A stretch of 64,000 nt of DNA from Candidatus Woesearchaeota archaeon (GTDB taxonomy: Archaea > Nanobdellota > Nanobdellia > SCGC-AAA011-G17 > JACPNG01), in the NCBI GenBank assembly GCA_016185605.1, contig JACPNG010000015.1, positions 7,103-71,102 on the forward strand, written 5' to 3'. Of the stretch, positions 1 through 64,000 are shown one piece after another. A program made the position numbers and the translations under genes. The notes beneath the pieces are model-generated. The model did no database searches. It saw only the letters and a list, made by a program, of their open reading frames with translations, and was not told the origin of the DNA. Positions within the stretch are counted from its first letter, which is position 1. Each line of letters starts with the position of its first letter.

Positions 1-1111
1 TTAATGTTCTGACTTTCATAGCTTTTAGATAATAAGCATCCCTGTAACCAGCCATTCTCGCAAATGTCCCAATCATTATTCTTCTTTTAGCTTCTTTGCC
101 AAAATTATTGCTTCTTACCTTGGCAAAATACTCATTATATGTTTCATTTAATTCCCCATGGATTCCGTATCTCATCCCGCAATATTTAGCCAGGTTTGTG
201 CTTGCTTCAGAAGGAGCTATTAAATAGTAAGTTGGAATCCCATATTCTACTGATATTGGCATAGAGATATATTCATATTTTACCCCTAATTCATCTATTC
301 TAGCTATAATTTTATCTTTAATTTCATCATCAACATTAAATGCTTCTTTTATAATTCCAATTTTTTTAATATCTTTGTATTTATTTAATTCTTTATCTAA
401 AGAAGTGGAATCATTCTCATCATGTCCTTTTATGACATCCAATAATAAATCTACATCTTCTACATTCTTTGCTATTCCGCCAATTTTATCCAAGCTATTT
501 GCATAATCTATTAATCCATATCTAGAAACCAATCCATATGTGGGGCATAATCCGACAACGCCGCAAAAAGATGCTGGATTTACTATGCTTCCCCCAGTAG
601 ATTCTGCTAATGCTAGATGAGCATACTTTGTAATTTTTGTGAAACCAGCTGCTCCTCCTGAACTTCCCCCAGTAACTCTTTCTTTGTCAATCGGATTTCT
701 TGGGATTTTATAGTCTAATCCAACATTTGTGTTAAATCCTCCAAATCCAAATTCATCCTGGGATGTTTTTCCAATTATAATTCCGCCTTCATCTATTACT
801 TTTTGTATTACAGTAGCATTAAACAATGGCTTGTATCCTTTTAGAATTCTGCTTCCAGATGTTGTCTCTATATCTTTTACACAGATGCAATCCTTAACAG
901 AAATTGGAACTCCCAATAATTTTCCTTTATTATCTTTTTTTATTTTTTCTTTTAATTTCTTAGCTTGTTGTAATGCCAATTCCTCGCTTATAACATTAAA
1001 ATAATTGTAATCTTTATTTATTTTCTTGGCTTCTTCTATAATTTTTTGTGTATGTTCTATTATATCTATATTTCCGGATCTTACCTCTTTAGTGAAATCT
1101 TTAACTTTCAT
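1..1111 (-). CDS. gatA: Glu/Asp-tRNA amidotransferase subunit A (GatA, amidase-signature family); C-terminus runs off the window start
   Basis: Absent from the ORF track because the stop lies beyond position 1. Manual minus-strand translation from ATG (1111..1109) gives MKVKDFTKEV...LGVPISVKDCICVKDIETTSGS...GGSSGGAAG..., i.e. amidase-signature/GatA motifs. The ATG overlaps the stop of the upstream ORF (ATGA), and gatC lies nearby. Confidence 0.8.
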   Translation of the reverse strand, partial: MKVKDFTKEVRSGNIDIIEHTQKIIEEAKKINKDYNYFNVISEELALQQAKKLKEKIKKDNKGKLLGVPISVKDCICVKDIETTSGSRILKGYKPLFNATVIQKVIDEGGIIIGKTSQDEFGFGGFNTNVGLDYKIPRNPIDKERVTGGSSGGAAGFTKITKYAHLALAESTGGSIVNPASFCGVVGLCPTYGLVSRYGLIDYANSLDKIGGIAKNVEDVDLLLDVIKGHDENDSTSLDKELNKYKDIKKIGIIKEAFNVDDEIKDKIIARIDELGVKYEYISMPISVEYGIPTYYLIAPSEASTNLAKYCGMRYGIHGELNETYNEYFAKVRSNNFGKEAKRRIMIGTFARMAGYRDAYYLKAMKVRTL

Positions 1112-1482
1112 AGATTAACCTCAAAAAAGTTTAATTTTCCTTTCATTTCAATTGGTTTTTTTAGTCTCTCAGGATTGACTAAAACAAAACCAAATGTTTT
1201 TTTTGGAATAAACCATTTATCAGATACAGCCAAATGTTCATTTTTTAATTTTCTAAAGTTACCTAGTGTATCAAATCTAATTACTTCTTTTAATTCAACA
1301 GTACCGACTAAAGCCCCTTTTGGCAAGTTTTTTGTATTCATCTTAAATCCATCTATTTCATTTTTTGAAGCATGAATTAAAAATCTGCCCCTAAAATTAG
1401 TATTCCATTTTCTAAGTTCTATTTTCTTTTTTCCTTGAAGTATTAATTCTGGAACGGGTTGTTTCATCGATAATGCTTTCAT
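1108..1482 (-). CDS. ASCH-domain (PUA-like) protein, translationally coupled between gatC and gatA
   Basis: 124 aa. N-terminus MKALSMKQPVPELILQGKKKIELRKW is typical of ASCH domains. Start overlaps the gatC stop and stop overlaps the gatA start. Confidence 0.55.
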   Translation of the reverse strand: MKALSMKQPVPELILQGKKKIELRKWNTNFRGRFLIHASKNEIDGFKMNTKNLPKGALVGTVELKEVIRFDTLGNFRKLKNEHLAVSDKWFIPKKTFGFVLVNPERLKKPIEMKGKLNFFEVNL

Positions 1483-1763
1483 ATTATTCTTGGTCCCTTA
1501 AAATAGCCGTCTTTCTTGTGCTTTGTATTCCTCAAGGCTTCCTCTTGAGTCAGGCTTTTTTTTGATATATCATCCCTAAAAACATTATTTAGTTCAATTG
1601 GCTGGAAACTTGGCTTGATATTTTTAGTATCTAAATTATCTAATTTAGAGAAGTTTTCTATAATTTCTTTAAATTGAGGAAGAAATTCATCTAATTCTTT
1701 TTTGCTTAGATTTAATCTAGCATTTTCAGCTACTTTTTTTATTAATTCTTGGTCAACTTTCAC
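1479..1763 (-). CDS. gatC: Glu/Asp-tRNA amidotransferase subunit C (GatC)
   Basis: 94 aa, MKVDQELIKKVAENARLNLSKKELDEFLPQFKEIIENFSKLDNLDT... matches the GatC pattern. Sits in an operon with gatA. Confidence 0.7.
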   Translation of the reverse strand: MKVDQELIKKVAENARLNLSKKELDEFLPQFKEIIENFSKLDNLDTKNIKPSFQPIELNNVFRDDISKKSLTQEEALRNTKHKKDGYFKGPRII

Positions 1764-1995
1764 TTAAAACACTCTCGCTTATCTCATCTAGACAAGATTG
1801 ATGAAAATTAAATCTTTCCACTTTTTTATCCCTATTCAAATCTCCGACAACTAAAGAAACAATTCTCTCTTTTCTGATTTCGCGACATGCCTGGCAACCC
1901 ACTGGATAATTTCCTCCATCTAATTCAAAAGGTTCATGATATATTGGATTAACTTCTTCTTTCACTAAATTCCTAACATTATACCAAAAATTCAT
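1753..1995 (-). CDS. hypothetical small protein with CxxC...HxxC motif (possible zinc binding)
   Basis: 80-aa ORF that overlaps the gatC start. Contains Cys34/Cys37/His65/Cys68. Confidence 0.35.
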   Translation of the reverse strand: MNFWYNVRNLVKEEVNPIYHEPFELDGGNYPVGCQACREIRKERIVSLVVGDLNRDKKVERFNFHQSCLDEISESVLSES

Positions 1996-1996
1996 T

Positions 1997-3010
1997 TTAT
2001 GGAACTAATCTATCTCTACTATTTAAATGATTCCAGACTGTGGTTTTATTTATATTTAATTCTTTCCCTATCTTTTCATAACTTAGACCTTGATTCCTTA
2101 ATTCCATCATTTTATCCTTTAATTTTATCACTTCTCTATGCGGTTTTACCCATAACTTATAACTACTAACAATCTGTTTAAGCCTATCTTTTTTACGAAT
2201 AATTGTAAAGTTTATATATTTATCAAATAACTCAATAGATTTTCTATCTTGTACACTTAAGGTATAACTTGGCAATCTCGGTTTTTTATTCTTCTTAGAA
2301 TGTATTTTTGATTCAATACCAAAACCATTTAAGAGAGCTTTAACATCTTCTAGACCATTATTATTAATGGAAAAAGCCCTTATTCTTTTGCCCACTTCAT
2401 CTACATTGCCTTCAGAATCGAAAAAGCCTTTTATAAACTGAGATTGTATCTCTAAATCAGCTCTTTTTATTCTTTCAGGAACTCTCCACTTTTTAACTCC
2501 AAATTTGCCATAACATAACAGATTTTCACAGGCCTTTATTGAACATAATCTAGTTCTTGATTGATTATTCCAGTTACTGATTTTTGGGATATGAATTTCC
2601 TTGGTTGGATTGAGTCTATAAACTTGTGATAAACTATTTCTAAACTCATTAACAAATTCCTTATCTACAGCCGATAATCCAATCTGATATACTGATTTAT
2701 TAGAGTTATAGATTAAAAAACCATCACCACATAAAACCCCCAAGATATAAGCTTTCTCTAAACTAAGTTTCTTTGAAGAATTCGGAATTTGATTTTCAAA
2801 TATTCTAATTCTTCCACTTTGAACGCCTAACTTTGCAGCCTCTTTCCTCGAACGTCTCTTTATATTTAACTTATTAAGGTGATATATTATTATAGAATGA
2901 GATTTATTTAGTTTGCTTGCTATAGAACGAGTAGATTCTCCTTTCTGATAAAGTTGTTTAAATTGCTCTATTTCTTCTTTAGCGATTGGATGACCATTCA
3001 TTTTTTTCAA
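1997..3010 (-). CDS. free-standing LAGLIDADG homing-endonuclease-like protein with N- and C-terminal HTH domains
   Basis: 337 aa. Two LAGLIDADG-type motifs (LGVLCGDGFL and IKGFFDSEGNV). HTH-like segments at both ends (STRSIASKLNKSHSIIIYHL; LSYEKIGKELNINKTTVWNHL). Confidence 0.65.
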   Translation of the reverse strand: MKKMNGHPIAKEEIEQFKQLYQKGESTRSIASKLNKSHSIIIYHLNKLNIKRRSRKEAAKLGVQSGRIRIFENQIPNSSKKLSLEKAYILGVLCGDGFLIYNSNKSVYQIGLSAVDKEFVNEFRNSLSQVYRLNPTKEIHIPKISNWNNQSRTRLCSIKACENLLCYGKFGVKKWRVPERIKRADLEIQSQFIKGFFDSEGNVDEVGKRIRAFSINNNGLEDVKALLNGFGIESKIHSKKNKKPRLPSYTLSVQDRKSIELFDKYINFTIIRKKDRLKQIVSSYKLWVKPHREVIKLKDKMMELRNQGLSYEKIGKELNINKTTVWNHLNSRDRLVP

Positions 3011-3310
3011 TTATGACTTATTTTTTATTGTATACCATTCTTCCCTAATCTTCTTTAATTCATTTAAACATTTTTTTAGATTATTTTTCTTATTTTCATC
3101 TAAATTTCCTTTAATCAATAATCCTTGCCAAGTTCTTTCCATCTCGTCAAGAAGAATTGGTAACCCTTTACTAACAAATGCCCCTATAACCATTGTTCTG
3201 TTTGATTTTGTTAAATGTGATATTTTATCAATAAAATTTAGAGTAATTTCATCTATATCAAATGATATTTTTCTCTTTCTTTGAAATATTTTATTATATA
3301 AATTTTCCAT
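3011..3310 (-). CDS. hypothetical protein (99 aa) abutting the LAGLIDADG gene
   Basis: ORF directly abuts the 1997..3010 gene. No recognisable motif. Confidence 0.3.
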   Translation of the reverse strand: MENLYNKIFQRKRKISFDIDEITLNFIDKISHLTKSNRTMVIGAFVSKGLPILLDEMERTWQGLLIKGNLDENKKNNLKKCLNELKKIREEWYTIKNKS

Positions 3311-3394
3311 ATAATAATAATATTTATATATTATTTAAATGTTTCGGTTTATAATATATAATTCCTAATTATTTATATAAAAGATAATCAGTAA

Positions 3395-4684
3395 TTAAGG
3401 TATTAAACGGTCCCTATCTCTTGGAAATAATGTCCCTTCTCTTATATTCTCTAATTCCAATAAAGCCATAGTAAACCTCTCTAAACCAATACTCCATCCT
3501 GCATGGTGAGTAGCCCCGTAGCGAAAACTGTTTATATAATGTTTAAAATTATCTGGATTTAATTTCTTGTCTTTTAATTGCTTGATTAAAACATCAACCA
3601 AATGAACTCTTTGTCCTCCTGAACTTATTTCAATTCCCCCATAAATAGCATCAAATCCCCTGCTTATCTTCTCATTTTTATCCAAAGTTTTAGGCACTAT
3701 GTAGAATGGCTTTATCTTCAAAGGCCAGTCATGGACAAAAATTATTGTATCCTTAAATAATTCGCATAATTTCCTCTCTCCTTCTGGAGGGATATCATCC
3801 CCATCCTCTAATTTTAATTTATTTTTCTTCAACAATTTAATAGTCTCATCATATGTAAGATATTTATCCTTTGGAATCTTTAATTTTATGTTTAAGATAT
3901 TTAATTCCCTTTCGCATTTCTCAATTACACTCTTGATAATATACTGAACAGATTTTGACAGTTGCTCCATAACAGTAAACTCATCTGCAAATGCCATCTC
4001 TATATCCATCTGTCTAGACTCATTAAGATGCCTTATTGTATTGTGTTTTTCAGCCCTCCAGACAGGAACTATCATTGTTACTTTTTCCAATGCTGTCACG
4101 CACATTTGTTTATACAATTGTGGGCTTTGTGCTAGATAAGCGTCCTTTTCAAAATATTTTACCTTGAATAATTCTGTTCCGCCTTCAGAGGCAGATGATA
4201 TTACACATGGCGGTTGTATTTCAATAAATCCATTTTCATAAAAATATCTCCTGAAAGAATTTGTAATCTCTGATTCAATCTTAAATATAGACTGCGTCCT
4301 TAAGCTATGCAAATCCAATGATCTATAATCTAATCTTTTAGACAAGGAAGTAGATATATTGCCTTTTTCCACTATTGGAATCGGAAGGGTTTGAGCTTCA
4401 TTTAATATTTTATAATCTTTTATCAGAACCTCTATTCCATTAGGGGCTTGCTTGCTTTTTTTCACTGTTCCTTTAATCTCCACAACAGACTCTCTTGGAA
4501 TTTTTACAATTTCATTAAAGAATTTGTCTCCTTCTTTTGATAATAATTGTATTATTCCGGAAATATCTCTCAAAAGAATAAACTTAATCTTGCTTTGGTC
4601 TCTTATCTCGTGAATCCAGCCATCTAATAAAATCTCTTTTCCATCCATGCTGTCTTTAATCTCATTAATATATGTTCTATTCAT
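3395..4684 (-). CDS. aspS: aspartyl-tRNA synthetase, archaeal type (class II; probably non-discriminating given gatCA nearby)
   Basis: ORF 3395..4729. N-terminal OB-fold region, QSPQLYKQ motif, class II motif-2-like WRAEKHNTIRHLNESRQMDIEMAF and a C-terminal GLERFTM-like stretch. The start is probably Met16 at 4684, which forms an ATGA overlap with the upstream translin-like gene stop. Confidence 0.8.
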   Translation of the reverse strand: MNRTYINEIKDSMDGKEILLDGWIHEIRDQSKIKFILLRDISGIIQLLSKEGDKFFNEIVKIPRESVVEIKGTVKKSKQAPNGIEVLIKDYKILNEAQTLPIPIVEKGNISTSLSKRLDYRSLDLHSLRTQSIFKIESEITNSFRRYFYENGFIEIQPPCVISSASEGGTELFKVKYFEKDAYLAQSPQLYKQMCVTALEKVTMIVPVWRAEKHNTIRHLNESRQMDIEMAFADEFTVMEQLSKSVQYIIKSVIEKCERELNILNIKLKIPKDKYLTYDETIKLLKKNKLKLEDGDDIPPEGERKLCELFKDTIIFVHDWPLKIKPFYIVPKTLDKNEKISRGFDAIYGGIEISSGGQRVHLVDVLIKQLKDKKLNPDNFKHYINSFRYGATHHAGWSIGLERFTMALLELENIREGTLFPRDRDRLIP

Positions 4685-5235
4685 TTTTTTATTGTAAGTA
4701 TCGCCTCGTCTATTCTTCTTAGATTCCATTTTATTGAATCAAATTTTCTTCTTAACTCCCCATTTCTGAAATTAAACATTATAAATTCTCCATATAAGTT
4801 ATCAACCAATTCTCTTATTTCTATAGCTTTATTTAGATTATTGTTTATGATGTCATTTACAGCCTTTCTTTCTAATTCTCCTATTAAGTCGCATAATCCA
4901 CATAGATAATCCTCTGTGTCAACATTTAATTCTTTTCTTGTTGGTATTTTTCCATTTTTTATAAATTCATTATAGCATAAAGCTTCCACATACTCCTGGA
5001 CAGCTGCCTTATTTATATTGGAATCAAAATTCTCTTTAGACAATCCATTAATCTTCTCTTTTGCCTCCAGAATTAATGAATCTACTTTTTCTATATCATC
5101 CCTGTGCAAAGAATAGATAATTAGCTTTGATATCCTTAGAATTTCCCTTGACTTTTGTATTATCTCCTCTCTATTGTTGTCTATATTCTCAAGCTCTTCC
5201 CTTATATTATTAAATTCCTGTTTGTCAATCATCAA
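4681..5235 (-). CDS. translin-family protein (COG2178-like)
   Basis: 184 aa. C-terminal DYLCGLCDLIGELERKA...ELRRKFDSIKWNLRRIDEA resembles the translin signature region. Confidence 0.5.
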   Translation of the reverse strand: MMIDKQEFNNIREELENIDNNREEIIQKSREILRISKLIIYSLHRDDIEKVDSLILEAKEKINGLSKENFDSNINKAAVQEYVEALCYNEFIKNGKIPTRKELNVDTEDYLCGLCDLIGELERKAVNDIINNNLNKAIEIRELVDNLYGEFIMFNFRNGELRRKFDSIKWNLRRIDEAILTIKK

Positions 5236-5425
5236 AAGTACACCATAATTGTTAATATTTAATATTTTCTAATTAAACTAGAAAAGCATAAGGCCATCTA
5301 GTGCCTCTTTCACTTTAAATGATATGAAGAAATTTATAAATTTATCTGATTAGTCAAATAGGCTCTTTTAAAAATATATTTAGTTCCTCACAAAATTATA
5401 TAAATAGAGAATAAACTAAATAAAT

Positions 5426-5629
5426 ATGGCAAATCCAATATCAAGTTTATTCAAGTTAGTTTTAGGTTTGGTTTTAATTGCCTTGCCAATTTATCTTGTA
5501 TTGGAAGTCGGATTCTTTAGATCATGGGGAATTGCTGCTTTAGACCTGATTAAGGGCGGAATTGTGTTATTTGTCATATTTATAGGATTAGTATTTTTGT
5601 TATTGGGATTCAGCGATTTGAAGGGATAA
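5426..5629 (+). CDS. small membrane protein (2 TM), hypothetical
   Basis: 67-aa hydrophobic ORF preceded by an AT-rich promoter-like region. Confidence 0.3.
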   Translation: MANPISSLFKLVLGLVLIALPIYLVLEVGFFRSWGIAALDLIKGGIVLFVIFIGLVFLLLGFSDLKG

Positions 5630-5694
5630 TCTTTTCATTATCTTTGAGTAGTTACAATAGAAAGGTTTATAAATAAGGAATTCTTGAAAATTAT

Positions 5695-6054
5695 ATGAAA
5701 GATTTAGCATATCAATCAAGAAGAGGAAGTAATCTTGGCCTATTTTTAATAGGTCTAGGATTAGGTTCGGTATTAGCTATTGGGTCATCAGCTAATTATA
5801 TAATTCCTAGGGCGCAGAAAATATTGGAAAGTATTACCACAAAAAGAATCGTATGTGAATATTCTTTAAGAAGACCTTCTCCAGGAGATAGTATTAGAAG
5901 GTTTATTAACACAAACAGAGGAAATACTTCAAAAGAGATTCCAACTAGTTCATTAATAGAAAGACTTATAATTGATTATCCTGAGATATCGCAGGTCGGT
6001 GTATTAGCAGGAAGAGAATATAATATACGTACAAATTGCAGATATAGCAGATAA
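5695..6054 (+). CDS. hypothetical protein with N-terminal TM segment
   Basis: 119-aa ORF. Confidence 0.3.
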   Translation: MKDLAYQSRRGSNLGLFLIGLGLGSVLAIGSSANYIIPRAQKILESITTKRIVCEYSLRRPSPGDSIRRFINTNRGNTSKEIPTSSLIERLIIDYPEISQVGVLAGREYNIRTNCRYSR

Positions 6055-6122
6055 ACTTTTCTAAGATACTAAAAATGATTAACGCAGGCGATATATTATT
6101 AGTTCCAATTAATCATCAAAAT

Positions 6123-7316
6123 TCAGAAAAACTCATTAAGCCTTTTTTGCTGCTTTAAATTTTTTAATAAAATGCTTTGGTTTAATATATAATCTGTCTT
6201 GAATTTTAATATCCTAAATATCAATTCTTTTGTTTTTTCTAAAAGAGCTTCTTTATTATCAAATATAACGGGCTCACTTACTAATGATTTTCTCGAAGCT
6301 TGTCTCACCACCCAGACTCCCAGACTAGCCCAGTATTCTGGAGTCTCAAACCTCAAAACTAAAACAGAAGCTTGCTTTCTAATGCTTTTTAGTTTTTCTA
6401 AAATCCCAAGCCTAGCTGCATAATAACCCCCGACAGTATTGGAAGCATATTTTTTTCTTCCAAAGCAATCCTCATAATCTGTTGACATAGCAATCTCATC
6501 GCTTTGGTTCCATGCGCTTTTTGGAAGATACATCTCAAATAATTCATAGCTGAATGTGTCTGGAAACATCATTATAAAATAATAATTTCCGAGATAATTT
6601 CCATAATATAATCTATATTCATCTATTGTGTTGTACTCTAAAATTTCATCTCTAATATTTTTCCCTATTGTGTCGTCTGTTGCTGTGATGCTCCATCTTG
6701 TAGGAACCAATTTTCTGTTTTTCTTTAATCCTAGATTTCCAATAGATAATAATTTCATCAGAAATGATTCGTCAAAATTATTATTATACAAATAATTTAT
6801 AGCTTCATTTGCCTTTAAGTCTGTGTCAGAAACAATTCTTTCAACTTTTGCATGAATCTTTGGATTTTCAGTTATAACTGCATTCTTTAATTCAGCTCTT
6901 GGCCCCATTGGCATGTTTATATTGTCATAATCCATCATCACATTAATCTTCTTTTTCAATTCAATTTCAACATCAACCGGCTTATAGGCCATTGCTATTT
7001 CCTGGGACATCTCAATAAATTTATTGGAATTTCTAACATTATAGATATTGGATTTAAATCTGGAGTTTATTAATCTGGCTCTTAAATTTAATATCTCCTT
7101 AATTGAGAATTCATTTTCAGCCCAGTATTTTTCTGAATCAAACATCCATGAATTATCAATTTTTTCAGGGGGGCTTAATATTCCAACATTTAAGTTAGGA
7201 TAAGTCTTTGAGCCTACAAATATAGAAGGAGGGCTATTTCCGGAAAATTGCCCCATTAAAATATTCTTGAACAAAGAATCATATTTTATTGATTTAGGAT
7301 CAAACTTCTTGTACAT
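6123..7316 (-). CDS. Nre-family (COG1602-like) archaeal DNA-repair-associated protein
   Basis: 397 aa. Motifs LVPTRWSITATDD and GGYYAARLGILE recall the archaeal NreA family. Confidence 0.45.
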   Translation of the reverse strand: MYKKFDPKSIKYDSLFKNILMGQFSGNSPPSIFVGSKTYPNLNVGILSPPEKIDNSWMFDSEKYWAENEFSIKEILNLRARLINSRFKSNIYNVRNSNKFIEMSQEIAMAYKPVDVEIELKKKINVMMDYDNINMPMGPRAELKNAVITENPKIHAKVERIVSDTDLKANEAINYLYNNNFDESFLMKLLSIGNLGLKKNRKLVPTRWSITATDDTIGKNIRDEILEYNTIDEYRLYYGNYLGNYYFIMMFPDTFSYELFEMYLPKSAWNQSDEIAMSTDYEDCFGRKKYASNTVGGYYAARLGILEKLKSIRKQASVLVLRFETPEYWASLGVWVVRQASRKSLVSEPVIFDNKEALLEKTKELIFRILKFKTDYILNQSILLKNLKQQKRLNEFF

Positions 7317-7400
7317 ATTCCATATATAATTTGTGGATTTTTAAAGATAATGTCAAACTTTTATAGAAAATCTTTTAAAGTTATACTATAATATATTATT

Positions 7401-7514
7401 ATGACAAAAAATAAGAAACATATAAAAGTGATGCAGAAAAAATTATTAGAAGAATATAATGACATTGATTTGGATGATTTGGATTTAGAGCATGAATTAT
7501 ATATAGCTTCTTAA
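7401..7514 (+). CDS. possible small acidic protein (37 aa)
   Basis: ATG at 7401, TAA at 7512. Translates to MTKNKKHIKVMQKKLLEEYNDIDLDDLDLEHELYIAS. Lies in an otherwise empty 200-bp gap. Confidence 0.2.
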   Translation: MTKNKKHIKVMQKKLLEEYNDIDLDDLDLEHELYIAS

Positions 7515-7516
7515 AA

Positions 7517-8044
7517 ATGATTTCTTTCATAGAGATTCTAGAGATGATTATAGTGACTCTAGCAATAGGTTACATATTTTCTGGATTCATAAAATTTCCA
7601 TTTATTTCAAATTATGAATCGCTGAGATTATCCGTATATATTGCGGCACCTGCAGTCATATTGCATGAATTGATGCATAAGTTTGTAGCTATATTCTTAG
7701 GATTAAGCGCAACATTTCATGCTTCCTATCCTGGATTAGTTTTGGGTGTTATTCTGAAATTAATGGGTTCTCCCTTGCTAATCTTAGTCCCGGGTTATGT
7801 ATCAATTCCATTTACAAATCCAGTTTATGGTGCCATAGTTGCTTTTGCTGGTCCTTTGATTAATTTAATATTATGGGGATTAGCTGCTTTAGTATTAAAA
7901 TACAATAATAAATTATCGCAGAGAAGCATGACTATACTAGCATTGACAAAAAGAATTAACATAATCTTATTCTTCTTTAATATGATACCGATTGGGCCTT
8001 TTGACGGAGCCAAAGTATTGAATGGAATTATTTCTTTATTCTAA
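7517..8044 (+). CDS. membrane metalloprotease-like protein (HExxH; M50/site-2-protease-like)
   Basis: 175 aa, about 5 TM segments. HELMH motif in a TM helix and a GPFDG motif near the C-terminus. Confidence 0.4.
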   Translation: MISFIEILEMIIVTLAIGYIFSGFIKFPFISNYESLRLSVYIAAPAVILHELMHKFVAIFLGLSATFHASYPGLVLGVILKLMGSPLLILVPGYVSIPFTNPVYGAIVAFAGPLINLILWGLAALVLKYNNKLSQRSMTILALTKRINIILFFFNMIPIGPFDGAKVLNGIISLF

Positions 8045-10268
8045 AAATAATATAATAAGTTAGAAGTATTAATATTGTGATAATTAAGTTAGAGAAAGTA
8101 AATACTGGAAATGATTCTTCTATCAAGCATGATTGCCTGGCTAATGGCCTATATTTAGATTCGCATAATAGATTATTGCCTGTATAGGTGCATTTGTTTA
8201 TATCCCTAGTTCTGTAGCCCTGCTCATTGCATTCTGTCCATAAAGCGTTTGTGCAGTCCCATTCAGCTACGCATGATGATTCTCCTGGAGCGCATCCAAA
8301 CTCATCTACATTATTTATCTCTTCTAATGGGGTATCTGGACATTTATCATTTTCATTCTTGACTCCGTCGCAATCCGAATCGTCTTCTCCACAAGCTATA
8401 ACATTCAAGAGATTAGATGTTTTTGAACTTATTCCAGAAGATGCATTGAAATAGAATTCAGGCTCTCCCTGCAATAATCCATCGTCAACATTTACTATGC
8501 TCCATGAAGATTTAGCTTTTTTATTACTGAATATTTTAGACTGCGGGTCTGGAGATACATAATCATCCTGTCCTGCTAAATCATCTTCATAAACTTTAAA
8601 ATTCACCTGTCTGCCCTCGCAATATTCATCCCCCTCAACACTTAAATCCACTAAAGAGTTGGTTGTTGCTATATTAGTTAGCCAATTGGCTTTTATAATG
8701 CTGCAACATTCTGGGTCATATTTTTTAGCTGATTTATCATTTGTGCATAAGCCATCATTTGGGTTTGGTATGCAAACTCCTTGAATATTACAAACATTTC
8801 CTTTTATACAGCTTCCTTGTAAATTTGTACATTCTCCGCATAAACAATTCTCTCCTGTATCGCATATATTATTATTTTTACAGTTATCGCAAAATCCAGA
8901 AGGCAAATCTTGGGAGCATGTCTTGCATGTCTCTCCTAATTCTAATATGCCATTGCCGCATTTAGCTGATCCTATAGAGCATCCATTGCTGTCTACTGGA
9001 CCTATTTGAGGATTAGGGCATGTAGTTGTGCATTTATCTCTGTTATCTGGAATTTTATCATTATCGCAGTCTATCTGGCATGTTTTTGTTGTTAAGGAAT
9101 CGCATATTAAGTTGCTGCTGCAGAAATCTCTATTGCCGTCACAATCTTTAATTAAGCAGCTTTCCCCTAATTCTGATTCGCATTTATTATTCTGATTATT
9201 TGGTGGATTAGGGCATTCATTTATATCTGAAATGCATTTATTGGTTGTGCCGCACCAAACTTGATTTTGAGGACATCCTTCTCCTTGTATAGAGCATCCA
9301 TTGCTGTCTACTGGACCTATTTGAGGATTAGGGCATGTAGTTGTGCATTTATCTCTGTTATCTGGAATTTTATCATTATCGCAGTCTATCTGGCATGTTT
9401 TTGTTGTTAAGGAATCGCATACTAAACTATCTGAACAAAAGTCCCTATTAGTATCGCAATCTGAGCAAGAGCAGCTTTCTTTGTTTTCTGATTCGCATAT
9501 TCCATCTTTATCGCATACAAAATTAGCTCCGCAATCTGATTTACATGTATTATCCGAGCATAAAGTTTGTCCTTGAGGACAACCCCCATCTTGCGGGGAG
9601 ACACAAGCCCAATCACTGCCAACATTCAAACATATCTGTCCTAAATTACAACCAGCATCATCTGGACATGTAAAGCAATTCTCTCCTTGATCTAGGTTAT
9701 TATCGCCGCATTCTATAATTGATTCAGTAACTTCCAGCATTGGGGGGGATGAAATTATTGATAATAATCCTGTAGATGCTGTAAAATAATATTCTGGATT
9801 TCCAATTCCGTCATTCTGAAACTCAGCTATCCAAGAGCTTTCTGCTTTGTCATTTTTAAAATTAGCATTTTCCGGATTTCTAGCAACATCATCATCAGGA
9901 TTTGGAAATAGATCATCTTCCTTTACAATAAAATTTAATAAAAGGCTATTACAAGCGGATTTTCCTGTAACAGTCAAGGTTACATTATTTCCTTTGCTTA
10001 CTTTATTAGCTGACCATAGAGCAGATACTAAACTGCAGCATTCAATATCATCTTTATCTACCCCTGTATTAGGATTAGTGTCAAACTCATATCCATTATT
10101 CACATTGCAATTGTTGTCTATATTGTCATCGCATATTTCTTTAGCTCCGGGGTATATGTTTGGATTACTATCATCACAATCTATAGGATAATCTGTAATA
10201 TAAGAATAAGAATTTAGCATATTAATTAAAATTAAGCATATTAACAAAAAAATAAACTTTTTAATCAT
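8028..10268 (-). CDS. large Cys-rich secreted surface protein with thrombospondin-type-3-like Asp/Cys repeats and a C-terminal TM anchor
   Basis: 746 aa. N-terminal signal peptide. Repeated CQIDCDNDKIPDNRDKCTTTCPNPQIGPVDSNGCSI modules (Dx[DN]xDxxxDxxDxC). C-terminal PVFTF-TM-RIKK. Confidence 0.7.
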   Translation of the reverse strand: MIKKFIFLLICLILINMLNSYSYITDYPIDCDDSNPNIYPGAKEICDDNIDNNCNVNNGYEFDTNPNTGVDKDDIECCSLVSALWSANKVSKGNNVTLTVTGKSACNSLLLNFIVKEDDLFPNPDDDVARNPENANFKNDKAESSWIAEFQNDGIGNPEYYFTASTGLLSIISSPPMLEVTESIIECGDNNLDQGENCFTCPDDAGCNLGQICLNVGSDWACVSPQDGGCPQGQTLCSDNTCKSDCGANFVCDKDGICESENKESCSCSDCDTNRDFCSDSLVCDSLTTKTCQIDCDNDKIPDNRDKCTTTCPNPQIGPVDSNGCSIQGEGCPQNQVWCGTTNKCISDINECPNPPNNQNNKCESELGESCLIKDCDGNRDFCSSNLICDSLTTKTCQIDCDNDKIPDNRDKCTTTCPNPQIGPVDSNGCSIGSAKCGNGILELGETCKTCSQDLPSGFCDNCKNNNICDTGENCLCGECTNLQGSCIKGNVCNIQGVCIPNPNDGLCTNDKSAKKYDPECCSIIKANWLTNIATTNSLVDLSVEGDEYCEGRQVNFKVYEDDLAGQDDYVSPDPQSKIFSNKKAKSSWSIVNVDDGLLQGEPEFYFNASSGISSKTSNLLNVIACGEDDSDCDGVKNENDKCPDTPLEEINNVDEFGCAPGESSCVAEWDCTNALWTECNEQGYRTRDINKCTYTGNNLLCESKYRPLARQSCLIEESFPVFTFSNLIITILILLTYYIIFRIKK
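8973..9106. repeat. about 134-bp direct repeat, copy 1 of 2 (other copy 9288..9421), inside the 746-aa gene
   Basis: Near-identical nucleotide blocks (gagcatccattgctgtctactggacctatttgaggattagggcatgtagttgtgc...) spaced 315 bp apart. They encode the duplicated TSP3-like module. Confidence 0.8.
9288..9421. repeat. about 134-bp direct repeat, copy 2 of 2
   Basis: See copy 1. Identical over about 130 nt. Confidence 0.8.
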
Positions 10269-12283
10269 TTTATCCCTAAAATATTTCTTATCTGATTGAA
10301 TATATCAACATAATTGGTTATTGTTTTTGGCTGGCATAACTGGGCATTAGCATCTATTACTCCATCTCTGTCCCTGTCGCAAATCTCATTTACTTGGTTA
10401 TTGCAGTTTTCATCAACTAAATTTCCTAAATCGCAGCATTCTGATTTTCCAGGATTTACATTGGCATTATTATCATTGCAGTCATTATCACATTGTGTGT
10501 CATAACCATCATTATCATTGTCTGTTACTAAACTATTAAATTGGTTGCATGAAGCAGAACTGCATGAGCATGAATCTTGGCAGAAAGTATCTGCATTCTG
10601 ATAATCCCTATAAGTTCCAGAATAACAGCCATCTAGGTTATTGCAATTTAATTGCGGACATCCCCCTCGTGTTGGATCGCATGTAGCTCCGCATTTATCC
10701 TTTGTACATGCATAACTAAATGAGCCTTTATTCACGCATCCTGCAGAGCCACTATACTTGGTTCCGCTGCATTCATTACGCCATTCACATCTATTATCAT
10801 TACTGCATACAGAAGATGATGAATAAGAAGAGCATAATGAAGGGATTACATTAACTGTAGTTGTCTTATCTGTTCCTGATTTATATGACTTTGCTGTATC
10901 TACTGAGCATTTTATTGTTTTTGGGTTTCCAGTATATGCTCCTGCATTACAGTTAAATATTGCATTACTGCCCTGCCAGCTGCTAAATCCACAAAGATTA
11001 TTCTCAATAAAAGCACTTATGCTGTTAATATTGTCTATTGAAGAAGCGCAAGTAACTTGTATATTTGTATTTTCAACCGGATTTGAAATTGAGACTTGAA
11101 TGCTATTAACAGCAACTGGACATTGAGAATCTCCATGTTTTCCATCTATGCTGTCATAATCTGTCTCTCCATTGCAATTGTCATCTAAATAATTATTTCT
11201 GCACACTTCATTTACTCCTGGATTTACAGAAGCTGAATTATCATTGCAGTCATTTCCTCCTGATGTGCATATTGATGGAGTCCCTACTCTCTGAATATTA
11301 GAATCACAATAATTATCCTTATCATCATCGCATCCTTCATCTACTTGATTATTGCAATTATTATCTAAATTATCGCAAATTTCTGCTGTTGGAGTTCCCT
11401 GAGTAGCACTACAGCTTCCAGAGCATGTTACAGTTCCAGTCTTTTGGCATGTTCCTGTTCCAACAGTGCAAGAAGTTCCATATCCAACTGGATTAGGAGG
11501 GGTTGGTCCAGAACATTGACCATTGCATTGTATTGTTCCTCCAAATTGTCCGCATGCATTTTGATTACAATTTTGTCCGTAATTAGAGGGAAGAGCAGGA
11601 GTTGGTCCAGAACATTGCCCATTAATTTGTATTGTTCCTCCAAATTGTCCGCATGCATTTTGATTACAATTTTGTCCGTAATTAGGTGATACTCCGCATT
11701 GTCCAGAAATTAATCCATTATCTCTCCAAGAGCATCCATTACATGTTAGATAATTATTTCCACTACAACTATTCTGTCCATCAAAGCAAGAATTTCCAGA
11801 TCTTAAAACGCATTGCCCTGTACAGTCATTTAGATAACCGCAACTTCCTCCGCCGCAACTTGAGAATTTTGGAAATACTTGGGATTGTACATCTGGAATA
11901 CCAGTAATCCAAGGAATAGTCTTAACAAAAACAGTAATGTCTTGGTTTATTCTTGTACTGCAGCATATAACACTGTCTGGGCAGTCATATGTAAGTGTTA
12001 CAGGTTGATTATCTGGCACCTCTGTAAATTTGCCTCCATCATCAGCTGGTATATCTCCAAATGCCTGCACACACTCGAAATTCCCGTCCCTATCTGGCGT
12101 CCAAAAGTATCTTGGATCAGAATATCCTATAACTTGAGGAGGGGTAGCCCAGCATACTATTCTTAATAGTTCTGCTTCCGCATTATAAGGCTTAACTAAT
12201 AAAAATAATAATATAAAAGATAATAAAACAATGATATTTTTCTTATTATTGAAAAATTTAGTTTGCTGTAAACTCTTTCTCAA
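10265..12283 (-). CDS. large Cys-rich secreted protein with MopE-like putative metal-binding repeats
   Basis: 672 aa. Signal peptide. Tandem NYGQNCNQNACGQFGGTIQxNGQCSGPTP repeats. C-terminal CNDNNANVNPGKSECCDxGNxVDENCNNQVNE resembles the MopE-type motif. ATGA overlap with the downstream gene. Confidence 0.7.
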   Translation of the reverse strand: MRKSLQQTKFFNNKKNIIVLLSFILLFLLVKPYNAEAELLRIVCWATPPQVIGYSDPRYFWTPDRDGNFECVQAFGDIPADDGGKFTEVPDNQPVTLTYDCPDSVICCSTRINQDITVFVKTIPWITGIPDVQSQVFPKFSSCGGGSCGYLNDCTGQCVLRSGNSCFDGQNSCSGNNYLTCNGCSWRDNGLISGQCGVSPNYGQNCNQNACGQFGGTIQINGQCSGPTPALPSNYGQNCNQNACGQFGGTIQCNGQCSGPTPPNPVGYGTSCTVGTGTCQKTGTVTCSGSCSATQGTPTAEICDNLDNNCNNQVDEGCDDDKDNYCDSNIQRVGTPSICTSGGNDCNDNSASVNPGVNEVCRNNYLDDNCNGETDYDSIDGKHGDSQCPVAVNSIQVSISNPVENTNIQVTCASSIDNINSISAFIENNLCGFSSWQGSNAIFNCNAGAYTGNPKTIKCSVDTAKSYKSGTDKTTTVNVIPSLCSSYSSSSVCSNDNRCEWRNECSGTKYSGSAGCVNKGSFSYACTKDKCGATCDPTRGGCPQLNCNNLDGCYSGTYRDYQNADTFCQDSCSCSSASCNQFNSLVTDNDNDGYDTQCDNDCNDNNANVNPGKSECCDLGNLVDENCNNQVNEICDRDRDGVIDANAQLCQPKTITNYVDIFNQIRNILGIK
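11501..11690. repeat. tandem about 99-bp repeat (2 copies) inside the 672-aa gene
   Basis: ggtccagaacattg(a/c)ccatt...ttgtattgttcctccaaattgtccgcatgcattttgattacaattttgtccgtaatta occurs twice with a 99-nt period. Track ORFs 11428..11658(-) and 11444..11689(+) are frames of this repeat. Confidence 0.75.
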
Positions 12284-12968
12284 ATTTTATCATCTCCAGC
12301 TTATAGATATTAAATGCCACATCTTTCCAGCAGTTTTCGTCAAATCTTTTTAAGATTGGATAATTTTTCTTTAGTTTTAGACAAAGATTTCCTAAAGCTT
12401 CTTCATAACTCCAGTTATTTGAGAGCATTACAACTGTTGAATAAGTAGCTTCTTTTCTATCCAAGGTTGCTAATCTTATGTAATCTTCTCCTAAATTAAT
12501 CTCTTTTTCCATACTATCTAATGACTTATCCCTTATCAATTGCTTACTTTCCACAATAGAGATATGTACTTTCAGATTTTCTAATTCCTCATTTTGAATT
12601 CCATTTCTTTGTAGTTTTTTATAATCTTTATCTTGAGTAGCCCCAATTGCCGCTGTTATTACATTGTTTATAATATCTCTGCTACTTCCAATATAAGAAC
12701 CAACTCCAGCACTATTATACTCTAAATTTACAAAAACTTCATTATTATAATTTGATAACTTTGAATGTGGTGGTTCAATTAATCTTTTATTTTCATTAAT
12801 GGATACTTTTATTGATCTGTATGCTAAATCTAATAGATATTCTTTGTCTTTGCTACTTAATCTTAATTCTTCAGGATTAGACTTTTGAAATTTAAACATA
12901 AGAATGGACGAGCCGATAACTAAGATTATTATTAAAACAACTAATATTGTAATTCCTCTTCTTTCCAT
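12258..12968 (-). CDS. N-terminally membrane-anchored hypothetical protein, first gene of the Cys-rich-protein operon
   Basis: 236 aa. TM helix at residues 7-27. Its 3' end overlaps the 672-aa gene start. Confidence 0.45.
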   Translation of the reverse strand: MERRGITILVVLIIILVIGSSILMFKFQKSNPEELRLSSKDKEYLLDLAYRSIKVSINENKRLIEPPHSKLSNYNNEVFVNLEYNSAGVGSYIGSSRDIINNVITAAIGATQDKDYKKLQRNGIQNEELENLKVHISIVESKQLIRDKSLDSMEKEINLGEDYIRLATLDRKEATYSTVVMLSNNWSYEEALGNLCLKLKKNYPILKRFDENCWKDVAFNIYKLEMIKFEKEFTAN

Positions 12969-13599
12969 AAAAGAATGATATATTTATATTATTTAAATAT
13001 AACTAATATAGAATATAGGTTGGATTTCTTTAGTATGATATAAATATAATTTTTAAAGAATAACAAATAAAACCAAGCATTATATAACTAAAAGCTCCAA
13101 TCCTTCCTGGAGATTGTATAATTTGTACACTTAAATGAAATAATAACCCTATCAATAAAACAAAGAGTCTTATTTTGCTAATCCACAATCCTTTTTAAGA
13201 TATTCTTCCATTAGATTTATTTATGACTGGCTAGTTGGAATGGCATTTTATTTTTTAGTTTTGATATATCTTAATTAGGAAGTTTACAACTTTATTAGCA
13301 TGCCATTTATCAAATTCCCATAATACATTTTACATTTACTCTATTTCTAAAATATTTTAATTGATCTAAAAATTGAACATCTTTTTCATTAAAGTTGAGT
13401 TTATTATGTAAGAGGTTTTTGCCTTGTATGCAATATCATAATCCAAAACCTCGGCTCTTAGATTTTATATTAGTATCTCTAATTTTATAACATGATTTCT
13501 CAAATATTAGATAAATAGTTCTTGAATTTTGAGGATTTAGCTATATTTATGAAGAATTTAGCTGTGGTTTTTGAAATTAAGTAAATTAGAGATTTACTC

Positions 13600-14679
13600 T
13601 TAGAATTGGACTCCAGGATTCTCCTTTTGATAGAATGATTTTAACATTGGATGTGGAAAAGGCAACATTGCTATAAATGGTTGTTTTGAGGTATATGCTT
13701 CCGCTTTCAGCCATTCTGAATATAAGAATGATCCTGGAAGATGATTATATATCCCCCCTTCATTTGGGTGTTTTTGTGAGACTAATACTCTTAAATAATC
13801 CCTATAATCAATTGGATTTTTTCTCTTAGACAATAATTGTTCTCTTACTATATTATCAACTTCAGCTTCTTTTAATCTTTGATCAAGAGTAGAAAGTGTT
13901 TTCTGAAGATATTCTCCTCTCCAATTTAAAGGCACAATCTCTGTCTTTGTGTCCCAATAAACTGGACGACCACCATCAACGCCGAGTTTAAATGGGTCAA
14001 AACCAGGGGGGATTGACTTCTTATCTTTGACTTGATAAATCTGAAAATGAAGTTGCTCTGGTTGTAGTTCTGTATTAATATATCCACTATTCCCAGATAA
14101 TGCAATGACATCGCTTAAATTGATAGATAGATCTTTCTTCTTAATTATTCTTTTAGATAAATGGACATATGAACTTCTATATGTGCCATCACCATACTCA
14201 TCTTCGTGTGACAACCTTATTTTTTTTCCCCCCTGATAACTTTCATGAACACTTCTTATAAATCCTCTATTTGTTGGGACAACTGGTGTCCCTGTCGGAA
14301 CTTCATAATCCACAGCTCCAAATCCTTTATTCCATGATCCTGATGCATGCTCATTAAAATCTATGTAACGACCCCTCCAGTAAAGGAGTGAAGGTCCCCT
14401 AATTAAGTCTTGAGTCATTAAATAAGATTCCCAATGTCTATCTGCTATATAATTTAAACTATCTTTTCCCCCACATCCATTAAGCCATAAAAATGTCCAT
14501 CCCGCTAAACCAGCGGCATATTTTAGAAATCTTCTTCTTTCAGTGGAAAATATAGGAAGGTTATTTTTAAATTTACTTAGCTCCGCAATGCCTCCTTCGA
14601 CCAATCTTGAGTCTCTAACTCTATTTTCAATTTCACCAGATACCCCAACTTGTTTTTTCATCTTTCTGAGAAGTCGCAT
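13600..14679 (-). CDS. M23-family (LytM/lysostaphin-like) metallopeptidase with Tat signal and lipobox
   Basis: 359 aa. ERRRFLKYAAGLAGW twin-arginine motif followed by WLNGCGG lipobox. M23 core: GAVDYEVPTGTPVVPTNRGFI...SSYVHLS...IALSGNSGYINTELQPEQLHFQI. Confidence 0.7.
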   Translation of the reverse strand: MRLLRKMKKQVGVSGEIENRVRDSRLVEGGIAELSKFKNNLPIFSTERRRFLKYAAGLAGWTFLWLNGCGGKDSLNYIADRHWESYLMTQDLIRGPSLLYWRGRYIDFNEHASGSWNKGFGAVDYEVPTGTPVVPTNRGFIRSVHESYQGGKKIRLSHEDEYGDGTYRSSYVHLSKRIIKKKDLSINLSDVIALSGNSGYINTELQPEQLHFQIYQVKDKKSIPPGFDPFKLGVDGGRPVYWDTKTEIVPLNWRGEYLQKTLSTLDQRLKEAEVDNIVREQLLSKRKNPIDYRDYLRVLVSQKHPNEGGIYNHLPGSFLYSEWLKAEAYTSKQPFIAMLPFPHPMLKSFYQKENPGVQF

Positions 14680-14720
14680 TGCCTTATAAATCTTTCTTAC
14701 TTAAAAGAGACAACGTTTTA

Positions 14721-14996
14721 TTATTCACCAGAATCCGCCCCATCATCACTACCATCGTCATCGTCGTCATCTCCGGGACCAGGACCACCATCATCTCCAC
14801 CACCAGGATTATAATAAGGATCAGAACTACTCTGAGAATTATATGTAACTGTTATTAGTTTATTTTTAAAAGTGACAATTAAATTAGAGCTTTGTGCTAT
14901 AATATTTTTTATATTGAATATAACTAATAATAAGATAAGAATAACAACAGCTATTATTACATAACTAAGCTTTAGATTCTTAAACCTCTTTTTCAT
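14721..14996 (-). CDS. small TM protein with Gly/Asp-rich C-terminal tail
   Basis: 91 aa, N-terminal TM, then GGGDDGGPGPGDDDDDDGSDDGADSGE. Confidence 0.35.
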   Translation of the reverse strand: MKKRFKNLKLSYVIIAVVILILLLVIFNIKNIIAQSSNLIVTFKNKLITVTYNSQSSSDPYYNPGGGDDGGPGPGDDDDDDGSDDGADSGE

Positions 14997-15088
14997 ATAA
15001 AATAATAAAATATTGATTTATATAAAGTTAATCATTAGTTTTTCAGTATAAACAAAACCTTTTTATAAAATTAGTAAAATAAGAGACT

Positions 15089-16204
15089 ATGAAATATAAA
15101 AAATCCTTAATTTTATTTATTTTAATATTAGTACTAATAATTCTATTCTTCAAAATCAACTTCTCAATAAATGACATAAGAAATATAGAAAAAGAAGAAT
15201 TAGAAAACAGGTTAAACTTAGCAGGAGAATGGTTATTAAGAATGCAGATGTCTAACGGGAATATGGAATATGAGTATTTTCCATTAACAGATGAATACTC
15301 AAAAGAAAGAAATATGATAAGGCATACTGCCAGCCTATGGGGTTTTGGTTTATTGTATCAGAATACAAAGGATCAAAAATATTCTAATGCATTAGAAAAG
15401 GGAATTAATCTTGTATTAAATGAATATTATACAGAAGAGGATGATTTTGCATATATAAAATTCAATAATGAAGTAAACATAGGAACTTCTGGATTTATTA
15501 TTCTAGCTATGCTGAGCTCAGAAAATCCCAATAAATATAAAAATGAAATAGAAAAGCTAAAGAATTTTATAATAAGACAACAAAGGGAGGATGGAAGCTT
15601 TAAGACTTATTATCTAGAAGAAAAAGAAGACTCTGAATATTATCCTGGAGAGGCTTTATTAGCATTAATTAATCTATATGAGTATGATAAAAATGAAGAA
15701 TATCTAGATGTGTTAAATAAGGCGCTTCCTTATTATATGAATTATTTTGATGAAAATCCAAATGTAGCTATGGTGACATGGCATTCCCAGGCTTATTCTA
15801 AAGCTTTCCTAATAACAAAAAATCCAGAATATGCCAAATATGTATTTATATTAAATGACTGGGTAACTAAAAGACAGAACTTTGGGGGGGATAAACTTAT
15901 TTTGGGGGGATATGGCTCAAATCCGGGAATTTCAACTTCTGTTTACAATGAAGGAGTGAATGATGCTTTTCTAGTGGCTAAAGAATTAAATAATGAAGAT
16001 AAAATAAAAAGATACAAATTATCAATTAAACTGGCTAATCAATTTCTACTAAAATTGCAGTCAATGGACAAAAACAATAAAAATTCATTTGGAGGATTTG
16101 GAACTAATTTAAATAATCCCAACCAGAGAATAGATCATACCCAGCATTCAATAAACTCATTGAGAAAAACAATAGAAAATTATGAATTGATATATGAGAA
16201 TTAA
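15089..16204 (+). CDS. membrane-anchored alpha/alpha-toroid-like protein (prenyltransferase/squalene-oxidase-repeat-like)
   Basis: 371 aa. N-terminal TM. QREDGSF-type repeat motif and a periodic aromatic/Gly pattern. Function unknown. Confidence 0.4.
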   Translation: MKYKKSLILFILILVLIILFFKINFSINDIRNIEKEELENRLNLAGEWLLRMQMSNGNMEYEYFPLTDEYSKERNMIRHTASLWGFGLLYQNTKDQKYSNALEKGINLVLNEYYTEEDDFAYIKFNNEVNIGTSGFIILAMLSSENPNKYKNEIEKLKNFIIRQQREDGSFKTYYLEEKEDSEYYPGEALLALINLYEYDKNEEYLDVLNKALPYYMNYFDENPNVAMVTWHSQAYSKAFLITKNPEYAKYVFILNDWVTKRQNFGGDKLILGGYGSNPGISTSVYNEGVNDAFLVAKELNNEDKIKRYKLSIKLANQFLLKLQSMDKNNKNSFGGFGTNLNNPNQRIDHTQHSINSLRKTIENYELIYEN

Positions 16205-16719
16205 GATTTAACCTTAATCTCTTTCTCAATAATGTCTATTTCTTTCTTTATTGCCCTTAAAATCCTCTCTTTATCCTCTTGTATCAATAACTCCCCGCAC
16301 TCAGGGCATCTAAAGTCATTGTCCATAGCTTCATCATATCTCATCCTTACATGCTTGTCCTTGCATAAGAAATAATTAACTTCTTTTTCCCTAGCCAATA
16401 GCTCATTTAGCTCATCTAACTTCTTCTGCTTATGGGAGATTATTAAATTCTTAGCTTCTTTGTCATTAAATGTCCAGTAATAGACATACCATCCCTTTTT
16501 CTTGTCTTTTTTTCTGGTAAATGACACCAAGCTTCTTTCTTGTAACTTATAGAACATATTTCTGACTTGGTTTATTGTTAATTTTAACTTTTCAGCTATC
16601 TTGAACTCATTTATGTTTTTCTTGCCCTTAAAGAGCTTAATTAAAGGTAATATTTCCTTCCCATAAAGCTCTTTCATCAGCTCTTCTGTCTGCCTGTCTG
16701 TCAATTTCATTATTATCAT
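16201..16719 (-). CDS. tfe: transcription factor E (TFE, TFIIE-alpha homologue)
   Basis: 172 aa. N-terminal winged helix plus C-terminal zinc ribbon (CKDKH...FRCPECGE). Confidence 0.7.
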   Translation of the reverse strand: MIIMKLTDRQTEELMKELYGKEILPLIKLFKGKKNINEFKIAEKLKLTINQVRNMFYKLQERSLVSFTRKKDKKKGWYVYYWTFNDKEAKNLIISHKQKKLDELNELLAREKEVNYFLCKDKHVRMRYDEAMDNDFRCPECGELLIQEDKERILRAIKKEIDIIEKEIKVKS

Positions 16720-16879
16720 ATCTTAGTACAAAATTTAAATAACTTTGCTTTTGGCATATAATCTTACTTATGTTAAAAATATATTAATTTTTCTGAAAAC
16801 ATCTATCTTATTATAAAGATAATATAAAGATATGAATAATAGCAGTTAACTATTTAAATAAAAAAATACATTAATCAGC

Positions 16880-17074
16880 ATGGCTATTGAAACACAAAAA
16901 TATATGGATGATTTGGATTTATTTCAGAGAAAAATAGGAATAATAGTTGGAGCCAAAACAAAAAATAGAGACAAAATAGCTAATTCTATTAAAATGCAGG
17001 ACTCTATAAGGTTAAAGATTAAACATTGGGCTGGTTCCAAAGAGATTAAAAAATGGAGACAAAAGAGGAACTGA
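16880..17074 (+). CDS. putative antitoxin (VapB-like) upstream of the PIN toxin
   Basis: 64-aa ORF overlapping the start of the PIN gene by 22 nt. Confidence 0.4.
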   Translation: MAIETQKYMDDLDLFQRKIGIIVGAKTKNRDKIANSIKMQDSIRLKIKHWAGSKEIKKWRQKRN

Positions 17075-17490
17075 ACAAATATTATGTTTTAGACAGTTCA
17101 GTTGTCATAAAGTGGTTTTCTAATGAAGAACACACAGATATTGCCCTTAAGTTAAGAGATATGTTTGTCATGGGTGATATTGAAATAGTTGTTCCGGATT
17201 TACAGATATATGAGATAGCAAACGCCCTAAGATACAATAAACAAATAGAAAGAACAGATGTTGATAATGCAGTTAAAAGCCTAATAGAAATTGGAATAAA
17301 GGTTATATCTCCTAAAAGAGAAATTATGAAAAAGGCCATAGATTTCTCATATGATTATGACTTAACAATTTATGATTCATGCTTTATTGCCCTAGCCAAA
17401 GAACTAAATTTTGTATTTGTAACTGCTGATGAAAAGCTCTATAAGAAGATTAAGAGTTTAAATTTTGTAAAGCTTTTAAAAGATGTATAA
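17053..17490 (+). CDS. vapC: PIN-domain ribonuclease (VapC-type toxin)
   Basis: 145 aa. YVLDSSVVIKWF N-terminus, conserved acidic residues (D14, E..., D98, TAD near the C-terminus). Confidence 0.7.
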   Translation: METKEELNKYYVLDSSVVIKWFSNEEHTDIALKLRDMFVMGDIEIVVPDLQIYEIANALRYNKQIERTDVDNAVKSLIEIGIKVISPKREIMKKAIDFSYDYDLTIYDSCFIALAKELNFVFVTADEKLYKKIKSLNFVKLLKDV

Positions 17491-17593
17491 TTAACAAGAT
17501 TACAAAAGGTAATTTTTTCACGCATAACATAAGATTACCATTTTAAAATGATACAAAAAGTTTTAATAAGCTTTTAAACTCAACATAAACATA

Positions 17594-18010
17594 ATGGGAT
17601 TCTTCACAAAGAAAAAAGAGATGAAAAAGGAGCTTCCTCCATTAAAATTTCCAGAATTTCCAAAGTATGAATCTGAGATAAATGACGACTTCTCCCAGAT
17701 AAAAGATGCTGTTTCAACTCCTATGACTTCTAGACAGTCTTATAATATTCCAGACATGATTGACATGCCGAGGGAAGAGCCCGAAATTCACAGGACAGAA
17801 AAGACATTATTCATAAAGGTAGATAAGTATAAATTAGTAATGAAGAGTCTGGATGGAATAAAAGACAAGTTAGAAGAGCTGGAAAAAGTAATCAATAAGC
17901 TTGATGAATTAAAAAAGCAAGAAGATGACGAATTAGCAAAGTGGCATTCTGATTTAGAATATCTAAAAGAAAGGCTAAATAATATAGACAAGACATTATT
18001 TGAAAGCTAA
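17594..18010 (+). CDS. hypothetical coiled-coil protein
   Basis: 138 aa. 3' end overlaps the next ORF. Confidence 0.35.
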   Translation: MGFFTKKKEMKKELPPLKFPEFPKYESEINDDFSQIKDAVSTPMTSRQSYNIPDMIDMPREEPEIHRTEKTLFIKVDKYKLVMKSLDGIKDKLEELEKVINKLDELKKQEDDELAKWHSDLEYLKERLNNIDKTLFES

Positions 18011-18368
18011 AATGAATGATAAAATAATGCATGTAATGGTTTCTAGGCCAAATGAAAGCAGAAAAGGCTTACTGCAAAGCAGCATAGATATTGTGAGATT
18101 TCTAAAGGGGATTGAAAAATTAAAATTAATAAGAAAAGAAAAAATATTGTACCAAAATTATTTTAAGAAAGAATCAAAGGAATTAGGAATATTAATGAAG
18201 GATCTGTTTAACATACTTCCGGAGGTTAAGATTGAGGAAAAGGAAAAAAGAATGGACAGATTAGAGAAGAAAGAAAAGCAGATAATTGAGAAGCCTTCTA
18301 AGAACTTTGAACTAGAAAGATTGGAATCTGACATAAGAAAATTGCAGGATAAAATAAACTCATTATAA
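18000..18368 (+). CDS. hypothetical coiled-coil protein
   Basis: 122 aa, K/E-rich. Confidence 0.35.
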   Translation: MKAKMNDKIMHVMVSRPNESRKGLLQSSIDIVRFLKGIEKLKLIRKEKILYQNYFKKESKELGILMKDLFNILPEVKIEEKEKRMDRLEKKEKQIIEKPSKNFELERLESDIRKLQDKINSL

Positions 18369-18402
18369 CAAAATTTTTAAATATAATTACCAAGAAATTT
18401 CT

Positions 18403-20172
18403 ATGAAAGCTACTGAGTTAAAGCAGAAATATCTAAATTTCTTCAAATCCAAAGGCCATAGCATAGTCCCTTCTGCATCATTAATTCCAGAGAATGACCC
18501 GACAATATTGTTTACAACAGCTGGAATGCATCCATTGGTTCCATATTTATTAGGACAAAAGCATCCATTGGGAAAAAGAATAGTAAATGTCCAGAAATGC
18601 ATCAGGACAGGGGACATTGATGAAGTGGGGGACAGTTTACATCTAACATTTTTTGAGATGCTTGGAAACTGGAGTTTAGGGGATTATTTCAAGGATGAGG
18701 CTATTGAATGGAGCTTCGAATTTTTAACAGATAAAAAATATCTTAATTTGGATGCAGATAGATTGGCAATATCTGTCTTCAAGGGGGATAAAGACGCTAA
18801 AAAAGATGAATTTTCATATAAAAAATGGCTGTCTTTGGGAATTCCAAAAGAGAGAATAGCATTTCTTCCAAAAAATGACAATTGGTGGGGTCCTGCCGGA
18901 TTAACTGGACCTTGCGGTCCTGATACAGAGATGTTCTACTGGGCATCTAATGAGAAAGCCCCTAAAAAATTCAATCCAAAAGATGTTAAATGGTTTGAAA
19001 TCTGGAATGATGTTTTCATGGAGTATAATAAAACCAAAGAAGGAAAATATGAATTGCTAAAGCAAAAGAATGTTGACACTGGAATGGGTGTTGAAAGAAC
19101 TTCTGCTGTATTGCAGAATAAAAAATCAGTATATGATATAGAAATATTCTCTCCAATAATTGAAAAAATAAAAGAAATTTCGGATATAAAAAAAATAGAT
19201 GAAAATAAGCTTAAGTCAATTAGGATAATAGCTGATCATCTAAGGGCAGCCACATTTATACTGGGAGACGAAAAAAGGATAACCCCCAGCAATGTTGAGC
19301 GGGGATATGTACTAAGAAGATTGATAAGAAAATCCATAAGACATGGAAAATTAATTGGAATAGAAAATAATTTCACATTTGAGGTAGCCAAGTCAATAGT
19401 AAACATCTACAAGGATGAATATAATGAGATTGAAAAATATAAAAAATTCATCTTCGAGGAATTAGACAAGGAAGAGGAGAAATTTAGAAATACCCTGGAT
19501 AAGGGAACAAAAAGATTTAATGAGATAATAAAATCATTAAAAACAAAAACTATTCCAGGAATAGACGCATTTCACCTGTATGACACCTATGGATTTCCAA
19601 TTGAATTGACAAAGGAATTAGCCATTGAGAAAGGATTTAAAATAGATGAAAATAAGTTCAATCTTGAGTTTAAAAAACACCAGGAAAAATCCAGATTGAG
19701 TACAGAAAAGAAATTCACTTCAGGATTGGCTGACCATGGTGCAAATACTACAAGATTGCATACAGCAACTCATTTATTGCACCAAGCATTAAGAAATATT
19801 CTGGGAAATCATGTCCAGCAAAAAGGCTCTAATATAACTCATGAGCGTTTAAGATTTGACTTTTCCCATGATAATAAGATGACAGATGAGCAGATTAAGA
19901 AAGTTGAAAATATAGTAAATGAGCAGATTAAGAAATCATTGGAGGTTAAAAGAGATGAAATGTCGCCTTCTGAAGCCAAATCAAAGGGTGCTTTGGGATT
20001 TTTTGAATCTAAGTATGGAAACAAAGTAAGCGTCTATTCTGTTGGAAATTTTTCAAAGGAAATCTGCACAGGGCCCCACGTTAATAACACAAAAGATATC
20101 GGAAAATTTAAGATTACAAAAGAAGAGGCTGTTGCTGCTGGAATAAGAAGAATAAGAGCTATTGTAGAATAA
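18403..20172 (+). CDS. alaS: alanyl-tRNA synthetase, bacterial-type, compact (catalytic + tRNA-recognition + editing core; no C-Ala domain)
   Basis: 589 aa. PENDPTILFTTAGMHPLVPYL (TNAGM-like), FFEMLGNWSLGDYFK, WWGPAGLTGPCGPDTEMFY, editing-domain HTATHLLHQAL and C-terminal CTGPHV. Confidence 0.8.
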   Translation: MKATELKQKYLNFFKSKGHSIVPSASLIPENDPTILFTTAGMHPLVPYLLGQKHPLGKRIVNVQKCIRTGDIDEVGDSLHLTFFEMLGNWSLGDYFKDEAIEWSFEFLTDKKYLNLDADRLAISVFKGDKDAKKDEFSYKKWLSLGIPKERIAFLPKNDNWWGPAGLTGPCGPDTEMFYWASNEKAPKKFNPKDVKWFEIWNDVFMEYNKTKEGKYELLKQKNVDTGMGVERTSAVLQNKKSVYDIEIFSPIIEKIKEISDIKKIDENKLKSIRIIADHLRAATFILGDEKRITPSNVERGYVLRRLIRKSIRHGKLIGIENNFTFEVAKSIVNIYKDEYNEIEKYKKFIFEELDKEEEKFRNTLDKGTKRFNEIIKSLKTKTIPGIDAFHLYDTYGFPIELTKELAIEKGFKIDENKFNLEFKKHQEKSRLSTEKKFTSGLADHGANTTRLHTATHLLHQALRNILGNHVQQKGSNITHERLRFDFSHDNKMTDEQIKKVENIVNEQIKKSLEVKRDEMSPSEAKSKGALGFFESKYGNKVSVYSVGNFSKEICTGPHVNNTKDIGKFKITKEEAVAAGIRRIRAIVE

Positions 20173-20173
20173 T

Positions 20174-20458
20174 TTACTTAAATTTATCCAGGCAATTATT
20201 AAATTCTTTGTTTTCTGTCCACTGGCATTTGTTTTTGACACATCCGCAGCCTGTTAATTTATAGCATCCATACTCTTCCTTGTATTCACAAGTTGTGATT
20301 ATATTCTGGGCATTTTCTTTTTGCAAACATAACTGTCCAGAGCATCCTCCAGCAGAACAATCACTATCTATATTACATTCAATATCGTTTATAGGAACAT
20401 TATTAGCATTACTACATCCAATAAGAAATAATAAAAATAAAATAATTAATTTTTTCAT
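20174..20458 (-). CDS. Cys-rich putative lipoprotein (signal + LIGC lipobox)
   Basis: 94 aa with 10 Cys after a lipobox-like LFLIGCS. Confidence 0.4.
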   Translation of the reverse strand: MKKLIILFLLFLIGCSNANNVPINDIECNIDSDCSAGGCSGQLCLQKENAQNIITTCEYKEEYGCYKLTGCGCVKNKCQWTENKEFNNCLDKFK

Positions 20459-20880
20459 TTCAAAATTACTTTATCTCCCAAGTTAATATTATTTTCTATT
20501 GCAAAATTATTATTTACCTCCAACACATATTTGGCTTTATCTTTTGGTTTATAGCTTATACATTCATCATCGCATGGAACAGCGTGTTTTATGTCCACAA
20601 TCTTTAAATTCTTAGAGATAAAAATCATATCCAATGGAATTAATGTATTCTTCATCCAGAAACTATGATAATCCTCATCTTCAAAAACAAACAGCATCCC
20701 GGAATTTTTATCTAGGCTTTCTCTGAACATTAATCCTTGTGTTCTTTCTGAGTCAGAATCTGCAATTTCAATATTAACTTTTATCTCATTATCTTCATTA
20801 TTAATTATCAGATAATCCTTATTAGCACAACCATTCATAAGTATTAATGGAACTAAAGCTATCAATAATAACATTTTCAT
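20455..20880 (-). CDS. DUF192 (COG1430-like) secreted protein
   Basis: 141 aa. ERTQGLMFRESL...MLFVFEDE...FWMKNTLIPLDMIF matches the DUF192 pattern. Stop overlaps the leuS start region (operon). Confidence 0.55.
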   Translation of the reverse strand: MKMLLLIALVPLILMNGCANKDYLIINNEDNEIKVNIEIADSDSERTQGLMFRESLDKNSGMLFVFEDEDYHSFWMKNTLIPLDMIFISKNLKIVDIKHAVPCDDECISYKPKDKAKYVLEVNNNFAIENNINLGDKVILK

Positions 20881-23800
20881 TCTAAAAATATTGCTGGTTT
20901 TCCAGGCTTGGCTTTTTTTGATTTATTTTCTGGATCATATTTATTCTTGTCAGAAACTGAATAAACAATAACATCCTTGTTTACTTTAATGCTCAATTCT
21001 TTAGAATTATAGTTATTAACTTCATTAGGCAGTGAATAAACATAAACCTTGCTGAATTCTTTTCCTTGTTTTTCTTTCATCACATTAATTACATTTGTTA
21101 TATCTGAAACCAAATTATTAAATGATTTTTCAGCCTGTTCAAATTTTATATCTATCTTAGATTCATCATATTCTGGCCATTTTTCCAGGCTCAGGAATTT
21201 TTTATTTCCAATTTTTTCCCATAACTCTTCTGTAATATGAGGACAAAATGGATGTATTAACTTAAGGAATTTCTCCAAATCTTTCTTGCTTATTTCATTT
21301 TCCAAGGAATCAAATAAATCCCTAATCTTAATAATTGCCAAGTTATACTTGAATTCTTCTATATCTTGAGTAACATCTTTTATTGTTTTGTTTAATTTAC
21401 TTTCAACCTTTCTGGATGTTTTTCCCATCTTCACATTTGAAACATAATCTATTAGCCTTCTGACAAATCTTAGGCTTCCATCTATGCCTTTAGAACTCCA
21501 TTCCATATCTTTGTCAGGAGCAGCCCCTGATATCAAGAATAATCTTGCTGTGTCTATCCCATATTCTTTTGATACAGCTTCTGGCAAGACAACATTGCCT
21601 CTGGATTTTGACATTACAAATCCGTCTTCCCCGTGCAACATTCCTTGGTTGAATAACTTGATGAAAGGCTCATCAATATTTACATATCCCATATTCCTAA
21701 GGGCTTTAGTAAAAAATCTTGCATAAATTAAATGCATACAGGCATGCTCTGCCCCCCCAATATACTGGTCAACAGGCATCCAATAGTTTGTTTTCATAGT
21801 ATCAAATGGTTTCTTATTATTTTTATTATCGCAATATCTTAAGAAGTACCAAGAAGAATCAAAGAAAGTGTCCATTGTATCTGTTTCTCTTTTAGCATTC
21901 TTTTTGCATCTAGGGCATTTTACATTTAAAAATTTTTTATTTGTTGTTAATGGGTTTCCTTTTCCAAATTTAACCTTGTCTGGAAGTTTTACAGGAAGAT
22001 CTTTTTCTTGAACTGGAATAATTCCGCAAGAATCACAATAAATTATTGGAATCGGAGTCCCCCAATATCTTTGTCTTGAGATTAGCCAGTCCCTTAATTT
22101 GTAATTAACAGTTAACTTTCCTATTTTTTTATTTTCTAATTCTTTGGTTATCTTTATCTTGGCTTCTTCTGAATTTAGTCCATTGAACTTTTCAGAATTA
22201 GTTAGAATACCTTCATCAACATATGCCTCTTGTGTACAATTCAACATTCTCAGAGCATGTTTATGAGTAGTTGGTGTCAAAAATTTCTCAAGCTCCTTTA
22301 AGTTAAGCCATTTTATTTCATGGATCTCCTTTTCAGCTTCTGAAATATTTTTTTGCTTGCTATTTTGCAATTCAAAATAAAGAACGTGTGCATGAGCAAA
22401 TCTATTTATCTTTTTAGGCACATGATAAAATCTTCCATGCACTCTGCCAAAATCTTTAATTAATTTAGGATTTAAATATCCAGTTTCTTCTTCAATTTCT
22501 ATCTTGGCTGCTTCTTCTGGAGTTTGGTTTTTTTCTATTCCACCAGTAATGAAAGTTCCCCAAACAACTTTTTTCCATTTTAATCCTATATATTTTTCTT
22601 CAGACCAGTGTTTTACAATAGCAATAATTGCATCTCTATGATCAAATGGTAAACCATCAACAATCTTACCTGGTTCTGTATCTTGACTATAAACTGGCTC
22701 TATTACATTCACTATTTTAAGATTGTACTTCTTTGCAAACTCAAAATCTCTTTGGTCATGAGCTGGAACTGCCATTACCATCCCAGAGCCATATTCAGCA
22801 ATGACAAAATTTCCTGCATAAACTGGAATTTTTTGATTTGTTAATGGATGTAATGCATAACTCCCTGTAAACACCCCTTCTTTATCCAACTTTTCTATAT
22901 CTTCTTTTTTTGTTGATTTTATTTTTCTTAAGAAATTATCAACCTCTTTCTTCTGTTCTTTTGTTACAATCTCATGAAGCCTTGGATGCTGGGCGGAAAT
23001 AACCATAAAAGTTACCCCAAATAAAGTATCTGGACGAGTAGTAAATATTTTCCATTTTCTAAATAATAAATTTAAGACTTCCTCTTCCTTTTCTCCATTA
23101 TAATGTGTCTTATTTCCCATTGCAGTGATAATTTGTGCTTCTAATTTATTAGCTATTTCCATGGGTTGATTAATAGGAACAATATGATCATTTTTATCTA
23201 CAAGAATAAATATTTGTCTAACATTCTCCTTAATTTTATTAAAATCAAACTTCCAATCACAATAATTTGATAGGGCAGGTCTAGGTTTGTTATCAATGAA
23301 AGCTTTGCCGGAGATAATTCTTTCTTTTGTTGGAAGTGGAGGAGCAACCATTATTAATTTGCCTATCTTTATTCTCCCAGATGAGAGTAATTTCATCATC
23401 AAAATATTTCCAAGAGAATGTCCTATTACTATGCTGTTCTCATTAAAATTATAATTATTTAAAACAAACTCTGATTGTTCTTTATACTGCGGATTATTTG
23501 TATTTGGCAAATCAGGAGAAAATGATACTCTTCCACCCTTATTTTCAATTTCTTTTCTTAACCACAACCAAAAAGCATCTTTAGAACTATCTCCATATGC
23601 ATGAAGAAAAACAAACTCTTTATCTTTTACATCTTCAAATATTTCAAATTCAATCTCAGTTCCATAGCTTTTTCCAATCCAGTTCTCCTGCATTATTTTT
23701 ATTCTTTCAGACCATTGTAATTTTTCTATATCTTTCAAAAGCTCATCTGCATATTTTGTTGTCTTGATGAACCATTGTTCTAATTGTTTTGTCTCAACAT

Positions 23801-24347
23801 CTGTATCTTTATGACGCCAGCATTTTCCGTTATGGACTTGCTCATTTGCCAATACAGTATCGCATTTAGAGCACCAGTTAACACTTGCTTTTGATTTATA
23901 CACTAATCCATTCTCCAAGAATTTCAAAAAGAAATACTGGTTCCATTTATAGTATTCTGGAGTATGAGTCATTAATAACCTATCCCAGTCATAACTTAAT
24001 CCAAGCTCTTTTTGCTGCCTTATAAAATTTTTAATGGAATTCTCTGTGAATTTCTTTGGATGCTCTTTGGCTAGAATAGCTGCATTCTCTGCTGGAAGTC
24101 CAAATGAATCATATCCCATTGGATATAATACATTAAATCCCATCATCCTTTTAAATCTTGAATAAATATCTCCAATAGTATAGTTAAATGCATGACCCAT
24201 ATGCAGTCCAGAGCCAGAAGGATATGGAAACATCTCAAGAACATAGAATTTTTTCTTATTATTCTCTTTAACTTTGAATACTTTTTTCTGTTCCCATCTC
24301 TTCTGCCATTTCTTTTCTATTTTGCTGAAATCAACCATTATATTCAT
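20877..24347 (-). CDS. leuS: leucyl-tRNA synthetase (archaeal type) with two extra hydrolase-like domains inserted around the CP1 editing domain
   Basis: 1156 aa. HMGH (HIGH) and VMSKS (KMSKS) motifs, NWIGKSYG, TTRPDT and AVPAHDQRDFEFA editing motifs. About 195 extra aa with a GHSLG nucleophile elbow between WIGKS and TTRPDT (approx. nt 23058..23642). About 145 extra aa with a Nudix-box-like GGIEKNQTPEEAAKIEIEEETG after the editing core (approx. nt 22233..22670). Confidence 0.85.
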   Translation of the reverse strand: MNIMVDFSKIEKKWQKRWEQKKVFKVKENNKKKFYVLEMFPYPSGSGLHMGHAFNYTIGDIYSRFKRMMGFNVLYPMGYDSFGLPAENAAILAKEHPKKFTENSIKNFIRQQKELGLSYDWDRLLMTHTPEYYKWNQYFFLKFLENGLVYKSKASVNWCSKCDTVLANEQVHNGKCWRHKDTDVETKQLEQWFIKTTKYADELLKDIEKLQWSERIKIMQENWIGKSYGTEIEFEIFEDVKDKEFVFLHAYGDSSKDAFWLWLRKEIENKGGRVSFSPDLPNTNNPQYKEQSEFVLNNYNFNENSIVIGHSLGNILMMKLLSSGRIKIGKLIMVAPPLPTKERIISGKAFIDNKPRPALSNYCDWKFDFNKIKENVRQIFILVDKNDHIVPINQPMEIANKLEAQIITAMGNKTHYNGEKEEEVLNLLFRKWKIFTTRPDTLFGVTFMVISAQHPRLHEIVTKEQKKEVDNFLRKIKSTKKEDIEKLDKEGVFTGSYALHPLTNQKIPVYAGNFVIAEYGSGMVMAVPAHDQRDFEFAKKYNLKIVNVIEPVYSQDTEPGKIVDGLPFDHRDAIIAIVKHWSEEKYIGLKWKKVVWGTFITGGIEKNQTPEEAAKIEIEEETGYLNPKLIKDFGRVHGRFYHVPKKINRFAHAHVLYFELQNSKQKNISEAEKEIHEIKWLNLKELEKFLTPTTHKHALRMLNCTQEAYVDEGILTNSEKFNGLNSEEAKIKITKELENKKIGKLTVNYKLRDWLISRQRYWGTPIPIIYCDSCGIIPVQEKDLPVKLPDKVKFGKGNPLTTNKKFLNVKCPRCKKNAKRETDTMDTFFDSSWYFLRYCDNKNNKKPFDTMKTNYWMPVDQYIGGAEHACMHLIYARFFTKALRNMGYVNIDEPFIKLFNQGMLHGEDGFVMSKSRGNVVLPEAVSKEYGIDTARLFLISGAAPDKDMEWSSKGIDGSLRFVRRLIDYVSNVKMGKTSRKVESKLNKTIKDVTQDIEEFKYNLAIIKIRDLFDSLENEISKKDLEKFLKLIHPFCPHITEELWEKIGNKKFLSLEKWPEYDESKIDIKFEQAEKSFNNLVSDITNVINVMKEKQGKEFSKVYVYSLPNEVNNYNSKELSIKVNKDVIVYSVSDKNKYDPENKSKKAKPGKPAIFLE

Positions 24348-24379
24348 CTCAATAAATGTTTATATAAACTTTTTGAAAA

Positions 24380-24392
24380 GCTTTAAAAACAA
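24380..24392 (+). promoter_or_regulatory. candidate archaeal TATA/BRE element for tRNA-Arg
   Basis: tttaaaaa centred about 27 nt upstream of the mature tRNA 5' end. Confidence 0.3.
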
Positions 24393-24414
24393 AATACAGC
24401 TTTATTTTGATATT

Positions 24415-24501
24415 GGGCCTGTAACTCAGTTTGGATAGAGTGTCAGCCTTCTAAACAATGAAGTGAGCTGAAAGTCCGGGGTTCAAATCCTCGCAGGCCC
24501 G
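24415..24501 (+). tRNA. tRNA-Arg (anticodon UCU) with a short (about 12-nt) intron adjacent to the anticodon loop
   Basis: Acceptor GGGCCTG/CAGGCCC. D-arm ACTC-AGTTTGGATA-GAGT. Anticodon stem TCAGC/GCTGA with loop CTTCTAA plus inserted acaatgaagtga (CTTC/GAAG pairing suggests a relaxed BHB). T-arm CGGGG-TTCAAAT-CCTCG. No encoded CCA. Confidence 0.75.
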
Positions 24502-24550
24502 CTCTTAGAATACAAAAGATATAAAAATCAGAAGAATTCTTTCAATCCAT

Positions 24551-24657
24551 GCGCAGGTGCCCAAGCGGTCTAAGGGGACCGATCATCTTATGATGAGTCC
24601 AAGCTGCAAAATATTGTAGACCCCGGTTTATCGCAGGTTCGAATCCTGCCCTGCGCT
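24551..24657 (+). tRNA. tRNA gene with about 35-nt insertion, isotype unresolved (class-II-like D-arm)
   Basis: Perfect 7-bp acceptor GCGCAGG/CCTGCGC. T-arm GCAGG-TTCGAAT-CCTGC. D-arm CCC-AAGCGGTCTAAG-GGG (Leu/Ser-like). The region between the D- and T-arms is about 60 nt and contains the hairpin TCATC-TTAT-GATGA. The anticodon could not be fixed by eye. Confidence 0.6.
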
Positions 24658-24675
24658 TTATAATTTATAGAAATA

Positions 24676-24957
24676 TTATGCGACTGCTTGATGAGTATGA
24701 TAGGTTCTATAATGCTTTTTCACTAATTTTTGAATATAATCATAAGCTATTTTATATCCTACTTCTGTAGATGTGCCACTCTTTACTAAACGATCACATT
24801 CACTAGAAATTCTTAACCTAAGTAAATGATCTAAACTCTTTGGCAAGTCTTTTTTTAATTTATTAAAAAAGAAATCAGAATTTATTCCATCTTTTGCACT
24901 ACAAAAACTCCAATAAATAAAATTTAGTACTTCATCTCTGCTTGCTATTTCTGACAT
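24676..24957 (-). CDS. hypothetical protein (93 aa)
   Basis: ORF only. Confidence 0.3.
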   Translation of the reverse strand: MSEIASRDEVLNFIYWSFCSAKDGINSDFFFNKLKKDLPKSLDHLLRLRISSECDRLVKSGTSTEVGYKIAYDYIQKLVKKHYRTYHTHQAVA

Positions 24958-24982
24958 ATTAAAAATAAAAAATAAAGGTTAA

Positions 24983-26923
24983 TTAAGGTTTCTTAGGCAA
25001 AAATACTAGCTTTAGCACATATAATACAATTAAGATGGCAACCACATCTGCCACTATCCAGAATGCTGTATTTCCGCCAAGATTGCTTAAATCTATTCCT
25101 ATTCCTTTAGATTCCTCTCCTAATTCAAACACAACAGTTTCAGTAGCTACAACCTCATTATTATGTTTAAGCTCTAATAATGCTGTTTTCCTTCCTGTTT
25201 CTCCTTCCCTAGCTTCCAACAATAAAAATATTGTGCTTGATTGTCCAGAATCCAACGTCAAAGTCTTAGAGTCAACTGGATTTGCCCAGCTGGCATCTAA
25301 GTCTAGTACAAGGCTTAATATATTATTAGCATTGTTTGTTATCTTTACTGGAATGCTGAATGAGTTTTCCTTGGCTACTATTTCATCTTCGTTAACACTT
25401 AACCCAACATCGGGCAATGAAACTACTTGTCCTTTGCATTGAACAACTATATTTCCAAATATCCCTTTCTTCTCATCTCCGTCATCAAAATATACAATAG
25501 CTTCCAAGTCATGTGTCTTATCCTCTGCATCACTAGGAATATTAAATACAAAATTCTTTGTTAAATCATCTCCCTTGTCCAAGTCAAAGCTGTTTGATCT
25601 TTGATCTATTTTTAATGCAGTGCTCTTTAAGTCTATGTAAACTCCATCTTCATCCCTGTTTCCTATGTTTACAACACTAATATCAACACTTACGCTTTCT
25701 CCACAGCTTACTGTAGAAGGATTGACTAAAATCTCATCTATTACAACATCGTGGTCATTTTTCTCTATATCTATTTCTATACTTTCCTCATTACAGTTTT
25801 GGTCTTCATCTCCGTCTTCATATGCTTTAATAAATATAGTATAGTCATGATCCTCATCTAAGTCAGGATCTTGTGGTATTTTTAATTCCAATGTAAAGTC
25901 TTCCTCATCATCATCATTTATATTTATGCTGTCGCTTTCTACTGTTGTAATTTCATCATTATCATCCAAATCATATAAAAATGCCTCTACAACAACATCC
26001 ATATCTTTGTCATCTTCATTATTTACAGTTACATCAATATCTACTGTGTCTCCCAAATTATATTCATCTCCGTCATCTGGGTCATTTACGTCTATTTGCA
26101 GTAATGCCTGGCTTCTTGAGCTAGGATCTCCATCTTTTACTATTCCATCCTTACATACCTCTGGCTGTATTCTGACTTCTAGATTAAATGTGTCTGTTTT
26201 AGTATTATCATTAGGATTTTTTACAGTTATTAATCCAGTATAAGTATCCAAGTCAATTCCGTCTTCTATTACAGCTGTTAATGTTATTGTGTCTGTCTCT
26301 CCTGGATTGACTGCATTAAAATCTTTGAATGTCAATGCTACTGTGTCATTATCATCATCTGAAAAGTCGCTTTGGGTATATGTTATTAATGAGTTTGTTA
26401 GTGTAAATGCATTGCTTCCTGTGTTTTTTACATCAAATGTTACTGTTTTTGTCTCATCTTCCTGGCTTGTTATAGTTAAAGGATTAGATGAATTGTCATA
26501 TGTCTGGACATCCAAAGCATGAATGCTTTGAACAGTTACAGAATATGGAAATGTATGATTATTAGCTGCTTCATTTCCAGATTCATTGGCATATATTGAT
26601 CCTGAATAAGTTCCAGCTAAAATAGTTGGAATTACAACATTAAATGATGTTATTTGTGGAGTCGCATTAGCTAAATTTGTTATACTTGGTATGGAAGGTG
26701 GTGTAATAGTATTTGAACCTGATATTAAATTAGAACTTTGTAATATTATTGTTAGTATGGGTCCAGCAACTACTGCGTTTTCAACAGTTGCATTAATCTG
26801 TACTGTGTCTCCTGGGTTCCCGCTTGGGCTTGTAACAGCTGCTATATTAACTTGACCAATAGCACTAACTAAACCAACTAAAAAAATTATGAAAAATATG
26901 TTTAAACCGATAAATTTATTCAT
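24983..26923 (-). CDS. acidic cell-surface protein with signal peptide, CARDB/Ig-like beta-rich repeats and a C-terminal TM anchor
   Basis: 646 aa. N-terminal signal. T/S/D-rich beta-strand-type sequence. C-terminal FWIVADVVAILIVLYVLKLVFLPKKP. Confidence 0.6.
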   Translation of the reverse strand: MNKFIGLNIFFIIFLVGLVSAIGQVNIAAVTSPSGNPGDTVQINATVENAVVAGPILTIILQSSNLISGSNTITPPSIPSITNLANATPQITSFNVVIPTILAGTYSGSIYANESGNEAANNHTFPYSVTVQSIHALDVQTYDNSSNPLTITSQEDETKTVTFDVKNTGSNAFTLTNSLITYTQSDFSDDDNDTVALTFKDFNAVNPGETDTITLTAVIEDGIDLDTYTGLITVKNPNDNTKTDTFNLEVRIQPEVCKDGIVKDGDPSSRSQALLQIDVNDPDDGDEYNLGDTVDIDVTVNNEDDKDMDVVVEAFLYDLDDNDEITTVESDSININDDDEEDFTLELKIPQDPDLDEDHDYTIFIKAYEDGDEDQNCNEESIEIDIEKNDHDVVIDEILVNPSTVSCGESVSVDISVVNIGNRDEDGVYIDLKSTALKIDQRSNSFDLDKGDDLTKNFVFNIPSDAEDKTHDLEAIVYFDDGDEKKGIFGNIVVQCKGQVVSLPDVGLSVNEDEIVAKENSFSIPVKITNNANNILSLVLDLDASWANPVDSKTLTLDSGQSSTIFLLLEAREGETGRKTALLELKHNNEVVATETVVFELGEESKGIGIDLSNLGGNTAFWIVADVVAILIVLYVLKLVFLPKKP

Positions 26924-27159
26924 TTATGACCCCCCTCTATGATTATAATGTAATGTTACTATTTTTAAATTACGATGGATATATAAAACTTTCTATGATG
27001 TTTTTCCTATATTTAGACATATATTTTTAGAACTATAAAGCAGTTTTTATCACTATTGGTTTAATACACTTAAAAAGATTTATTTATGAAAAAAAGCATA
27101 TCTTATAACCTATATTTTATTTGATAAGTATATATAAATGACATCGCATTTAATATTAG

Positions 27160-27270
27160 ATGGACAGGATACAATGCAAGGACTGCAATGCGTGGCACGA
27201 TGAAAATGAAGTCTGTCCATACTGCCAGAACCAAAAGCAAGAAGGGCTTTCTAAATTCATAAAATTCTGA
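27160..27270 (+). CDS. possible small zinc-ribbon protein (36 aa)
   Basis: MDRIQCKDCNAWHDENEVCPYCQNQKQEGLSKFIKF, i.e. CxxC-x9-CxxC. Not in the track (under 60 aa). Confidence 0.3.
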   Translation: MDRIQCKDCNAWHDENEVCPYCQNQKQEGLSKFIKF

Positions 27271-27817
27271 ATTTCTTGTTTAAGTATATAATAATCCATA
27301 TAGTCATATGCCCTAATAATACTCCTGCTATCAAATCGCTCAGATAATGAAATCCAGTATATGCTCTATTGATTGTTATTATGAAAGCAAATACTAACCA
27401 GTAATACTTTATTTTCTTATCTAGAAATGGATATATTGCAAATAAGGCAGCAGTATGCCAGCTTAGAAATGAGGTATTCCAGGAAGCAAAGCTATAGTCT
27501 ATATTTGATATTTTGTCTAGATTTAAAGCTATAAAAGGTCTTATCCTGTTTGTAATTAATTTTATTATCAAGCTTAATAATCCAGAGGAAAAGAAAGCTA
27601 TCCACACCAATATTATCTCCTTTTTTTTATTGATGAAATATAAAATTAATGTCATTAATGCTAATATCATTATTGTATTGACATAGCTTATTATAACAGA
27701 TAGAAAATCAAATGCATTATTTCTTATGCTGCTAAAGAACAAAGAAATATAACTATCAAATAATAAGCTTATTGCTAAAAGAATAAATCCAATAAAATAA
27801 AAAGTATTTTTTTTCAC
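27257..27817 (-). CDS. PAP2-family (type 2 phosphatidic acid / undecaprenyl-PP) phosphatase
   Basis: 186 aa, 6 TM segments. KLITNRIRPF (KX6RP), SWHT, and NRAYTGFHYLSDLIAG (SRX5HX3D) motifs. Confidence 0.65.
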   Translation of the reverse strand: MKKNTFYFIGFILLAISLLFDSYISLFFSSIRNNAFDFLSVIISYVNTIMILALMTLILYFINKKKEIILVWIAFFSSGLLSLIIKLITNRIRPFIALNLDKISNIDYSFASWNTSFLSWHTAALFAIYPFLDKKIKYYWLVFAFIITINRAYTGFHYLSDLIAGVLLGHMTIWIIIYLNKKFRIL

Positions 27818-27858
27818 AATATTCTAATTTTTACAAGGTATAAAAAAGTTTCTAGAAT

Positions 27859-28143
27859 TTACTCTTCTATTTCTACTCCTTTCCAGAATGCAAAACGCCC
27901 TTTGATGCTTTTTGCTGCTTCTGTTGGCTCAGGATACATCCAAGCTGCATCTTTATTTACATCCCCATCTACCTCAATATTATAGTAATCGCATACTCCC
28001 TTCCAAGCGCAAGTATACTTATTGCCGCTTTTCTTCAATAATCTCATATTAACAGATTTTGAAGGAAAGTAATGATTATTTTCCACAATTACAGTTTTAT
28101 TGCTCTCTGCAATTACTTTTCCTTTCCAGATTGCCTTTGTCAT
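27859..28143 (-). CDS. DUF427-family protein
   Basis: 94 aa. VIVENNHYFPSKSV...YTCAWKGVCDYYNIEV...AAWMYPEPT pattern. Confidence 0.5.
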   Translation of the reverse strand: MTKAIWKGKVIAESNKTVIVENNHYFPSKSVNMRLLKKSGNKYTCAWKGVCDYYNIEVDGDVNKDAAWMYPEPTEAAKSIKGRFAFWKGVEIEE

Positions 28144-28193
28144 ATTAAACCTATAATATAGTATGTATAAAAATCTTTGTTTTAATAATAAAA

Positions 28194-28625
28194 TTATCCT
28201 TCAAATGGGGTTCCTTTTCCTGTTTCCAGATACAATTTTAAGCTATTAATGAAATGGTTCCATCCATCAATACATACTTTGTAACATTCTGTCTCTTCCT
28301 TAAAATTTTCATGTAAAAAATTCAATTCTGTTTTACCATCATCTTTTTTAATTTCAAATTTTATATTTGTATCAACCCAATCTCCTGTACCCATCATTTT
28401 TGAATCTATTATTTTCCATTCAACTAAATCAGGATTTAATTTTTTGATTTGAACAATAACATAATCTCCATATGGATTGAACTCAAATCTTGCCTCTCCA
28501 CCTTCTTTTGAATCAATGCTGCAGTCTTTAGTCCACCATTTCTCAATATGATCTTTTTTTGTTAATGCTTCATAAACCCTTTCAGGTGAAACATTTATTA
28601 TAGCATCTACTCTAATATCTGCCAT
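28194..28625 (-). CDS. SRPBCC / AHSA1-like (Bet v1 fold) protein
   Basis: 143 aa. PERVYEALTKKDHIEKWW is typical of the AHSA1-like family. Confidence 0.55.
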   Translation of the reverse strand: MADIRVDAIINVSPERVYEALTKKDHIEKWWTKDCSIDSKEGGEARFEFNPYGDYVIVQIKKLNPDLVEWKIIDSKMMGTGDWVDTNIKFEIKKDDGKTELNFLHENFKEETECYKVCIDGWNHFINSLKLYLETGKGTPFEG

Positions 28626-29042
28626 TTAAATCCAAACTGATAATATCATCCCCATAATCAAGAGACTAATTAGCCAGTATAAAATATTCAATATATAAAG
28701 TTTGATTGGTTTTCCCTCCCATAAAACTGTTCCAAGCATTATTGTTGCTACAAACCCCAACCAGATTAAAAAGCTGATAATCACTCCACCAATCACTCCA
28801 CTTAAAATTCCTGAAGTATTTAGACCTTCAACAAATAACCCAAGCACATAAGCCATGATAAGGGATGATATAAATCCAAATATCATGGGAGTAGTCATTC
28901 CTTTATTTTTCATATCTTTCATCTTTTTAGCATCAAAACCCATGAGTCTAATCCACTGCTTTCCAAACAAAGGACCATACCAAAGAAAACCTATAACCAT
29001 ATTTAGTATAGCAACAACTATAACAGCTAAATAATTAACCAT
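28626..29042 (-). CDS. DUF1761-family membrane protein
   Basis: 138 aa, 4 TM segments. LWYGPLFGKQW motif. Confidence 0.5.
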   Translation of the reverse strand: MVNYLAVIVVAILNMVIGFLWYGPLFGKQWIRLMGFDAKKMKDMKNKGMTTPMIFGFISSLIMAYVLGLFVEGLNTSGILSGVIGGVIISFLIWLGFVATIMLGTVLWEGKPIKLYILNILYWLISLLIMGMILSVWI

Positions 29043-29138
29043 ATAACGCCTCCCATTTAATAGTAATATGGGCTAAAAGAACATTATAAATATTTCTCTT
29101 AAGAAAACAAATATAAAAGCTGTAAATACTATAAAATA

Positions 29139-29672
29139 ATGAATTATCAGAAAAGCCTTGTTATAAGGATAATCACAGCATTAATGATTTTTATAATTCC
29201 TTATGAGATTATTAACTTTATATTATTAAAAATGACATTATATGGCTCTTATCCCTTATTGCTCCTGAATTACAATCCTTTAATGATAAATAATGGATTT
29301 GTTATAAATAACTCAATATTAAAGATAATATCTGCCTGTGTAGCCACATCAGCTTATTACTTGTTATTCATACTGATAATATCAACAAAGGACATTAAAT
29401 TAAAAGATTCAGTAAACTTGTTTTTGATTGGATCATTTTTAATTTTATTGGCCAATATTATAAGGATTGACATCTTGATTTATATTTTCCTGGAATTTGG
29501 AAAAAATTTGTTTGAAAAAATTCATATTATATTATGGCAGTTCTTGTCAAGCATCTATGTGGCATTAGTCTGGATATTTTTAACCAGAAAATTCAAGATA
29601 AAAAATATTCCAATCTATAGTGATATTAACCATTTATTAAAAATAATAAAGAAATCAAAAAAGAGAAAATAA
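29139..29672 (+). CDS. archaeosortase/exosortase-like membrane protein (short form)
   Basis: 177 aa polytopic protein. A conserved-looking Cys (IISACVATSAYY) and ANIIRIDI (N..R) are arranged as in exosortase/archaeosortase active sites. Confidence 0.4.
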   Translation: MNYQKSLVIRIITALMIFIIPYEIINFILLKMTLYGSYPLLLLNYNPLMINNGFVINNSILKIISACVATSAYYLLFILIISTKDIKLKDSVNLFLIGSFLILLANIIRIDILIYIFLEFGKNLFEKIHIILWQFLSSIYVALVWIFLTRKFKIKNIPIYSDINHLLKIIKKSKKRK

Positions 29673-30107
29673 TCCAAGAGTTGTTATTAATACAATCAAG
29701 CCAGCCAAGATAATTCCAAATGTTATTGATAAGTAAGCCATCTTTCTGTTCATCCCAAAAAACCAAGCCAGTATGCTTCCAGAGTATGCTCCTGTAAGAG
29801 GAAATGGTATTCCCACAAATATGAGCAAAGCCATAAATTCTGCTTTTGTTCCAATCTTATTTTCTAATTTATTCCTATTTTTTTTAATGTAATAGCTAAA
29901 AATATTATTGTAGAGTTTCATTTTTGTAAAATAATCATGCAGATAATCCAGGAAAAAAAATGTCAACGGAATGGCTAAAAAATTTGAGATTACAGCTACG
30001 AAAAAAACCAACAAAGGATTAAACCCCTGAGCTATTCCCACTGGAATTCCGCCCCTTAATTCAGAGATTGGAAATACACTTAGTCCTATAACATTTAATA
30101 AACTCAT
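29655..30107 (-). CDS. small multidrug-export-like membrane protein (Sm_multidrug_ex family)
   Basis: 150 aa. PISELRGGIPVGIA motif. Confidence 0.5.
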   Translation of the reverse strand: MSLLNVIGLSVFPISELRGGIPVGIAQGFNPLLVFFVAVISNFLAIPLTFFFLDYLHDYFTKMKLYNNIFSYYIKKNRNKLENKIGTKAEFMALLIFVGIPFPLTGAYSGSILAWFFGMNRKMAYLSITFGIILAGLIVLITTLGLFSLF

Positions 30108-30964
30108 TTTTCCTCTTGAAAGACAATCAAGTCTTCTGTAGTTAATTTCTTCTTGGACTTTAATTTTTCCTCTACAATGCTTTTCTGCCTTTCATATATT
30201 TTTACTTTTTCCTCTTTTCTGTCATCATCAAGTTTATTCTGAATCACATTAAGTTCAAGAATCTTTTCTTTTATGATATTATTCATGGTTGAAAATTCTT
30301 TCTTGAAGTTTATAAAATTCTCAAACGCCTCTTCCTGCTCTCTTTTAAGATTAGAGATTTTTTTCGATAATTCCATGAATGAATTGAATGTTTCTTTATT
30401 GCCTTTCAATGAATCAATGAATTTTTCATGTATATCCTGGGCTTTTTTTCTTGTATCTTCTATCTCTTCTGATATTCCATCTATTTTATCCAGTAATTCG
30501 GTTGCCTGAGAGCTTTCCTGATAGATTTTCTTTAAGCCTTTTATTTTCTTCATTATTTCTTTTTCCTTGTCAAAAGAAAATGCCTCTATCTCTATGCTTT
30601 CCTCTAATCTGTCTATATCTTTTTTAATTTTTACCGGATCTTTTACATTAAGCTTGCTGAAGATTTCTTTCTTCTCCCCATTTAGCTTTTTTATCTCTTT
30701 TACTAATTGTCTTACTTTGTCATTGTAATTGTCCCTTTCTTTTCTGTAGTCATTTATCCCTTTTGTTGTTGTGTCGCTGATATTTTTTATATTCTTAATC
30801 TGCTTTACAAGCTCTTTTATCTCATCTTTTAGATTTTCTTTCTTTGAGAACCATTTTTCCTTTTCTTTATTCGATTCATTAAGCTTATTTTTCAGAATGG
30901 AAATCTCAGTCCTTAGATCTTTTATTTTCCAAATTAATTCTTCTCTCTCTTGTTTTTCCAGCAT
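30104..30964 (-). CDS. hypothetical K/E-rich coiled-coil protein
   Basis: 286 aa, heptad-rich and low complexity. Start overlaps the upstream gene. Confidence 0.4.
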   Translation of the reverse strand: MLEKQEREELIWKIKDLRTEISILKNKLNESNKEKEKWFSKKENLKDEIKELVKQIKNIKNISDTTTKGINDYRKERDNYNDKVRQLVKEIKKLNGEKKEIFSKLNVKDPVKIKKDIDRLEESIEIEAFSFDKEKEIMKKIKGLKKIYQESSQATELLDKIDGISEEIEDTRKKAQDIHEKFIDSLKGNKETFNSFMELSKKISNLKREQEEAFENFINFKKEFSTMNNIIKEKILELNVIQNKLDDDRKEEKVKIYERQKSIVEEKLKSKKKLTTEDLIVFQEEK

Positions 30965-31021
30965 AAATCTCCCTAATAATTAAGATTTAAAAGTATATCT
31001 ATAAAAATAAAAAAGAAAAAG

Positions 31022-31321
31022 CTAACCGAAAAGCGAGCCTAATCCGGCAGATGCTTCTTCTGCTTTTTTCTCTTCGTCTTCAGCTTTCTTTTCTTCTTTC
31101 TTTTCAGCTTTTTCTGGATGCTGTGCTGCTACTGCTATTTGCTGGACAGCTGCTTCCTTTATTGCTTGGTCTATATTAACGCCGTCTAATGCAGATACTA
31201 AAGCTTTTACTCTTGCTTCTTCAAATTTTATGCCTGCTGACTCTAATATTTTTTTTATATTAGCCTCGTTAATCTCTTTTCCAGCCTTATGCAGCAACAT
31301 TGCACTGTAAATATATTCCAT
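31022..31321 (-). CDS. rpl12: 50S ribosomal stalk protein L12 (P1)
   Basis: 99 aa. [19 protein letters not shown]...[27 protein letters not shown]. Confidence 0.85.
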
Positions 31322-31337
31322 TTTACCTCCATGAATA

Positions 31338-32438
31338 TTATTTCTTTTTTTTGATAGCTTGATCAGTTAGTTCTCTTAACTTGTCTTCTGCCATTTTGAT
31401 TGCTTCTTTTTCTTTTCTCTCTTTTTGAAGATTTTCTCTATACTCTTTTGTCTCTTCTTCTACTTGCTCCAAAATCTCCTCTGTTGTCGGCTTTTTTGGC
31501 TCCTTTAAGGGCTTAAAATCATCATACTTTTTCATTTTATCCTCTTTTATATAATCTAATTTAGGCTCTTCTGCTGAAGATTCTTCAATTTTAATGTCTG
31601 GCTCGTTTTTTAAAACTTGTGATTCTTCAGATTGAACAATTTCTTTTATCTCCTCATTTATTGTTATGTTTTTTGATTCTGCTAGATTTTTTGAATCTTT
31701 AAACGCTTTTTTTATTAAATAAAATATAGTGTCTTTGCTTGTGTATCCCAGATGAATTGCTAGATTAAATGAATCCATAGCCAATTGCTTGATATTATTT
31801 ATGTAAGATTCTTCGTCAATTACTAAAACATCCTTGCCATATACTATTCCGTTTTCATAAGCAGCTATTAAATTAAGTCCAATCTGCATTGGCTCTATTC
31901 CTAGTTTTGATAATAAGTCAGCTGCTTTTTGTGATATTATATCGCCTTGCTTTACTAAAAGCTTGTCTTCTTTAATTGCTATTTTTCCTTCTTTCACTTC
32001 AGTCTTTATTCCCAGCTGTCCTAATTCCCCTATTACTGGACCAGGAGTAAAACTTGTCGGACCTGCAGGAATTATTAAGTCATTTGGAGCTTCTTGTCCC
32101 GGCTTGGCAGGAGCAGATGATTTTTGCTTCTCCAGCATTTTTGCCAGTTTAAATGGATTATCATTTGTAAAAATTAAAGCTATTTCCCCTTTTAATTTTT
32201 CATTAATGTTCAACAGATTTTCCCTGTCTTTTGATTGCTCTATTGCTATTTTTATTATTCTTCTTTTAGACATCCTCATCAATAATATATCTCTTAATCC
32301 ATGCCTCATCCTTTGCAATTGCAAGCTAGGAAGATTAGTCATATCTACAATTCCGAGAACATTATATTTTTTTATTAGTCTCTTTATCTCTTCCACTTCA
32401 CTTAATTTGCTTTCTTGAATTTTTCTTTGTTTTTTCAT
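31338..32438 (-). CDS. rpl10: 50S ribosomal protein L10 (P0) with long Lys/Glu-rich C-terminal extension
   Basis: 366 aa. Conserved L10/P0 N-terminal domain. C-terminus ends AIKKKK rather than the usual stalk tail. Confidence 0.8.
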
Positions 32439-33082
32439 TCTAACCTTATTGGATTGCCCATTGTTAATTTTATTAATACACTCTGAATATTATTCTTTTC
32501 CTGTGGCAAAGCAGATAATAAACTATTGTATGCAGCCATTATATTGTCTGCTATCTCATTATCGTCCATTGCCTCTTTTCCAACCATTGCTTTTATTATG
32601 GCTTCATTTTTTGTCTGTATCCTTATTGTCTTTTCAAGCCTTTCTTTCATCGGCTTTAAAGAAGTTCCTATTGGGGCGACACAGCCTGCTTTTGGATTTG
32701 GCATTTTTCCTTTTGGTCCAAGGGTTTTTCCGAAAAACTTAGCCACATCATTCATTATGTTGGCTTGTGCTATAAAGAAATCAAATTCTTGGGCTATTTT
32801 TTTTATCTGCTTAATGTTTAAGCTTTGGAATTCTTCCCTTGTTATTGTATGGTCTAGATTATCTTTTGACTCTTTTACCAATTCCTTGTCAACTAATCCG
32901 CATATCTTTACTTTTTTTCCTTTTCCGTTTGGAATTTGTATGAATAAGTCTATTTTATTTTCCTGCTTTTTAATATCCAACTGCTTTAGATTTATTATCA
33001 AGTCAATAGACTGAGAAAACTTTCTTTTCTTTGATTTTTCCTTTAGTTCCTTTAATTTTGCTAATACTAAATTTTTGTCCAT
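32435..33082 (-). CDS. rpl1: 50S ribosomal protein L1
   Basis: 215 aa. Sits in the canonical L1-L10-L12 order. Confidence 0.9.
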   Translation of the reverse strand: MDKNLVLAKLKELKEKSKKRKFSQSIDLIINLKQLDIKKQENKIDLFIQIPNGKGKKVKICGLVDKELVKESKDNLDHTITREEFQSLNIKQIKKIAQEFDFFIAQANIMNDVAKFFGKTLGPKGKMPNPKAGCVAPIGTSLKPMKERLEKTIRIQTKNEAIIKAMVGKEAMDDNEIADNIMAAYNSLLSALPQEKNNIQSVLIKLTMGNPIRLE

Positions 33083-33087
33083 TAATT

Positions 33088-33093
33088 CCCTCC
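33088..33093 (-). promoter_or_regulatory. Shine-Dalgarno-like GGAGG upstream of rpl1
   Basis: Plus-strand ccctcc (GGAGGG on the coding strand) 5 nt upstream of the rpl1 ATG. Confidence 0.4.
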
Positions 33094-33234
33094 TACTTAA
33101 TGTAGTATAACGGGTTTAGATTTCTCTGAAATATTCATTTATAAATCTATTGGTGGTTATTGAGATAACATAACTTTTGGATTATTTAATATAAATTATA
33201 TAAATGATTATAAAACAAAAATCAACTCAATTCT

Positions 33235-33690
33235 ATGGAGATTTTAATTTTATCAGTTCTAGACATATTCCTTCTTTTTCTGGTCATATTATTATTACTC
33301 TTTATTAAACTACCAAATTTATTGCCTTTTTTAAGTTATAGAATAGAAATAATTAGGGATTTTATCAAGGAGAATGAGGGATTCTTTAGTATCTTCTTTA
33401 TATTTTTATTTGCGACTGAACAAGTAATTCTTATAATCCTCATTTCAAAATTTGGTTATAACCTCAATTTTTTAAGAGTATTAATAAGCATCTTTGCTTT
33501 AGTTGTTGTAACTACGGCTTCTTTACAAAAATTTATATTAGAAACAAAGAGAAGATATGATAATCAAGAAAGAGTAGAAGCTAAAGAATATTTAGAATCA
33601 AGAGAGAATAGAAATGTAAGATTTGCTAAGAGAATGTTGGAAGAAATTGATAAATTAACAAGAAGAATAAAAGATTTAAAGCAAAAATAA
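33235..33690 (+). CDS. membrane protein, hypothetical
   Basis: 151 aa, 3-4 TM segments, charged C-terminal tail. Confidence 0.4.
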   Translation: MEILILSVLDIFLLFLVILLLLFIKLPNLLPFLSYRIEIIRDFIKENEGFFSIFFIFLFATEQVILIILISKFGYNLNFLRVLISIFALVVVTTASLQKFILETKRRYDNQERVEAKEYLESRENRNVRFAKRMLEEIDKLTRRIKDLKQK

Positions 33691-33953
33691 AGTCTTAATC
33701 TTCCTTTTTGCTTCTTCTGAAGAATTAATTATCTCCTTTGCTTCTTTTTTGATATCTTCAATCACATTATTTAATTCTGATTTTTTCGTTTTCTTATCAG
33801 CCATTATATTTATTACTATTAATTATTTAATAAAGATTATTGTAAACTAAAGAATAGTAAATATAATATTACTTTTTACAATTTACTATTATTATACAAA
33901 ACTCCTTATTATTGTGCAGAACGCCTGTTTTTACCATTTATTATACAAAGCTT

Positions 33954-34250
33954 CTATATCTTACCTGACTTAATCTTTCTTAGAATTGATTTAAATTCTG
34001 CTGTTTCTACAATTTCTTCAAGAGGAAGTCCAAAGATATGATCGGGTAAAATATGATAACCTAAATATTTTCCATCTCTGTAATAAGAAATCCCACTACC
34101 TAATGCTCCCACTTCCACATTTCCAAGAGGAGAGGGTAACGCAGTTGATGATTTCTGAAACTCATATTGTCCAACACCGATCTTTCTATCTTTATCTTCG
34201 GGCTTGGATGTAATTCTTAGTCCATTATATGATTCCATTTTATCTTCCAA
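33954..34250 (-). CDS. hypothetical protein (98 aa)
   Basis: ORF only. Confidence 0.3.
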   Translation of the reverse strand: MEDKMESYNGLRITSKPEDKDRKIGVGQYEFQKSSTALPSPLGNVEVGALGSGISYYRDGKYLGYHILPDHIFGLPLEEIVETAEFKSILRKIKSGKI

Positions 34251-34352
34251 TCAACTCTCTTTAGAACTCTTTTTGAATTATTTATTAATCATTATTTATA
34301 AGCCTTTCTAAATAATTTTAGTTATTCTTCAATTTAAAATATATTAAAAAAT

Positions 34353-34526
34353 TTATTTATTCTTTTGTGCAAATTCCTTGGAAACTACTCTCCAGCATTC
34401 ATGGGGTCCTGCAAGAGATTTGGTAACTGCAAATTTCCTTCCGCCTTTGTCAACTATTTTATAATTCTCAGTTTCAAACTTTTTCTTGGTTTTCACATCA
34501 TAAAAACTTATTTTTTCTTTTGCCAT
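34353..34526 (-). CDS. possible small basic protein (57 aa), SH3-like nucleic-acid-binding candidate
   Basis: Manual translation MAKEKISFYDVKTKKKFETENYKIVDKGGRKFAVTKSLAGPHECWRVVSKEFAQKNK. Track ORF 34365..34565(+) is its antisense frame. Confidence 0.35.
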   Translation of the reverse strand: MAKEKISFYDVKTKKKFETENYKIVDKGGRKFAVTKSLAGPHECWRVVSKEFAQKNK

Positions 34527-34594
34527 TTTCATCCCTCCAGTAAAAATTATCTAAATTTAGCCTAATTTAACCATTCTTAAAGTTTTTTGTTTGG

Positions 34595-35539
34595 GGCTCT
34601 GGTGCAATCCCAATATTTAAGTAGTATAGAGGCATTAGCCCCCTTAATTTTATAAGGTTATTAACAAAAAGGAAGGTGATGCCCCTATGGCTAATGAAGA
34701 GTATGAAGACTACTTAAAGTTTATTGATTGTGCATTGGAGATTTCTAATAATATTCCCAGATACTTTTCCAAGTATTCCAATAAGATTTATTGCAATCAT
34801 CAGAAACTAGCAATATATATACTGATGCAGAAGATGAGAAGGACCTACAGGGGGATTATATCATGGTTAAAATCCAATAATGATGCATGCCTATATCTGG
34901 GAATATGCAAAATTCCAGTACATACAACCATAGTAAGGTTTGCCAAGAGAATCAGCAAATATCTTCATTTAATATTAGACATAAGAAAAGCGGATAGTGT
35001 TGCTGTTGATTCCACTGGATTTGAATTAGAATCAAAAAGCTATTACTACAGAAAAATGCAGTATTCTAAGGATAAACAGAGAGCAAAGAGGTTTATGAAG
35101 CTGAGTATAGTTGCTGATATAGATAAACAGCTTATACTTGATTATAGGATTAGAAGGGATTACAAGAGATGCAACACAGAGTTTAGAAGCATGATTAAGG
35201 ATATGGACATTAATTATGTCATAGCTGACAAGGGATATGACTCTTATGACAACAGGAATTTTGTGATAAGGAAGCTAAAAGCAATTCCTATTATCCCAGT
35301 AAGAAATTATACAAATTACTATGGCTATCTAAAGGGCAGAAGGATTAAAGGGGATAAATATCATCAGAGAAGCAAAATAGAAAGCATATTCTCCTCTATT
35401 AAGAGAAAATACGGCTCTGTAATTAGATCAAGAAGTTTTATATCACAAAAGACAGAGCTTATAGCTAAGCTCATAGCATACAATATAGACAGGAAGATTA
35501 GCTATTTACTATTTATTATCAGAGGGTTGCACCAGAACC
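34595..35539 (+). mobile_element. insertion sequence (IS4/IS5-type DDE transposase) with imperfect 16-17-bp terminal inverted repeats and 8-bp target-site duplication
   Basis: IRL GGCTCTGGTGCAATCCC (34595..34611). IRR GGGTTGCACCAGAACC (35524..35539), 15/17 identical with one indel. Flanking direct repeat TTGTTTGG at 34587..34594 and 35540..35547. Confidence 0.7.
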
Positions 35540-35559
35540 TTGTTTGGATATTTTCGTAA
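34687..35559 (+). CDS. DDE transposase (IS4/IS5 family)
   Basis: 290 aa. AVDSTGFE...VIADKGYDS...KIESIF DDE triad pattern. The ORF reads 20 nt past the IS right end. Confidence 0.75.
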   Translation: MANEEYEDYLKFIDCALEISNNIPRYFSKYSNKIYCNHQKLAIYILMQKMRRTYRGIISWLKSNNDACLYLGICKIPVHTTIVRFAKRISKYLHLILDIRKADSVAVDSTGFELESKSYYYRKMQYSKDKQRAKRFMKLSIVADIDKQLILDYRIRRDYKRCNTEFRSMIKDMDINYVIADKGYDSYDNRNFVIRKLKAIPIIPVRNYTNYYGYLKGRRIKGDKYHQRSKIESIFSSIKRKYGSVIRSRSFISQKTELIAKLIAYNIDRKISYLLFIIRGLHQNLVWIFS

Positions 35560-35585
35560 AAAACTATTAATTTGTGCATTAAGCT

Positions 35586-36197
35586 TTAAATTTTCCCTCC
35601 ATTATTATCTCTTTTAACAGCTTTCTTCCATTGGGAAATTCTCTTTGTTGCAGATTTTCTGGATTGTTGCAGATTTTCTGGAAGGTTTTCTTTAGCTCCT
35701 TTCTTTCCTATTGCAACCATAATCTCAATTTCATAATCATCTGGAATTTCCAGAACTTTTCTGGCTTTATCAACATCAAAACCGCCCATTGGATGTGCCA
35801 TTAATCCTTTATTAGTTGCTTCCAAAGCAAGATTCTCCCATGCAGCTCCTGTATCAAAGCTGTGATTCCTTGAAAATAAATTATCTTGCTCAAAGTTTTT
35901 TCTTGATATTATAACAATCAAAACAGGAGCATTTTTGCACCATAATTTATTTGAATCTGTTAAAAAATTAAAGAATTTATTCCAGTGTTCTGTATTCTTC
36001 TTGGCATAGATAAAACGCCAGGGCTGGCCATTTCTGGATGAAGGAGCCCACTTAGCAGCCTCAAATAAAGACATTAATTCATCATCAGATATACTTTCAT
36101 CTTTAATTGATCTTGGAGACCACCTGCTTAATATTAATGGATTTATTACATATTCTGGCTTTCTATATTCCTTGATTTCTTTTGATAGTTTTTCCAT
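35586..36197 (-). CDS. nitroreductase-family NAD(P)H oxidoreductase
   Basis: 203 aa. LILSRWSPRSI...APSSRNGQPWRF motifs. Confidence 0.7.
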   Translation of the reverse strand: MEKLSKEIKEYRKPEYVINPLILSRWSPRSIKDESISDDELMSLFEAAKWAPSSRNGQPWRFIYAKKNTEHWNKFFNFLTDSNKLWCKNAPVLIVIISRKNFEQDNLFSRNHSFDTGAAWENLALEATNKGLMAHPMGGFDVDKARKVLEIPDDYEIEIMVAIGKKGAKENLPENLQQSRKSATKRISQWKKAVKRDNNGGKI

Positions 36198-36210
36198 AAA
36201 TTTCCTAAAC

Positions 36211-36729
36211 TCACATTAACTTTAGTTTTAAAACCTTTAGTTTCTCAAAAAACAATGGTTTTTCTTCTAATACTTCAAATTTATAGCCATATTTTCTTAT
36301 TATAGATTCTACATCTCCTGTTAATGTGCTGAATACAATAATTATAATTCCATCATGATTAAGATAATTTCTTGAATCCATCAAAAATCTTTCTATTATT
36401 TCATATCCTTTTACTCCTCCTTTTGTTATCAAACTTGTCTCATAATCCTCGTCTGGATCATAAGGAAGATATGGCGGATTAAAAACAATTAAGTCAAATT
36501 TCCCTTTTATATTCTCAAATAAATCGCTCTTTATTGCATTTATTCCTTTTTTCCTGCAATATTCCACAGCCTCTTGGTTTATATCAACAGCTAATACATC
36601 TTTTGTATTCTCCAATGCTGCTTTAGCTAATATTCCAGAGCCAGTTCCTACATCAAGGACTTTGCCTTTGGCATATTTCTTAACATATTTTGTTAATAAG
36701 AAGCTGTCCTCATTTGGCTGATAAATCAT
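36211..36729 (-). CDS. small NPPY-motif methyltransferase (Mtq2/HemK-like protein glutamine N5-methyltransferase)
   Basis: 172 aa. VLDVGTGSGILA SAM motif and FNPPYLP. Confidence 0.65.
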   Translation of the reverse strand: MIYQPNEDSFLLTKYVKKYAKGKVLDVGTGSGILAKAALENTKDVLAVDINQEAVEYCRKKGINAIKSDLFENIKGKFDLIVFNPPYLPYDPDEDYETSLITKGGVKGYEIIERFLMDSRNYLNHDGIIIIVFSTLTGDVESIIRKYGYKFEVLEEKPLFFEKLKVLKLKLM

Positions 36730-36759
36730 AAATAAGAAATAAAGAACAAAAATTTAAAT

Positions 36760-36993
36760 CTATTCAAAGACATTTTCGTCAATTTCTAAATCCAAATTTT
36801 CCAGTTCATCTAGTTCCAAATCCTTGCTTTCCTCTGCCTCGCTTAGATCCTTGCTTATATCCAAGGTGTTATTTGTTTCTTTTACTTGTGTTGAGGTTGT
36901 GGTGTCTTCTATTAATTTAGTTTCAGGAGTTCCTTTTGTGCATCCCACTATAACTACAAGCAATAATATCATCAAGGCTATTATTTTTCTCAT
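36760..36993 (-). CDS. small acidic putative lipoprotein
   Basis: 77 aa. Signal + VGCT lipobox-like, E/D-rich tail. Confidence 0.35.
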   Translation of the reverse strand: MRKIIALMILLLVVIVGCTKGTPETKLIEDTTTSTQVKETNNTLDISKDLSEAEESKDLELDELENLDLEIDENVFE

Positions 36994-36995
36994 TT

Positions 36996-38201
36996 TTATT
37001 CCTCCTCGTCCTCATCTTCGTCTTCTACTTCGTCTTCATCCTCTACTTCATCATCGTCATCCTCGTCATCATCTTCCAATTCATCCTCTCCATCTTCTTC
37101 TTTTATCTGTTTTACAATCTCTTTTAATATTTCATTTGCCTCTTTTAACAATTCCTTGGCATCTTTTACTAATTCTCTTGATTTTTCAACACTAAACTCT
37201 GTCTCTGTATTTAATGTGTCTTTTGCTTCCTCGAATTTTTTCTTTGCCTCATCTAATTTTGCATTAAACTCAGCTATTAAACTATCAATTTCGGTTGTAT
37301 CAATCCCTTGTTCTGTTAATTTATTTACAGCATTCTCTAATCTTGTCTCTAATTTCTTGCTCTTTAGTATAACCCCCCCAATCCTTGAATTGTCTAATCT
37401 GTCTGAGATGTTTTTTATTCTTATCTTTGTGGTCTTCCAGGCTGCATTAATCTTTCTTGAAGCCATAGCAACCTCTTTTCCAGTCTTTGCTGCCTGTAAT
37501 TCTAATTTGGCTTGTTCAATCTCTTTTATTTTTGTATCAACAGCTTCTATTAGTTTATTTGACTCTTCTTCTGACAATCCCTCATTTCCTTCTATCTTTT
37601 CCTTTACCTTGTTTAGATGGGCTATTATGGCGTCAGCTGATTTTCCTAAATGCTCCTTTGCTGCATTAATTAATTCTTCTTTTGCTTGCTCGCAATCATC
37701 TATACATTCTTCTTTTGCTTTCCTGGCTTTTTCGAATTTTTCCTTATTTTCCAGATGAAGCTTCTTTGCTTCCTCAAATTTTTCTCTGGCTTCCAAGAAA
37801 TTTTCTTTTGCTTTTTCTAATCTTATTTTATTTAATGCCCTTGCTTTAAATTCAAACTCTTCTTTAAACTCCTTGAATTTATCTTCTCTCTTTATCTTAT
37901 CAAGCTCTTCTAATTTTTCTAATCTTCTCTTTACAACTAATTCAAGCCTTTCCTTTGCTTTTTCAGGAAGATTTTCTTTTCTCTGGTCAAATTCCTGTAA
38001 AATCCTTTCTTTACGGTCTTTAATTTCTGTTTTTATTGTTGTTCTTGTATCATCATTTTTTACTTCTGTTCTTTCTTCTGTTTTTGCTTCTGAATCTCCT
38101 TCATTAGAATCAGAACCCTCATCAGCTATTGCTAATGGAACACTAAATAATAATAACATTACAAAAAATAAGCTTATTATCTTCCTCATTTTTACCTCCA
38201 A
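36996..38201 (-). CDS. secreted coiled-coil protein with poly-acidic C-terminus
   Basis: 401 aa. Signal peptide, K/E coiled coil, C-terminal DDDEDDDDEVEDEDEVEDEDEDEEE. Confidence 0.5.
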   Translation of the reverse strand: MEVKMRKIISLFFVMLLLFSVPLAIADEGSDSNEGDSEAKTEERTEVKNDDTRTTIKTEIKDRKERILQEFDQRKENLPEKAKERLELVVKRRLEKLEELDKIKREDKFKEFKEEFEFKARALNKIRLEKAKENFLEAREKFEEAKKLHLENKEKFEKARKAKEECIDDCEQAKEELINAAKEHLGKSADAIIAHLNKVKEKIEGNEGLSEEESNKLIEAVDTKIKEIEQAKLELQAAKTGKEVAMASRKINAAWKTTKIRIKNISDRLDNSRIGGVILKSKKLETRLENAVNKLTEQGIDTTEIDSLIAEFNAKLDEAKKKFEEAKDTLNTETEFSVEKSRELVKDAKELLKEANEILKEIVKQIKEEDGEDELEDDDEDDDDEVEDEDEVEDEDEDEEE

Positions 38202-38248
38202 ATGATTGAATATAGTTTATTTGAAAGATTATTTGTTTATAAACATAA

Positions 38249-38701
38249 TTATTTTACAGCATTGAAATATTCTTTGACTCTTTCCAATATGGAAGATATA
38301 TAAAACTTCTCTATCCTCTTTTCAAATATTATGCTTATATCTTCAAACTCATTAATCCTGTAGTTATTATTAATCTTCTCAACTAAAAATATGTCTCTTA
38401 GCCTTTTAAGCTGTCTTCTAATGTTTGAAGATGCTATCCCTTTTAAAGGCAGTTTTTCCTTCTTCCTTAATCTAATAGCTTCTTCTTCTATGAATTTCGA
38501 GTCCAATTCCTTTTTTTTCTTCCTGGCTTCCAAGAGAACCATTAGAACATCAACTATTATATCTCTTGAGTCTCCTGGCTGCAGTAAGCCAATGCTCAGG
38601 CATAATTTTTTCACTAATTCCCTGCCTTCCAGCTCATAGGGCTTTTCATATCTTCTTAATGTTATTTCATTAAGGGGGTTGTCTTTTGCTACAGTAGCCA
38701 T
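38249..38701 (-). CDS. hypothetical protein (150 aa)
   Basis: ORF only. Confidence 0.35.
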   Translation of the reverse strand: MATVAKDNPLNEITLRRYEKPYELEGRELVKKLCLSIGLLQPGDSRDIIVDVLMVLLEARKKKKELDSKFIEEEAIRLRKKEKLPLKGIASSNIRRQLKRLRDIFLVEKINNNYRINEFEDISIIFEKRIEKFYISSILERVKEYFNAVK

Positions 38702-38735
38702 TATAATTAAAAAGTTGGTTGTCTTAAATATTTTG

Positions 38736-39509
38736 TTATTCTATAAATCCAGATATTAGTATTGGAATCTCTTTTACAAGCTTGATTCCCAATGTCTCTG
38801 GATGGATTTTTATTTTATCATCTGAGAAGCTGTCAATTAAGAATTTAGTATTGGTTTTGGCCAGATTTGCCGAATGAATTAACAGTAAAAAACTCCTGAA
38901 ATTATCATCGTTCTCGAATATTACAGCCATGTCCTTATTTTTCTTGATTTCATTTTTTAATGTTAAGACTTCTTTCTTATCAACTCCTTTAGACGGCAAA
39001 TATTGCTCATAATAATAATTTAATGATTCATCTTGTCTTATAATTGTTAATGCCTCTTTTCCATTTAATGGAAGATTATTATTATTTTTAACGAATTCTT
39101 CATCTTTTATTTGAGATTCTTCAATTATTTTCGAATCAATTATAAATAACTTATAATTATCGCCTTTGATAAGATTAAGGTTTTTGTGATAATTATTATT
39201 TAATTCTTTTAGCTCATTGCTTTTAATCATTACATTATTTTTTCCCAAATCCTGAAAATCCAATCCGTTTAATGTTAATCCCCCGATAATTTTATCATCA
39301 AGAACAAATACTAATTTATTCTCCCTTGTTGGAAGATTGTTTATTAACTCTTTAAAATCATTATATATTATAAATCCAAATATCCCCAATAATACAATTA
39401 TTATCAGAAATCCGAAGAAAATTGTCTTTAGTAGATGTCTAGTGGACATAAACAGGATAAGAAACACTAATATAATAACAACAATTAATACTGTTAAAAA
39501 CAAGGCCAT
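38736..39509 (-). CDS. membrane protein, hypothetical (2 N-terminal TM)
   Basis: 257 aa. Confidence 0.4.
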   Translation of the reverse strand: MALFLTVLIVVIILVFLILFMSTRHLLKTIFFGFLIIIVLLGIFGFIIYNDFKELINNLPTRENKLVFVLDDKIIGGLTLNGLDFQDLGKNNVMIKSNELKELNNNYHKNLNLIKGDNYKLFIIDSKIIEESQIKDEEFVKNNNNLPLNGKEALTIIRQDESLNYYYEQYLPSKGVDKKEVLTLKNEIKKNKDMAVIFENDDNFRSFLLLIHSANLAKTNTKFLIDSFSDDKIKIHPETLGIKLVKEIPILISGFIE

Positions 39510-39595
39510 TAGTATTTAGCATTAAATATAATTTAAATAGATTTTTATCAGTGAAAAAACAATAGTTTTATAAATTATTATTTCATTTTTGGTTT

Positions 39596-39949
39596 ATGAC
39601 AGATTTAATAGCCTGCTTGTCAACTGGAAAAGGAACATGGGGTCATGTCTCCAGATTAATCCAGGACAGTGAATGGGACAATATATATTTAATAACAAAC
39701 GAGTTTGGAAAAGAAAATTTTTCAGCTGAAAAAAAAGCTGAATTTATGGTCATAGACTCATTAAAGCCCATCAAAGAATTAGTAATAGATATAGAGTCAA
39801 GATTAAAAGATAAGTTAAACGGAGAGGTTGCTCTAAATATGATTTCTGGAACTGGAAAAGAGCATATGGCTATTTTATCAGCTTTGTTAAAACTTGGGGT
39901 AGGAATAAGATTAATGGGATTAACAAAAGACGGTGTTGAAGAAATCTAG
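39596..39949 (+). CDS. hypothetical protein (117 aa)
   Basis: ORF only. Its stop is 3 nt before the ZPR1-like gene. Confidence 0.35.
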   Translation: MTDLIACLSTGKGTWGHVSRLIQDSEWDNIYLITNEFGKENFSAEKKAEFMVIDSLKPIKELVIDIESRLKDKLNGEVALNMISGTGKEHMAILSALLKLGVGIRLMGLTKDGVEEI

Positions 39950-39952
39950 AAG

Positions 39953-40477
39953 ATGGAAAAGATAGAAAAAGAGCTATGTCCTTTTTGCAACAATAAGACA
40001 CTAACATTAATAGAAGATCAAATTGATATCCCTTATTTTGGCAAATGCTATCTGTTTTCTATGAGCTGTTCAAGCTGCAATTACAATAAATCCGATGTTG
40101 AAGCAGAAGAAAGAAAAGAACCCACAAGATACACTTTTGAGGTTAAAACTAAAAAAGACCTAAGCGTTAGGGTAATTAAATCCTCAGAAGCCACCATAAA
40201 GGTTCCTGAATTGAAGATGTCTGTCACCCCAGGACCTGCATCAGAAGGCTATATTTCCAATGTAGAAGGAGTTTTGGAAAGATTCAAGAAGATAATAGAA
40301 TCAGAAAGGGATATTGCAGAAGATGACGAAACAAGGATAAAAGCGAAGAATTTGCTGAAAAAACTATGGAAGGTAATGCTTGGAGAGGTTTCTGTAAAAA
40401 TAATAATCGAAGACCCAAGCGGAAATTCTGCTATTATTTCTAAAGACGCTAAAGTTGAGAAATTAAAAATTAAATAA
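39953..40477 (+). CDS. ZPR1-type zinc-finger protein (COG1779-like)
   Basis: 174 aa. CPFCNNKTL...IPYFGKCYLFSMSCSSCNY ZPR1 zinc-finger pattern. Confidence 0.65.
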   Translation: MEKIEKELCPFCNNKTLTLIEDQIDIPYFGKCYLFSMSCSSCNYNKSDVEAEERKEPTRYTFEVKTKKDLSVRVIKSSEATIKVPELKMSVTPGPASEGYISNVEGVLERFKKIIESERDIAEDDETRIKAKNLLKKLWKVMLGEVSVKIIIEDPSGNSAIISKDAKVEKLKIK

Positions 40478-40480
40478 ATA

Positions 40481-41488
40481 TTACTTAACTCCATAAGGTG
40501 CTATTATTATATTATTCTTGTCTCTATCAAATTTCAATTCATCTAAAGCTATTAATAATTCAGTATAAGTAATTACTGGCTTTTCAAATCTATCAATGTC
40601 TTCAATAGATATCCTCGGACATGATGTATTGACAAAGATTTCAATGTTGTAAAAATTTATCAGTTGGTCATTAGTAACATTATTCATAGTCAATATATAT
40701 GCTTCCCTTCCATTTTTGAGCAATTTATTCTTAATATTCTCAGCAACAGAGAAATTTTGCTGTCCAGACTTCATCCCAACAATAATCCCAAATATATTAG
40801 CTTCTCTTGCTTTTTCAATTAATTTTAATCTTCTAAGCGTTATTTTCTTCTTGTCAGAATCTAAATCGTGAATTTCTTCGTTTATTGGATCTATGACAAT
40901 AACTTTTTTATCAACGCTTAAAGCCAATCCCATGGAATGAAACTTATTGCCTAAAACTAAAAAACAATCCACATTTTTTTCCATTAGTTTGCTCCCAGAA
41001 TATTCGCATCCTAAAATATGCCCTTTATAGAAAGCCCTTCCCTTTGCCTCTGGAATTATTACTTTCTTATTATTATTCTCAAGAATAATTTTTACATTAT
41101 CAAGCTGGTGAATATGCTGGACAGAAGAAACTAATCCAATATTATCAAAATTCTTTAGATATTCTAATGAGGACTCAGCCAATTTTGTAATATCTGTCTT
41201 ATACTTTGTCTCAATATATAATGCTGGAAAATTAGGATTAAAAAATGGAGCATGACCAAAATGAACTATTAAGTCTGCTTTAATTTTTTTAGCTTCTTCT
41301 AAAGGCAGGTCACAGCCTCCCCAGCAGGATTCTCCAGAAATAAATAATTTAGCATTAGTGTTTTTCTCTATATATCCAACTAATCTATTAGCTTCTTTTT
41401 TCAGTCCTTCTGGCAACTGAATTAATATTCTTTTAGCTTTTATTTTCTTAATTTCTTCAACTATTTTTTGTTCTTCTAAGTCATACAT
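40481..41488 (-). CDS. dph2: diphthamide biosynthesis protein Dph2 (2-(3-amino-3-carboxypropyl)histidine synthase)
   Basis: 335 aa. ILIQLPEGLK, conserved Cys in three pseudo-repeat domains. Confidence 0.7.
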   Translation of the reverse strand: MYDLEEQKIVEEIKKIKAKRILIQLPEGLKKEANRLVGYIEKNTNAKLFISGESCWGGCDLPLEEAKKIKADLIVHFGHAPFFNPNFPALYIETKYKTDITKLAESSLEYLKNFDNIGLVSSVQHIHQLDNVKIILENNNKKVIIPEAKGRAFYKGHILGCEYSGSKLMEKNVDCFLVLGNKFHSMGLALSVDKKVIVIDPINEEIHDLDSDKKKITLRRLKLIEKAREANIFGIIVGMKSGQQNFSVAENIKNKLLKNGREAYILTMNNVTNDQLINFYNIEIFVNTSCPRISIEDIDRFEKPVITYTELLIALDELKFDRDKNNIIIAPYGVK

Positions 41489-41561
41489 CCTATCTATTTG
41501 CTAATAAGCATTTTTAAGTCTTACCAATAAAATTATAAATATCGAATCATGAATAATAAAA

Positions 41562-43073
41562 ATGGATAATGATTTTACAAAGGATTTTATCAGCTTTGTT
41601 GTGGAAAAAGGGTTTATCTGGGGTCCTGAGCCGGAAATCTACGGCGGATTATCTGGATTTTACACTTATGGGCCATTGGGTAAATTGCTAAAAAACAAAA
41701 TAGAAAATTCTGTAAGAGCCACTTTTAAATCAAATGACATCTGGGAGATAGAAGGCCCGACAATAATGCCTGATATAGTATGGAAAGCCTCTGGACATCT
41801 TGATACTTTCAAAGATCCTGTAATAGAATGCAGCAAATGCAAGGCAAAGTTCAGAGCTGATAAGTTGATTGAGGAGAATGATAAGGATATAATATTGTCA
41901 GTTGAAAAGATTTTGGATTTAATAGACAAAAAGAAAATCAGCTGTCCAAGCTGCGGGGGCAATTTCAAGAATGAGCTAAAAGATGAATCTTTAATGATGA
42001 AGACAAAGGTAGCAGGAAATGACGCTTCATTAAGGCCAGAAACAGCTACTGTAACTTACCTTCCATATAAAAGAAATTATTTATTCTTTAGGAAAAAAAT
42101 TCCTTTTGGTGTCTTTCAGATAGGCAAGGCATATAGAAATGAGATTTCCCCAAGGCAGCATGTTATTAGGGGGAGGGAATTCACCCAGGCAGAAGCCCAG
42201 ATATTTATTGACCCAAAAGAAAAAGACAATTGGCTAGAATACAATAAAATAAAAAGTCTAAAGCTTCCTCTATGGGATTATAGATTACAGGAAAAAAACA
42301 AACCATATAATTTAAGCACTTTAGACTCTTTAATCAAAAATAAATTGATTAAAACAAAAGCTTATGCATACTGCTTATGGCTCGCTTATCAGCAATTCAT
42401 AAACATGGGAATTCCCAAAGCTAATATAAGAATAAGACAGCATAATCCAAAGGAAAAGGCATTTTACGCAGATGACGCCTGGGATATTGAGATTAAATTA
42501 AGAAGCTTTGGATGGACTGAAGTCTGCGGAGTTCATGACAGGACAGATTATGACTTAAACAAGCATTCAGAATTTTCAAAGGAAAAACTAGAGGCAATAA
42601 GAGAAGACGGCTCAAAATTTGTTCCGCATATCTTGGAGATTGCTTTCGGGACAGATCGGCCATTATTTGCTTTATTAGATACATTCTATGAAAAAAAGCA
42701 GAAAGAAGAGGGAAAAACAATGTTTAAGCTGCCATATAACCTAGCTCCAATAGATTTGATGGTATTTCCATTGGTAAAAGACAAAAATTTAGTCAAAATT
42801 GCAAAGGAAATAAAGAAAGAACTAGAGAATAATTTTGTTATTATATATGATGAGGTAGCTTCAATTGGCAAGAGATATTTAAGGGCAGCTGAAGTTGGAA
42901 CTCCATATTGCATTACAGTAGATTTTGACTCAATAAAGAAAAAGGATGTTACTATCAGGAATAGAGACTCAGAAAAACAAATAAGAGTAAAAATAAAAGA
43001 GTTAAAAGATGTATTAAACAAATTATTTAATAATGATATTAAATTTGAGAAAGCTGGAAAATCAGTAAAATAA
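41562..43073 (+). CDS. glyS: glycyl-tRNA synthetase (archaeal/eukaryal alpha2 type, class II)
   Basis: 503 aa. FQIGKAYRNEISPRQHVIRGREFTQAEAQIF (motif 2 region) and C-terminal anticodon-binding domain. Confidence 0.75.
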   Translation: MDNDFTKDFISFVVEKGFIWGPEPEIYGGLSGFYTYGPLGKLLKNKIENSVRATFKSNDIWEIEGPTIMPDIVWKASGHLDTFKDPVIECSKCKAKFRADKLIEENDKDIILSVEKILDLIDKKKISCPSCGGNFKNELKDESLMMKTKVAGNDASLRPETATVTYLPYKRNYLFFRKKIPFGVFQIGKAYRNEISPRQHVIRGREFTQAEAQIFIDPKEKDNWLEYNKIKSLKLPLWDYRLQEKNKPYNLSTLDSLIKNKLIKTKAYAYCLWLAYQQFINMGIPKANIRIRQHNPKEKAFYADDAWDIEIKLRSFGWTEVCGVHDRTDYDLNKHSEFSKEKLEAIREDGSKFVPHILEIAFGTDRPLFALLDTFYEKKQKEEGKTMFKLPYNLAPIDLMVFPLVKDKNLVKIAKEIKKELENNFVIIYDEVASIGKRYLRAAEVGTPYCITVDFDSIKKKDVTIRNRDSEKQIRVKIKELKDVLNKLFNNDIKFEKAGKSVK

Positions 43074-43352
43074 TCATCTGCAATCTTTTGATTTAGCTTC
43101 TAAATCTTTGATTCTATCTTCTAATTGCTCTATGAACTTCTGTTGTACTTCATAACTTTTCCTTTCTTTCCTTAACAAATCAACTTCTATATATTTGCTT
43201 TTTTTAAATTGGTACAGAAATATTATTTCATGTTTATAAACATCGCAAAATATTTTCTTATTATCCAACGATGATTCTGACATTGAAGGATAAGACGATA
43301 AAAGTGCTAATGTTAAGTATATGCTGTTAATTCTTCTCATAATCTGGCTCAA
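43074..43352 (-). CDS. hypothetical protein (92 aa)
   Basis: ORF only. Confidence 0.3.
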   Translation of the reverse strand: MSQIMRRINSIYLTLALLSSYPSMSESSLDNKKIFCDVYKHEIIFLYQFKKSKYIEVDLLRKERKSYEVQQKFIEQLEDRIKDLEAKSKDCR

Positions 43353-43370
43353 TTATAAAAATATATAAAC
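43353..43370 (+). promoter_or_regulatory. candidate TATA box for tRNA-Ala
   Basis: ataaaaatatataaa about 25-40 nt upstream of the tRNA 5' end. Confidence 0.3.
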
Positions 43371-43393
43371 CTTAACATAGCAAAATTTATTAT

Positions 43394-43465
43394 GGGCCGG
43401 TAGATTAACGGCAAATCGCGCCCTTGGCTAGGGTGAAATTCCGGGTTCAAATCCCGGTCGGTCCA
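43394..43465 (+). tRNA. tRNA-Ala (anticodon GGC)
   Basis: Acceptor GGGCCGG/TCGGTCC including the G3:U70 Ala identity pair. D-arm GATT-AACGGCA-AATC. Anticodon arm CGCCC-TTGGCTA-GGGTG. T-arm CCGGG-TTCAAAT-CCCGG. Confidence 0.85.
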
Positions 43466-43501
43466 GACAAAGTTTTTAAAATAAGATATAATGAAAATAT
43501 C

Positions 43502-43915
43502 ATGAAAGATTGTTTATTTTGCAAAATCATAAGAAAGGAAATCCCGGCAGACATAGTCTATGAAGACAAATCAATTATAGCATTCTTTGATATTAATCCT
43601 GCAAATAAAGGCCATACTCTAGTAATGCCGAAAAATCATTCCAATAATTTATTGGAGGATAACGAAGATGATCTGAAAAATATTAGCCTAGCAGTTAAAA
43701 AGATAGGCAATGCTATTATGAAAGCTACAAACGCAGAAGGTCTAAATATAATTTCCAATATAAACAGTGTGGCTGGTCAGGTTGTTTTTCATACCCACGT
43801 TCATATAATTCCCAGATTCAAAGACGATGGAATAAATTTTAAGGTTCAACGCAGATATTATGATGAAGGAGAATCAAAAAAATTAGCCTCTAAAATCAAA
43901 ACTCTTTTAAAATAA
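43502..43915 (+). CDS. HIT-family (histidine triad) nucleotide hydrolase
   Basis: Track ORF 43424..43915 begins inside tRNA-Ala. The true start is probably MKDCLFCKI at 43502. Histidine triad HTHVHIIPR. Confidence 0.7.
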   Translation: MKDCLFCKIIRKEIPADIVYEDKSIIAFFDINPANKGHTLVMPKNHSNNLLEDNEDDLKNISLAVKKIGNAIMKATNAEGLNIISNINSVAGQVVFHTHVHIIPRFKDDGINFKVQRRYYDEGESKKLASKIKTLLK

Positions 43916-43935
43916 ACTCATTCTTTTATTTTTGA

Positions 43936-44007
43936 GCCTCTGTAGTTTAGTGGTAGAACGCGAGTCTCATGAGCTCGATATCGGCGGTTCAAATCCGCCC
44001 AGAGGCA
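43936..44007 (+). tRNA. tRNA-Met or Ile2 (anticodon CAU)
   Basis: Acceptor GCCTCTG/CAGAGGC. D-arm GTTT-AGTGGTA-GAAC. Anticodon arm CGAGT-CTCATGA-GCTCG. T-arm GGCGG-TTCAAAT-CCGCC. Confidence 0.8.
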
Positions 44008-44099
44008 TTAATTGATTATTTTATCTAAATAATAAATAAAAGAATATTCTTCTAACTATAATAAAAAAAAGAAAAATAAATACTTAAGTTAAATTAAGA

Positions 44100-44213
44100 T
44101 TAGAATTTTCTCTTATTTCTGTAACATTCCCTGCAATAAACAGGCTTGCCTTCTGTTGGTTTAAAAGGAACTTCACATTCCTGACCACATTCAGAACAAG
44201 TTGCTTTATGCAT
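44100..44213 (-). CDS. small zinc-ribbon protein (37 aa), possibly a frameshifted longer gene
   Basis: MHKATCSECGQECEVPFKPTEGKPVYCRECYRNKRKF. An upstream ATG at 44268 encodes MNDFKQGGFRRNDFGPT* in the +1 frame relative to it, consistent with a 1-nt frameshift. Confidence 0.35.
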   Translation of the reverse strand: MHKATCSECGQECEVPFKPTEGKPVYCRECYRNKRKF

Positions 44214-44308
44214 TTCACGTGGTCCAAAATCATTTCTTCTGAATCCACCTTGCTTGAAATCGTTCATTTTTTCTCCTTCAAAGACAACTTATGTCATCTT
44301 TTATTTTA

Positions 44309-44599
44309 TTATTTTTTTCCTAGTGTTATCTCAATGCTGCTTACTCTTACTTTTCTCCCTTCCTTGTTTTCAAATTCTTCACTGTCTACTTTTATGTCCC
44401 TTATTACAACATTGCCCTCTAAAAATCTCTTTGCTGCCACTTCAGCTACATCCACTGCTCTGCTGATGAATTTTCCCCTGGATTTAATTACTACTTCATT
44501 AGCTCCTTGGGTAGTAAACTGCATCACTACTCCAGTTACATAATTCATAAACGGCTTACTGCCAATAAAAACAGTGTGGTCATCGTTTCTGTCTGCCAT
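44309..44599 (-). CDS. albA: Alba DNA/RNA-binding protein
   Basis: 96 aa. [21 protein letters not shown]...[12 protein letters not shown]. Confidence 0.85.
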
Positions 44600-44612
44600 T
44601 TTCAGTCCTTTA

Positions 44613-44804
44613 TTAAGCTGCTTCTCTCCTCATTAACTTAGTTATGTATCCAGCTACAATATTTTTAAGCTTCTTGGATTCAACTTCTAAAACCTCCAAT
44701 ACTGCTTTCTTGTTATTGTCAAAGTTATCACTAAATCTAGATTCATAATCCTTGATTAGCTTGTTGACTGTTCTTTTTATCAACTTTGTCTTTATCCTAC
44801 CCAT
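44613..44804 (-). CDS. rps17e: 30S ribosomal protein S17e
   Basis: 63 aa. [20 protein letters not shown]...[13 protein letters not shown]. Confidence 0.8.
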
Positions 44805-44838
44805 AAACCTATCTTAAATGCCTGATTTATAAACCTTT

Positions 44839-45714
44839 TCATATGCTGTTGAATATTATGCTTTCTTTTTCTTTTTCCAGGAATTCCTTTGCTTTTTTTG
44901 TCAATTCTCCATTGCTTAAGAAAAGAACTTGTCTGCCTTTAGCTTCATTAATTGCCAAGCTCAAATCTCCATCATTAATTGATTTTTTTATTTTTAGTTT
45001 GCAGAAGAAAGAAACCTTTCCAATAGAACTTTCTAATCTTAGATTATAATTGATTTCCTTGCTTTTTTTAATTATATTCTCATTTATCAATTCAATATTA
45101 TTTTTATTGAAATAATTATTAATTTTATCCAATAAATCTATATCGCTTTTAGCTGATTTTTTTATTCTTGGTTTGCGCTTTGGCTTTTCCAGTTTTAATG
45201 GGGTTTCTAGTATTTCTTCTTCTGGTAAAACTTTTTCCTGGAGTTTCTCCTGTGTTTCATTTCTTAATTCTATTATTTCTGGTTTCTTAATGGATTCTTC
45301 CAATATTTTTTTGGCATTTTCCTCATCTAATAAGTACCATCTCCAGAATATTTCATTGTTGAAATTAAATGGTGCAGCAAAATCCCTAATCTCCCTTAAT
45401 GCAACCCTTTGATACGGCTCGCAGTCAGAATCTTTTACTATATTTTTTTCTTTTAATAAGCTATAGGCTATCTTATGAACATCTCCAAGATAATTATACA
45501 ACATCTGGAGTTTTTCTTCTTGTCCTTTAACATAATATACTGGACTACCGCCTATTTTGGCTTTTGACAATAATAATTGATTCCTGCTTATTAACTCAGA
45601 AAGTATTGCAGAGGTAAATAATATATTTTGGTTTATTAGTTTTGATATGGTTACAGGCAGTATCGGACCACCTTGATGAACAATGCCCAAAACCTTGGCC
45701 CTTATATCTTCCAT
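44839..45714 (-). CDS. hypothetical protein with N-terminal winged-helix-like domain
   Basis: 291 aa. N-terminal about 90 aa look like a wHTH. K/E-rich linker. Confidence 0.4.
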   Translation of the reverse strand: MEDIRAKVLGIVHQGGPILPVTISKLINQNILFTSAILSELISRNQLLLSKAKIGGSPVYYVKGQEEKLQMLYNYLGDVHKIAYSLLKEKNIVKDSDCEPYQRVALREIRDFAAPFNFNNEIFWRWYLLDEENAKKILEESIKKPEIIELRNETQEKLQEKVLPEEEILETPLKLEKPKRKPRIKKSAKSDIDLLDKINNYFNKNNIELINENIIKKSKEINYNLRLESSIGKVSFFCKLKIKKSINDGDLSLAINEAKGRQVLFLSNGELTKKAKEFLEKEKESIIFNSI

Positions 45715-45772
45715 AATATCTTTAAGAAATAGTCATTATAAATAGTTTATCAATGTTGAATATATAATAAGG

Positions 45773-46633
45773 TTAATCTTTTGATATTATAAATATACTA
45801 ATAATTATTAGTAATACCCCTATGAATTCTTTTAATGAAGGTATTTCATTTAGAAAAACTAAAGCAAAAAGACTAGCGCTTATTGGTTGAAATAGATATA
45901 AGATTCCTGCTTTTGATATTTCTATATTCCTTAAAGCATAAAGATATAATCTATGGGCTGTTGCTGTATGTAAAATCCCCTCTAATAAGAATATTCCAAT
46001 AGCAATAAATATAGAAGTTGTCCAACTAATATTAATTAAGTAAAAAGGTAATAAGATTATTGTAGCTATTAAAGTTGTCCAGAATATAGTTCTTATCTCA
46101 TCTGTATTTTTTAATTTCTTGCCAATATAATGATAACTTGTAAAAACTAATGCAGAAGCTAAAGCAGATAAGTCTCCTTTGTTTAAGTTAAAATTAATTA
46201 GACTAAAATTAGTTATTAAAACAATTGCGATTATAGCTAAGATTAAAGCAAATATTCTATTCAATGTTAATCTCTCCTTAAATATAATAACTCCTACAAT
46301 CATTATAAATATAGAAGATGTAAAATTTAGAAATGCAGCATTTGAAATTTTAGTGTACAAAAAGGCAAAATTTACAGTAAAAATAGCCAAAGATAAGATA
46401 ACTCCCAACATTATAAAATATTTAAATTCATTTTTCTTGATATTTAGAATATTATTATCTTTCGAAAATTTAGAAGATAGGTATAATGCAACTGTTCCAG
46501 CTAACATTATATAAAAATTAAATGTATAAAAGTTTAGACCTATATTATTCAAAACCCTTACTAAAACCCCGCCGGAGCCCCAGATAAAAGCAGCTAATAA
46601 TATTGCAAGAATGCCTTTGTTTTTTAGGTTCAT
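45773..46633 (-). CDS. EamA-like (DMT superfamily) transporter
   Basis: 286 aa, 10 TM segments. GILAILLAAFIWGSGGVLVRVL. Confidence 0.6.
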   Translation of the reverse strand: MNLKNKGILAILLAAFIWGSGGVLVRVLNNIGLNFYTFNFYIMLAGTVALYLSSKFSKDNNILNIKKNEFKYFIMLGVILSLAIFTVNFAFLYTKISNAAFLNFTSSIFIMIVGVIIFKERLTLNRIFALILAIIAIVLITNFSLINFNLNKGDLSALASALVFTSYHYIGKKLKNTDEIRTIFWTTLIATIILLPFYLINISWTTSIFIAIGIFLLEGILHTATAHRLYLYALRNIEISKAGILYLFQPISASLFALVFLNEIPSLKEFIGVLLIIISIFIISKD

Positions 46634-46763
46634 TATTTATTAAGAGGCAGATAATTTATAAGCTATTTATATTATATAAAATATATATTATACTATCCTT
46701 GTAGCGGACACAGCGGACAACCACCTGCGTGAGGTATATAAATTAAATTTCCCTATTAGTTAT

Positions 46764-47861
46764 ATGAAATCGTGGCATATCTGGGATTTTCCGGATAATA
46801 TTTATATCTCTCTAAAAAGACAGGCTCATAAAGAATTTTTCAGAGAAATGTTTATAGAGTATGGGGGAAAAAGAGCGTATGCTAGATTCTTAGGTTTATC
46901 ACAAACCGCTGTAAAACAGCATTGGAGAGGTTACAGCAAAAAAGGCGGAAGATTATACACACAGTGTATACCTCTCTGGGTTCTAAAAAAATCTTGTAAA
47001 ACAAATAGACTTAAAAGAAAAATCGAGAATAATATAAATCTAATAAAAGGGTCAAATAAATCAAATCCAATAACAAACCCAAAATTGCCAATAGAAGAGA
47101 ATCCAGAATTGTATAGAATAACTGCACATATGATAGCAGATGGTAGTGCGCCTAGAAATAAGGTTCCTTATTATTCAAATACTTCAAAAGTTTTAAGGGA
47201 ACAATTTAAGAAGGATTTAAAGATATTTGGAAAGATGAGAGTTTATGACTCTAAATTAACAATTCCTATTGTTTACTTTCCAAAAATATTAACTGATATA
47301 TTGTCCCATATACTTAATGTGAGATTTTCTTTCCCAAATAGACTACCAAGTGAAACTTTCAAAGCTACAGAAGAATGTAAAAGAGCATTTTTACAGGCTT
47401 TATTTGATGACGAAGGTTATATATCAACCGGTCTATGCATAAGTATGTCTAATTTAAAGGTAATAAAACAGATAAAAAAATTATTAAAAGCTATAGAAGT
47501 AGAAACCAATAAAATAGGGATAAAAAGGCAAAAATATAGGAAGAATAATTTTATCATAAATGTGAAAAAAAAGCACTATAAAAGATTTGATGAAAAAGTT
47601 GGATTTTCCCATCCAGAGAAATCTAGAAATTTAAAATTTGCATTAAAGACTCTTAATAGAAAAATAAGAACAAGAGACCCATATATAATTAAAGAAGAAA
47701 TTTTAAAATATTTAAGAAGAAAACCTATGAAAACTTTAGAATTAGCTAATAACATACAACTTAGTTTAGGACATTGTTTAAGACACTTAAAAAGCATTGA
47801 AAAGATGGGTGATATAGAAAGAACTGGATTTAAAAATAAGATAATTTGGTATCTTCCCTAA
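46764..47861 (+). CDS. free-standing LAGLIDADG homing-endonuclease-like protein with flanking HTH domains (second copy of this architecture)
   Basis: 365 aa. LAGLIDADG-type motifs ITAHMIADGSA and LQALFDDEGYIS. C-terminal wHTH-like region. Confidence 0.65.
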   Translation: MKSWHIWDFPDNIYISLKRQAHKEFFREMFIEYGGKRAYARFLGLSQTAVKQHWRGYSKKGGRLYTQCIPLWVLKKSCKTNRLKRKIENNINLIKGSNKSNPITNPKLPIEENPELYRITAHMIADGSAPRNKVPYYSNTSKVLREQFKKDLKIFGKMRVYDSKLTIPIVYFPKILTDILSHILNVRFSFPNRLPSETFKATEECKRAFLQALFDDEGYISTGLCISMSNLKVIKQIKKLLKAIEVETNKIGIKRQKYRKNNFIINVKKKHYKRFDEKVGFSHPEKSRNLKFALKTLNRKIRTRDPYIIKEEILKYLRRKPMKTLELANNIQLSLGHCLRHLKSIEKMGDIERTGFKNKIIWYLP

Positions 47862-48421
47862 GGTCTTACCCATTCCACATTGTAATAAGTAACATCATTC
47901 TCATCATCAACAATGCCTATTAATAATCTCTTTCTTGTGCTATGAGCAACTCTATTCTTAGCTGAGAATTCATACCAAGTGGACACACTAGCTTCATGGA
48001 CAGGATATAAAATCCATTTCGCATGATCATCTCCAGGCTTGACTCCCCTGTCATAAACCCTGAAATCAGCCCCAAATTTTAGAGCAGTTTTTACTATATA
48101 GCCCCTATTTCTCATATCCCTAAATACAACATACCTTATCCAGAAATTTGGCTCTACTTCTCGAGCCTTTTTAATAAAATCATCGGCATTAATCTTCTTA
48201 TTTTTATTATCTAGAATATCCATTCTCTTTTTTTCTAATAAATATAAGGCTTCTACCAAAGAATAATAGAATTTTCCCTCCTGCAATTCGCCAAACTTGC
48301 TTTGGTTATGGAGTTCCCTAGATTCATTATTCTCTTCGGCCACAACTTTTTCATTAGAGAATATAGCGCTTATTTTATTTGTTATTTCCTTGGGTTTTTC
48401 CTTTTTCTCTGCCATAGCCAA
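47858..48421 (-). CDS. endA: tRNA-splicing endonuclease (EndA)
   Basis: 187 aa. GYIVKTALKFGADFRVY...HAKWILYP...VAHSTRKRLLIG catalytic-domain motifs. Confidence 0.75.
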   Translation of the reverse strand: MAMAEKKEKPKEITNKISAIFSNEKVVAEENNESRELHNQSKFGELQEGKFYYSLVEALYLLEKKRMDILDNKNKKINADDFIKKAREVEPNFWIRYVVFRDMRNRGYIVKTALKFGADFRVYDRGVKPGDDHAKWILYPVHEASVSTWYEFSAKNRVAHSTRKRLLIGIVDDENDVTYYNVEWVRP

Positions 48422-48463
48422 TTTAATAAAAAACTATTTAAAAAGCTTGTCATTAAATATGAG

Positions 48464-49354
48464 ATGGAACTGATATTTTTAGGAACTAGCTCAATGATAC
48501 CGACTGAGGACAGAAATCACTTTTCTAATTTATTATTGTACAAAGATGAGGGAATATTGGTTGACTGCGGGGAAAATACTCAAAGACAATTAAGGATAGC
48601 AAAAATCCCAGTCACAAAAATTACAAAAATACTAATAACTCACTGGCATGGCGACCATGTTCTGGGATTGCCCGGAGTATTGCAAAGTTTGGAAAAGCAC
48701 CAGTATAATAAAAGTCTAGAAATATACGGGCCAAAAGGATCTAAAAAATATTTTAGCCATATGTTCAGGGGATTTGATTATAGAATAAAAATAAAATACA
48801 AGTTAGTTGAAGTTAATAAAAGAATCTTCTTCAAAAATAATGATTTTAGTCTAGAGGCGTTAAAACTAGACCATAGCATTCCTTGCTTGGGATATTCATT
48901 TATAGAAAATGATAGAAGAAAGATTAATATGGAATATCTGAAAAAATTTAGTCTAAAATCCCATCCAATTATAAAAAAATTACAGCAAGGCAAAGATATA
49001 ATCTGGAAGGGCAAAAAAATTAAAGCTAAATTATCCACAAGCTTAAAAGAAGGCAAGAAAATAGCATTCATAACAGACACAAGAGTATGCGATAATATAC
49101 TGAAATTGACAAAAAACTCAGATATTATTGTTTCTGAAGCCACATTTAGGGAGGATTTCGAGGAGAAAGCTAAATTATATAAACACTTAACCACAAAACA
49201 GGCGGCATTAATAGCAAAAAAATCAACTGCAAAAAGATTAATCTTAACTCATTTCAGCCAGAGATATAAAGATTTAGAAGAATTGAAGAAAGAGGCTTCT
49301 AAAATATTTTATAATGTTTATATAGCAGAGGATTTTATGAGGATATCACTTTAA
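48464..49354 (+). CDS. rnz: ribonuclease Z (tRNA 3' endonuclease, metallo-beta-lactamase fold)
   Basis: Track ORF starts at 48302 with an implausible hydrophobic leader. The real start is probably MELIFLGTSS at 48464. ITHWHGDH motif. Confidence 0.8.
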   Translation: MELIFLGTSSMIPTEDRNHFSNLLLYKDEGILVDCGENTQRQLRIAKIPVTKITKILITHWHGDHVLGLPGVLQSLEKHQYNKSLEIYGPKGSKKYFSHMFRGFDYRIKIKYKLVEVNKRIFFKNNDFSLEALKLDHSIPCLGYSFIENDRRKINMEYLKKFSLKSHPIIKKLQQGKDIIWKGKKIKAKLSTSLKEGKKIAFITDTRVCDNILKLTKNSDIIVSEATFREDFEEKAKLYKHLTTKQAALIAKKSTAKRLILTHFSQRYKDLEELKKEASKIFYNVYIAEDFMRISL

Positions 49355-50155
49355 CTTATACATATAGAATAAGAACAAGTTGCTCCAGACTCCATATATA
49401 AGACTTATAGCATATCTGATTATTATTAATATTATCATCAAGGTGGCTCCATAAGCTATGTTCAATGAAAAATCAAGCAATAATATAATCAATCCAAATA
49501 AAAATATTATAAACCAAGTCATAAATACATGCTTAAAATTCTTTAATAATAGTAAATAGAGGGATTTAATTATTTCAATTGGATTTTTTCTGTCAATCAG
49601 CAAAGCAGGATACCTAAACAATAATAATAAACTCAGGAAAAATAATGTTATCAGAAATAAGAGCAATATTATATTGAAAAATATCTGGCTGTAAAATGTG
49701 TTTAGCGCATTTAATATTATCAATATGCCAAAAAATAATAAAACCATCAAAGAGATGATGAATACAGTCAATCTCATCAGTACAATATCCCAGAAATATT
49801 TTGATCCATAGCCTATCATTTTCTTAAATTCTAGTTTTTTCTTTTCTATAATATCCCTCATCATCCCGAATTTCATGGCATTTATCCCAGATCCCAAAAT
49901 AAATCCAGTAATGAAGAATAATATAAGATAAATTACAAATACCAATATATTATCTTGTATAAAATCAGACAATAACGGAATAAGCATGTCCAAAGAGTCG
50001 ATTAAATTATTATTGGCATTGAAGAATTCAGTTATTCCGCTGTATTTTACAAAAGACAATCCCAATAAAAATGATATTATCAGCATTGCTAAATCAGGAA
50101 CAAACAATAGAAATTTTAGACTCTTGAAACTCTCAATTAATCTCTCTTTGTACAT
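49346..50155 (-). CDS. polytopic membrane protein, hypothetical
   Basis: 269 aa, about 6 TM segments. Confidence 0.4.
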   Translation of the reverse strand: MYKERLIESFKSLKFLLFVPDLAMLIISFLLGLSFVKYSGITEFFNANNNLIDSLDMLIPLLSDFIQDNILVFVIYLILFFITGFILGSGINAMKFGMMRDIIEKKKLEFKKMIGYGSKYFWDIVLMRLTVFIISLMVLLFFGILIILNALNTFYSQIFFNIILLLFLITLFFLSLLLLFRYPALLIDRKNPIEIIKSLYLLLLKNFKHVFMTWFIIFLFGLIILLLDFSLNIAYGATLMIILIIIRYAISLIYGVWSNLFLFYMYKLK

Positions 50156-50186
50156 TTAAATAAGAAAATAAATATTGTTTAAAAAG

Positions 50187-51098
50187 TTACTCTTTCTTTT
50201 TCACTTGGTCTTTTAATTTTAGTTTTTTTATTAATTCCTTATATCTGTTTCTTATTGTAACTTCTGTAACTCCGGCTACATCAGCAACTTCTCTTTGGGT
50301 TTTTTTCTCCCCATTTATCAATGCAGCTACATATAATGAGGCAGCTGCAATTCCAGTTGGACCTCTTCCAGATGTTAATTCTGAATTCTGGGCTTTTTCT
50401 AGGATTTCAACAGCCTTGCTTTGGGTGTCTGGATTTAATCTTAAAGCAGAAGCGAATCTAGGAATATAATCTACTGGATTGCTTGGAAGTATTCTAATTC
50501 CTAATTCCCTTGTAACAAATCTGTATGTTCTTCCAATTTCTTTTTTATCTATCCCAGAAGCTTCACTTAATTCATCTAGAGTTCTTGGAACTTCATGTCT
50601 TCTGCAAGCAGCATATAATGCCCCTGCAACAACAGACTCCATACTTCTTCCTCTTACTAATCCTCTTTGAACAGCTAATGTGTATACTCTGGCTGCTTCT
50701 TCCTCAACTGATTTTGGAAGTTTTAAATAAGAAGCTACTCTTTTTAATTCTGCTAAGGCTAATTTAAGATTTCTTTCTATTGCTGTAGAAACTCTGTACT
50801 GCCATTTTCTTAGTCTAAAGAATTTATTTCTTCCTTTGCTTTCTAATTTATAGATGTCCCCTTTCTGGCCAATATCTGTCCCTAATCCACGGTCAAATTT
50901 TGTCCATGTCGAGGGAGCTCCTGTTCTTCTTACCCTTTCAGCCTGTTCTGAATCAAATTCCCTCCATTCCTGCTCAAAATCAACCATCTTTTCTTCTAGA
51001 ACTAATCCGCAGTCCCTGCATATAATCTCGCCTTTTTCTTTAGAATGATTTAGATTTATACTGCCGCATTCAGGGCATTTCTTAATATAGTTAGGCAT
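50187..51098 (-). CDS. tfb: transcription initiation factor IIB (TFB)
   Basis: 303 aa. N-terminal zinc ribbon CPECGS...CRDCG, B-finger, two cyclin folds. Confidence 0.9.
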   Translation of the reverse strand: MPNYIKKCPECGSINLNHSKEKGEIICRDCGLVLEEKMVDFEQEWREFDSEQAERVRRTGAPSTWTKFDRGLGTDIGQKGDIYKLESKGRNKFFRLRKWQYRVSTAIERNLKLALAELKRVASYLKLPKSVEEEAARVYTLAVQRGLVRGRSMESVVAGALYAACRRHEVPRTLDELSEASGIDKKEIGRTYRFVTRELGIRILPSNPVDYIPRFASALRLNPDTQSKAVEILEKAQNSELTSGRGPTGIAAASLYVAALINGEKKTQREVADVAGVTEVTIRNRYKELIKKLKLKDQVKKKE

Positions 51099-51250
51099 TT
51101 TCCCCCCAGTAAATATAATAACCTTTAAAAAATAGATAAATAGGTTATTTATAAAGTTTTCGTTTTCTTTTTAAATATTTTTATTTTTTATGTTATTTTA
51201 GAGTAGTAACTAATAGAAAGATTTATATATTGACTATTTAATACAAATTT

Positions 51251-51649
51251 ATGTCACTAGTCAAAAAAGTTGAAGAAAATAAGTATGGACTAGACGATTT
51301 AGTTGCAACTGGTGCATTTGGAGCTTCTATTCCCGTTGCTCTTTATAATTCTAATTATATAGCTTCTACTTCAAAAGCAGCTTATTTTAACCATATAGCT
51401 CCTGGTATAAAGGGTATTGCTTGCGGTTTATATGACACATTAATAGGAATTCATAATTATTATTATGGATTTTCACAAGCTATCTATCAAACATTTAGTA
51501 ATGCATTTGCTGGGGCTACAGGAGCAGTATTAGGCGGATTAGCTGGTGTAACAACCTATGCTGGTTTATTATATGGAACTTATAAAACATTGAAATTTGT
51601 TGGAAGCAGAGCATATAAAAAAATTAAAGAGATGATTAAGAAATCTTGA
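51251..51649 (+). CDS. hypothetical Gly/Ala/Tyr-rich protein
   Basis: 132-aa ORF. Confidence 0.3.
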   Translation: MSLVKKVEENKYGLDDLVATGAFGASIPVALYNSNYIASTSKAAYFNHIAPGIKGIACGLYDTLIGIHNYYYGFSQAIYQTFSNAFAGATGAVLGGLAGVTTYAGLLYGTYKTLKFVGSRAYKKIKEMIKKS

Positions 51650-51655
51650 ATAAAT

Positions 51656-52039
51656 TTATTTTTCCATTAAGACAGCATTGATTATATTATCCTGTCCTGG
51701 ACGATTAGTAATTTTTGCTTTTCCCTTTTCAGTTTCTATTATTGTTCCTTTGGTCATGATATTTCTTCTTACAAAATGCCTATTTGCAGGACTTTCTACA
51801 ATTGTGTTTATCTTTAATTTTATATATTTCTTTGATTTGGGATCATAAACATTGGCAATATTATCACTTAGAACTCTGAATTTTTTATATCCACCCATAG
51901 TTCTTTCTGTAGATGTCCTTCTATCTCCTAATTTTGTGTGCGTTGGCGGATTTCCGCTTTCATATTTTCTCTTCTTTCTATAATCAATATATTTTCCGCC
52001 GGTTTTCTTTCTTTTTGGTCTTGACTGGATGATTGTCAT
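51656..52039 (-). CDS. rps8e: 30S ribosomal protein S8e
   Basis: 127 aa. KRKKTGGKYIDYRKKRKYESG. Confidence 0.85.
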   Translation of the reverse strand: MTIIQSRPKRKKTGGKYIDYRKKRKYESGNPPTHTKLGDRRTSTERTMGGYKKFRVLSDNIANVYDPKSKKYIKLKINTIVESPANRHFVRRNIMTKGTIIETEKGKAKITNRPGQDNIINAVLMEK

Positions 52040-52111
52040 GATATAAATTTAAAATAATCGTTTATAAAGTTTATTAGAAAGTTTTAAAAAGACATTAAAT
52101 AGGTTGTTTTA

Positions 52112-52339
52112 ATGGATTCAGAAAGGCCATTAGATGCATTGAACAGTTCAAGAGGCAAAAGAGTATTATTGGAATTGAAAAATCAAAAGCAGATAAGAGG
52201 TAAATTAAGGGCTTTTGATATTCATATTAATATGGTTCTGGAAGATGCTGAAGAATATGAAAATAATGAATTAAAAAGAAAATTGGGATTAACATTTGTT
52301 AGAGGCGACACAATAATATTAATTTCTCCTTCTGAGTAA
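52112..52339 (+). CDS. Sm-like (LSm) archaeal protein
   Basis: 75 aa. PLDALNSSRGKRVLLELKNQKQIRGKLRAFDIHINMVLEDAEE = Sm1/Sm2 motifs. Conserved LSm-L37e synteny. Confidence 0.8.
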   Translation: MDSERPLDALNSSRGKRVLLELKNQKQIRGKLRAFDIHINMVLEDAEEYENNELKRKLGLTFVRGDTIILISPSE

Positions 52340-52341
52340 AA

Positions 52342-52527
52342 ATGACTAAAGGCACTCCGTCAATGGGCAGGAAATCCGGCCAGAAGAATTTCATCAGATG
52401 CAGAAGATGCGGAAGGGCAACCTATCATATAAGAAAGAAGAAATGTAGCTCTTGTGGATTTGGCAATTCCTCTAAACTTAGAAAATACTCCTGGCAGAAG
52501 CAGAGAACCAAGAGAAAAAGAATATAA
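52342..52527 (+). CDS. rpl37e: 50S ribosomal protein L37e
   Basis: 61 aa. C4 zinc ribbon CRRCGR...CSSCG. Confidence 0.85.
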   Translation: MTKGTPSMGRKSGQKNFIRCRRCGRATYHIRKKKCSSCGFGNSSKLRKYSWQKQRTKRKRI

Positions 52528-52542
52528 TTCTAAAACTAAACT

Positions 52543-52556
52543 TATTTAAATAAAAT
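52543..52556 (+). promoter_or_regulatory. candidate TATA box for tRNA-Leu
   Basis: atttaaataaaa about 20-30 nt upstream of the tRNA 5' end. Confidence 0.25.
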
Positions 52557-52573
52557 TTTACAGTTAATTCTAT

Positions 52574-52694
52574 GCGGGGATGCCGGAGTGGCCAAACGGG
52601 TTGGGCTTAGGACCCAATGGCTTAGTGCCTACACAGGTTCGAATATCAGAATCGAGGTTCCGATACCTCCTGAAAGAAAGTCCTGTTCCCCGCA
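52574..52694 (+). tRNA. tRNA-Leu (anticodon UAG), class II, with a 37-nt insertion (non-canonical intron) in the T-arm
   Basis: Acceptor GCGGGGA/TCCCCGC. D-arm CCG-GAGTGGCCAAA-CGG. Anticodon arm TTGGG-CTTAGGA-CCCAA. Variable arm TGGCTTAGTGCCTAC. T-stem ACAGG + TTCGAAT. Then 52645..52681 inserted (contains its own hairpin GAGGT-TCCGAT-ACCTC). Then CCTGT. Confidence 0.75.
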
Positions 52695-52739
52695 CATTCT
52701 ATAGAAAACATTTATATATAAAATTAAATTTAATATAAT

Positions 52740-53561
52740 ATGCCAAAAAGATACTATAAAAACAGTGTAAGTTCTGCTGTAGATAAGGCAATTGAAAAAT
52801 ATGGAAAGGGTAGTGAAGAAAAATTATTTCAAAAACTAGATTATGATAAAATTAATAATCGAATAAAAAGATTAGTTCTACAAGGAAAAGATGAAGATGA
52901 TATAAGAAGAGATATATTACAAAATATCAATCAATATGCAACTAAATCAAAATCAAGAAGGTATCCAATAGCAATAGCGCAGTTCCTATTAAAAGAGAGA
53001 GATTTAAGTCCAAAGGGATATATTAGAACTCCCTTTAGAGCATTAAGAGAAGCGTTTGGTGTACAAAAAGAATACCCTTTAGAAGAACATTCAAAATCAT
53101 ATTCAGATATAGCCAGAGAGTTGAATAAACTGCCCGGTGGAGAAGAAGCAAAAGAAGCTAGTGAATATTTATCTAGGTCTGGTCTATTCATGAAAGTATT
53201 AAAACAAATGCGTGGAGATAAATTAGTAAGTGATAGTACATTTCATAAAGTAGATCGTAAGATTGAAAAAGGGGCTAAAAGAAAAGCAAAAGAATTGTCA
53301 GATATAATTGAAGAAGTAGCAGCTGTTATATTATTAGCAATCGCAACATTCTCATTAGTAAACTCAATAGTTGATAATCCTTCTGTAACAGGATATTCTA
53401 TATTGGGAATATCACAAGCTACAACCTCAACATTAATATTAAATTTATTAGCATTCATATTTGTTCTATTATTAGTCTATCCTTCTGGAGATATAATGTT
53501 TCCATTAAAAGCTGCAGAAGTAAAAAATTCAAGAAAAACTATTAGAAAAAAGCGTAAATAA
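52740..53561 (+). CDS. hypothetical protein with C-terminal TM segments
   Basis: 273 aa. Confidence 0.4.
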   Translation: MPKRYYKNSVSSAVDKAIEKYGKGSEEKLFQKLDYDKINNRIKRLVLQGKDEDDIRRDILQNINQYATKSKSRRYPIAIAQFLLKERDLSPKGYIRTPFRALREAFGVQKEYPLEEHSKSYSDIARELNKLPGGEEAKEASEYLSRSGLFMKVLKQMRGDKLVSDSTFHKVDRKIEKGAKRKAKELSDIIEEVAAVILLAIATFSLVNSIVDNPSVTGYSILGISQATTSTLILNLLAFIFVLLLVYPSGDIMFPLKAAEVKNSRKTIRKKRK

Positions 53562-54353
53562 AATTCTATAATAGCTTAAGATTACCAATAATATTATTGT
53601 AATTAATATATTGATGAATGAAAATGCATTGAAATTTCCTATGTAAAAGACAAAATTATTCATAAAAGCTACCATAAACAAGATGAAAATAACCAAATAT
53701 CCCAAGTATAAAGGAAATAGATAATGTATTTTTTTTATTGCTATGCTTATCCCTTTCCTTAATGTTCTTAATAAGCTATTATTATTTAATAAAGAATAAA
53801 ATATTAATAAGAAGTAGAATAAGATTATGGGAATTAGTATAATTAAATATAATTGAGTATTAAATTCAAATTGTCCGCCGTAATAAGGGACTATATTAGT
53901 AAACATGGATAAAAACTGAAACGCTATTAATGTTAATATGACAAAGAATGGCAGACTTATAACCAAAAATTTAATGAAGAATTTGTAATCCAATATATTT
54001 TTCATTTTGTCTTCAAAGATTATTTTATAGTTTAACCCCTGTAATAATGCCCATAAGATAAATATTACAAAAGGGATTATAAAATATCCAAATATTAGTG
54101 ATTCTCTTACTATTGAGTTTATACTATTTAAAACTAAAGTAGTTTGGTCTAGATTAGCTACATCAGTTGATTGCTGCAGTAAGCTTTGCATTTCATTTAA
54201 CTTTGGAATATACTGCTGGATTAACTGAAGATAATTTTGAACCTTGTTTCTTGAGTAGTTCAAAAATAAGAATAATAAAATAAAAAACAATCCATCTATC
54301 AAAATAAAGTAATAAAACTTTTTCTTGAATAGATTAAATGATTTCTTCAGCAT
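53529..54353 (-). CDS. polytopic membrane protein, hypothetical
   Basis: 274 aa, 6 TM segments. Confidence 0.4.
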   Translation of the reverse strand: MLKKSFNLFKKKFYYFILIDGLFFILLFLFLNYSRNKVQNYLQLIQQYIPKLNEMQSLLQQSTDVANLDQTTLVLNSINSIVRESLIFGYFIIPFVIFILWALLQGLNYKIIFEDKMKNILDYKFFIKFLVISLPFFVILTLIAFQFLSMFTNIVPYYGGQFEFNTQLYLIILIPIILFYFLLIFYSLLNNNSLLRTLRKGISIAIKKIHYLFPLYLGYLVIFILFMVAFMNNFVFYIGNFNAFSFINILITIILLVILSYYRILFTLFSNSFS

Positions 54354-54391
54354 TTTGATAATCTAAATATTTATCATGACAAAATTTTCTA

Positions 54392-54805
54392 TTAAACTTC
54401 TATTTCTAAAGTCATTTTGTCATAACTGACTTCTGGAACCAGTTTTTTTCTGACTTCCCTTACATTAGTCACTTCAACGAATCCTAATTCCTTTAGAAAT
54501 TTTATATCTGTATTCACATTTTCCGGGGTTCTGCCGACTAATTTAGCAAGTTCGTACATAGATCTTGGTTTCTTATGCTTGATAATCCTAAGCAGCTCTA
54601 ATCTTTTTGGCGTTAAAAACTTCCTAAGCTGGTCTAAAGACTGAAAACTAATGGTATCTTCTTTAAATCTTTTAGATCTTCCCATATCTATCTCTTTCAA
54701 CTCAGACTTTATCTTTTTCTTAAATTCTTCCATATCCTCAATATATAACTTTAATTCTTTCGCTTTAATCATTTTCTCCTCCATTTGATTTTTCAAATTC
54801 TTCAA
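54392..54805 (-). CDS. winged-HTH transcriptional regulator
   Basis: 137 aa. LELLRIIKHKKPRSMYELAKLVGRTPENVNTDIKFLKELGFV is a typical wHTH. Confidence 0.5.
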   Translation of the reverse strand: MKNLKNQMEEKMIKAKELKLYIEDMEEFKKKIKSELKEIDMGRSKRFKEDTISFQSLDQLRKFLTPKRLELLRIIKHKKPRSMYELAKLVGRTPENVNTDIKFLKELGFVEVTNVREVRKKLVPEVSYDKMTLEIEV

Positions 54806-55064
54806 CTAATTTAAAAAACTGAACTGCTGTCTTCTCCAGACTTTCAAATTTATATTGCTCCTTTTTATTCTGATGATGCTTATGATGCCCTTCATTGTTA
54901 AAATTGTCAAATGCAATTGTTCTTTTGTTCTTATGCACAAATGTAAATGAGTATTTTACCCCTTCCTGATAAAATTTTGATTTTGGGGTTTTCCAGGCCA
55001 CTATTTCAATAAGGTTGTTCTTTTCGGTGATTATCCTCTTTTTCGGGATTACAGCTTTTGCCAT
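54765..55064 (-). CDS. small hypothetical protein co-transcribed with the wHTH regulator
   Basis: 99-aa ORF. Overlaps the regulator gene by 41 nt. Confidence 0.35.
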   Translation of the reverse strand: MAKAVIPKKRIITEKNNLIEIVAWKTPKSKFYQEGVKYSFTFVHKNKRTIAFDNFNNEGHHKHHQNKKEQYKFESLEKTAVQFFKLVEEFEKSNGGEND

Positions 55065-55323
55065 AATATCTCTTTTATAAATAAATATATTTAATTAAAT
55101 TAAATATATAAACTTTTCTATATTCTTTTGTTAAACTAATTCTCAACTATCATATTATCTCTTGCAATAACTGATTAAATACCTCATTTTTGTATTAGTA
55201 AAAGTATATTTTGGGTTTAGTGCCCATTTAGTTTCTTCTTTTATCGACTTTTTCTTAAAAAAAGTTCAATTTCATAATATAACAAAGTAATAAACCTCTT
55301 TTTGAATAAATTTAATGATTTTT

Positions 55324-58300
55324 TTAAGTAATTTTTATCTCTAATTTTTCATTTATTTTATCTACATATTTATTTGATACTGGAATATTTTTACTTCTTA
55401 AATCATCTAATGCTGTAGGACCCATATTATAAGCTATCAAAGCTAATCTTAAATCATTCCTATATCTATTTTTAAGATAATATAGATAACATGTGCCTGC
55501 ATTTATATTCTGTTGAGGATCTTTGTATACATCATTAAATTCTAGATCCCCACAATGTTTAGAACTAGCTTTAGTTTTCATATCAGTTATTGTGATTGGT
55601 CTCAGTTGCATTAACCCACAATCCTCTCCATTACAAACCTCTGGTTTCCAACTAGATTCTTCAGTTATTATTGCTATTATTAAACTCTTATCAATTCCAT
55701 ATGTATTACTAGCTTGTTCAATTATTGGAAGATATTTTTCAATCTTCGAACGATAAGATACAAGTACTGATTCTTTTACCCCCTCTATTGTTGTTAATTT
55801 TTCATCTGGCTTTTCTGAAGATATTAGATTAGATGTTTGACTAAGTTTTATTATATCTCCCCTACTTAAAGATAGACAAGAATTAGGAATTGAGACTGGA
55901 TTGGTTGGAATATAACATTTTTTATCTTCATTATAATTATAAACCCCTTCATTAATTGTTTGTAAAGGTACATCCAAAGCAACATATGCCTTAGTTCTAG
56001 CTATTATTGGTTGTTTTTTATAAAAGATGGGTAACCATTTATTCTCTAAGTCTCTTAAATAATTATTTCCAATATCAATTATGGTTGTTATTTCTATCTC
56101 TTTAGTTTCTATATTACATCTAGCATATCCAAGATTACATATGGGTATAAGTTTTATTAATTCCTTTAACTCCATGCCTTCAAAGTCTTTAGTAAAACAT
56201 CTTTTTCTTACATCATCCCAATCACATCTATTAAAACCACATCTATCTAATGGTTCTAATAAATCTAATTGTCTTTCTTCATAATCACCAAGACAAGCTA
56301 ATTTTCTATTTTCATCACCTTGAACCTTATTATAATCTTCACACGATTTTATATCATCACACGAATTACATAAATTACTAATTAAACCACCAAATCCATA
56401 ATAATAACATTTTTGATTATTACCATCTATCTTCTTACATTCATTATAATTACAATATTTAAAATCGTAATATGTACCACCACATTGATTACATTGTAAT
56501 TGAGTTTGTTGTAGTGTAGTAGTTTCAGATGATGATTTTGTAGATGTTACATCTTTCCGTTTTTCTTGTTGTATATCATCTACATAATTTGGAGGTCTAT
56601 AATCTTCAACAGTAGAAGTTTCATCTATTTTTGTCGGTTCTTTCAATATTTTAGAAAATTCATCTTGTTTTATTTCTATCCATTCTCCCTGGCTGTATTT
56701 ATAATATCTTAATTCATCATATTCAGTAGTAAGTATAGAAGTTGCAATTATATTTTCTGTATTAATGGAGTTCTGTAAAATTTTTATATTTTCATTTAAT
56801 CCTGTTACATCTGTAGTTAAAGTTTCTCCTTCTTTACCACATATCTCGCCTTTAGAAACATCTTTATAAGTCAATCCACAAAAACAAGATTTTTCACAAG
56901 TTTCCGGGCATTTAACTTGATTAGTATCATAAACTCCTTCCCCATAATCATAAGCAAATAATCCAGGACAACTTTCTGTACTAGTTTTTGTTTGGCCTCC
57001 AGTCTGTGTTACTAATCCAGATTTCCTCCTAAACTTACCCCATTCTTCATATGTTTCTCCTAATCTAAAAGTGGCCTTGGCTGCTATATTTGGAATTAGA
57101 GTATTGCTTGCTTTTTTGTACATCTCAACAAGGCTTCTAAATCCCTCTTCAGTTGGATTATTTAGCACATCATCCAATAAATAGCCAGCATCAGTCAATA
57201 TTCCATCAGCCTCCTGCTGCGATAATATATTAAGATTTATTATTCCTTCTTCAGCTAATTTAGTCTGTAGATTCTTTAATTCTACTTGAGTTGTATTTCT
57301 AAGCTCTACATCCTTTATCAGCTTGCTTAGGGCTGGCCTGTATAGCCAGCAGGTTCCTAAATCTCTTCCCTTATCATCTATTCCGCAGCTTCCTACTTCT
57401 ACCCATGTCTGTGTATTTACCCCGATTCCAGGATTAAATCCAGAGCATCTCCTTATTATTCCAGTTTCCACTAATCCAGTTGAGAAGCTTCCTACACCAG
57501 CTACCAGAGGATTAATACTCCCTCCAAATTTTCCGCCACCAGTATAATCTAATGTAGATAATCTTCCTGTCTGTGGAACACATTCCTCAGCTGATTTAAT
57601 CTGTTTTTTCGCTTCGCTGGCTGTATAAATATCGCTTAATTTATTCAATCCAAAATCAGTTGTTACTTTGCCAAATCCGCATTCATTTATTCTAGTTGTT
57701 TTTCCTTTTATCTCAACACATACCTCATTATAGCCAGCTAACTGGACAAAATCATCATTCTGCTGGTTAAATCTTCCAGCATCCAATCTTTTATTCCTTA
57801 TAATAAAGAAGAACGGCAAGTAGCTTTGTCCTAGTTCATTAACTCCCTTTAGATAAACACTATAAGTTACTGGCTCATTAGCCCCTGCATAAATATGATG
57901 AAATACACTATATTGGTTTTCTTTGGCCCTTCCTACCTCTGAATAAGGCAATGTATCAAAAAATGCTATAAACTGAGGAGGGCTTACTGGCCTTGTTATC
58001 TGGTCAAAGAATCCCTCTCCAGGCAGTTTTCCTCCAATAAAAGACTTGCAAATTTCCGTTCCAATCTCATCTAAACTCCCTCCAGAATAAGCTGCAAACA
58101 CATTCTTTGCATAATCCTGGGTAAAGAATTTTAATGAATTTATCGAAGTGTCTATTGAATTTTTAAAGTTTGCATATTCTCCCCCGCCTTTCCCAGTATC
58201 AAATACTTTCTCGCTTAAAAAGTCAAATATTCCTCCTTTAATATTAAATATTGCTACCCCCTCTCTCCATAAAATATCACAAACATAAAGGTTTCTTACT

Positions 58301-61300
58301 CTATCACATATCCCAACAGATTCTCCCTTGACTTTTTGGACATTCAGACATTCACTATATCCCTGCAGCATTGATTTTATATTTTGAAGTCCAGCTAATA
58401 ATCCTGTAATGCATACTGGCACAGCAACTTCTCCTCCAGCTAGAACAGAATTTGGAGCGCATAATGCTAGACTTCCTATAATTCCAGTCTGGGCAACATT
58501 AGCAACCTGCCATTTTCCATTTAAATTGCATCTTGAGCTTGGACACATTACTGGATCACAAGCATTAAACAATAATCTACAGTCTTCTGGAGACATAAAA
58601 TCAACGCAGCTTTTTCCTATTTCTGTTACTTGAACATTTTCCTTAGAATAACCGCACTTTAGACGAGCTCCTGTCTCAAGATTACTTCTGCTTAATTCTT
58701 TGTTGCAGGTGTTAACTTTTCCCATCAAATTACCCAGTTCTTTGCAATCTTGTTCACTAACAACATCCTGTCTTTTGAATACATCCCCTCTATAATTACA
58801 GATTTGTCTGACAGAATTTAAATCCCCCATGCTTACTCCAGTTCCTAAAGGTCCATTTGGTAATGTTCTCTTAAATATAGTTACATCTTTAGCAGCTCCT
58901 GAGGCTGTATATTCTAATTGCGCATATAACAAAGAGCTAATAGTAATAGAATCAACTTTTCCCTTGTTTCTTCCCTCATTTAATATTGATAATTTATTAA
59001 TGGGCTTGACTTGCTGTGTTCTTTGATCTCCAAATACAACCGGGTCACAGCCTGTTGGTCTTTTAACAAAATATTTTGCTGTTTTTGATTTATCATCGAT
59101 ATTTATATCTGTATTAAGTCTTTGGTTGTCATCGTTACAACTACTATCTTTATATAATATATATGAATTATATCCATCTTGAAGTTTACGTATATCTGTA
59201 GTTGGATCTTTTACAACTGAATATTTACTTAAGATAGTTGGACCAAATCCAATAGACTTAACAAATTGTGTATTCCTAATATAATCAAAAGCATTATCTA
59301 TACATTTCTTAACTTGATTGCATTTCCGCCCTATTTCATTTCTTAATCCTTCATTTATAGTTATATCTCCAGAGAATTCTCTATTTTTGTCTCCATAGAA
59401 ATATTCGGCCAGTTGTTGTCCTTTTAATCTATTATTATATGTAGATAAGATTTGGGCTTGATTTGCCGAATATTCTGTTTCATCTTTAACTATAATTCCT
59501 ACTTTATTTAAATCATCCCTAATTTCGCTGAACTTTTTTTTAGAGATATCTCTTGTTTTATCATCTATATAAGCTAATCTTATGTTTTTTTCAGAATCTA
59601 GATATTTATCATAATACCTATTTGGATCATAGCCATACATTCCTTTAGTAAAGCAGTAATCCTTAATAGTATCCTTACTCTTGTCAGATGTAAATTGAAT
59701 ATTTATTGGTAGATCACACGTGGCTCCACCTTGTATAGAATCAACTATATTTTGTGCAGCCTCTATATCATTGCCATACCTGTCAGAATTTTTAATTACA
59801 AAATTATCGAATGTCCCTACATTTTCTCCTCTCGCCTTTGCCTCTCTATATTCATCTACCCATTTATCCCTTATTTTTTCTCTGGCTATTCCCTCATTGC
59901 TGAACACTCCTTGTATTAAATTCTTTGACCATAATGCTCCAAAAGTAACATAGCAGAAATTAATCCAGAATTTGTGGATTTTTTCCATATTTTTTATTAA
60001 TGAATCAACTTTGTCTATTAATTTCTTTGTTTTGTTTATTTCATCATCTAGATTGCTGCTGAATATAGATGGCCTTATTGCCCTTTTTTCAATGTCTATA
60101 TGCAGATTAAAATTAGATTCGCTGAATGCATTTTCTGAGTCAGGAATTATAGATATATAGACTTCTTTTTTTGCTTCTACGCTTTTGACTCTAACTTTAA
60201 TGAACTTATCCTTGTCTTTTCCAGTTGAAACTGATCTCAAATTATTTGTTAATGTTATTCTTTCAAACGTTGTTGCTCTTTGCTGGGAAGTTGATAAAGG
60301 ATTTTCATAATCTCTTCTGATAACAACAGAATTTCTGCTTATTGATTCTACCCTCCATAAATATCCTGGATCATAAATATCATAAAGTGCTTCTCCTGTT
60401 GTTAGCCTTTTATCTATCCCGTTTATTTCTAATACTGCTTTTGGCTTGTCTTGATCAGAAGCTTTGTTAATCTCCAATAGTTGAACTCTTATTATCTCTC
60501 CATTATCCTCTAAATCCTGGGCTTTAGACTTAAAGTTTAATGATGATCTTATATTATTGATTCTATTTTCTATGTCTTGTTTTTCTTTGGAAGAAAATCT
60601 AGGATCATTCAGCAACTCCTCATAACTTCTTAGTGCATTTTCATCATTCCCCAAAAAATAATTAATTAATGCTATTCTTTCCTTGGCTTTGACAGCAAAA
60701 ACTTGGTTATCATCATCCCTCTCATCTGGATAATTCCTTATCAATTCAGTATAAGTCTGTGTTGCTAAATTGAATAAATCAGCATAACCTTGCGGTTCTG
60801 TTTTAGATTCTTTTGTTGAATATCTTGCTGCAGAATCAGTATTAATAAAATCAACAATCTCTGTCATTACAGCATTAATCTCCCTGCTTTTTTCAGGATT
60901 TGAATATGATTGTTCTCTACTTAATCTTTCTAAATCGGAAAATATTCTTTTCTGTAAAAAGTTAGTTGCTTCTTGTTTAGTAGACTCTCCTACATTACTT
61001 TGTATAATTAATCCTTTTAATTGTGCAACCATATCTTTTATAGATTCCAGATATAATGCGGTTTCTGGACTATTTTTGTCTAATCCTTCATATTTCAATT
61101 TTATTGCTTCAAAATTTATTTCTTCAGGTCTTGATGGAATGCAGCATATTTGATTATTCAATTCTAATTCAGTAGCTCCTTCAAATGTGCTACATCCAAC
61201 ACTTTCTCCTTCACCAATTTCCTTCTTACCAGAAGGGCATATTAGTGAGTCTTCACAAGTTCCACCAGCATTTTTACAAGCATCTTGTCCTGTTAAAATC

Positions 61301-62556
61301 CTAGTCTTACAACTATTTTCTTTATATTCACATAACTTATCAGAATTGCATTCACTTTTATCTTTTATTATCTCACATGTTTTTCTTGATTGACACTTAT
61401 CACCTACTTGGAAACAACTATTTTCCTTAGAGCATTGTGCTGTAGTAAGGCTTTCACAATCTACTTTAGTTATTGGAAATTTTACAGTCTTTCCATTTAA
61501 TCTGTTTCTTAATACTAATTCCCTGTCCTTGTCATTATTGCTGAAAGTTATATCTCTAACAATCCAGTTTGAGCCTGGATATAATGTGCTTCCTTTGGTT
61601 AATATTTTTTTAGAAAATTCATTTCCCCTATACACTTCAACTTTAGCTTTGTCGCTTAAATCTCTTATGCTGTTTACTCTTATTCTAAAGCTGTCAAATA
61701 AATTTCCAAATCTAGAATAGCCTCCTCTTAAAGTAAATCCCCTTGTTGCTCCTTGTCTTATTTCTATTGGCGCACTTAATGGATTTAGATTATCATCATA
61801 GACAACAAACACAGCGCTATTATCTTTTATTTCTTGTGCTCTTATATAACCGCCAAAGAAATTATGCTGCTCTTTTTCCTCCAGCCATTTTAATTCATCT
61901 TGTTCTATTAAAATATCCTCGCTAGGCCCATATCCTAATCCTTGAGAAACATCAAAATTAATCCTTGTTTCTATTTCAATGTCAATCTCACTAGGAACAT
62001 CAGCTTCCTTGGGAATCCTTCTTATTGGAATAACTAAATATCCTAGATTATTGTAGGTTGGATCAATCCTATATTGAGAGGATCCATATGCCCCTGGCTT
62101 TAATATCCCCCCAGAAGGTGGAAAATATCTTATGGCTCCAATATTTACTTTTTTTCCATCTGGCTTTGTTGTAACATTCAATATTCTAGGAGAGGTAATT
62201 CCTCTTATCCTTGGTATTGTAATTGAGGGATTAGAAGGGAGTCCAACTAATAATGCCTTTATATTAACATCATTTTGCTCTAATAAAGCAGATCTAACTT
62301 GTCTAGGCTCATAATAATCTGCGCTTACTACAATATCCTCCCCAAGATTTCTCTCCTCTCCAGCCCCTAAGGTTATTCTTTCTCCAGATAAGTCATATCC
62401 TAATCTTAATCTGGGATCTCCTAGATTTCTGTCATATCTTGGATCTAGATAATCACTTAATGTTCTTGGATTTAATGTCTGGGCATTTACCAAAGTAAAT
62501 GAAATATTGCTGAATATCAATAATGCTATAATAAATACAGCTAATTGCTTTTTCAT
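55324..62556 (-). CDS. giant secreted protein (2410 aa) with Cys-rich central regions and a C-terminal lytic transglycosylase (SLT, lysozyme-like) domain
   Basis: Signal peptide MKKQLAVFIIALLIFSNISFTLVNAQT. C-terminal SLIIAIITEESSWKPEVCNGEDCGLMQL...AGTCYLYYL...ALIAYNMGP is the SLT family-1 motif set. 4-nt overlap with the upstream gene. Confidence 0.8.
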   Translation of the reverse strand: MKKQLAVFIIALLIFSNISFTLVNAQTLNPRTLSDYLDPRYDRNLGDPRLRLGYDLSGERITLGAGEERNLGEDIVVSADYYEPRQVRSALLEQNDVNIKALLVGLPSNPSITIPRIRGITSPRILNVTTKPDGKKVNIGAIRYFPPSGGILKPGAYGSSQYRIDPTYNNLGYLVIPIRRIPKEADVPSEIDIEIETRINFDVSQGLGYGPSEDILIEQDELKWLEEKEQHNFFGGYIRAQEIKDNSAVFVVYDDNLNPLSAPIEIRQGATRGFTLRGGYSRFGNLFDSFRIRVNSIRDLSDKAKVEVYRGNEFSKKILTKGSTLYPGSNWIVRDITFSNNDKDRELVLRNRLNGKTVKFPITKVDCESLTTAQCSKENSCFQVGDKCQSRKTCEIIKDKSECNSDKLCEYKENSCKTRILTGQDACKNAGGTCEDSLICPSGKKEIGEGESVGCSTFEGATELELNNQICCIPSRPEEINFEAIKLKYEGLDKNSPETALYLESIKDMVAQLKGLIIQSNVGESTKQEATNFLQKRIFSDLERLSREQSYSNPEKSREINAVMTEIVDFINTDSAARYSTKESKTEPQGYADLFNLATQTYTELIRNYPDERDDDNQVFAVKAKERIALINYFLGNDENALRSYEELLNDPRFSSKEKQDIENRINNIRSSLNFKSKAQDLEDNGEIIRVQLLEINKASDQDKPKAVLEINGIDKRLTTGEALYDIYDPGYLWRVESISRNSVVIRRDYENPLSTSQQRATTFERITLTNNLRSVSTGKDKDKFIKVRVKSVEAKKEVYISIIPDSENAFSESNFNLHIDIEKRAIRPSIFSSNLDDEINKTKKLIDKVDSLIKNMEKIHKFWINFCYVTFGALWSKNLIQGVFSNEGIAREKIRDKWVDEYREAKARGENVGTFDNFVIKNSDRYGNDIEAAQNIVDSIQGGATCDLPINIQFTSDKSKDTIKDYCFTKGMYGYDPNRYYDKYLDSEKNIRLAYIDDKTRDISKKKFSEIRDDLNKVGIIVKDETEYSANQAQILSTYNNRLKGQQLAEYFYGDKNREFSGDITINEGLRNEIGRKCNQVKKCIDNAFDYIRNTQFVKSIGFGPTILSKYSVVKDPTTDIRKLQDGYNSYILYKDSSCNDDNQRLNTDINIDDKSKTAKYFVKRPTGCDPVVFGDQRTQQVKPINKLSILNEGRNKGKVDSITISSLLYAQLEYTASGAAKDVTIFKRTLPNGPLGTGVSMGDLNSVRQICNYRGDVFKRQDVVSEQDCKELGNLMGKVNTCNKELSRSNLETGARLKCGYSKENVQVTEIGKSCVDFMSPEDCRLLFNACDPVMCPSSRCNLNGKWQVANVAQTGIIGSLALCAPNSVLAGGEVAVPVCITGLLAGLQNIKSMLQGYSECLNVQKVKGESVGICDRVRNLYVCDILWREGVAIFNIKGGIFDFLSEKVFDTGKGGGEYANFKNSIDTSINSLKFFTQDYAKNVFAAYSGGSLDEIGTEICKSFIGGKLPGEGFFDQITRPVSPPQFIAFFDTLPYSEVGRAKENQYSVFHHIYAGANEPVTYSVYLKGVNELGQSYLPFFFIIRNKRLDAGRFNQQNDDFVQLAGYNEVCVEIKGKTTRINECGFGKVTTDFGLNKLSDIYTASEAKKQIKSAEECVPQTGRLSTLDYTGGGKFGGSINPLVAGVGSFSTGLVETGIIRRCSGFNPGIGVNTQTWVEVGSCGIDDKGRDLGTCWLYRPALSKLIKDVELRNTTQVELKNLQTKLAEEGIINLNILSQQEADGILTDAGYLLDDVLNNPTEEGFRSLVEMYKKASNTLIPNIAAKATFRLGETYEEWGKFRRKSGLVTQTGGQTKTSTESCPGLFAYDYGEGVYDTNQVKCPETCEKSCFCGLTYKDVSKGEICGKEGETLTTDVTGLNENIKILQNSINTENIIATSILTTEYDELRYYKYSQGEWIEIKQDEFSKILKEPTKIDETSTVEDYRPPNYVDDIQQEKRKDVTSTKSSSETTTLQQTQLQCNQCGGTYYDFKYCNYNECKKIDGNNQKCYYYGFGGLISNLCNSCDDIKSCEDYNKVQGDENRKLACLGDYEERQLDLLEPLDRCGFNRCDWDDVRKRCFTKDFEGMELKELIKLIPICNLGYARCNIETKEIEITTIIDIGNNYLRDLENKWLPIFYKKQPIIARTKAYVALDVPLQTINEGVYNYNEDKKCYIPTNPVSIPNSCLSLSRGDIIKLSQTSNLISSEKPDEKLTTIEGVKESVLVSYRSKIEKYLPIIEQASNTYGIDKSLIIAIITEESSWKPEVCNGEDCGLMQLRPITITDMKTKASSKHCGDLEFNDVYKDPQQNINAGTCYLYYLKNRYRNDLRLALIAYNMGPTALDDLRSKNIPVSNKYVDKINEKLEIKIT

Positions 62557-64000
62557 TTTACAAACTCCGGCTCCTTTACACTAGTAGTTTCAATCCTTGT
62601 TAAAACATTATTTAGCTCGTCAACATTGGTTGGAATCCCAAATCCATTTAAGTAAAATATAATATTATTTGCATCAGCTAAATCTACCCTGTTAACATTC
62701 CAGCTAAATTTAGCCCCCCCGGTAAACACTTGAGTAATATCAATTCCCTCTATTGTAGTTTTTTCGCATTTCTTTTCTGTCAATCCAATTATTCCCAATA
62801 CTCCTTCTCTAGGAGCATCAATGCATGTTTCCAGTTCTTTTCCGTTTATTCTTATTGGATTTTTTGAATTAAATATTATATTTGCATCAATATCATAGCT
62901 TCCGTCTATTAGCTTAACCTTATTATTGTCTGGATAAGCAATAGTCTCATAATAATTTGACTGCTCATTTCTAAAGTTTATTATAATCTGTTCATTCTCA
63001 AATAATATTCTATCAATATTATTTTCTGTTATTTTAACCTCAAATGTTTTTTCATATACTGGCTCCATTATCACAGAAACAACGCTTTCCTGATTAGTTG
63101 ATAGTTCCACTTCAGCTGTATCAAATCCCTCTTTTTCAACTATTAATTGTCCATTAATGCACTGTGGGAATTTATTTTCTAAAAATACCTCTCCATTAAG
63201 ATTATTAGTCTCCCCAATATCACATATTGTATTGGAGCATTTATATGATATTTTTGCGTCTTTTATCTGGCCTAATGAATTATCCGGCTTAATTCCTAAT
63301 GCATAAACCTTAATTTTAGTCAATGGATTCTCGCATATAATTGGATTAGTATCATAACTCTGATCGATTTCTATTTTATTTTCTCTCGGCTGGTTATTTT
63401 CTATTATGACTTGAGTGGCAAACTGAAATGTTGAATCATCTTTTGATAAAGAGACTAAAACAGGATATCTTAAATCATAAATAAAATGATAGCTGTTCAG
63501 GCAGAAGAACTGCGTCAAAGATCTTCCAATAACTCCCTTGTTAAATGAATCCCCTTGTAGTATGTTATCTCCAGGAGTAATATCTATTAATAACGGCCAA
63601 TTAGGGGAATATTCAAAATTTACATTAATGTCCTTGGCATCTTCCAATAAGTTTAATATCCTGTATTTATCATCAACATCAGAATCCTTTGTATCCTTAA
63701 CTCTGTATGAATTTATATTGACATCCAATATCTGTTTCAGATTACCAATAACCTCATCTTTTTTCCATCTTTTAGGAGTACATTCAAAATCCACCTCAGT
63801 AGAAGGAATCTCTTCATAAACATTAATGAAATCCAATGTTTTTTCCTCCAAGAAAAATTCATTATTCTCTTTATTTATTATTTTTATGGCTGATTCATAC
63901 AATTCGCCTAAAGAAGATTTGACATTCTGCTGAAAGTTTATTAGCTTAAAATTTTTTCCTTTGAGATTTATTTCCAGAGGATACTCTACATCTATATTAA
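62553..64000 (-). CDS. hypothetical protein, N-terminus outside the window, co-transcribed with the giant SLT protein
   Basis: Track gives 62553..63902 from a TTG codon. The frame stays open to the window end (NIDVEYPLEINLKGKNFKLINFQQNVKSSLGELYES...), so the gene probably starts beyond 64000. Confidence 0.55.
   Translation of the reverse strand, partial: NIDVEYPLEINLKGKNFKLINFQQNVKSSLGELYESAIKIINKENNEFFLEEKTLDFINVYEEIPSTEVDFECTPKRWKKDEVIGNLKQILDVNINSYRVKDTKDSDVDDKYRILNLLEDAKDINVNFEYSPNWPLLIDITPGDNILQGDSFNKGVIGRSLTQFFCLNSYHFIYDLRYPVLVSLSKDDSTFQFATQVIIENNQPRENKIEIDQSYDTNPIICENPLTKIKVYALGIKPDNSLGQIKDAKISYKCSNTICDIGETNNLNGEVFLENKFPQCINGQLIVEKEGFDTAEVELSTNQESVVSVIMEPVYEKTFEVKITENNIDRILFENEQIIINFRNEQSNYYETIAYPDNNKVKLIDGSYDIDANIIFNSKNPIRINGKELETCIDAPREGVLGIIGLTEKKCEKTTIEGIDITQVFTGGAKFSWNVNRVDLADANNIIFYLNGFGIPTNVDELNNVLTRIETTSVKEPEFVK

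What the first reader, a model, noticed from the sequence alone, without database searches (positions are those of the whole stretch)
55324..64000. Operon encoding a 2410-aa secreted giant protein with a C-terminal lytic-transglycosylase (SLT) domain plus an upstream partner gene
Archaea lack murein, yet this signal-peptide-bearing giant protein ends in a clear family-1 SLT motif set (EESSWKP...GLMQL...AYNMGP). Its Cys-rich modules look extracellular. Together with the Tat-lipoprotein M23 peptidase at 13600..14679, this points to peptidoglycan-directed activity. Possible roles are attack on or attachment to a bacterial partner or prey, or remodelling of an unusual envelope. The upstream gene (at least 480 aa, start beyond the window) overlaps by 4 nt and is therefore co-translated.
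Basis: partly seen in the sequence, partly recalled or inferred. Interest (0 to 1): 0.7.

Follow-up and report, generated by a model that had tools for sequence, protein, structure and literature searches.

The report
Giant archaeal surface protein with murein-cutting tip
A tiny DPANN archaeon (Woesearchaeota) encodes a 2410-residue secreted protein ending in a bacterial-type cell-wall-cutting enzyme; it belongs to a large, already reported family of such giants, which sit in a conserved operon and probably let these wall-less archaea latch onto or breach bacteria.

Summary
A 2410-aa ORF (55324..62556, minus strand) has an N-terminal signal peptide and a C-terminal SLT/GH23 domain (Pfam E=1e-21) with intact catalytic motifs. 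An upstream gene overlaps it by 4 nt. The window is archaeal, from a Woesearchaeota MAG.

The interpretation, murein-directed activity against bacteria, is supported, but it is already published for this protein family (Castelle 2021 fam00969; Vigneron 2022).

What the tools add:
- The SLT is one of many interchangeable murein-hydrolase modules: SLT, M23, M15, Amidase_2, 3D/DPBB, PF11860 muramidase, SGNH, GH3.
- These modules are either fused to the C-terminus of a conserved ~1800-aa scaffold or encoded by the next gene.
- The scaffold family is large: 1074 clusters at 50% identity and at least 574 species genomes. All 80 loci that were listed come from Woese-/Pace-/Nanoarchaeota.
- The scaffold gene is preceded in 60 of 61 testable loci by a ~660-aa protein with an archaeal class III (prepilin-type) signal peptide.
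- It is usually followed by a 6-8-TM membrane protein.
- The scaffold and the partner match no Pfam family or PDB sequence, and the folds that could be modelled (scaffold only) are only generic Ig-like sandwiches.

Best reading: a cell-surface apparatus for attaching to or breaching bacterial envelopes. This is unproven.

The parts
62553..64000 (-). C-terminal 481 aa of the partner gene. Full length is 657 aa; the start lies beyond the window and is seen in L001:248-2221. The protein is Cys-rich and extracellular, with an N-terminal class III (prepilin-type) signal MKSKKRENKKAQ|ITAFVILGLIIVL.
   Evidence: The N-terminal motif M-x-K-[KR]-G-Q-V-T-x-F-x-I-x-G plus a hydrophobic stretch of roughly 20 residues is present in nearly all of about 55 orthologues. 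No Pfam, NCBIfam, PHROG or PDB match. Adjacent to the giant in 60/61 loci.
55324..62556 (-). Giant secreted protein, 2410 aa. Identical to an NCBI entry named 'transglycosylase SLT domain-containing protein [Candidatus Woesearchaeota archaeon]'.
62482..62556 (-). Signal peptide, aa 1-25, with predicted cleavage VNA|QT.
   Evidence: Sequence reading. Conserved in the family consensus. The only strong hydrophobic segment in the protein.
61477..62415 (-). Conserved N-terminal domain, aa 48-360: tandem Ig-like beta-sandwiches.
59737..60789 (-). Conserved middle region, aa 590-940: TPR-like helices plus a strongly conserved block at about aa 800-900.
   Evidence: Conservation profile. Weak TPR hits in homologues.
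57277..58659 (-). Most conserved core, aa 1300-1760. It starts with C-x-D-F-M-S-P-x-D-C...C-D-P-V-x-C-P-x-S-R-C and has 16 invariant Cys. It contains a Gly-rich hydrophobic stretch (aa 1354-1393, nt 58378-58497), an Ig-like sandwich and a small beta domain.
   Evidence: (48% mean column identity). AF2 pLDDT 49, with only the sandwich confident. Foldseek finds only generic sandwiches. No PDB sequence match. 1074 cluster representatives match the profile.
55777..57009 (-). Variable Cys-rich linker/tail, aa 1850-2260. It is lineage-specific: the 55%-identical homologue P0002 diverges from aa 1988.
55402..55722 (-). SLT / GH23 family-1 lytic transglycosylase domain, aa 2279-2385. Catalytic Glu E2300; GLMQL at 2314; AYNMGP at 2375.
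54392..55064 (-). TumE toxin (54765-55064) plus an HVO_A0114-type wHTH (54392-54805). This pair is inserted between the giant and the membrane gene. It is not part of the cassette in the relatives examined.
   Evidence: In L002, L003, L004 and others the membrane gene directly follows the giant.
53529..54353 (-). Conserved third gene of the cassette: a 274-aa polytopic membrane protein (6-8 hydrophobic segments in its orthologues).
   Evidence: BLAST E=2e-29 and 1e-17 to the genes directly downstream of the giants in L003 and L002. Immediately downstream in 35/68 loci and found further downstream by HMM in several more.
13600..14679 (-). Separate M23 peptidase with a twin-arginine signal and a lipobox-like LNGC. 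It is a second murein-type hydrolase in the window and is not linked to the cassette.

Best explanation
The three genes form a chromosomal cassette specific to Woesearchaeota, Pacearchaeota and Nanoarchaeota. The genes are a ~660-aa partner with a prepilin-type signal, the giant, and a 6-8-TM membrane protein. I propose that the cassette builds a cell-surface apparatus directed at bacterial envelopes.

Shown:
- The giant has a Sec-type signal and no membrane anchor of its own.
- Its first ~1800 residues are a conserved scaffold of Ig-like N-terminal domains, TPR-like helices and a Cys-rich core.
- Its C-terminus is a swappable enzymatic tip. In this window the tip is a family-1 lytic transglycosylase with intact catalytic motifs.

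Inferred:
- The partner is cleaved by a prepilin peptidase. It stays in the membrane, or enters a pilus-like fibre, through its hydrophobic N-terminal helix, and it holds the giant at the surface.
- The scaffold acts as spacer and adhesin.
- The SLT tip cleaves MurNAc-GlcNAc bonds in a bacterial sacculus locally. This would let the archaeon attach to, or reach the membrane of, a bacterial host or prey.
- The polytopic membrane protein helps with assembly or anchoring.
For: SLT domain and motifs. Archaeal context. Collinear giant homologues with a conserved scaffold and variable tails. Size of the family: 1074 representatives and at least 574 species genomes, with all 80 listed loci named Woese-, Pace- or Nanoarchaeota. 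Tail census of 64 species representatives: SLT 12, GDSL 5, M23 3, M15_4 3, 3D 3, SH3_3 3, Amidase_2 1, DPBB 1, PG_binding_1 1. Other tails: muramidase + GDSL, SLT + M23, GH3. Murein hydrolases in the separate gene just downstream: Amidase_2 x3, SLT x3, M23, Hydrolase_2 among 16. This is a fusion/fission pattern that ties murein hydrolysis to the cassette. Partner adjacency 60/61 and class III signal consensus. Conserved chromosomal neighbourhood (LSM, S8e, TFIIB) in distant genomes. No relatives in 2.9 M viral contigs. SLT-bearing members are scattered on the core tree, and the window's closest relatives lack an SLT. The SLT is most similar among phage proteins to virion-associated lysins, which are penetration enzymes fused to large structural proteins.
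Against: Nothing has been tested experimentally, and no host is known. More than half of the tails have no recognisable domain, so murein attack may not be the scaffold's core function. Anchoring by the partner is inferred only from gene order and its signal peptide. A prepilin peptidase or pilus ATPase was not looked for in this genome, and none is listed near the cassette in three annotated loci. The hydrophobic stretch in the core is only moderately hydrophobic (Kyte-Doolittle maximum 1.75) and may simply be buried. The N-terminal signal was read by eye.
Confidence: 0.55

Rival explanations
1. The giant is a freely released bacteriolytic or scavenging enzyme. It is shed into the medium to lyse competitors or to digest murein from dead bacteria for amino sugars and amino acids. 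The scaffold serves only for substrate binding or stability.
For: DPANN have minimal biosynthesis. Secreted archaeal peptidoglycan hydrolases that kill bacteria have been demonstrated experimentally in other archaea (PMC12352652). Peptidoglycan necromass use has been proposed for Pacearchaeota (PMC11537232). The giant has a signal peptide and no anchor.
Against: An 1800-aa scaffold conserved across more than 1000 clusters is excessive for a soluble enzyme. It is strictly coupled to a partner with a prepilin-type signal (60/61) and to a membrane protein. Many members have no identifiable hydrolase.
Confidence: 0.2
2. The scaffold is a general envelope or structural component of these archaea, for example an S-layer-like or stalk protein. 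The murein hydrolase modules are accessory decorations for defence against neighbouring bacteria.
For: Each of the 80 best loci comes from a differently named genome assembly, with a conserved chromosomal position. The scaffold is conserved even where no hydrolase is seen. The N-terminal domains and part of the core model as Ig-like sandwiches.
Against: No similarity to known S-layer proteins was found in Pfam, NCBIfam or PDB. Murein hydrolases were recruited repeatedly, both as fusions and as adjacent genes, which suggests that hydrolysis is integral rather than incidental.
Confidence: 0.12
3. The enzyme remodels a murein-like or pseudomurein wall made by the archaeon itself.
For: SLT enzymes are housekeeping autolysins in bacteria. 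The whole genome could not be inspected here.
Against: No wall-synthesis genes were found among the roughly 40 window ORFs scanned with Pfam. Family tails include M15_4, Amidase_2 and PG_binding_1, which target murein-specific bonds. The literature treats these lineages as lacking murein (PMC8204110).
Confidence: 0.03
4. The cassette is a remnant of an integrated virus: a tape-measure or tail-lysin gene with neighbours.
For: The SLT domain hits PHROG 'lytic tail protein', 'internal virion protein' and the SPbeta YomI tape-measure protein at 31-34% identity. A TA pair lies next to it.
Against: Only the SLT domain matches phage proteins. The scaffold and partner have no PHROG hit. The core has no relative in 2.9 million viral contigs. 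The cassette lies in the same housekeeping neighbourhood in distant genomes.
Confidence: 0.03

Closest known systems
[quoted passage not shown] 2021, PMC8204110; also Vigneron et al. 2022, PMC9723730, which cites an earlier report for Woesearchaeota AR20)
   Same: Same lineage, same size class (up to ~3000 aa), same SLT/GH23 domain and same proposed role of binding or degrading bacterial cell walls. The window protein is almost certainly a member.
   Different: As far as the passages I read show, those papers describe the family by its SLT domain only. They do not mention the prepilin-signal partner, the downstream membrane protein, or that SLT is one of many alternative hydrolase modules on a scaffold that often lacks it.
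Phage virion-associated peptidoglycan hydrolases fused to large structural proteins (e.g. SPbeta YomI tape-measure protein; N4-like internal virion transglycosylase)
   Same: A very large structural protein carries a murein hydrolase that would act locally to pass a bacterial wall. The SLT domains share 31-34% identity. One homologue tail (P0007) combines SLT and M23.
   Different: The scaffold is unrelated in sequence, is absent from viral contigs, and is encoded in a conserved cellular locus. There is no tail or capsid context.
Specialised lytic transglycosylases of bacterial envelope-spanning machines (e.g. T3SS IagB, flagellar assembly lytic transglycosylase)
   Same: A family-1 SLT domain is dedicated to opening murein for a surface apparatus. 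There are weak NCBIfam hits to the flagellar assembly LT and to IagB.
   Different: Those enzymes are small, act on the producer's own wall, and belong to bacteria.
Archaeal class III signal peptide (type IV prepilin-like) proteins
   Same: The partner's N-terminus has basic residues, then G/A, then Q at the predicted +1 position, then a hydrophobic stretch of roughly 20 residues. From my own knowledge, this matches the prepilin pattern, including the Gln at +1 typical of EppA-type substrates.
   Different: The partner's ~630-aa Cys-rich globular part is far larger than a structural pilin and matches no pilin family. Processing and filament assembly are untested.
Polymorphic toxin / modular effector architectures (conserved trunk with variable C-terminal enzymatic tip)
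   Same: A conserved N-terminal trunk carries highly variable C-terminal modules that are exchanged between close relatives.
   Different: The tips are wall hydrolases rather than cytotoxic nucleases or deaminases. The downstream gene is a conserved membrane protein, not a variable cognate immunity gene.

Membership tests
Family-1 lytic transglycosylase (SLT, PF01464 / GH23) | Profile match above the curated threshold | tested here: met
   77.2 bits against a 21.3-bit cutoff, E=9.8e-22, aa 2279-2385
Family-1 lytic transglycosylase (SLT, PF01464 / GH23) | Catalytic Glu in an E-S motif, plus the G-L-M-Q and A-Y-N-x-G motifs | tested here: met
   EESSW at 2299, GLMQL at 2314, AYNMGP at 2375. E2300 aligns with the Glu of the E-S-S motif of MltC.
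Family-1 lytic transglycosylase (SLT, PF01464 / GH23) | Lytic transglycosylase activity on murein (1,6-anhydroMurNAc product) | not testable with these tools
   Needs the recombinant domain and a muropeptide analysis.
Castelle 2021 fam00969 giant SLT proteins | Woese-/Pacearchaeota origin, very large extracellular protein, SLT domain | tested here: met
   NCBI name of the identical protein, 2410 aa with a signal peptide, SLT domain.
Castelle 2021 fam00969 giant SLT proteins | Membership in the authors' actual protein cluster | not tested
   The cluster's member list was not consulted.
Archaeal class III signal peptide (prepilin-like) protein - applies to the partner | Short basic N-region, G/A at -1, then a hydrophobic stretch of roughly 20 residues | tested here: met
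   KKAQ|ITAFVILGLIIVL in this genome. Consensus M-x-K-R-G-Q-V-T-x-F-x-I-x-G-I-x-I-V over 44 orthologues.
Archaeal class III signal peptide (prepilin-like) protein - applies to the partner | Cleavage by a prepilin peptidase and assembly into a filament or surface complex | not testable with these tools
   A peptidase gene was not searched for in the genome. No pilus genes are listed near the cassette in three annotated loci.
Phage tape-measure / virion-associated lysin | Encoded in a viral genome among tail or virion genes | tested here: not met
   No relative of the core in viral contigs. No PHROG hit outside the SLT domain. Housekeeping neighbours.
Polymorphic toxin system | Variable C-terminal toxin followed by a cognate, co-varying immunity gene | tested here: not met
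   The tails vary. The next gene is a conserved polytopic membrane protein or another hydrolase, not a tail-specific small immunity gene.
SPEARE giant proteins of Nanohaloarchaeota | Serine protease, adhesion and restriction-endonuclease domains (definition recalled from memory) | tested here: not met
   No such Pfam domains in the giant.

The most novel reading that the evidence does not exclude
The cassette encodes a previously uncharacterised host-contact organelle, common in sequenced Woese-/Pacearchaeota genomes. A pilin-like subunit would present a ~2000-aa Cys-rich shaft whose exchangeable tip is matched to the host's envelope chemistry: murein glycan, peptide, amide or O-acetyl bonds. 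The invariant Gly-rich hydrophobic hairpin in the shaft's core would insert into the bacterial membrane, acting like a fusion loop or pore and opening a conduit for nutrient uptake. If so, much of a large DPANN radiation would be episymbionts or predators of bacteria rather than of archaea, and tail type would predict host type.
Probability: 0.25. Interest if true: 0.8.

Novelty: already known. Interest (0 to 1): 0.45.

Why it matters
Whether the very abundant Woese-/Pacearchaeota live on bacteria is an open question, because no representative has been cultured with a host. These giant proteins are the main genomic clue.

Three new observations turn a single-domain annotation into a defined system:
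- Murein hydrolysis is tied to a conserved three-gene cassette, by fusion or by adjacency.
- The cassette includes a partner with a prepilin-type signal.
- The hydrolase tips are swapped between close relatives.

This makes the question experimentally tractable. The parts can be expressed, antibodies against the conserved core could be used for imaging, and tail types could be correlated with co-occurring bacteria.

Tried and rejected
The core-only profile added 15 mostly fragmentary sequences.
- AF2 of the core with 12 sequences gave pLDDT 49. Only an Ig-like sandwich was usable, and Foldseek against PDB returned generic ApaG/GH2-type sandwiches.
- Profile searches of PDB sequences with the core, the N-domain and the partner found nothing.
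- Pfam, NCBIfam and PHROGs gave nothing for the partner or the membrane protein.
- My local SLT HMM over-called, with hits at odd positions (18 hits among 76 giants locally against 12 of 64 tails by Pfam, on overlapping sets). The count of about 15 Fitch changes is therefore only indicative.
- Viral origin was considered and rejected.
- Own-wall remodelling was considered and is unlikely, but a genome-wide search for mur genes was not possible with the tools.
- The literature search for a cultured Woesearchaeales-bacterium pair found none.
Full report

Yes. The minus-strand ORF 55324..62556 encodes 2410 aa from an ATG. Its N-terminus (MKKQLAVFIIALLIFSNISFTLVNA|QT) reads as a Sec signal peptide. 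It is the only strongly hydrophobic segment in the protein.

Pfam places an SLT domain (PF01464) at aa 2279-2385 with E=9.8e-22. NCBIfam's best hits are MltC, a flagellar assembly lytic transglycosylase, Slt70-type, EmtA and MltF models, all restricted to the same ~110 residues. Against solved structures the domain aligns with MltC, Slt70 and EmtA. The second Glu of EESSW (E2300) sits on the Glu of the E-S-S motif of MltC, and GLMQL and AYNMGP follow.

The upstream frame is open to the window edge, at least 481 aa. Its stop overlaps the giant's start as ATGA. A Logan contig that carries the identical giant shows the upstream gene is 657 aa.

The window is archaeal, at about 30% GC: TFIIB, Nre, diphthamide synthase, S8e, L1 and L10. 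The identical protein is named in NCBI as coming from a Candidatus Woesearchaeota archaeon. The M23 gene at 13600..14679 is also real and has an RRRFLK Tat motif followed by LNGC.

**2. What is it? The giant is a member of a large family**

Twelve close-to-distant full-length homologues (1855-2593 aa) are collinear with the window protein. They share four things:
- the signal peptide;
- an N-terminal domain (aa ~50-360);
- a TPR-like middle region, with a strongly conserved block at aa 800-900;
- a very conserved Cys-rich core (aa 1300-1760). It has 48% mean column identity and 16 invariant Cys, and opens with C-x-D-F-M-S-P-x-D-C ... C-D-P-V-x-C-P-x-S-R-C.

Conservation collapses after about aa 1850.

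An exhaustive HMMER search with the core profile found 1074 cluster representatives at 50% identity, 931 of them below 1e-30. Most of the 150 listed are 1.6-3.8 kaa proteins with the core at about residues 1100-1750; the rest are shorter sequences that look like fragments. In GTDB species-representative genomes at least 574 loci encode a relative. All 80 loci kept come from differently named MAGs of Woesearchaeota, Pacearchaeota, Nanoarchaeota or 'Nanoarchaeia', or from MAGs named only 'archaeon'. None of 2.9 million viral contigs encodes a relative.

**3. The SLT is one interchangeable tip among many**

Named homologues:

| Homologue | Modules found |
|---|---|
| P0007 | SLT + M23 at the C-terminus |
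| P0008 | PF11860 N-acetylmuramidase + GDSL/SGNH esterase at the C-terminus |
| P0012 | SLT at the C-terminus |
| P0163 | GH3 N-terminal domain at the C-terminus |
| P0134 | weak NlpC/P60 |
| P0148 | ankyrin repeats |
| P0006 | metallophosphoesterase inserted near the N-terminus |

I ran a Pfam census of the tails of 64 species-representative giants. Counts can overlap within a protein.

| Pfam family | Tails with a match |
|---|---|
| SLT | 12 |
| GDSL-type | 5 |
| M23 | 3 |
| Peptidase_M15_4 | 3 |
| 3D | 3 |
| SH3_3 | 3 |
| Amidase_2 | 1 |
| DPBB_1 | 1 |
| PG_binding_1 | 1 |
| Metallophos | 1 |

Apart from a few minor hits, the identified modules are murein hydrolases or murein-binding domains. 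Together they cover the glycan, amide, peptide and possibly O-acetyl bonds of bacterial peptidoglycan. More than half of the tails have no recognisable domain.

In 16 loci an extra gene lies between the giant and the membrane gene. It encodes Amidase_2 (3), SLT (3), M23 (1), Hydrolase_2 (1) or DUF2272 (1). Murein hydrolases are therefore either fused to the giant or encoded next to it. That fusion/fission pattern argues for a functional link.

Tails are exchanged on short evolutionary distances:
- the 55%-identical P0002 diverges from the window protein after aa 1988;
- P0003 (44% identical) ends before the SLT;
- the window's nearest species-level relatives (L004, L005) have short tails without an SLT;
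- SLT-bearing members are scattered over a crude core tree.

**4. The operon**

In 60 of 61 loci with enough upstream sequence, a 620-750-aa orthologue of the upstream gene abuts or overlaps the giant on the same strand. Nearly every orthologue starts M-x-K-[KR]-G-Q-[VA]-T-x-[FY]-x-I-x-G, followed by a hydrophobic stretch of roughly 20 residues. Here the start is KKAQ|ITAFVILGLIIVL. From my own knowledge, this is the pattern of an archaeal class III (type IV prepilin-like) signal peptide, including the Gln at +1 typical of EppA-type substrates. The remaining ~630 residues are Cys-rich and have no Pfam, NCBIfam, PHROG or PDB relative.

A 220-310-aa protein with 6-8 hydrophobic segments follows the giant immediately in 35 of 68 loci. 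The HMM finds it further downstream in several more. In the window this protein is 53529..54353. It is separated from the giant by an inserted TumE / HVO_A0114-wHTH pair, which is absent at this position in the relatives examined.

The cassette lies in the same housekeeping neighbourhood (LSM, S8e, TFIIB) in the window and in distant genomes. It is therefore a vertically inherited cellular locus.

**5. Structure attempts**

AF2 on the core (12 sequences) gave pLDDT 49. The Cys-rich helical half, which contains the conserved Gly-rich hydrophobic stretch aa 1354-1393, was unresolved. The confident part is an Ig-like sandwich with only generic Foldseek matches.

**6. Mechanism**

Shown:
- a secreted giant with an intact family-1 lytic transglycosylase at its tip;
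- a conserved scaffold;
- obligate linkage to a partner with a prepilin-type signal;
- recurrent recruitment of murein hydrolases.

Inferred: the partner anchors or presents the giant on the archaeal surface. The scaffold spans the distance to a bacterial cell. The tip cuts murein locally, allowing attachment or access to the bacterial membrane. The polytopic protein assists assembly.

The closest working analogy is the phage virion-associated lysin. The SLT domain is 31-34% identical to those in N4-like internal virion proteins and the SPbeta YomI tape-measure protein. Only the enzymatic domain is related.

The rivals cannot be excluded without experiments. The first two fit the evidence less well; the last two are unlikely on the evidence:
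- a freely secreted bacteriolysin or scavenging enzyme;
- a structural envelope protein with defensive decorations;
- remodelling of the archaeon's own wall;
- a viral remnant.

**7. Comparison with the literature, and novelty**

Castelle et al. [quoted passage not shown] They propose that these proteins bind and degrade bacterial walls, and they cite Rinke 2013 and Castelle 2015 for earlier sightings. Vigneron et al. 2022 (PMC9723730) report 'large lytic murein transglycosylase' genes in Woesearchaeota MAGs and argue for predation on bacteria. Later papers repeat this. Strock et al. 2025 (PMC12352652) show experimentally that other archaeal peptidoglycan hydrolases kill bacteria.

I did not find the following in the passages I read: the partner with a prepilin-type signal, the conserved three-gene cassette, the fact that many family members lack an SLT, and the polymorphism and fusion/fission of murein-hydrolase modules.

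**8. Verdict**

Interest is moderate (0.45). The biology is unresolved and important for understanding DPANN lifestyles, and the cassette architecture offers concrete experiments.

Noticed in passing
window 20877-24347 (-): The leucyl-tRNA synthetase is 1156 aa. Besides the usual catalytic, editing and anticodon-binding domains, it carries a Ser_hydrolase-like segment (aa 248-418) and a NUDIX domain (aa 578-696). This is an unusual insertion or fusion in an aaRS.
   Followed up: no
window 54392-55064 (-): A TumE toxin gene and an overlapping HVO_A0114-type winged-helix gene (a putative toxin-antitoxin pair) lie between the giant and its usual downstream membrane gene. Relatives have no such insertion.
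   Followed up: partly
window 24415-24501 (+): Rfam finds an 87-nt tRNA that ARAGORN missed. It may be an intron-containing archaeal tRNA.
   Followed up: no
window 8028-12283 (-): Two overlapping large ORFs of 746 aa and 672 aa. The second has three MopE-like putative metal-binding motifs; the first has no Pfam hit. They may be another pair of surface proteins.
   Followed up: no
window 1997-3010 (-) and 46764-47861 (+): Two proteins combine a LAGLIDADG_3 domain with HTH domains. A similar LAGLIDADG gene sits near the cassette in L002.
   Followed up: no
window 34687-35559 (+): A DDE_Tnp_1 transposase, i.e. an insertion sequence, in this small genome.
   Followed up: no
L001 1-251 (just beyond the window's right edge): Upstream of the partner gene lie the 3' end of a tRNA-like sequence (GGTTCAAATCC...) and a 41-aa ORF whose stop overlaps the partner's start. 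Its function is unknown.
   Followed up: no
window 18403-20172 (+): The alanyl-tRNA synthetase ORF is only 589 aa and ends right after the tRNA_SAD domain. From memory, that is shorter than typical AlaRS.
   Followed up: no
L003 4595-12202 (P0006): One giant homologue has a calcineurin-like metallophosphoesterase domain inserted between the N-terminal domain and the TPR region (aa 399-602) rather than at the tail. One tail in the census also carries Metallophos. This is a non-murein enzymatic module with no known target.
   Followed up: no
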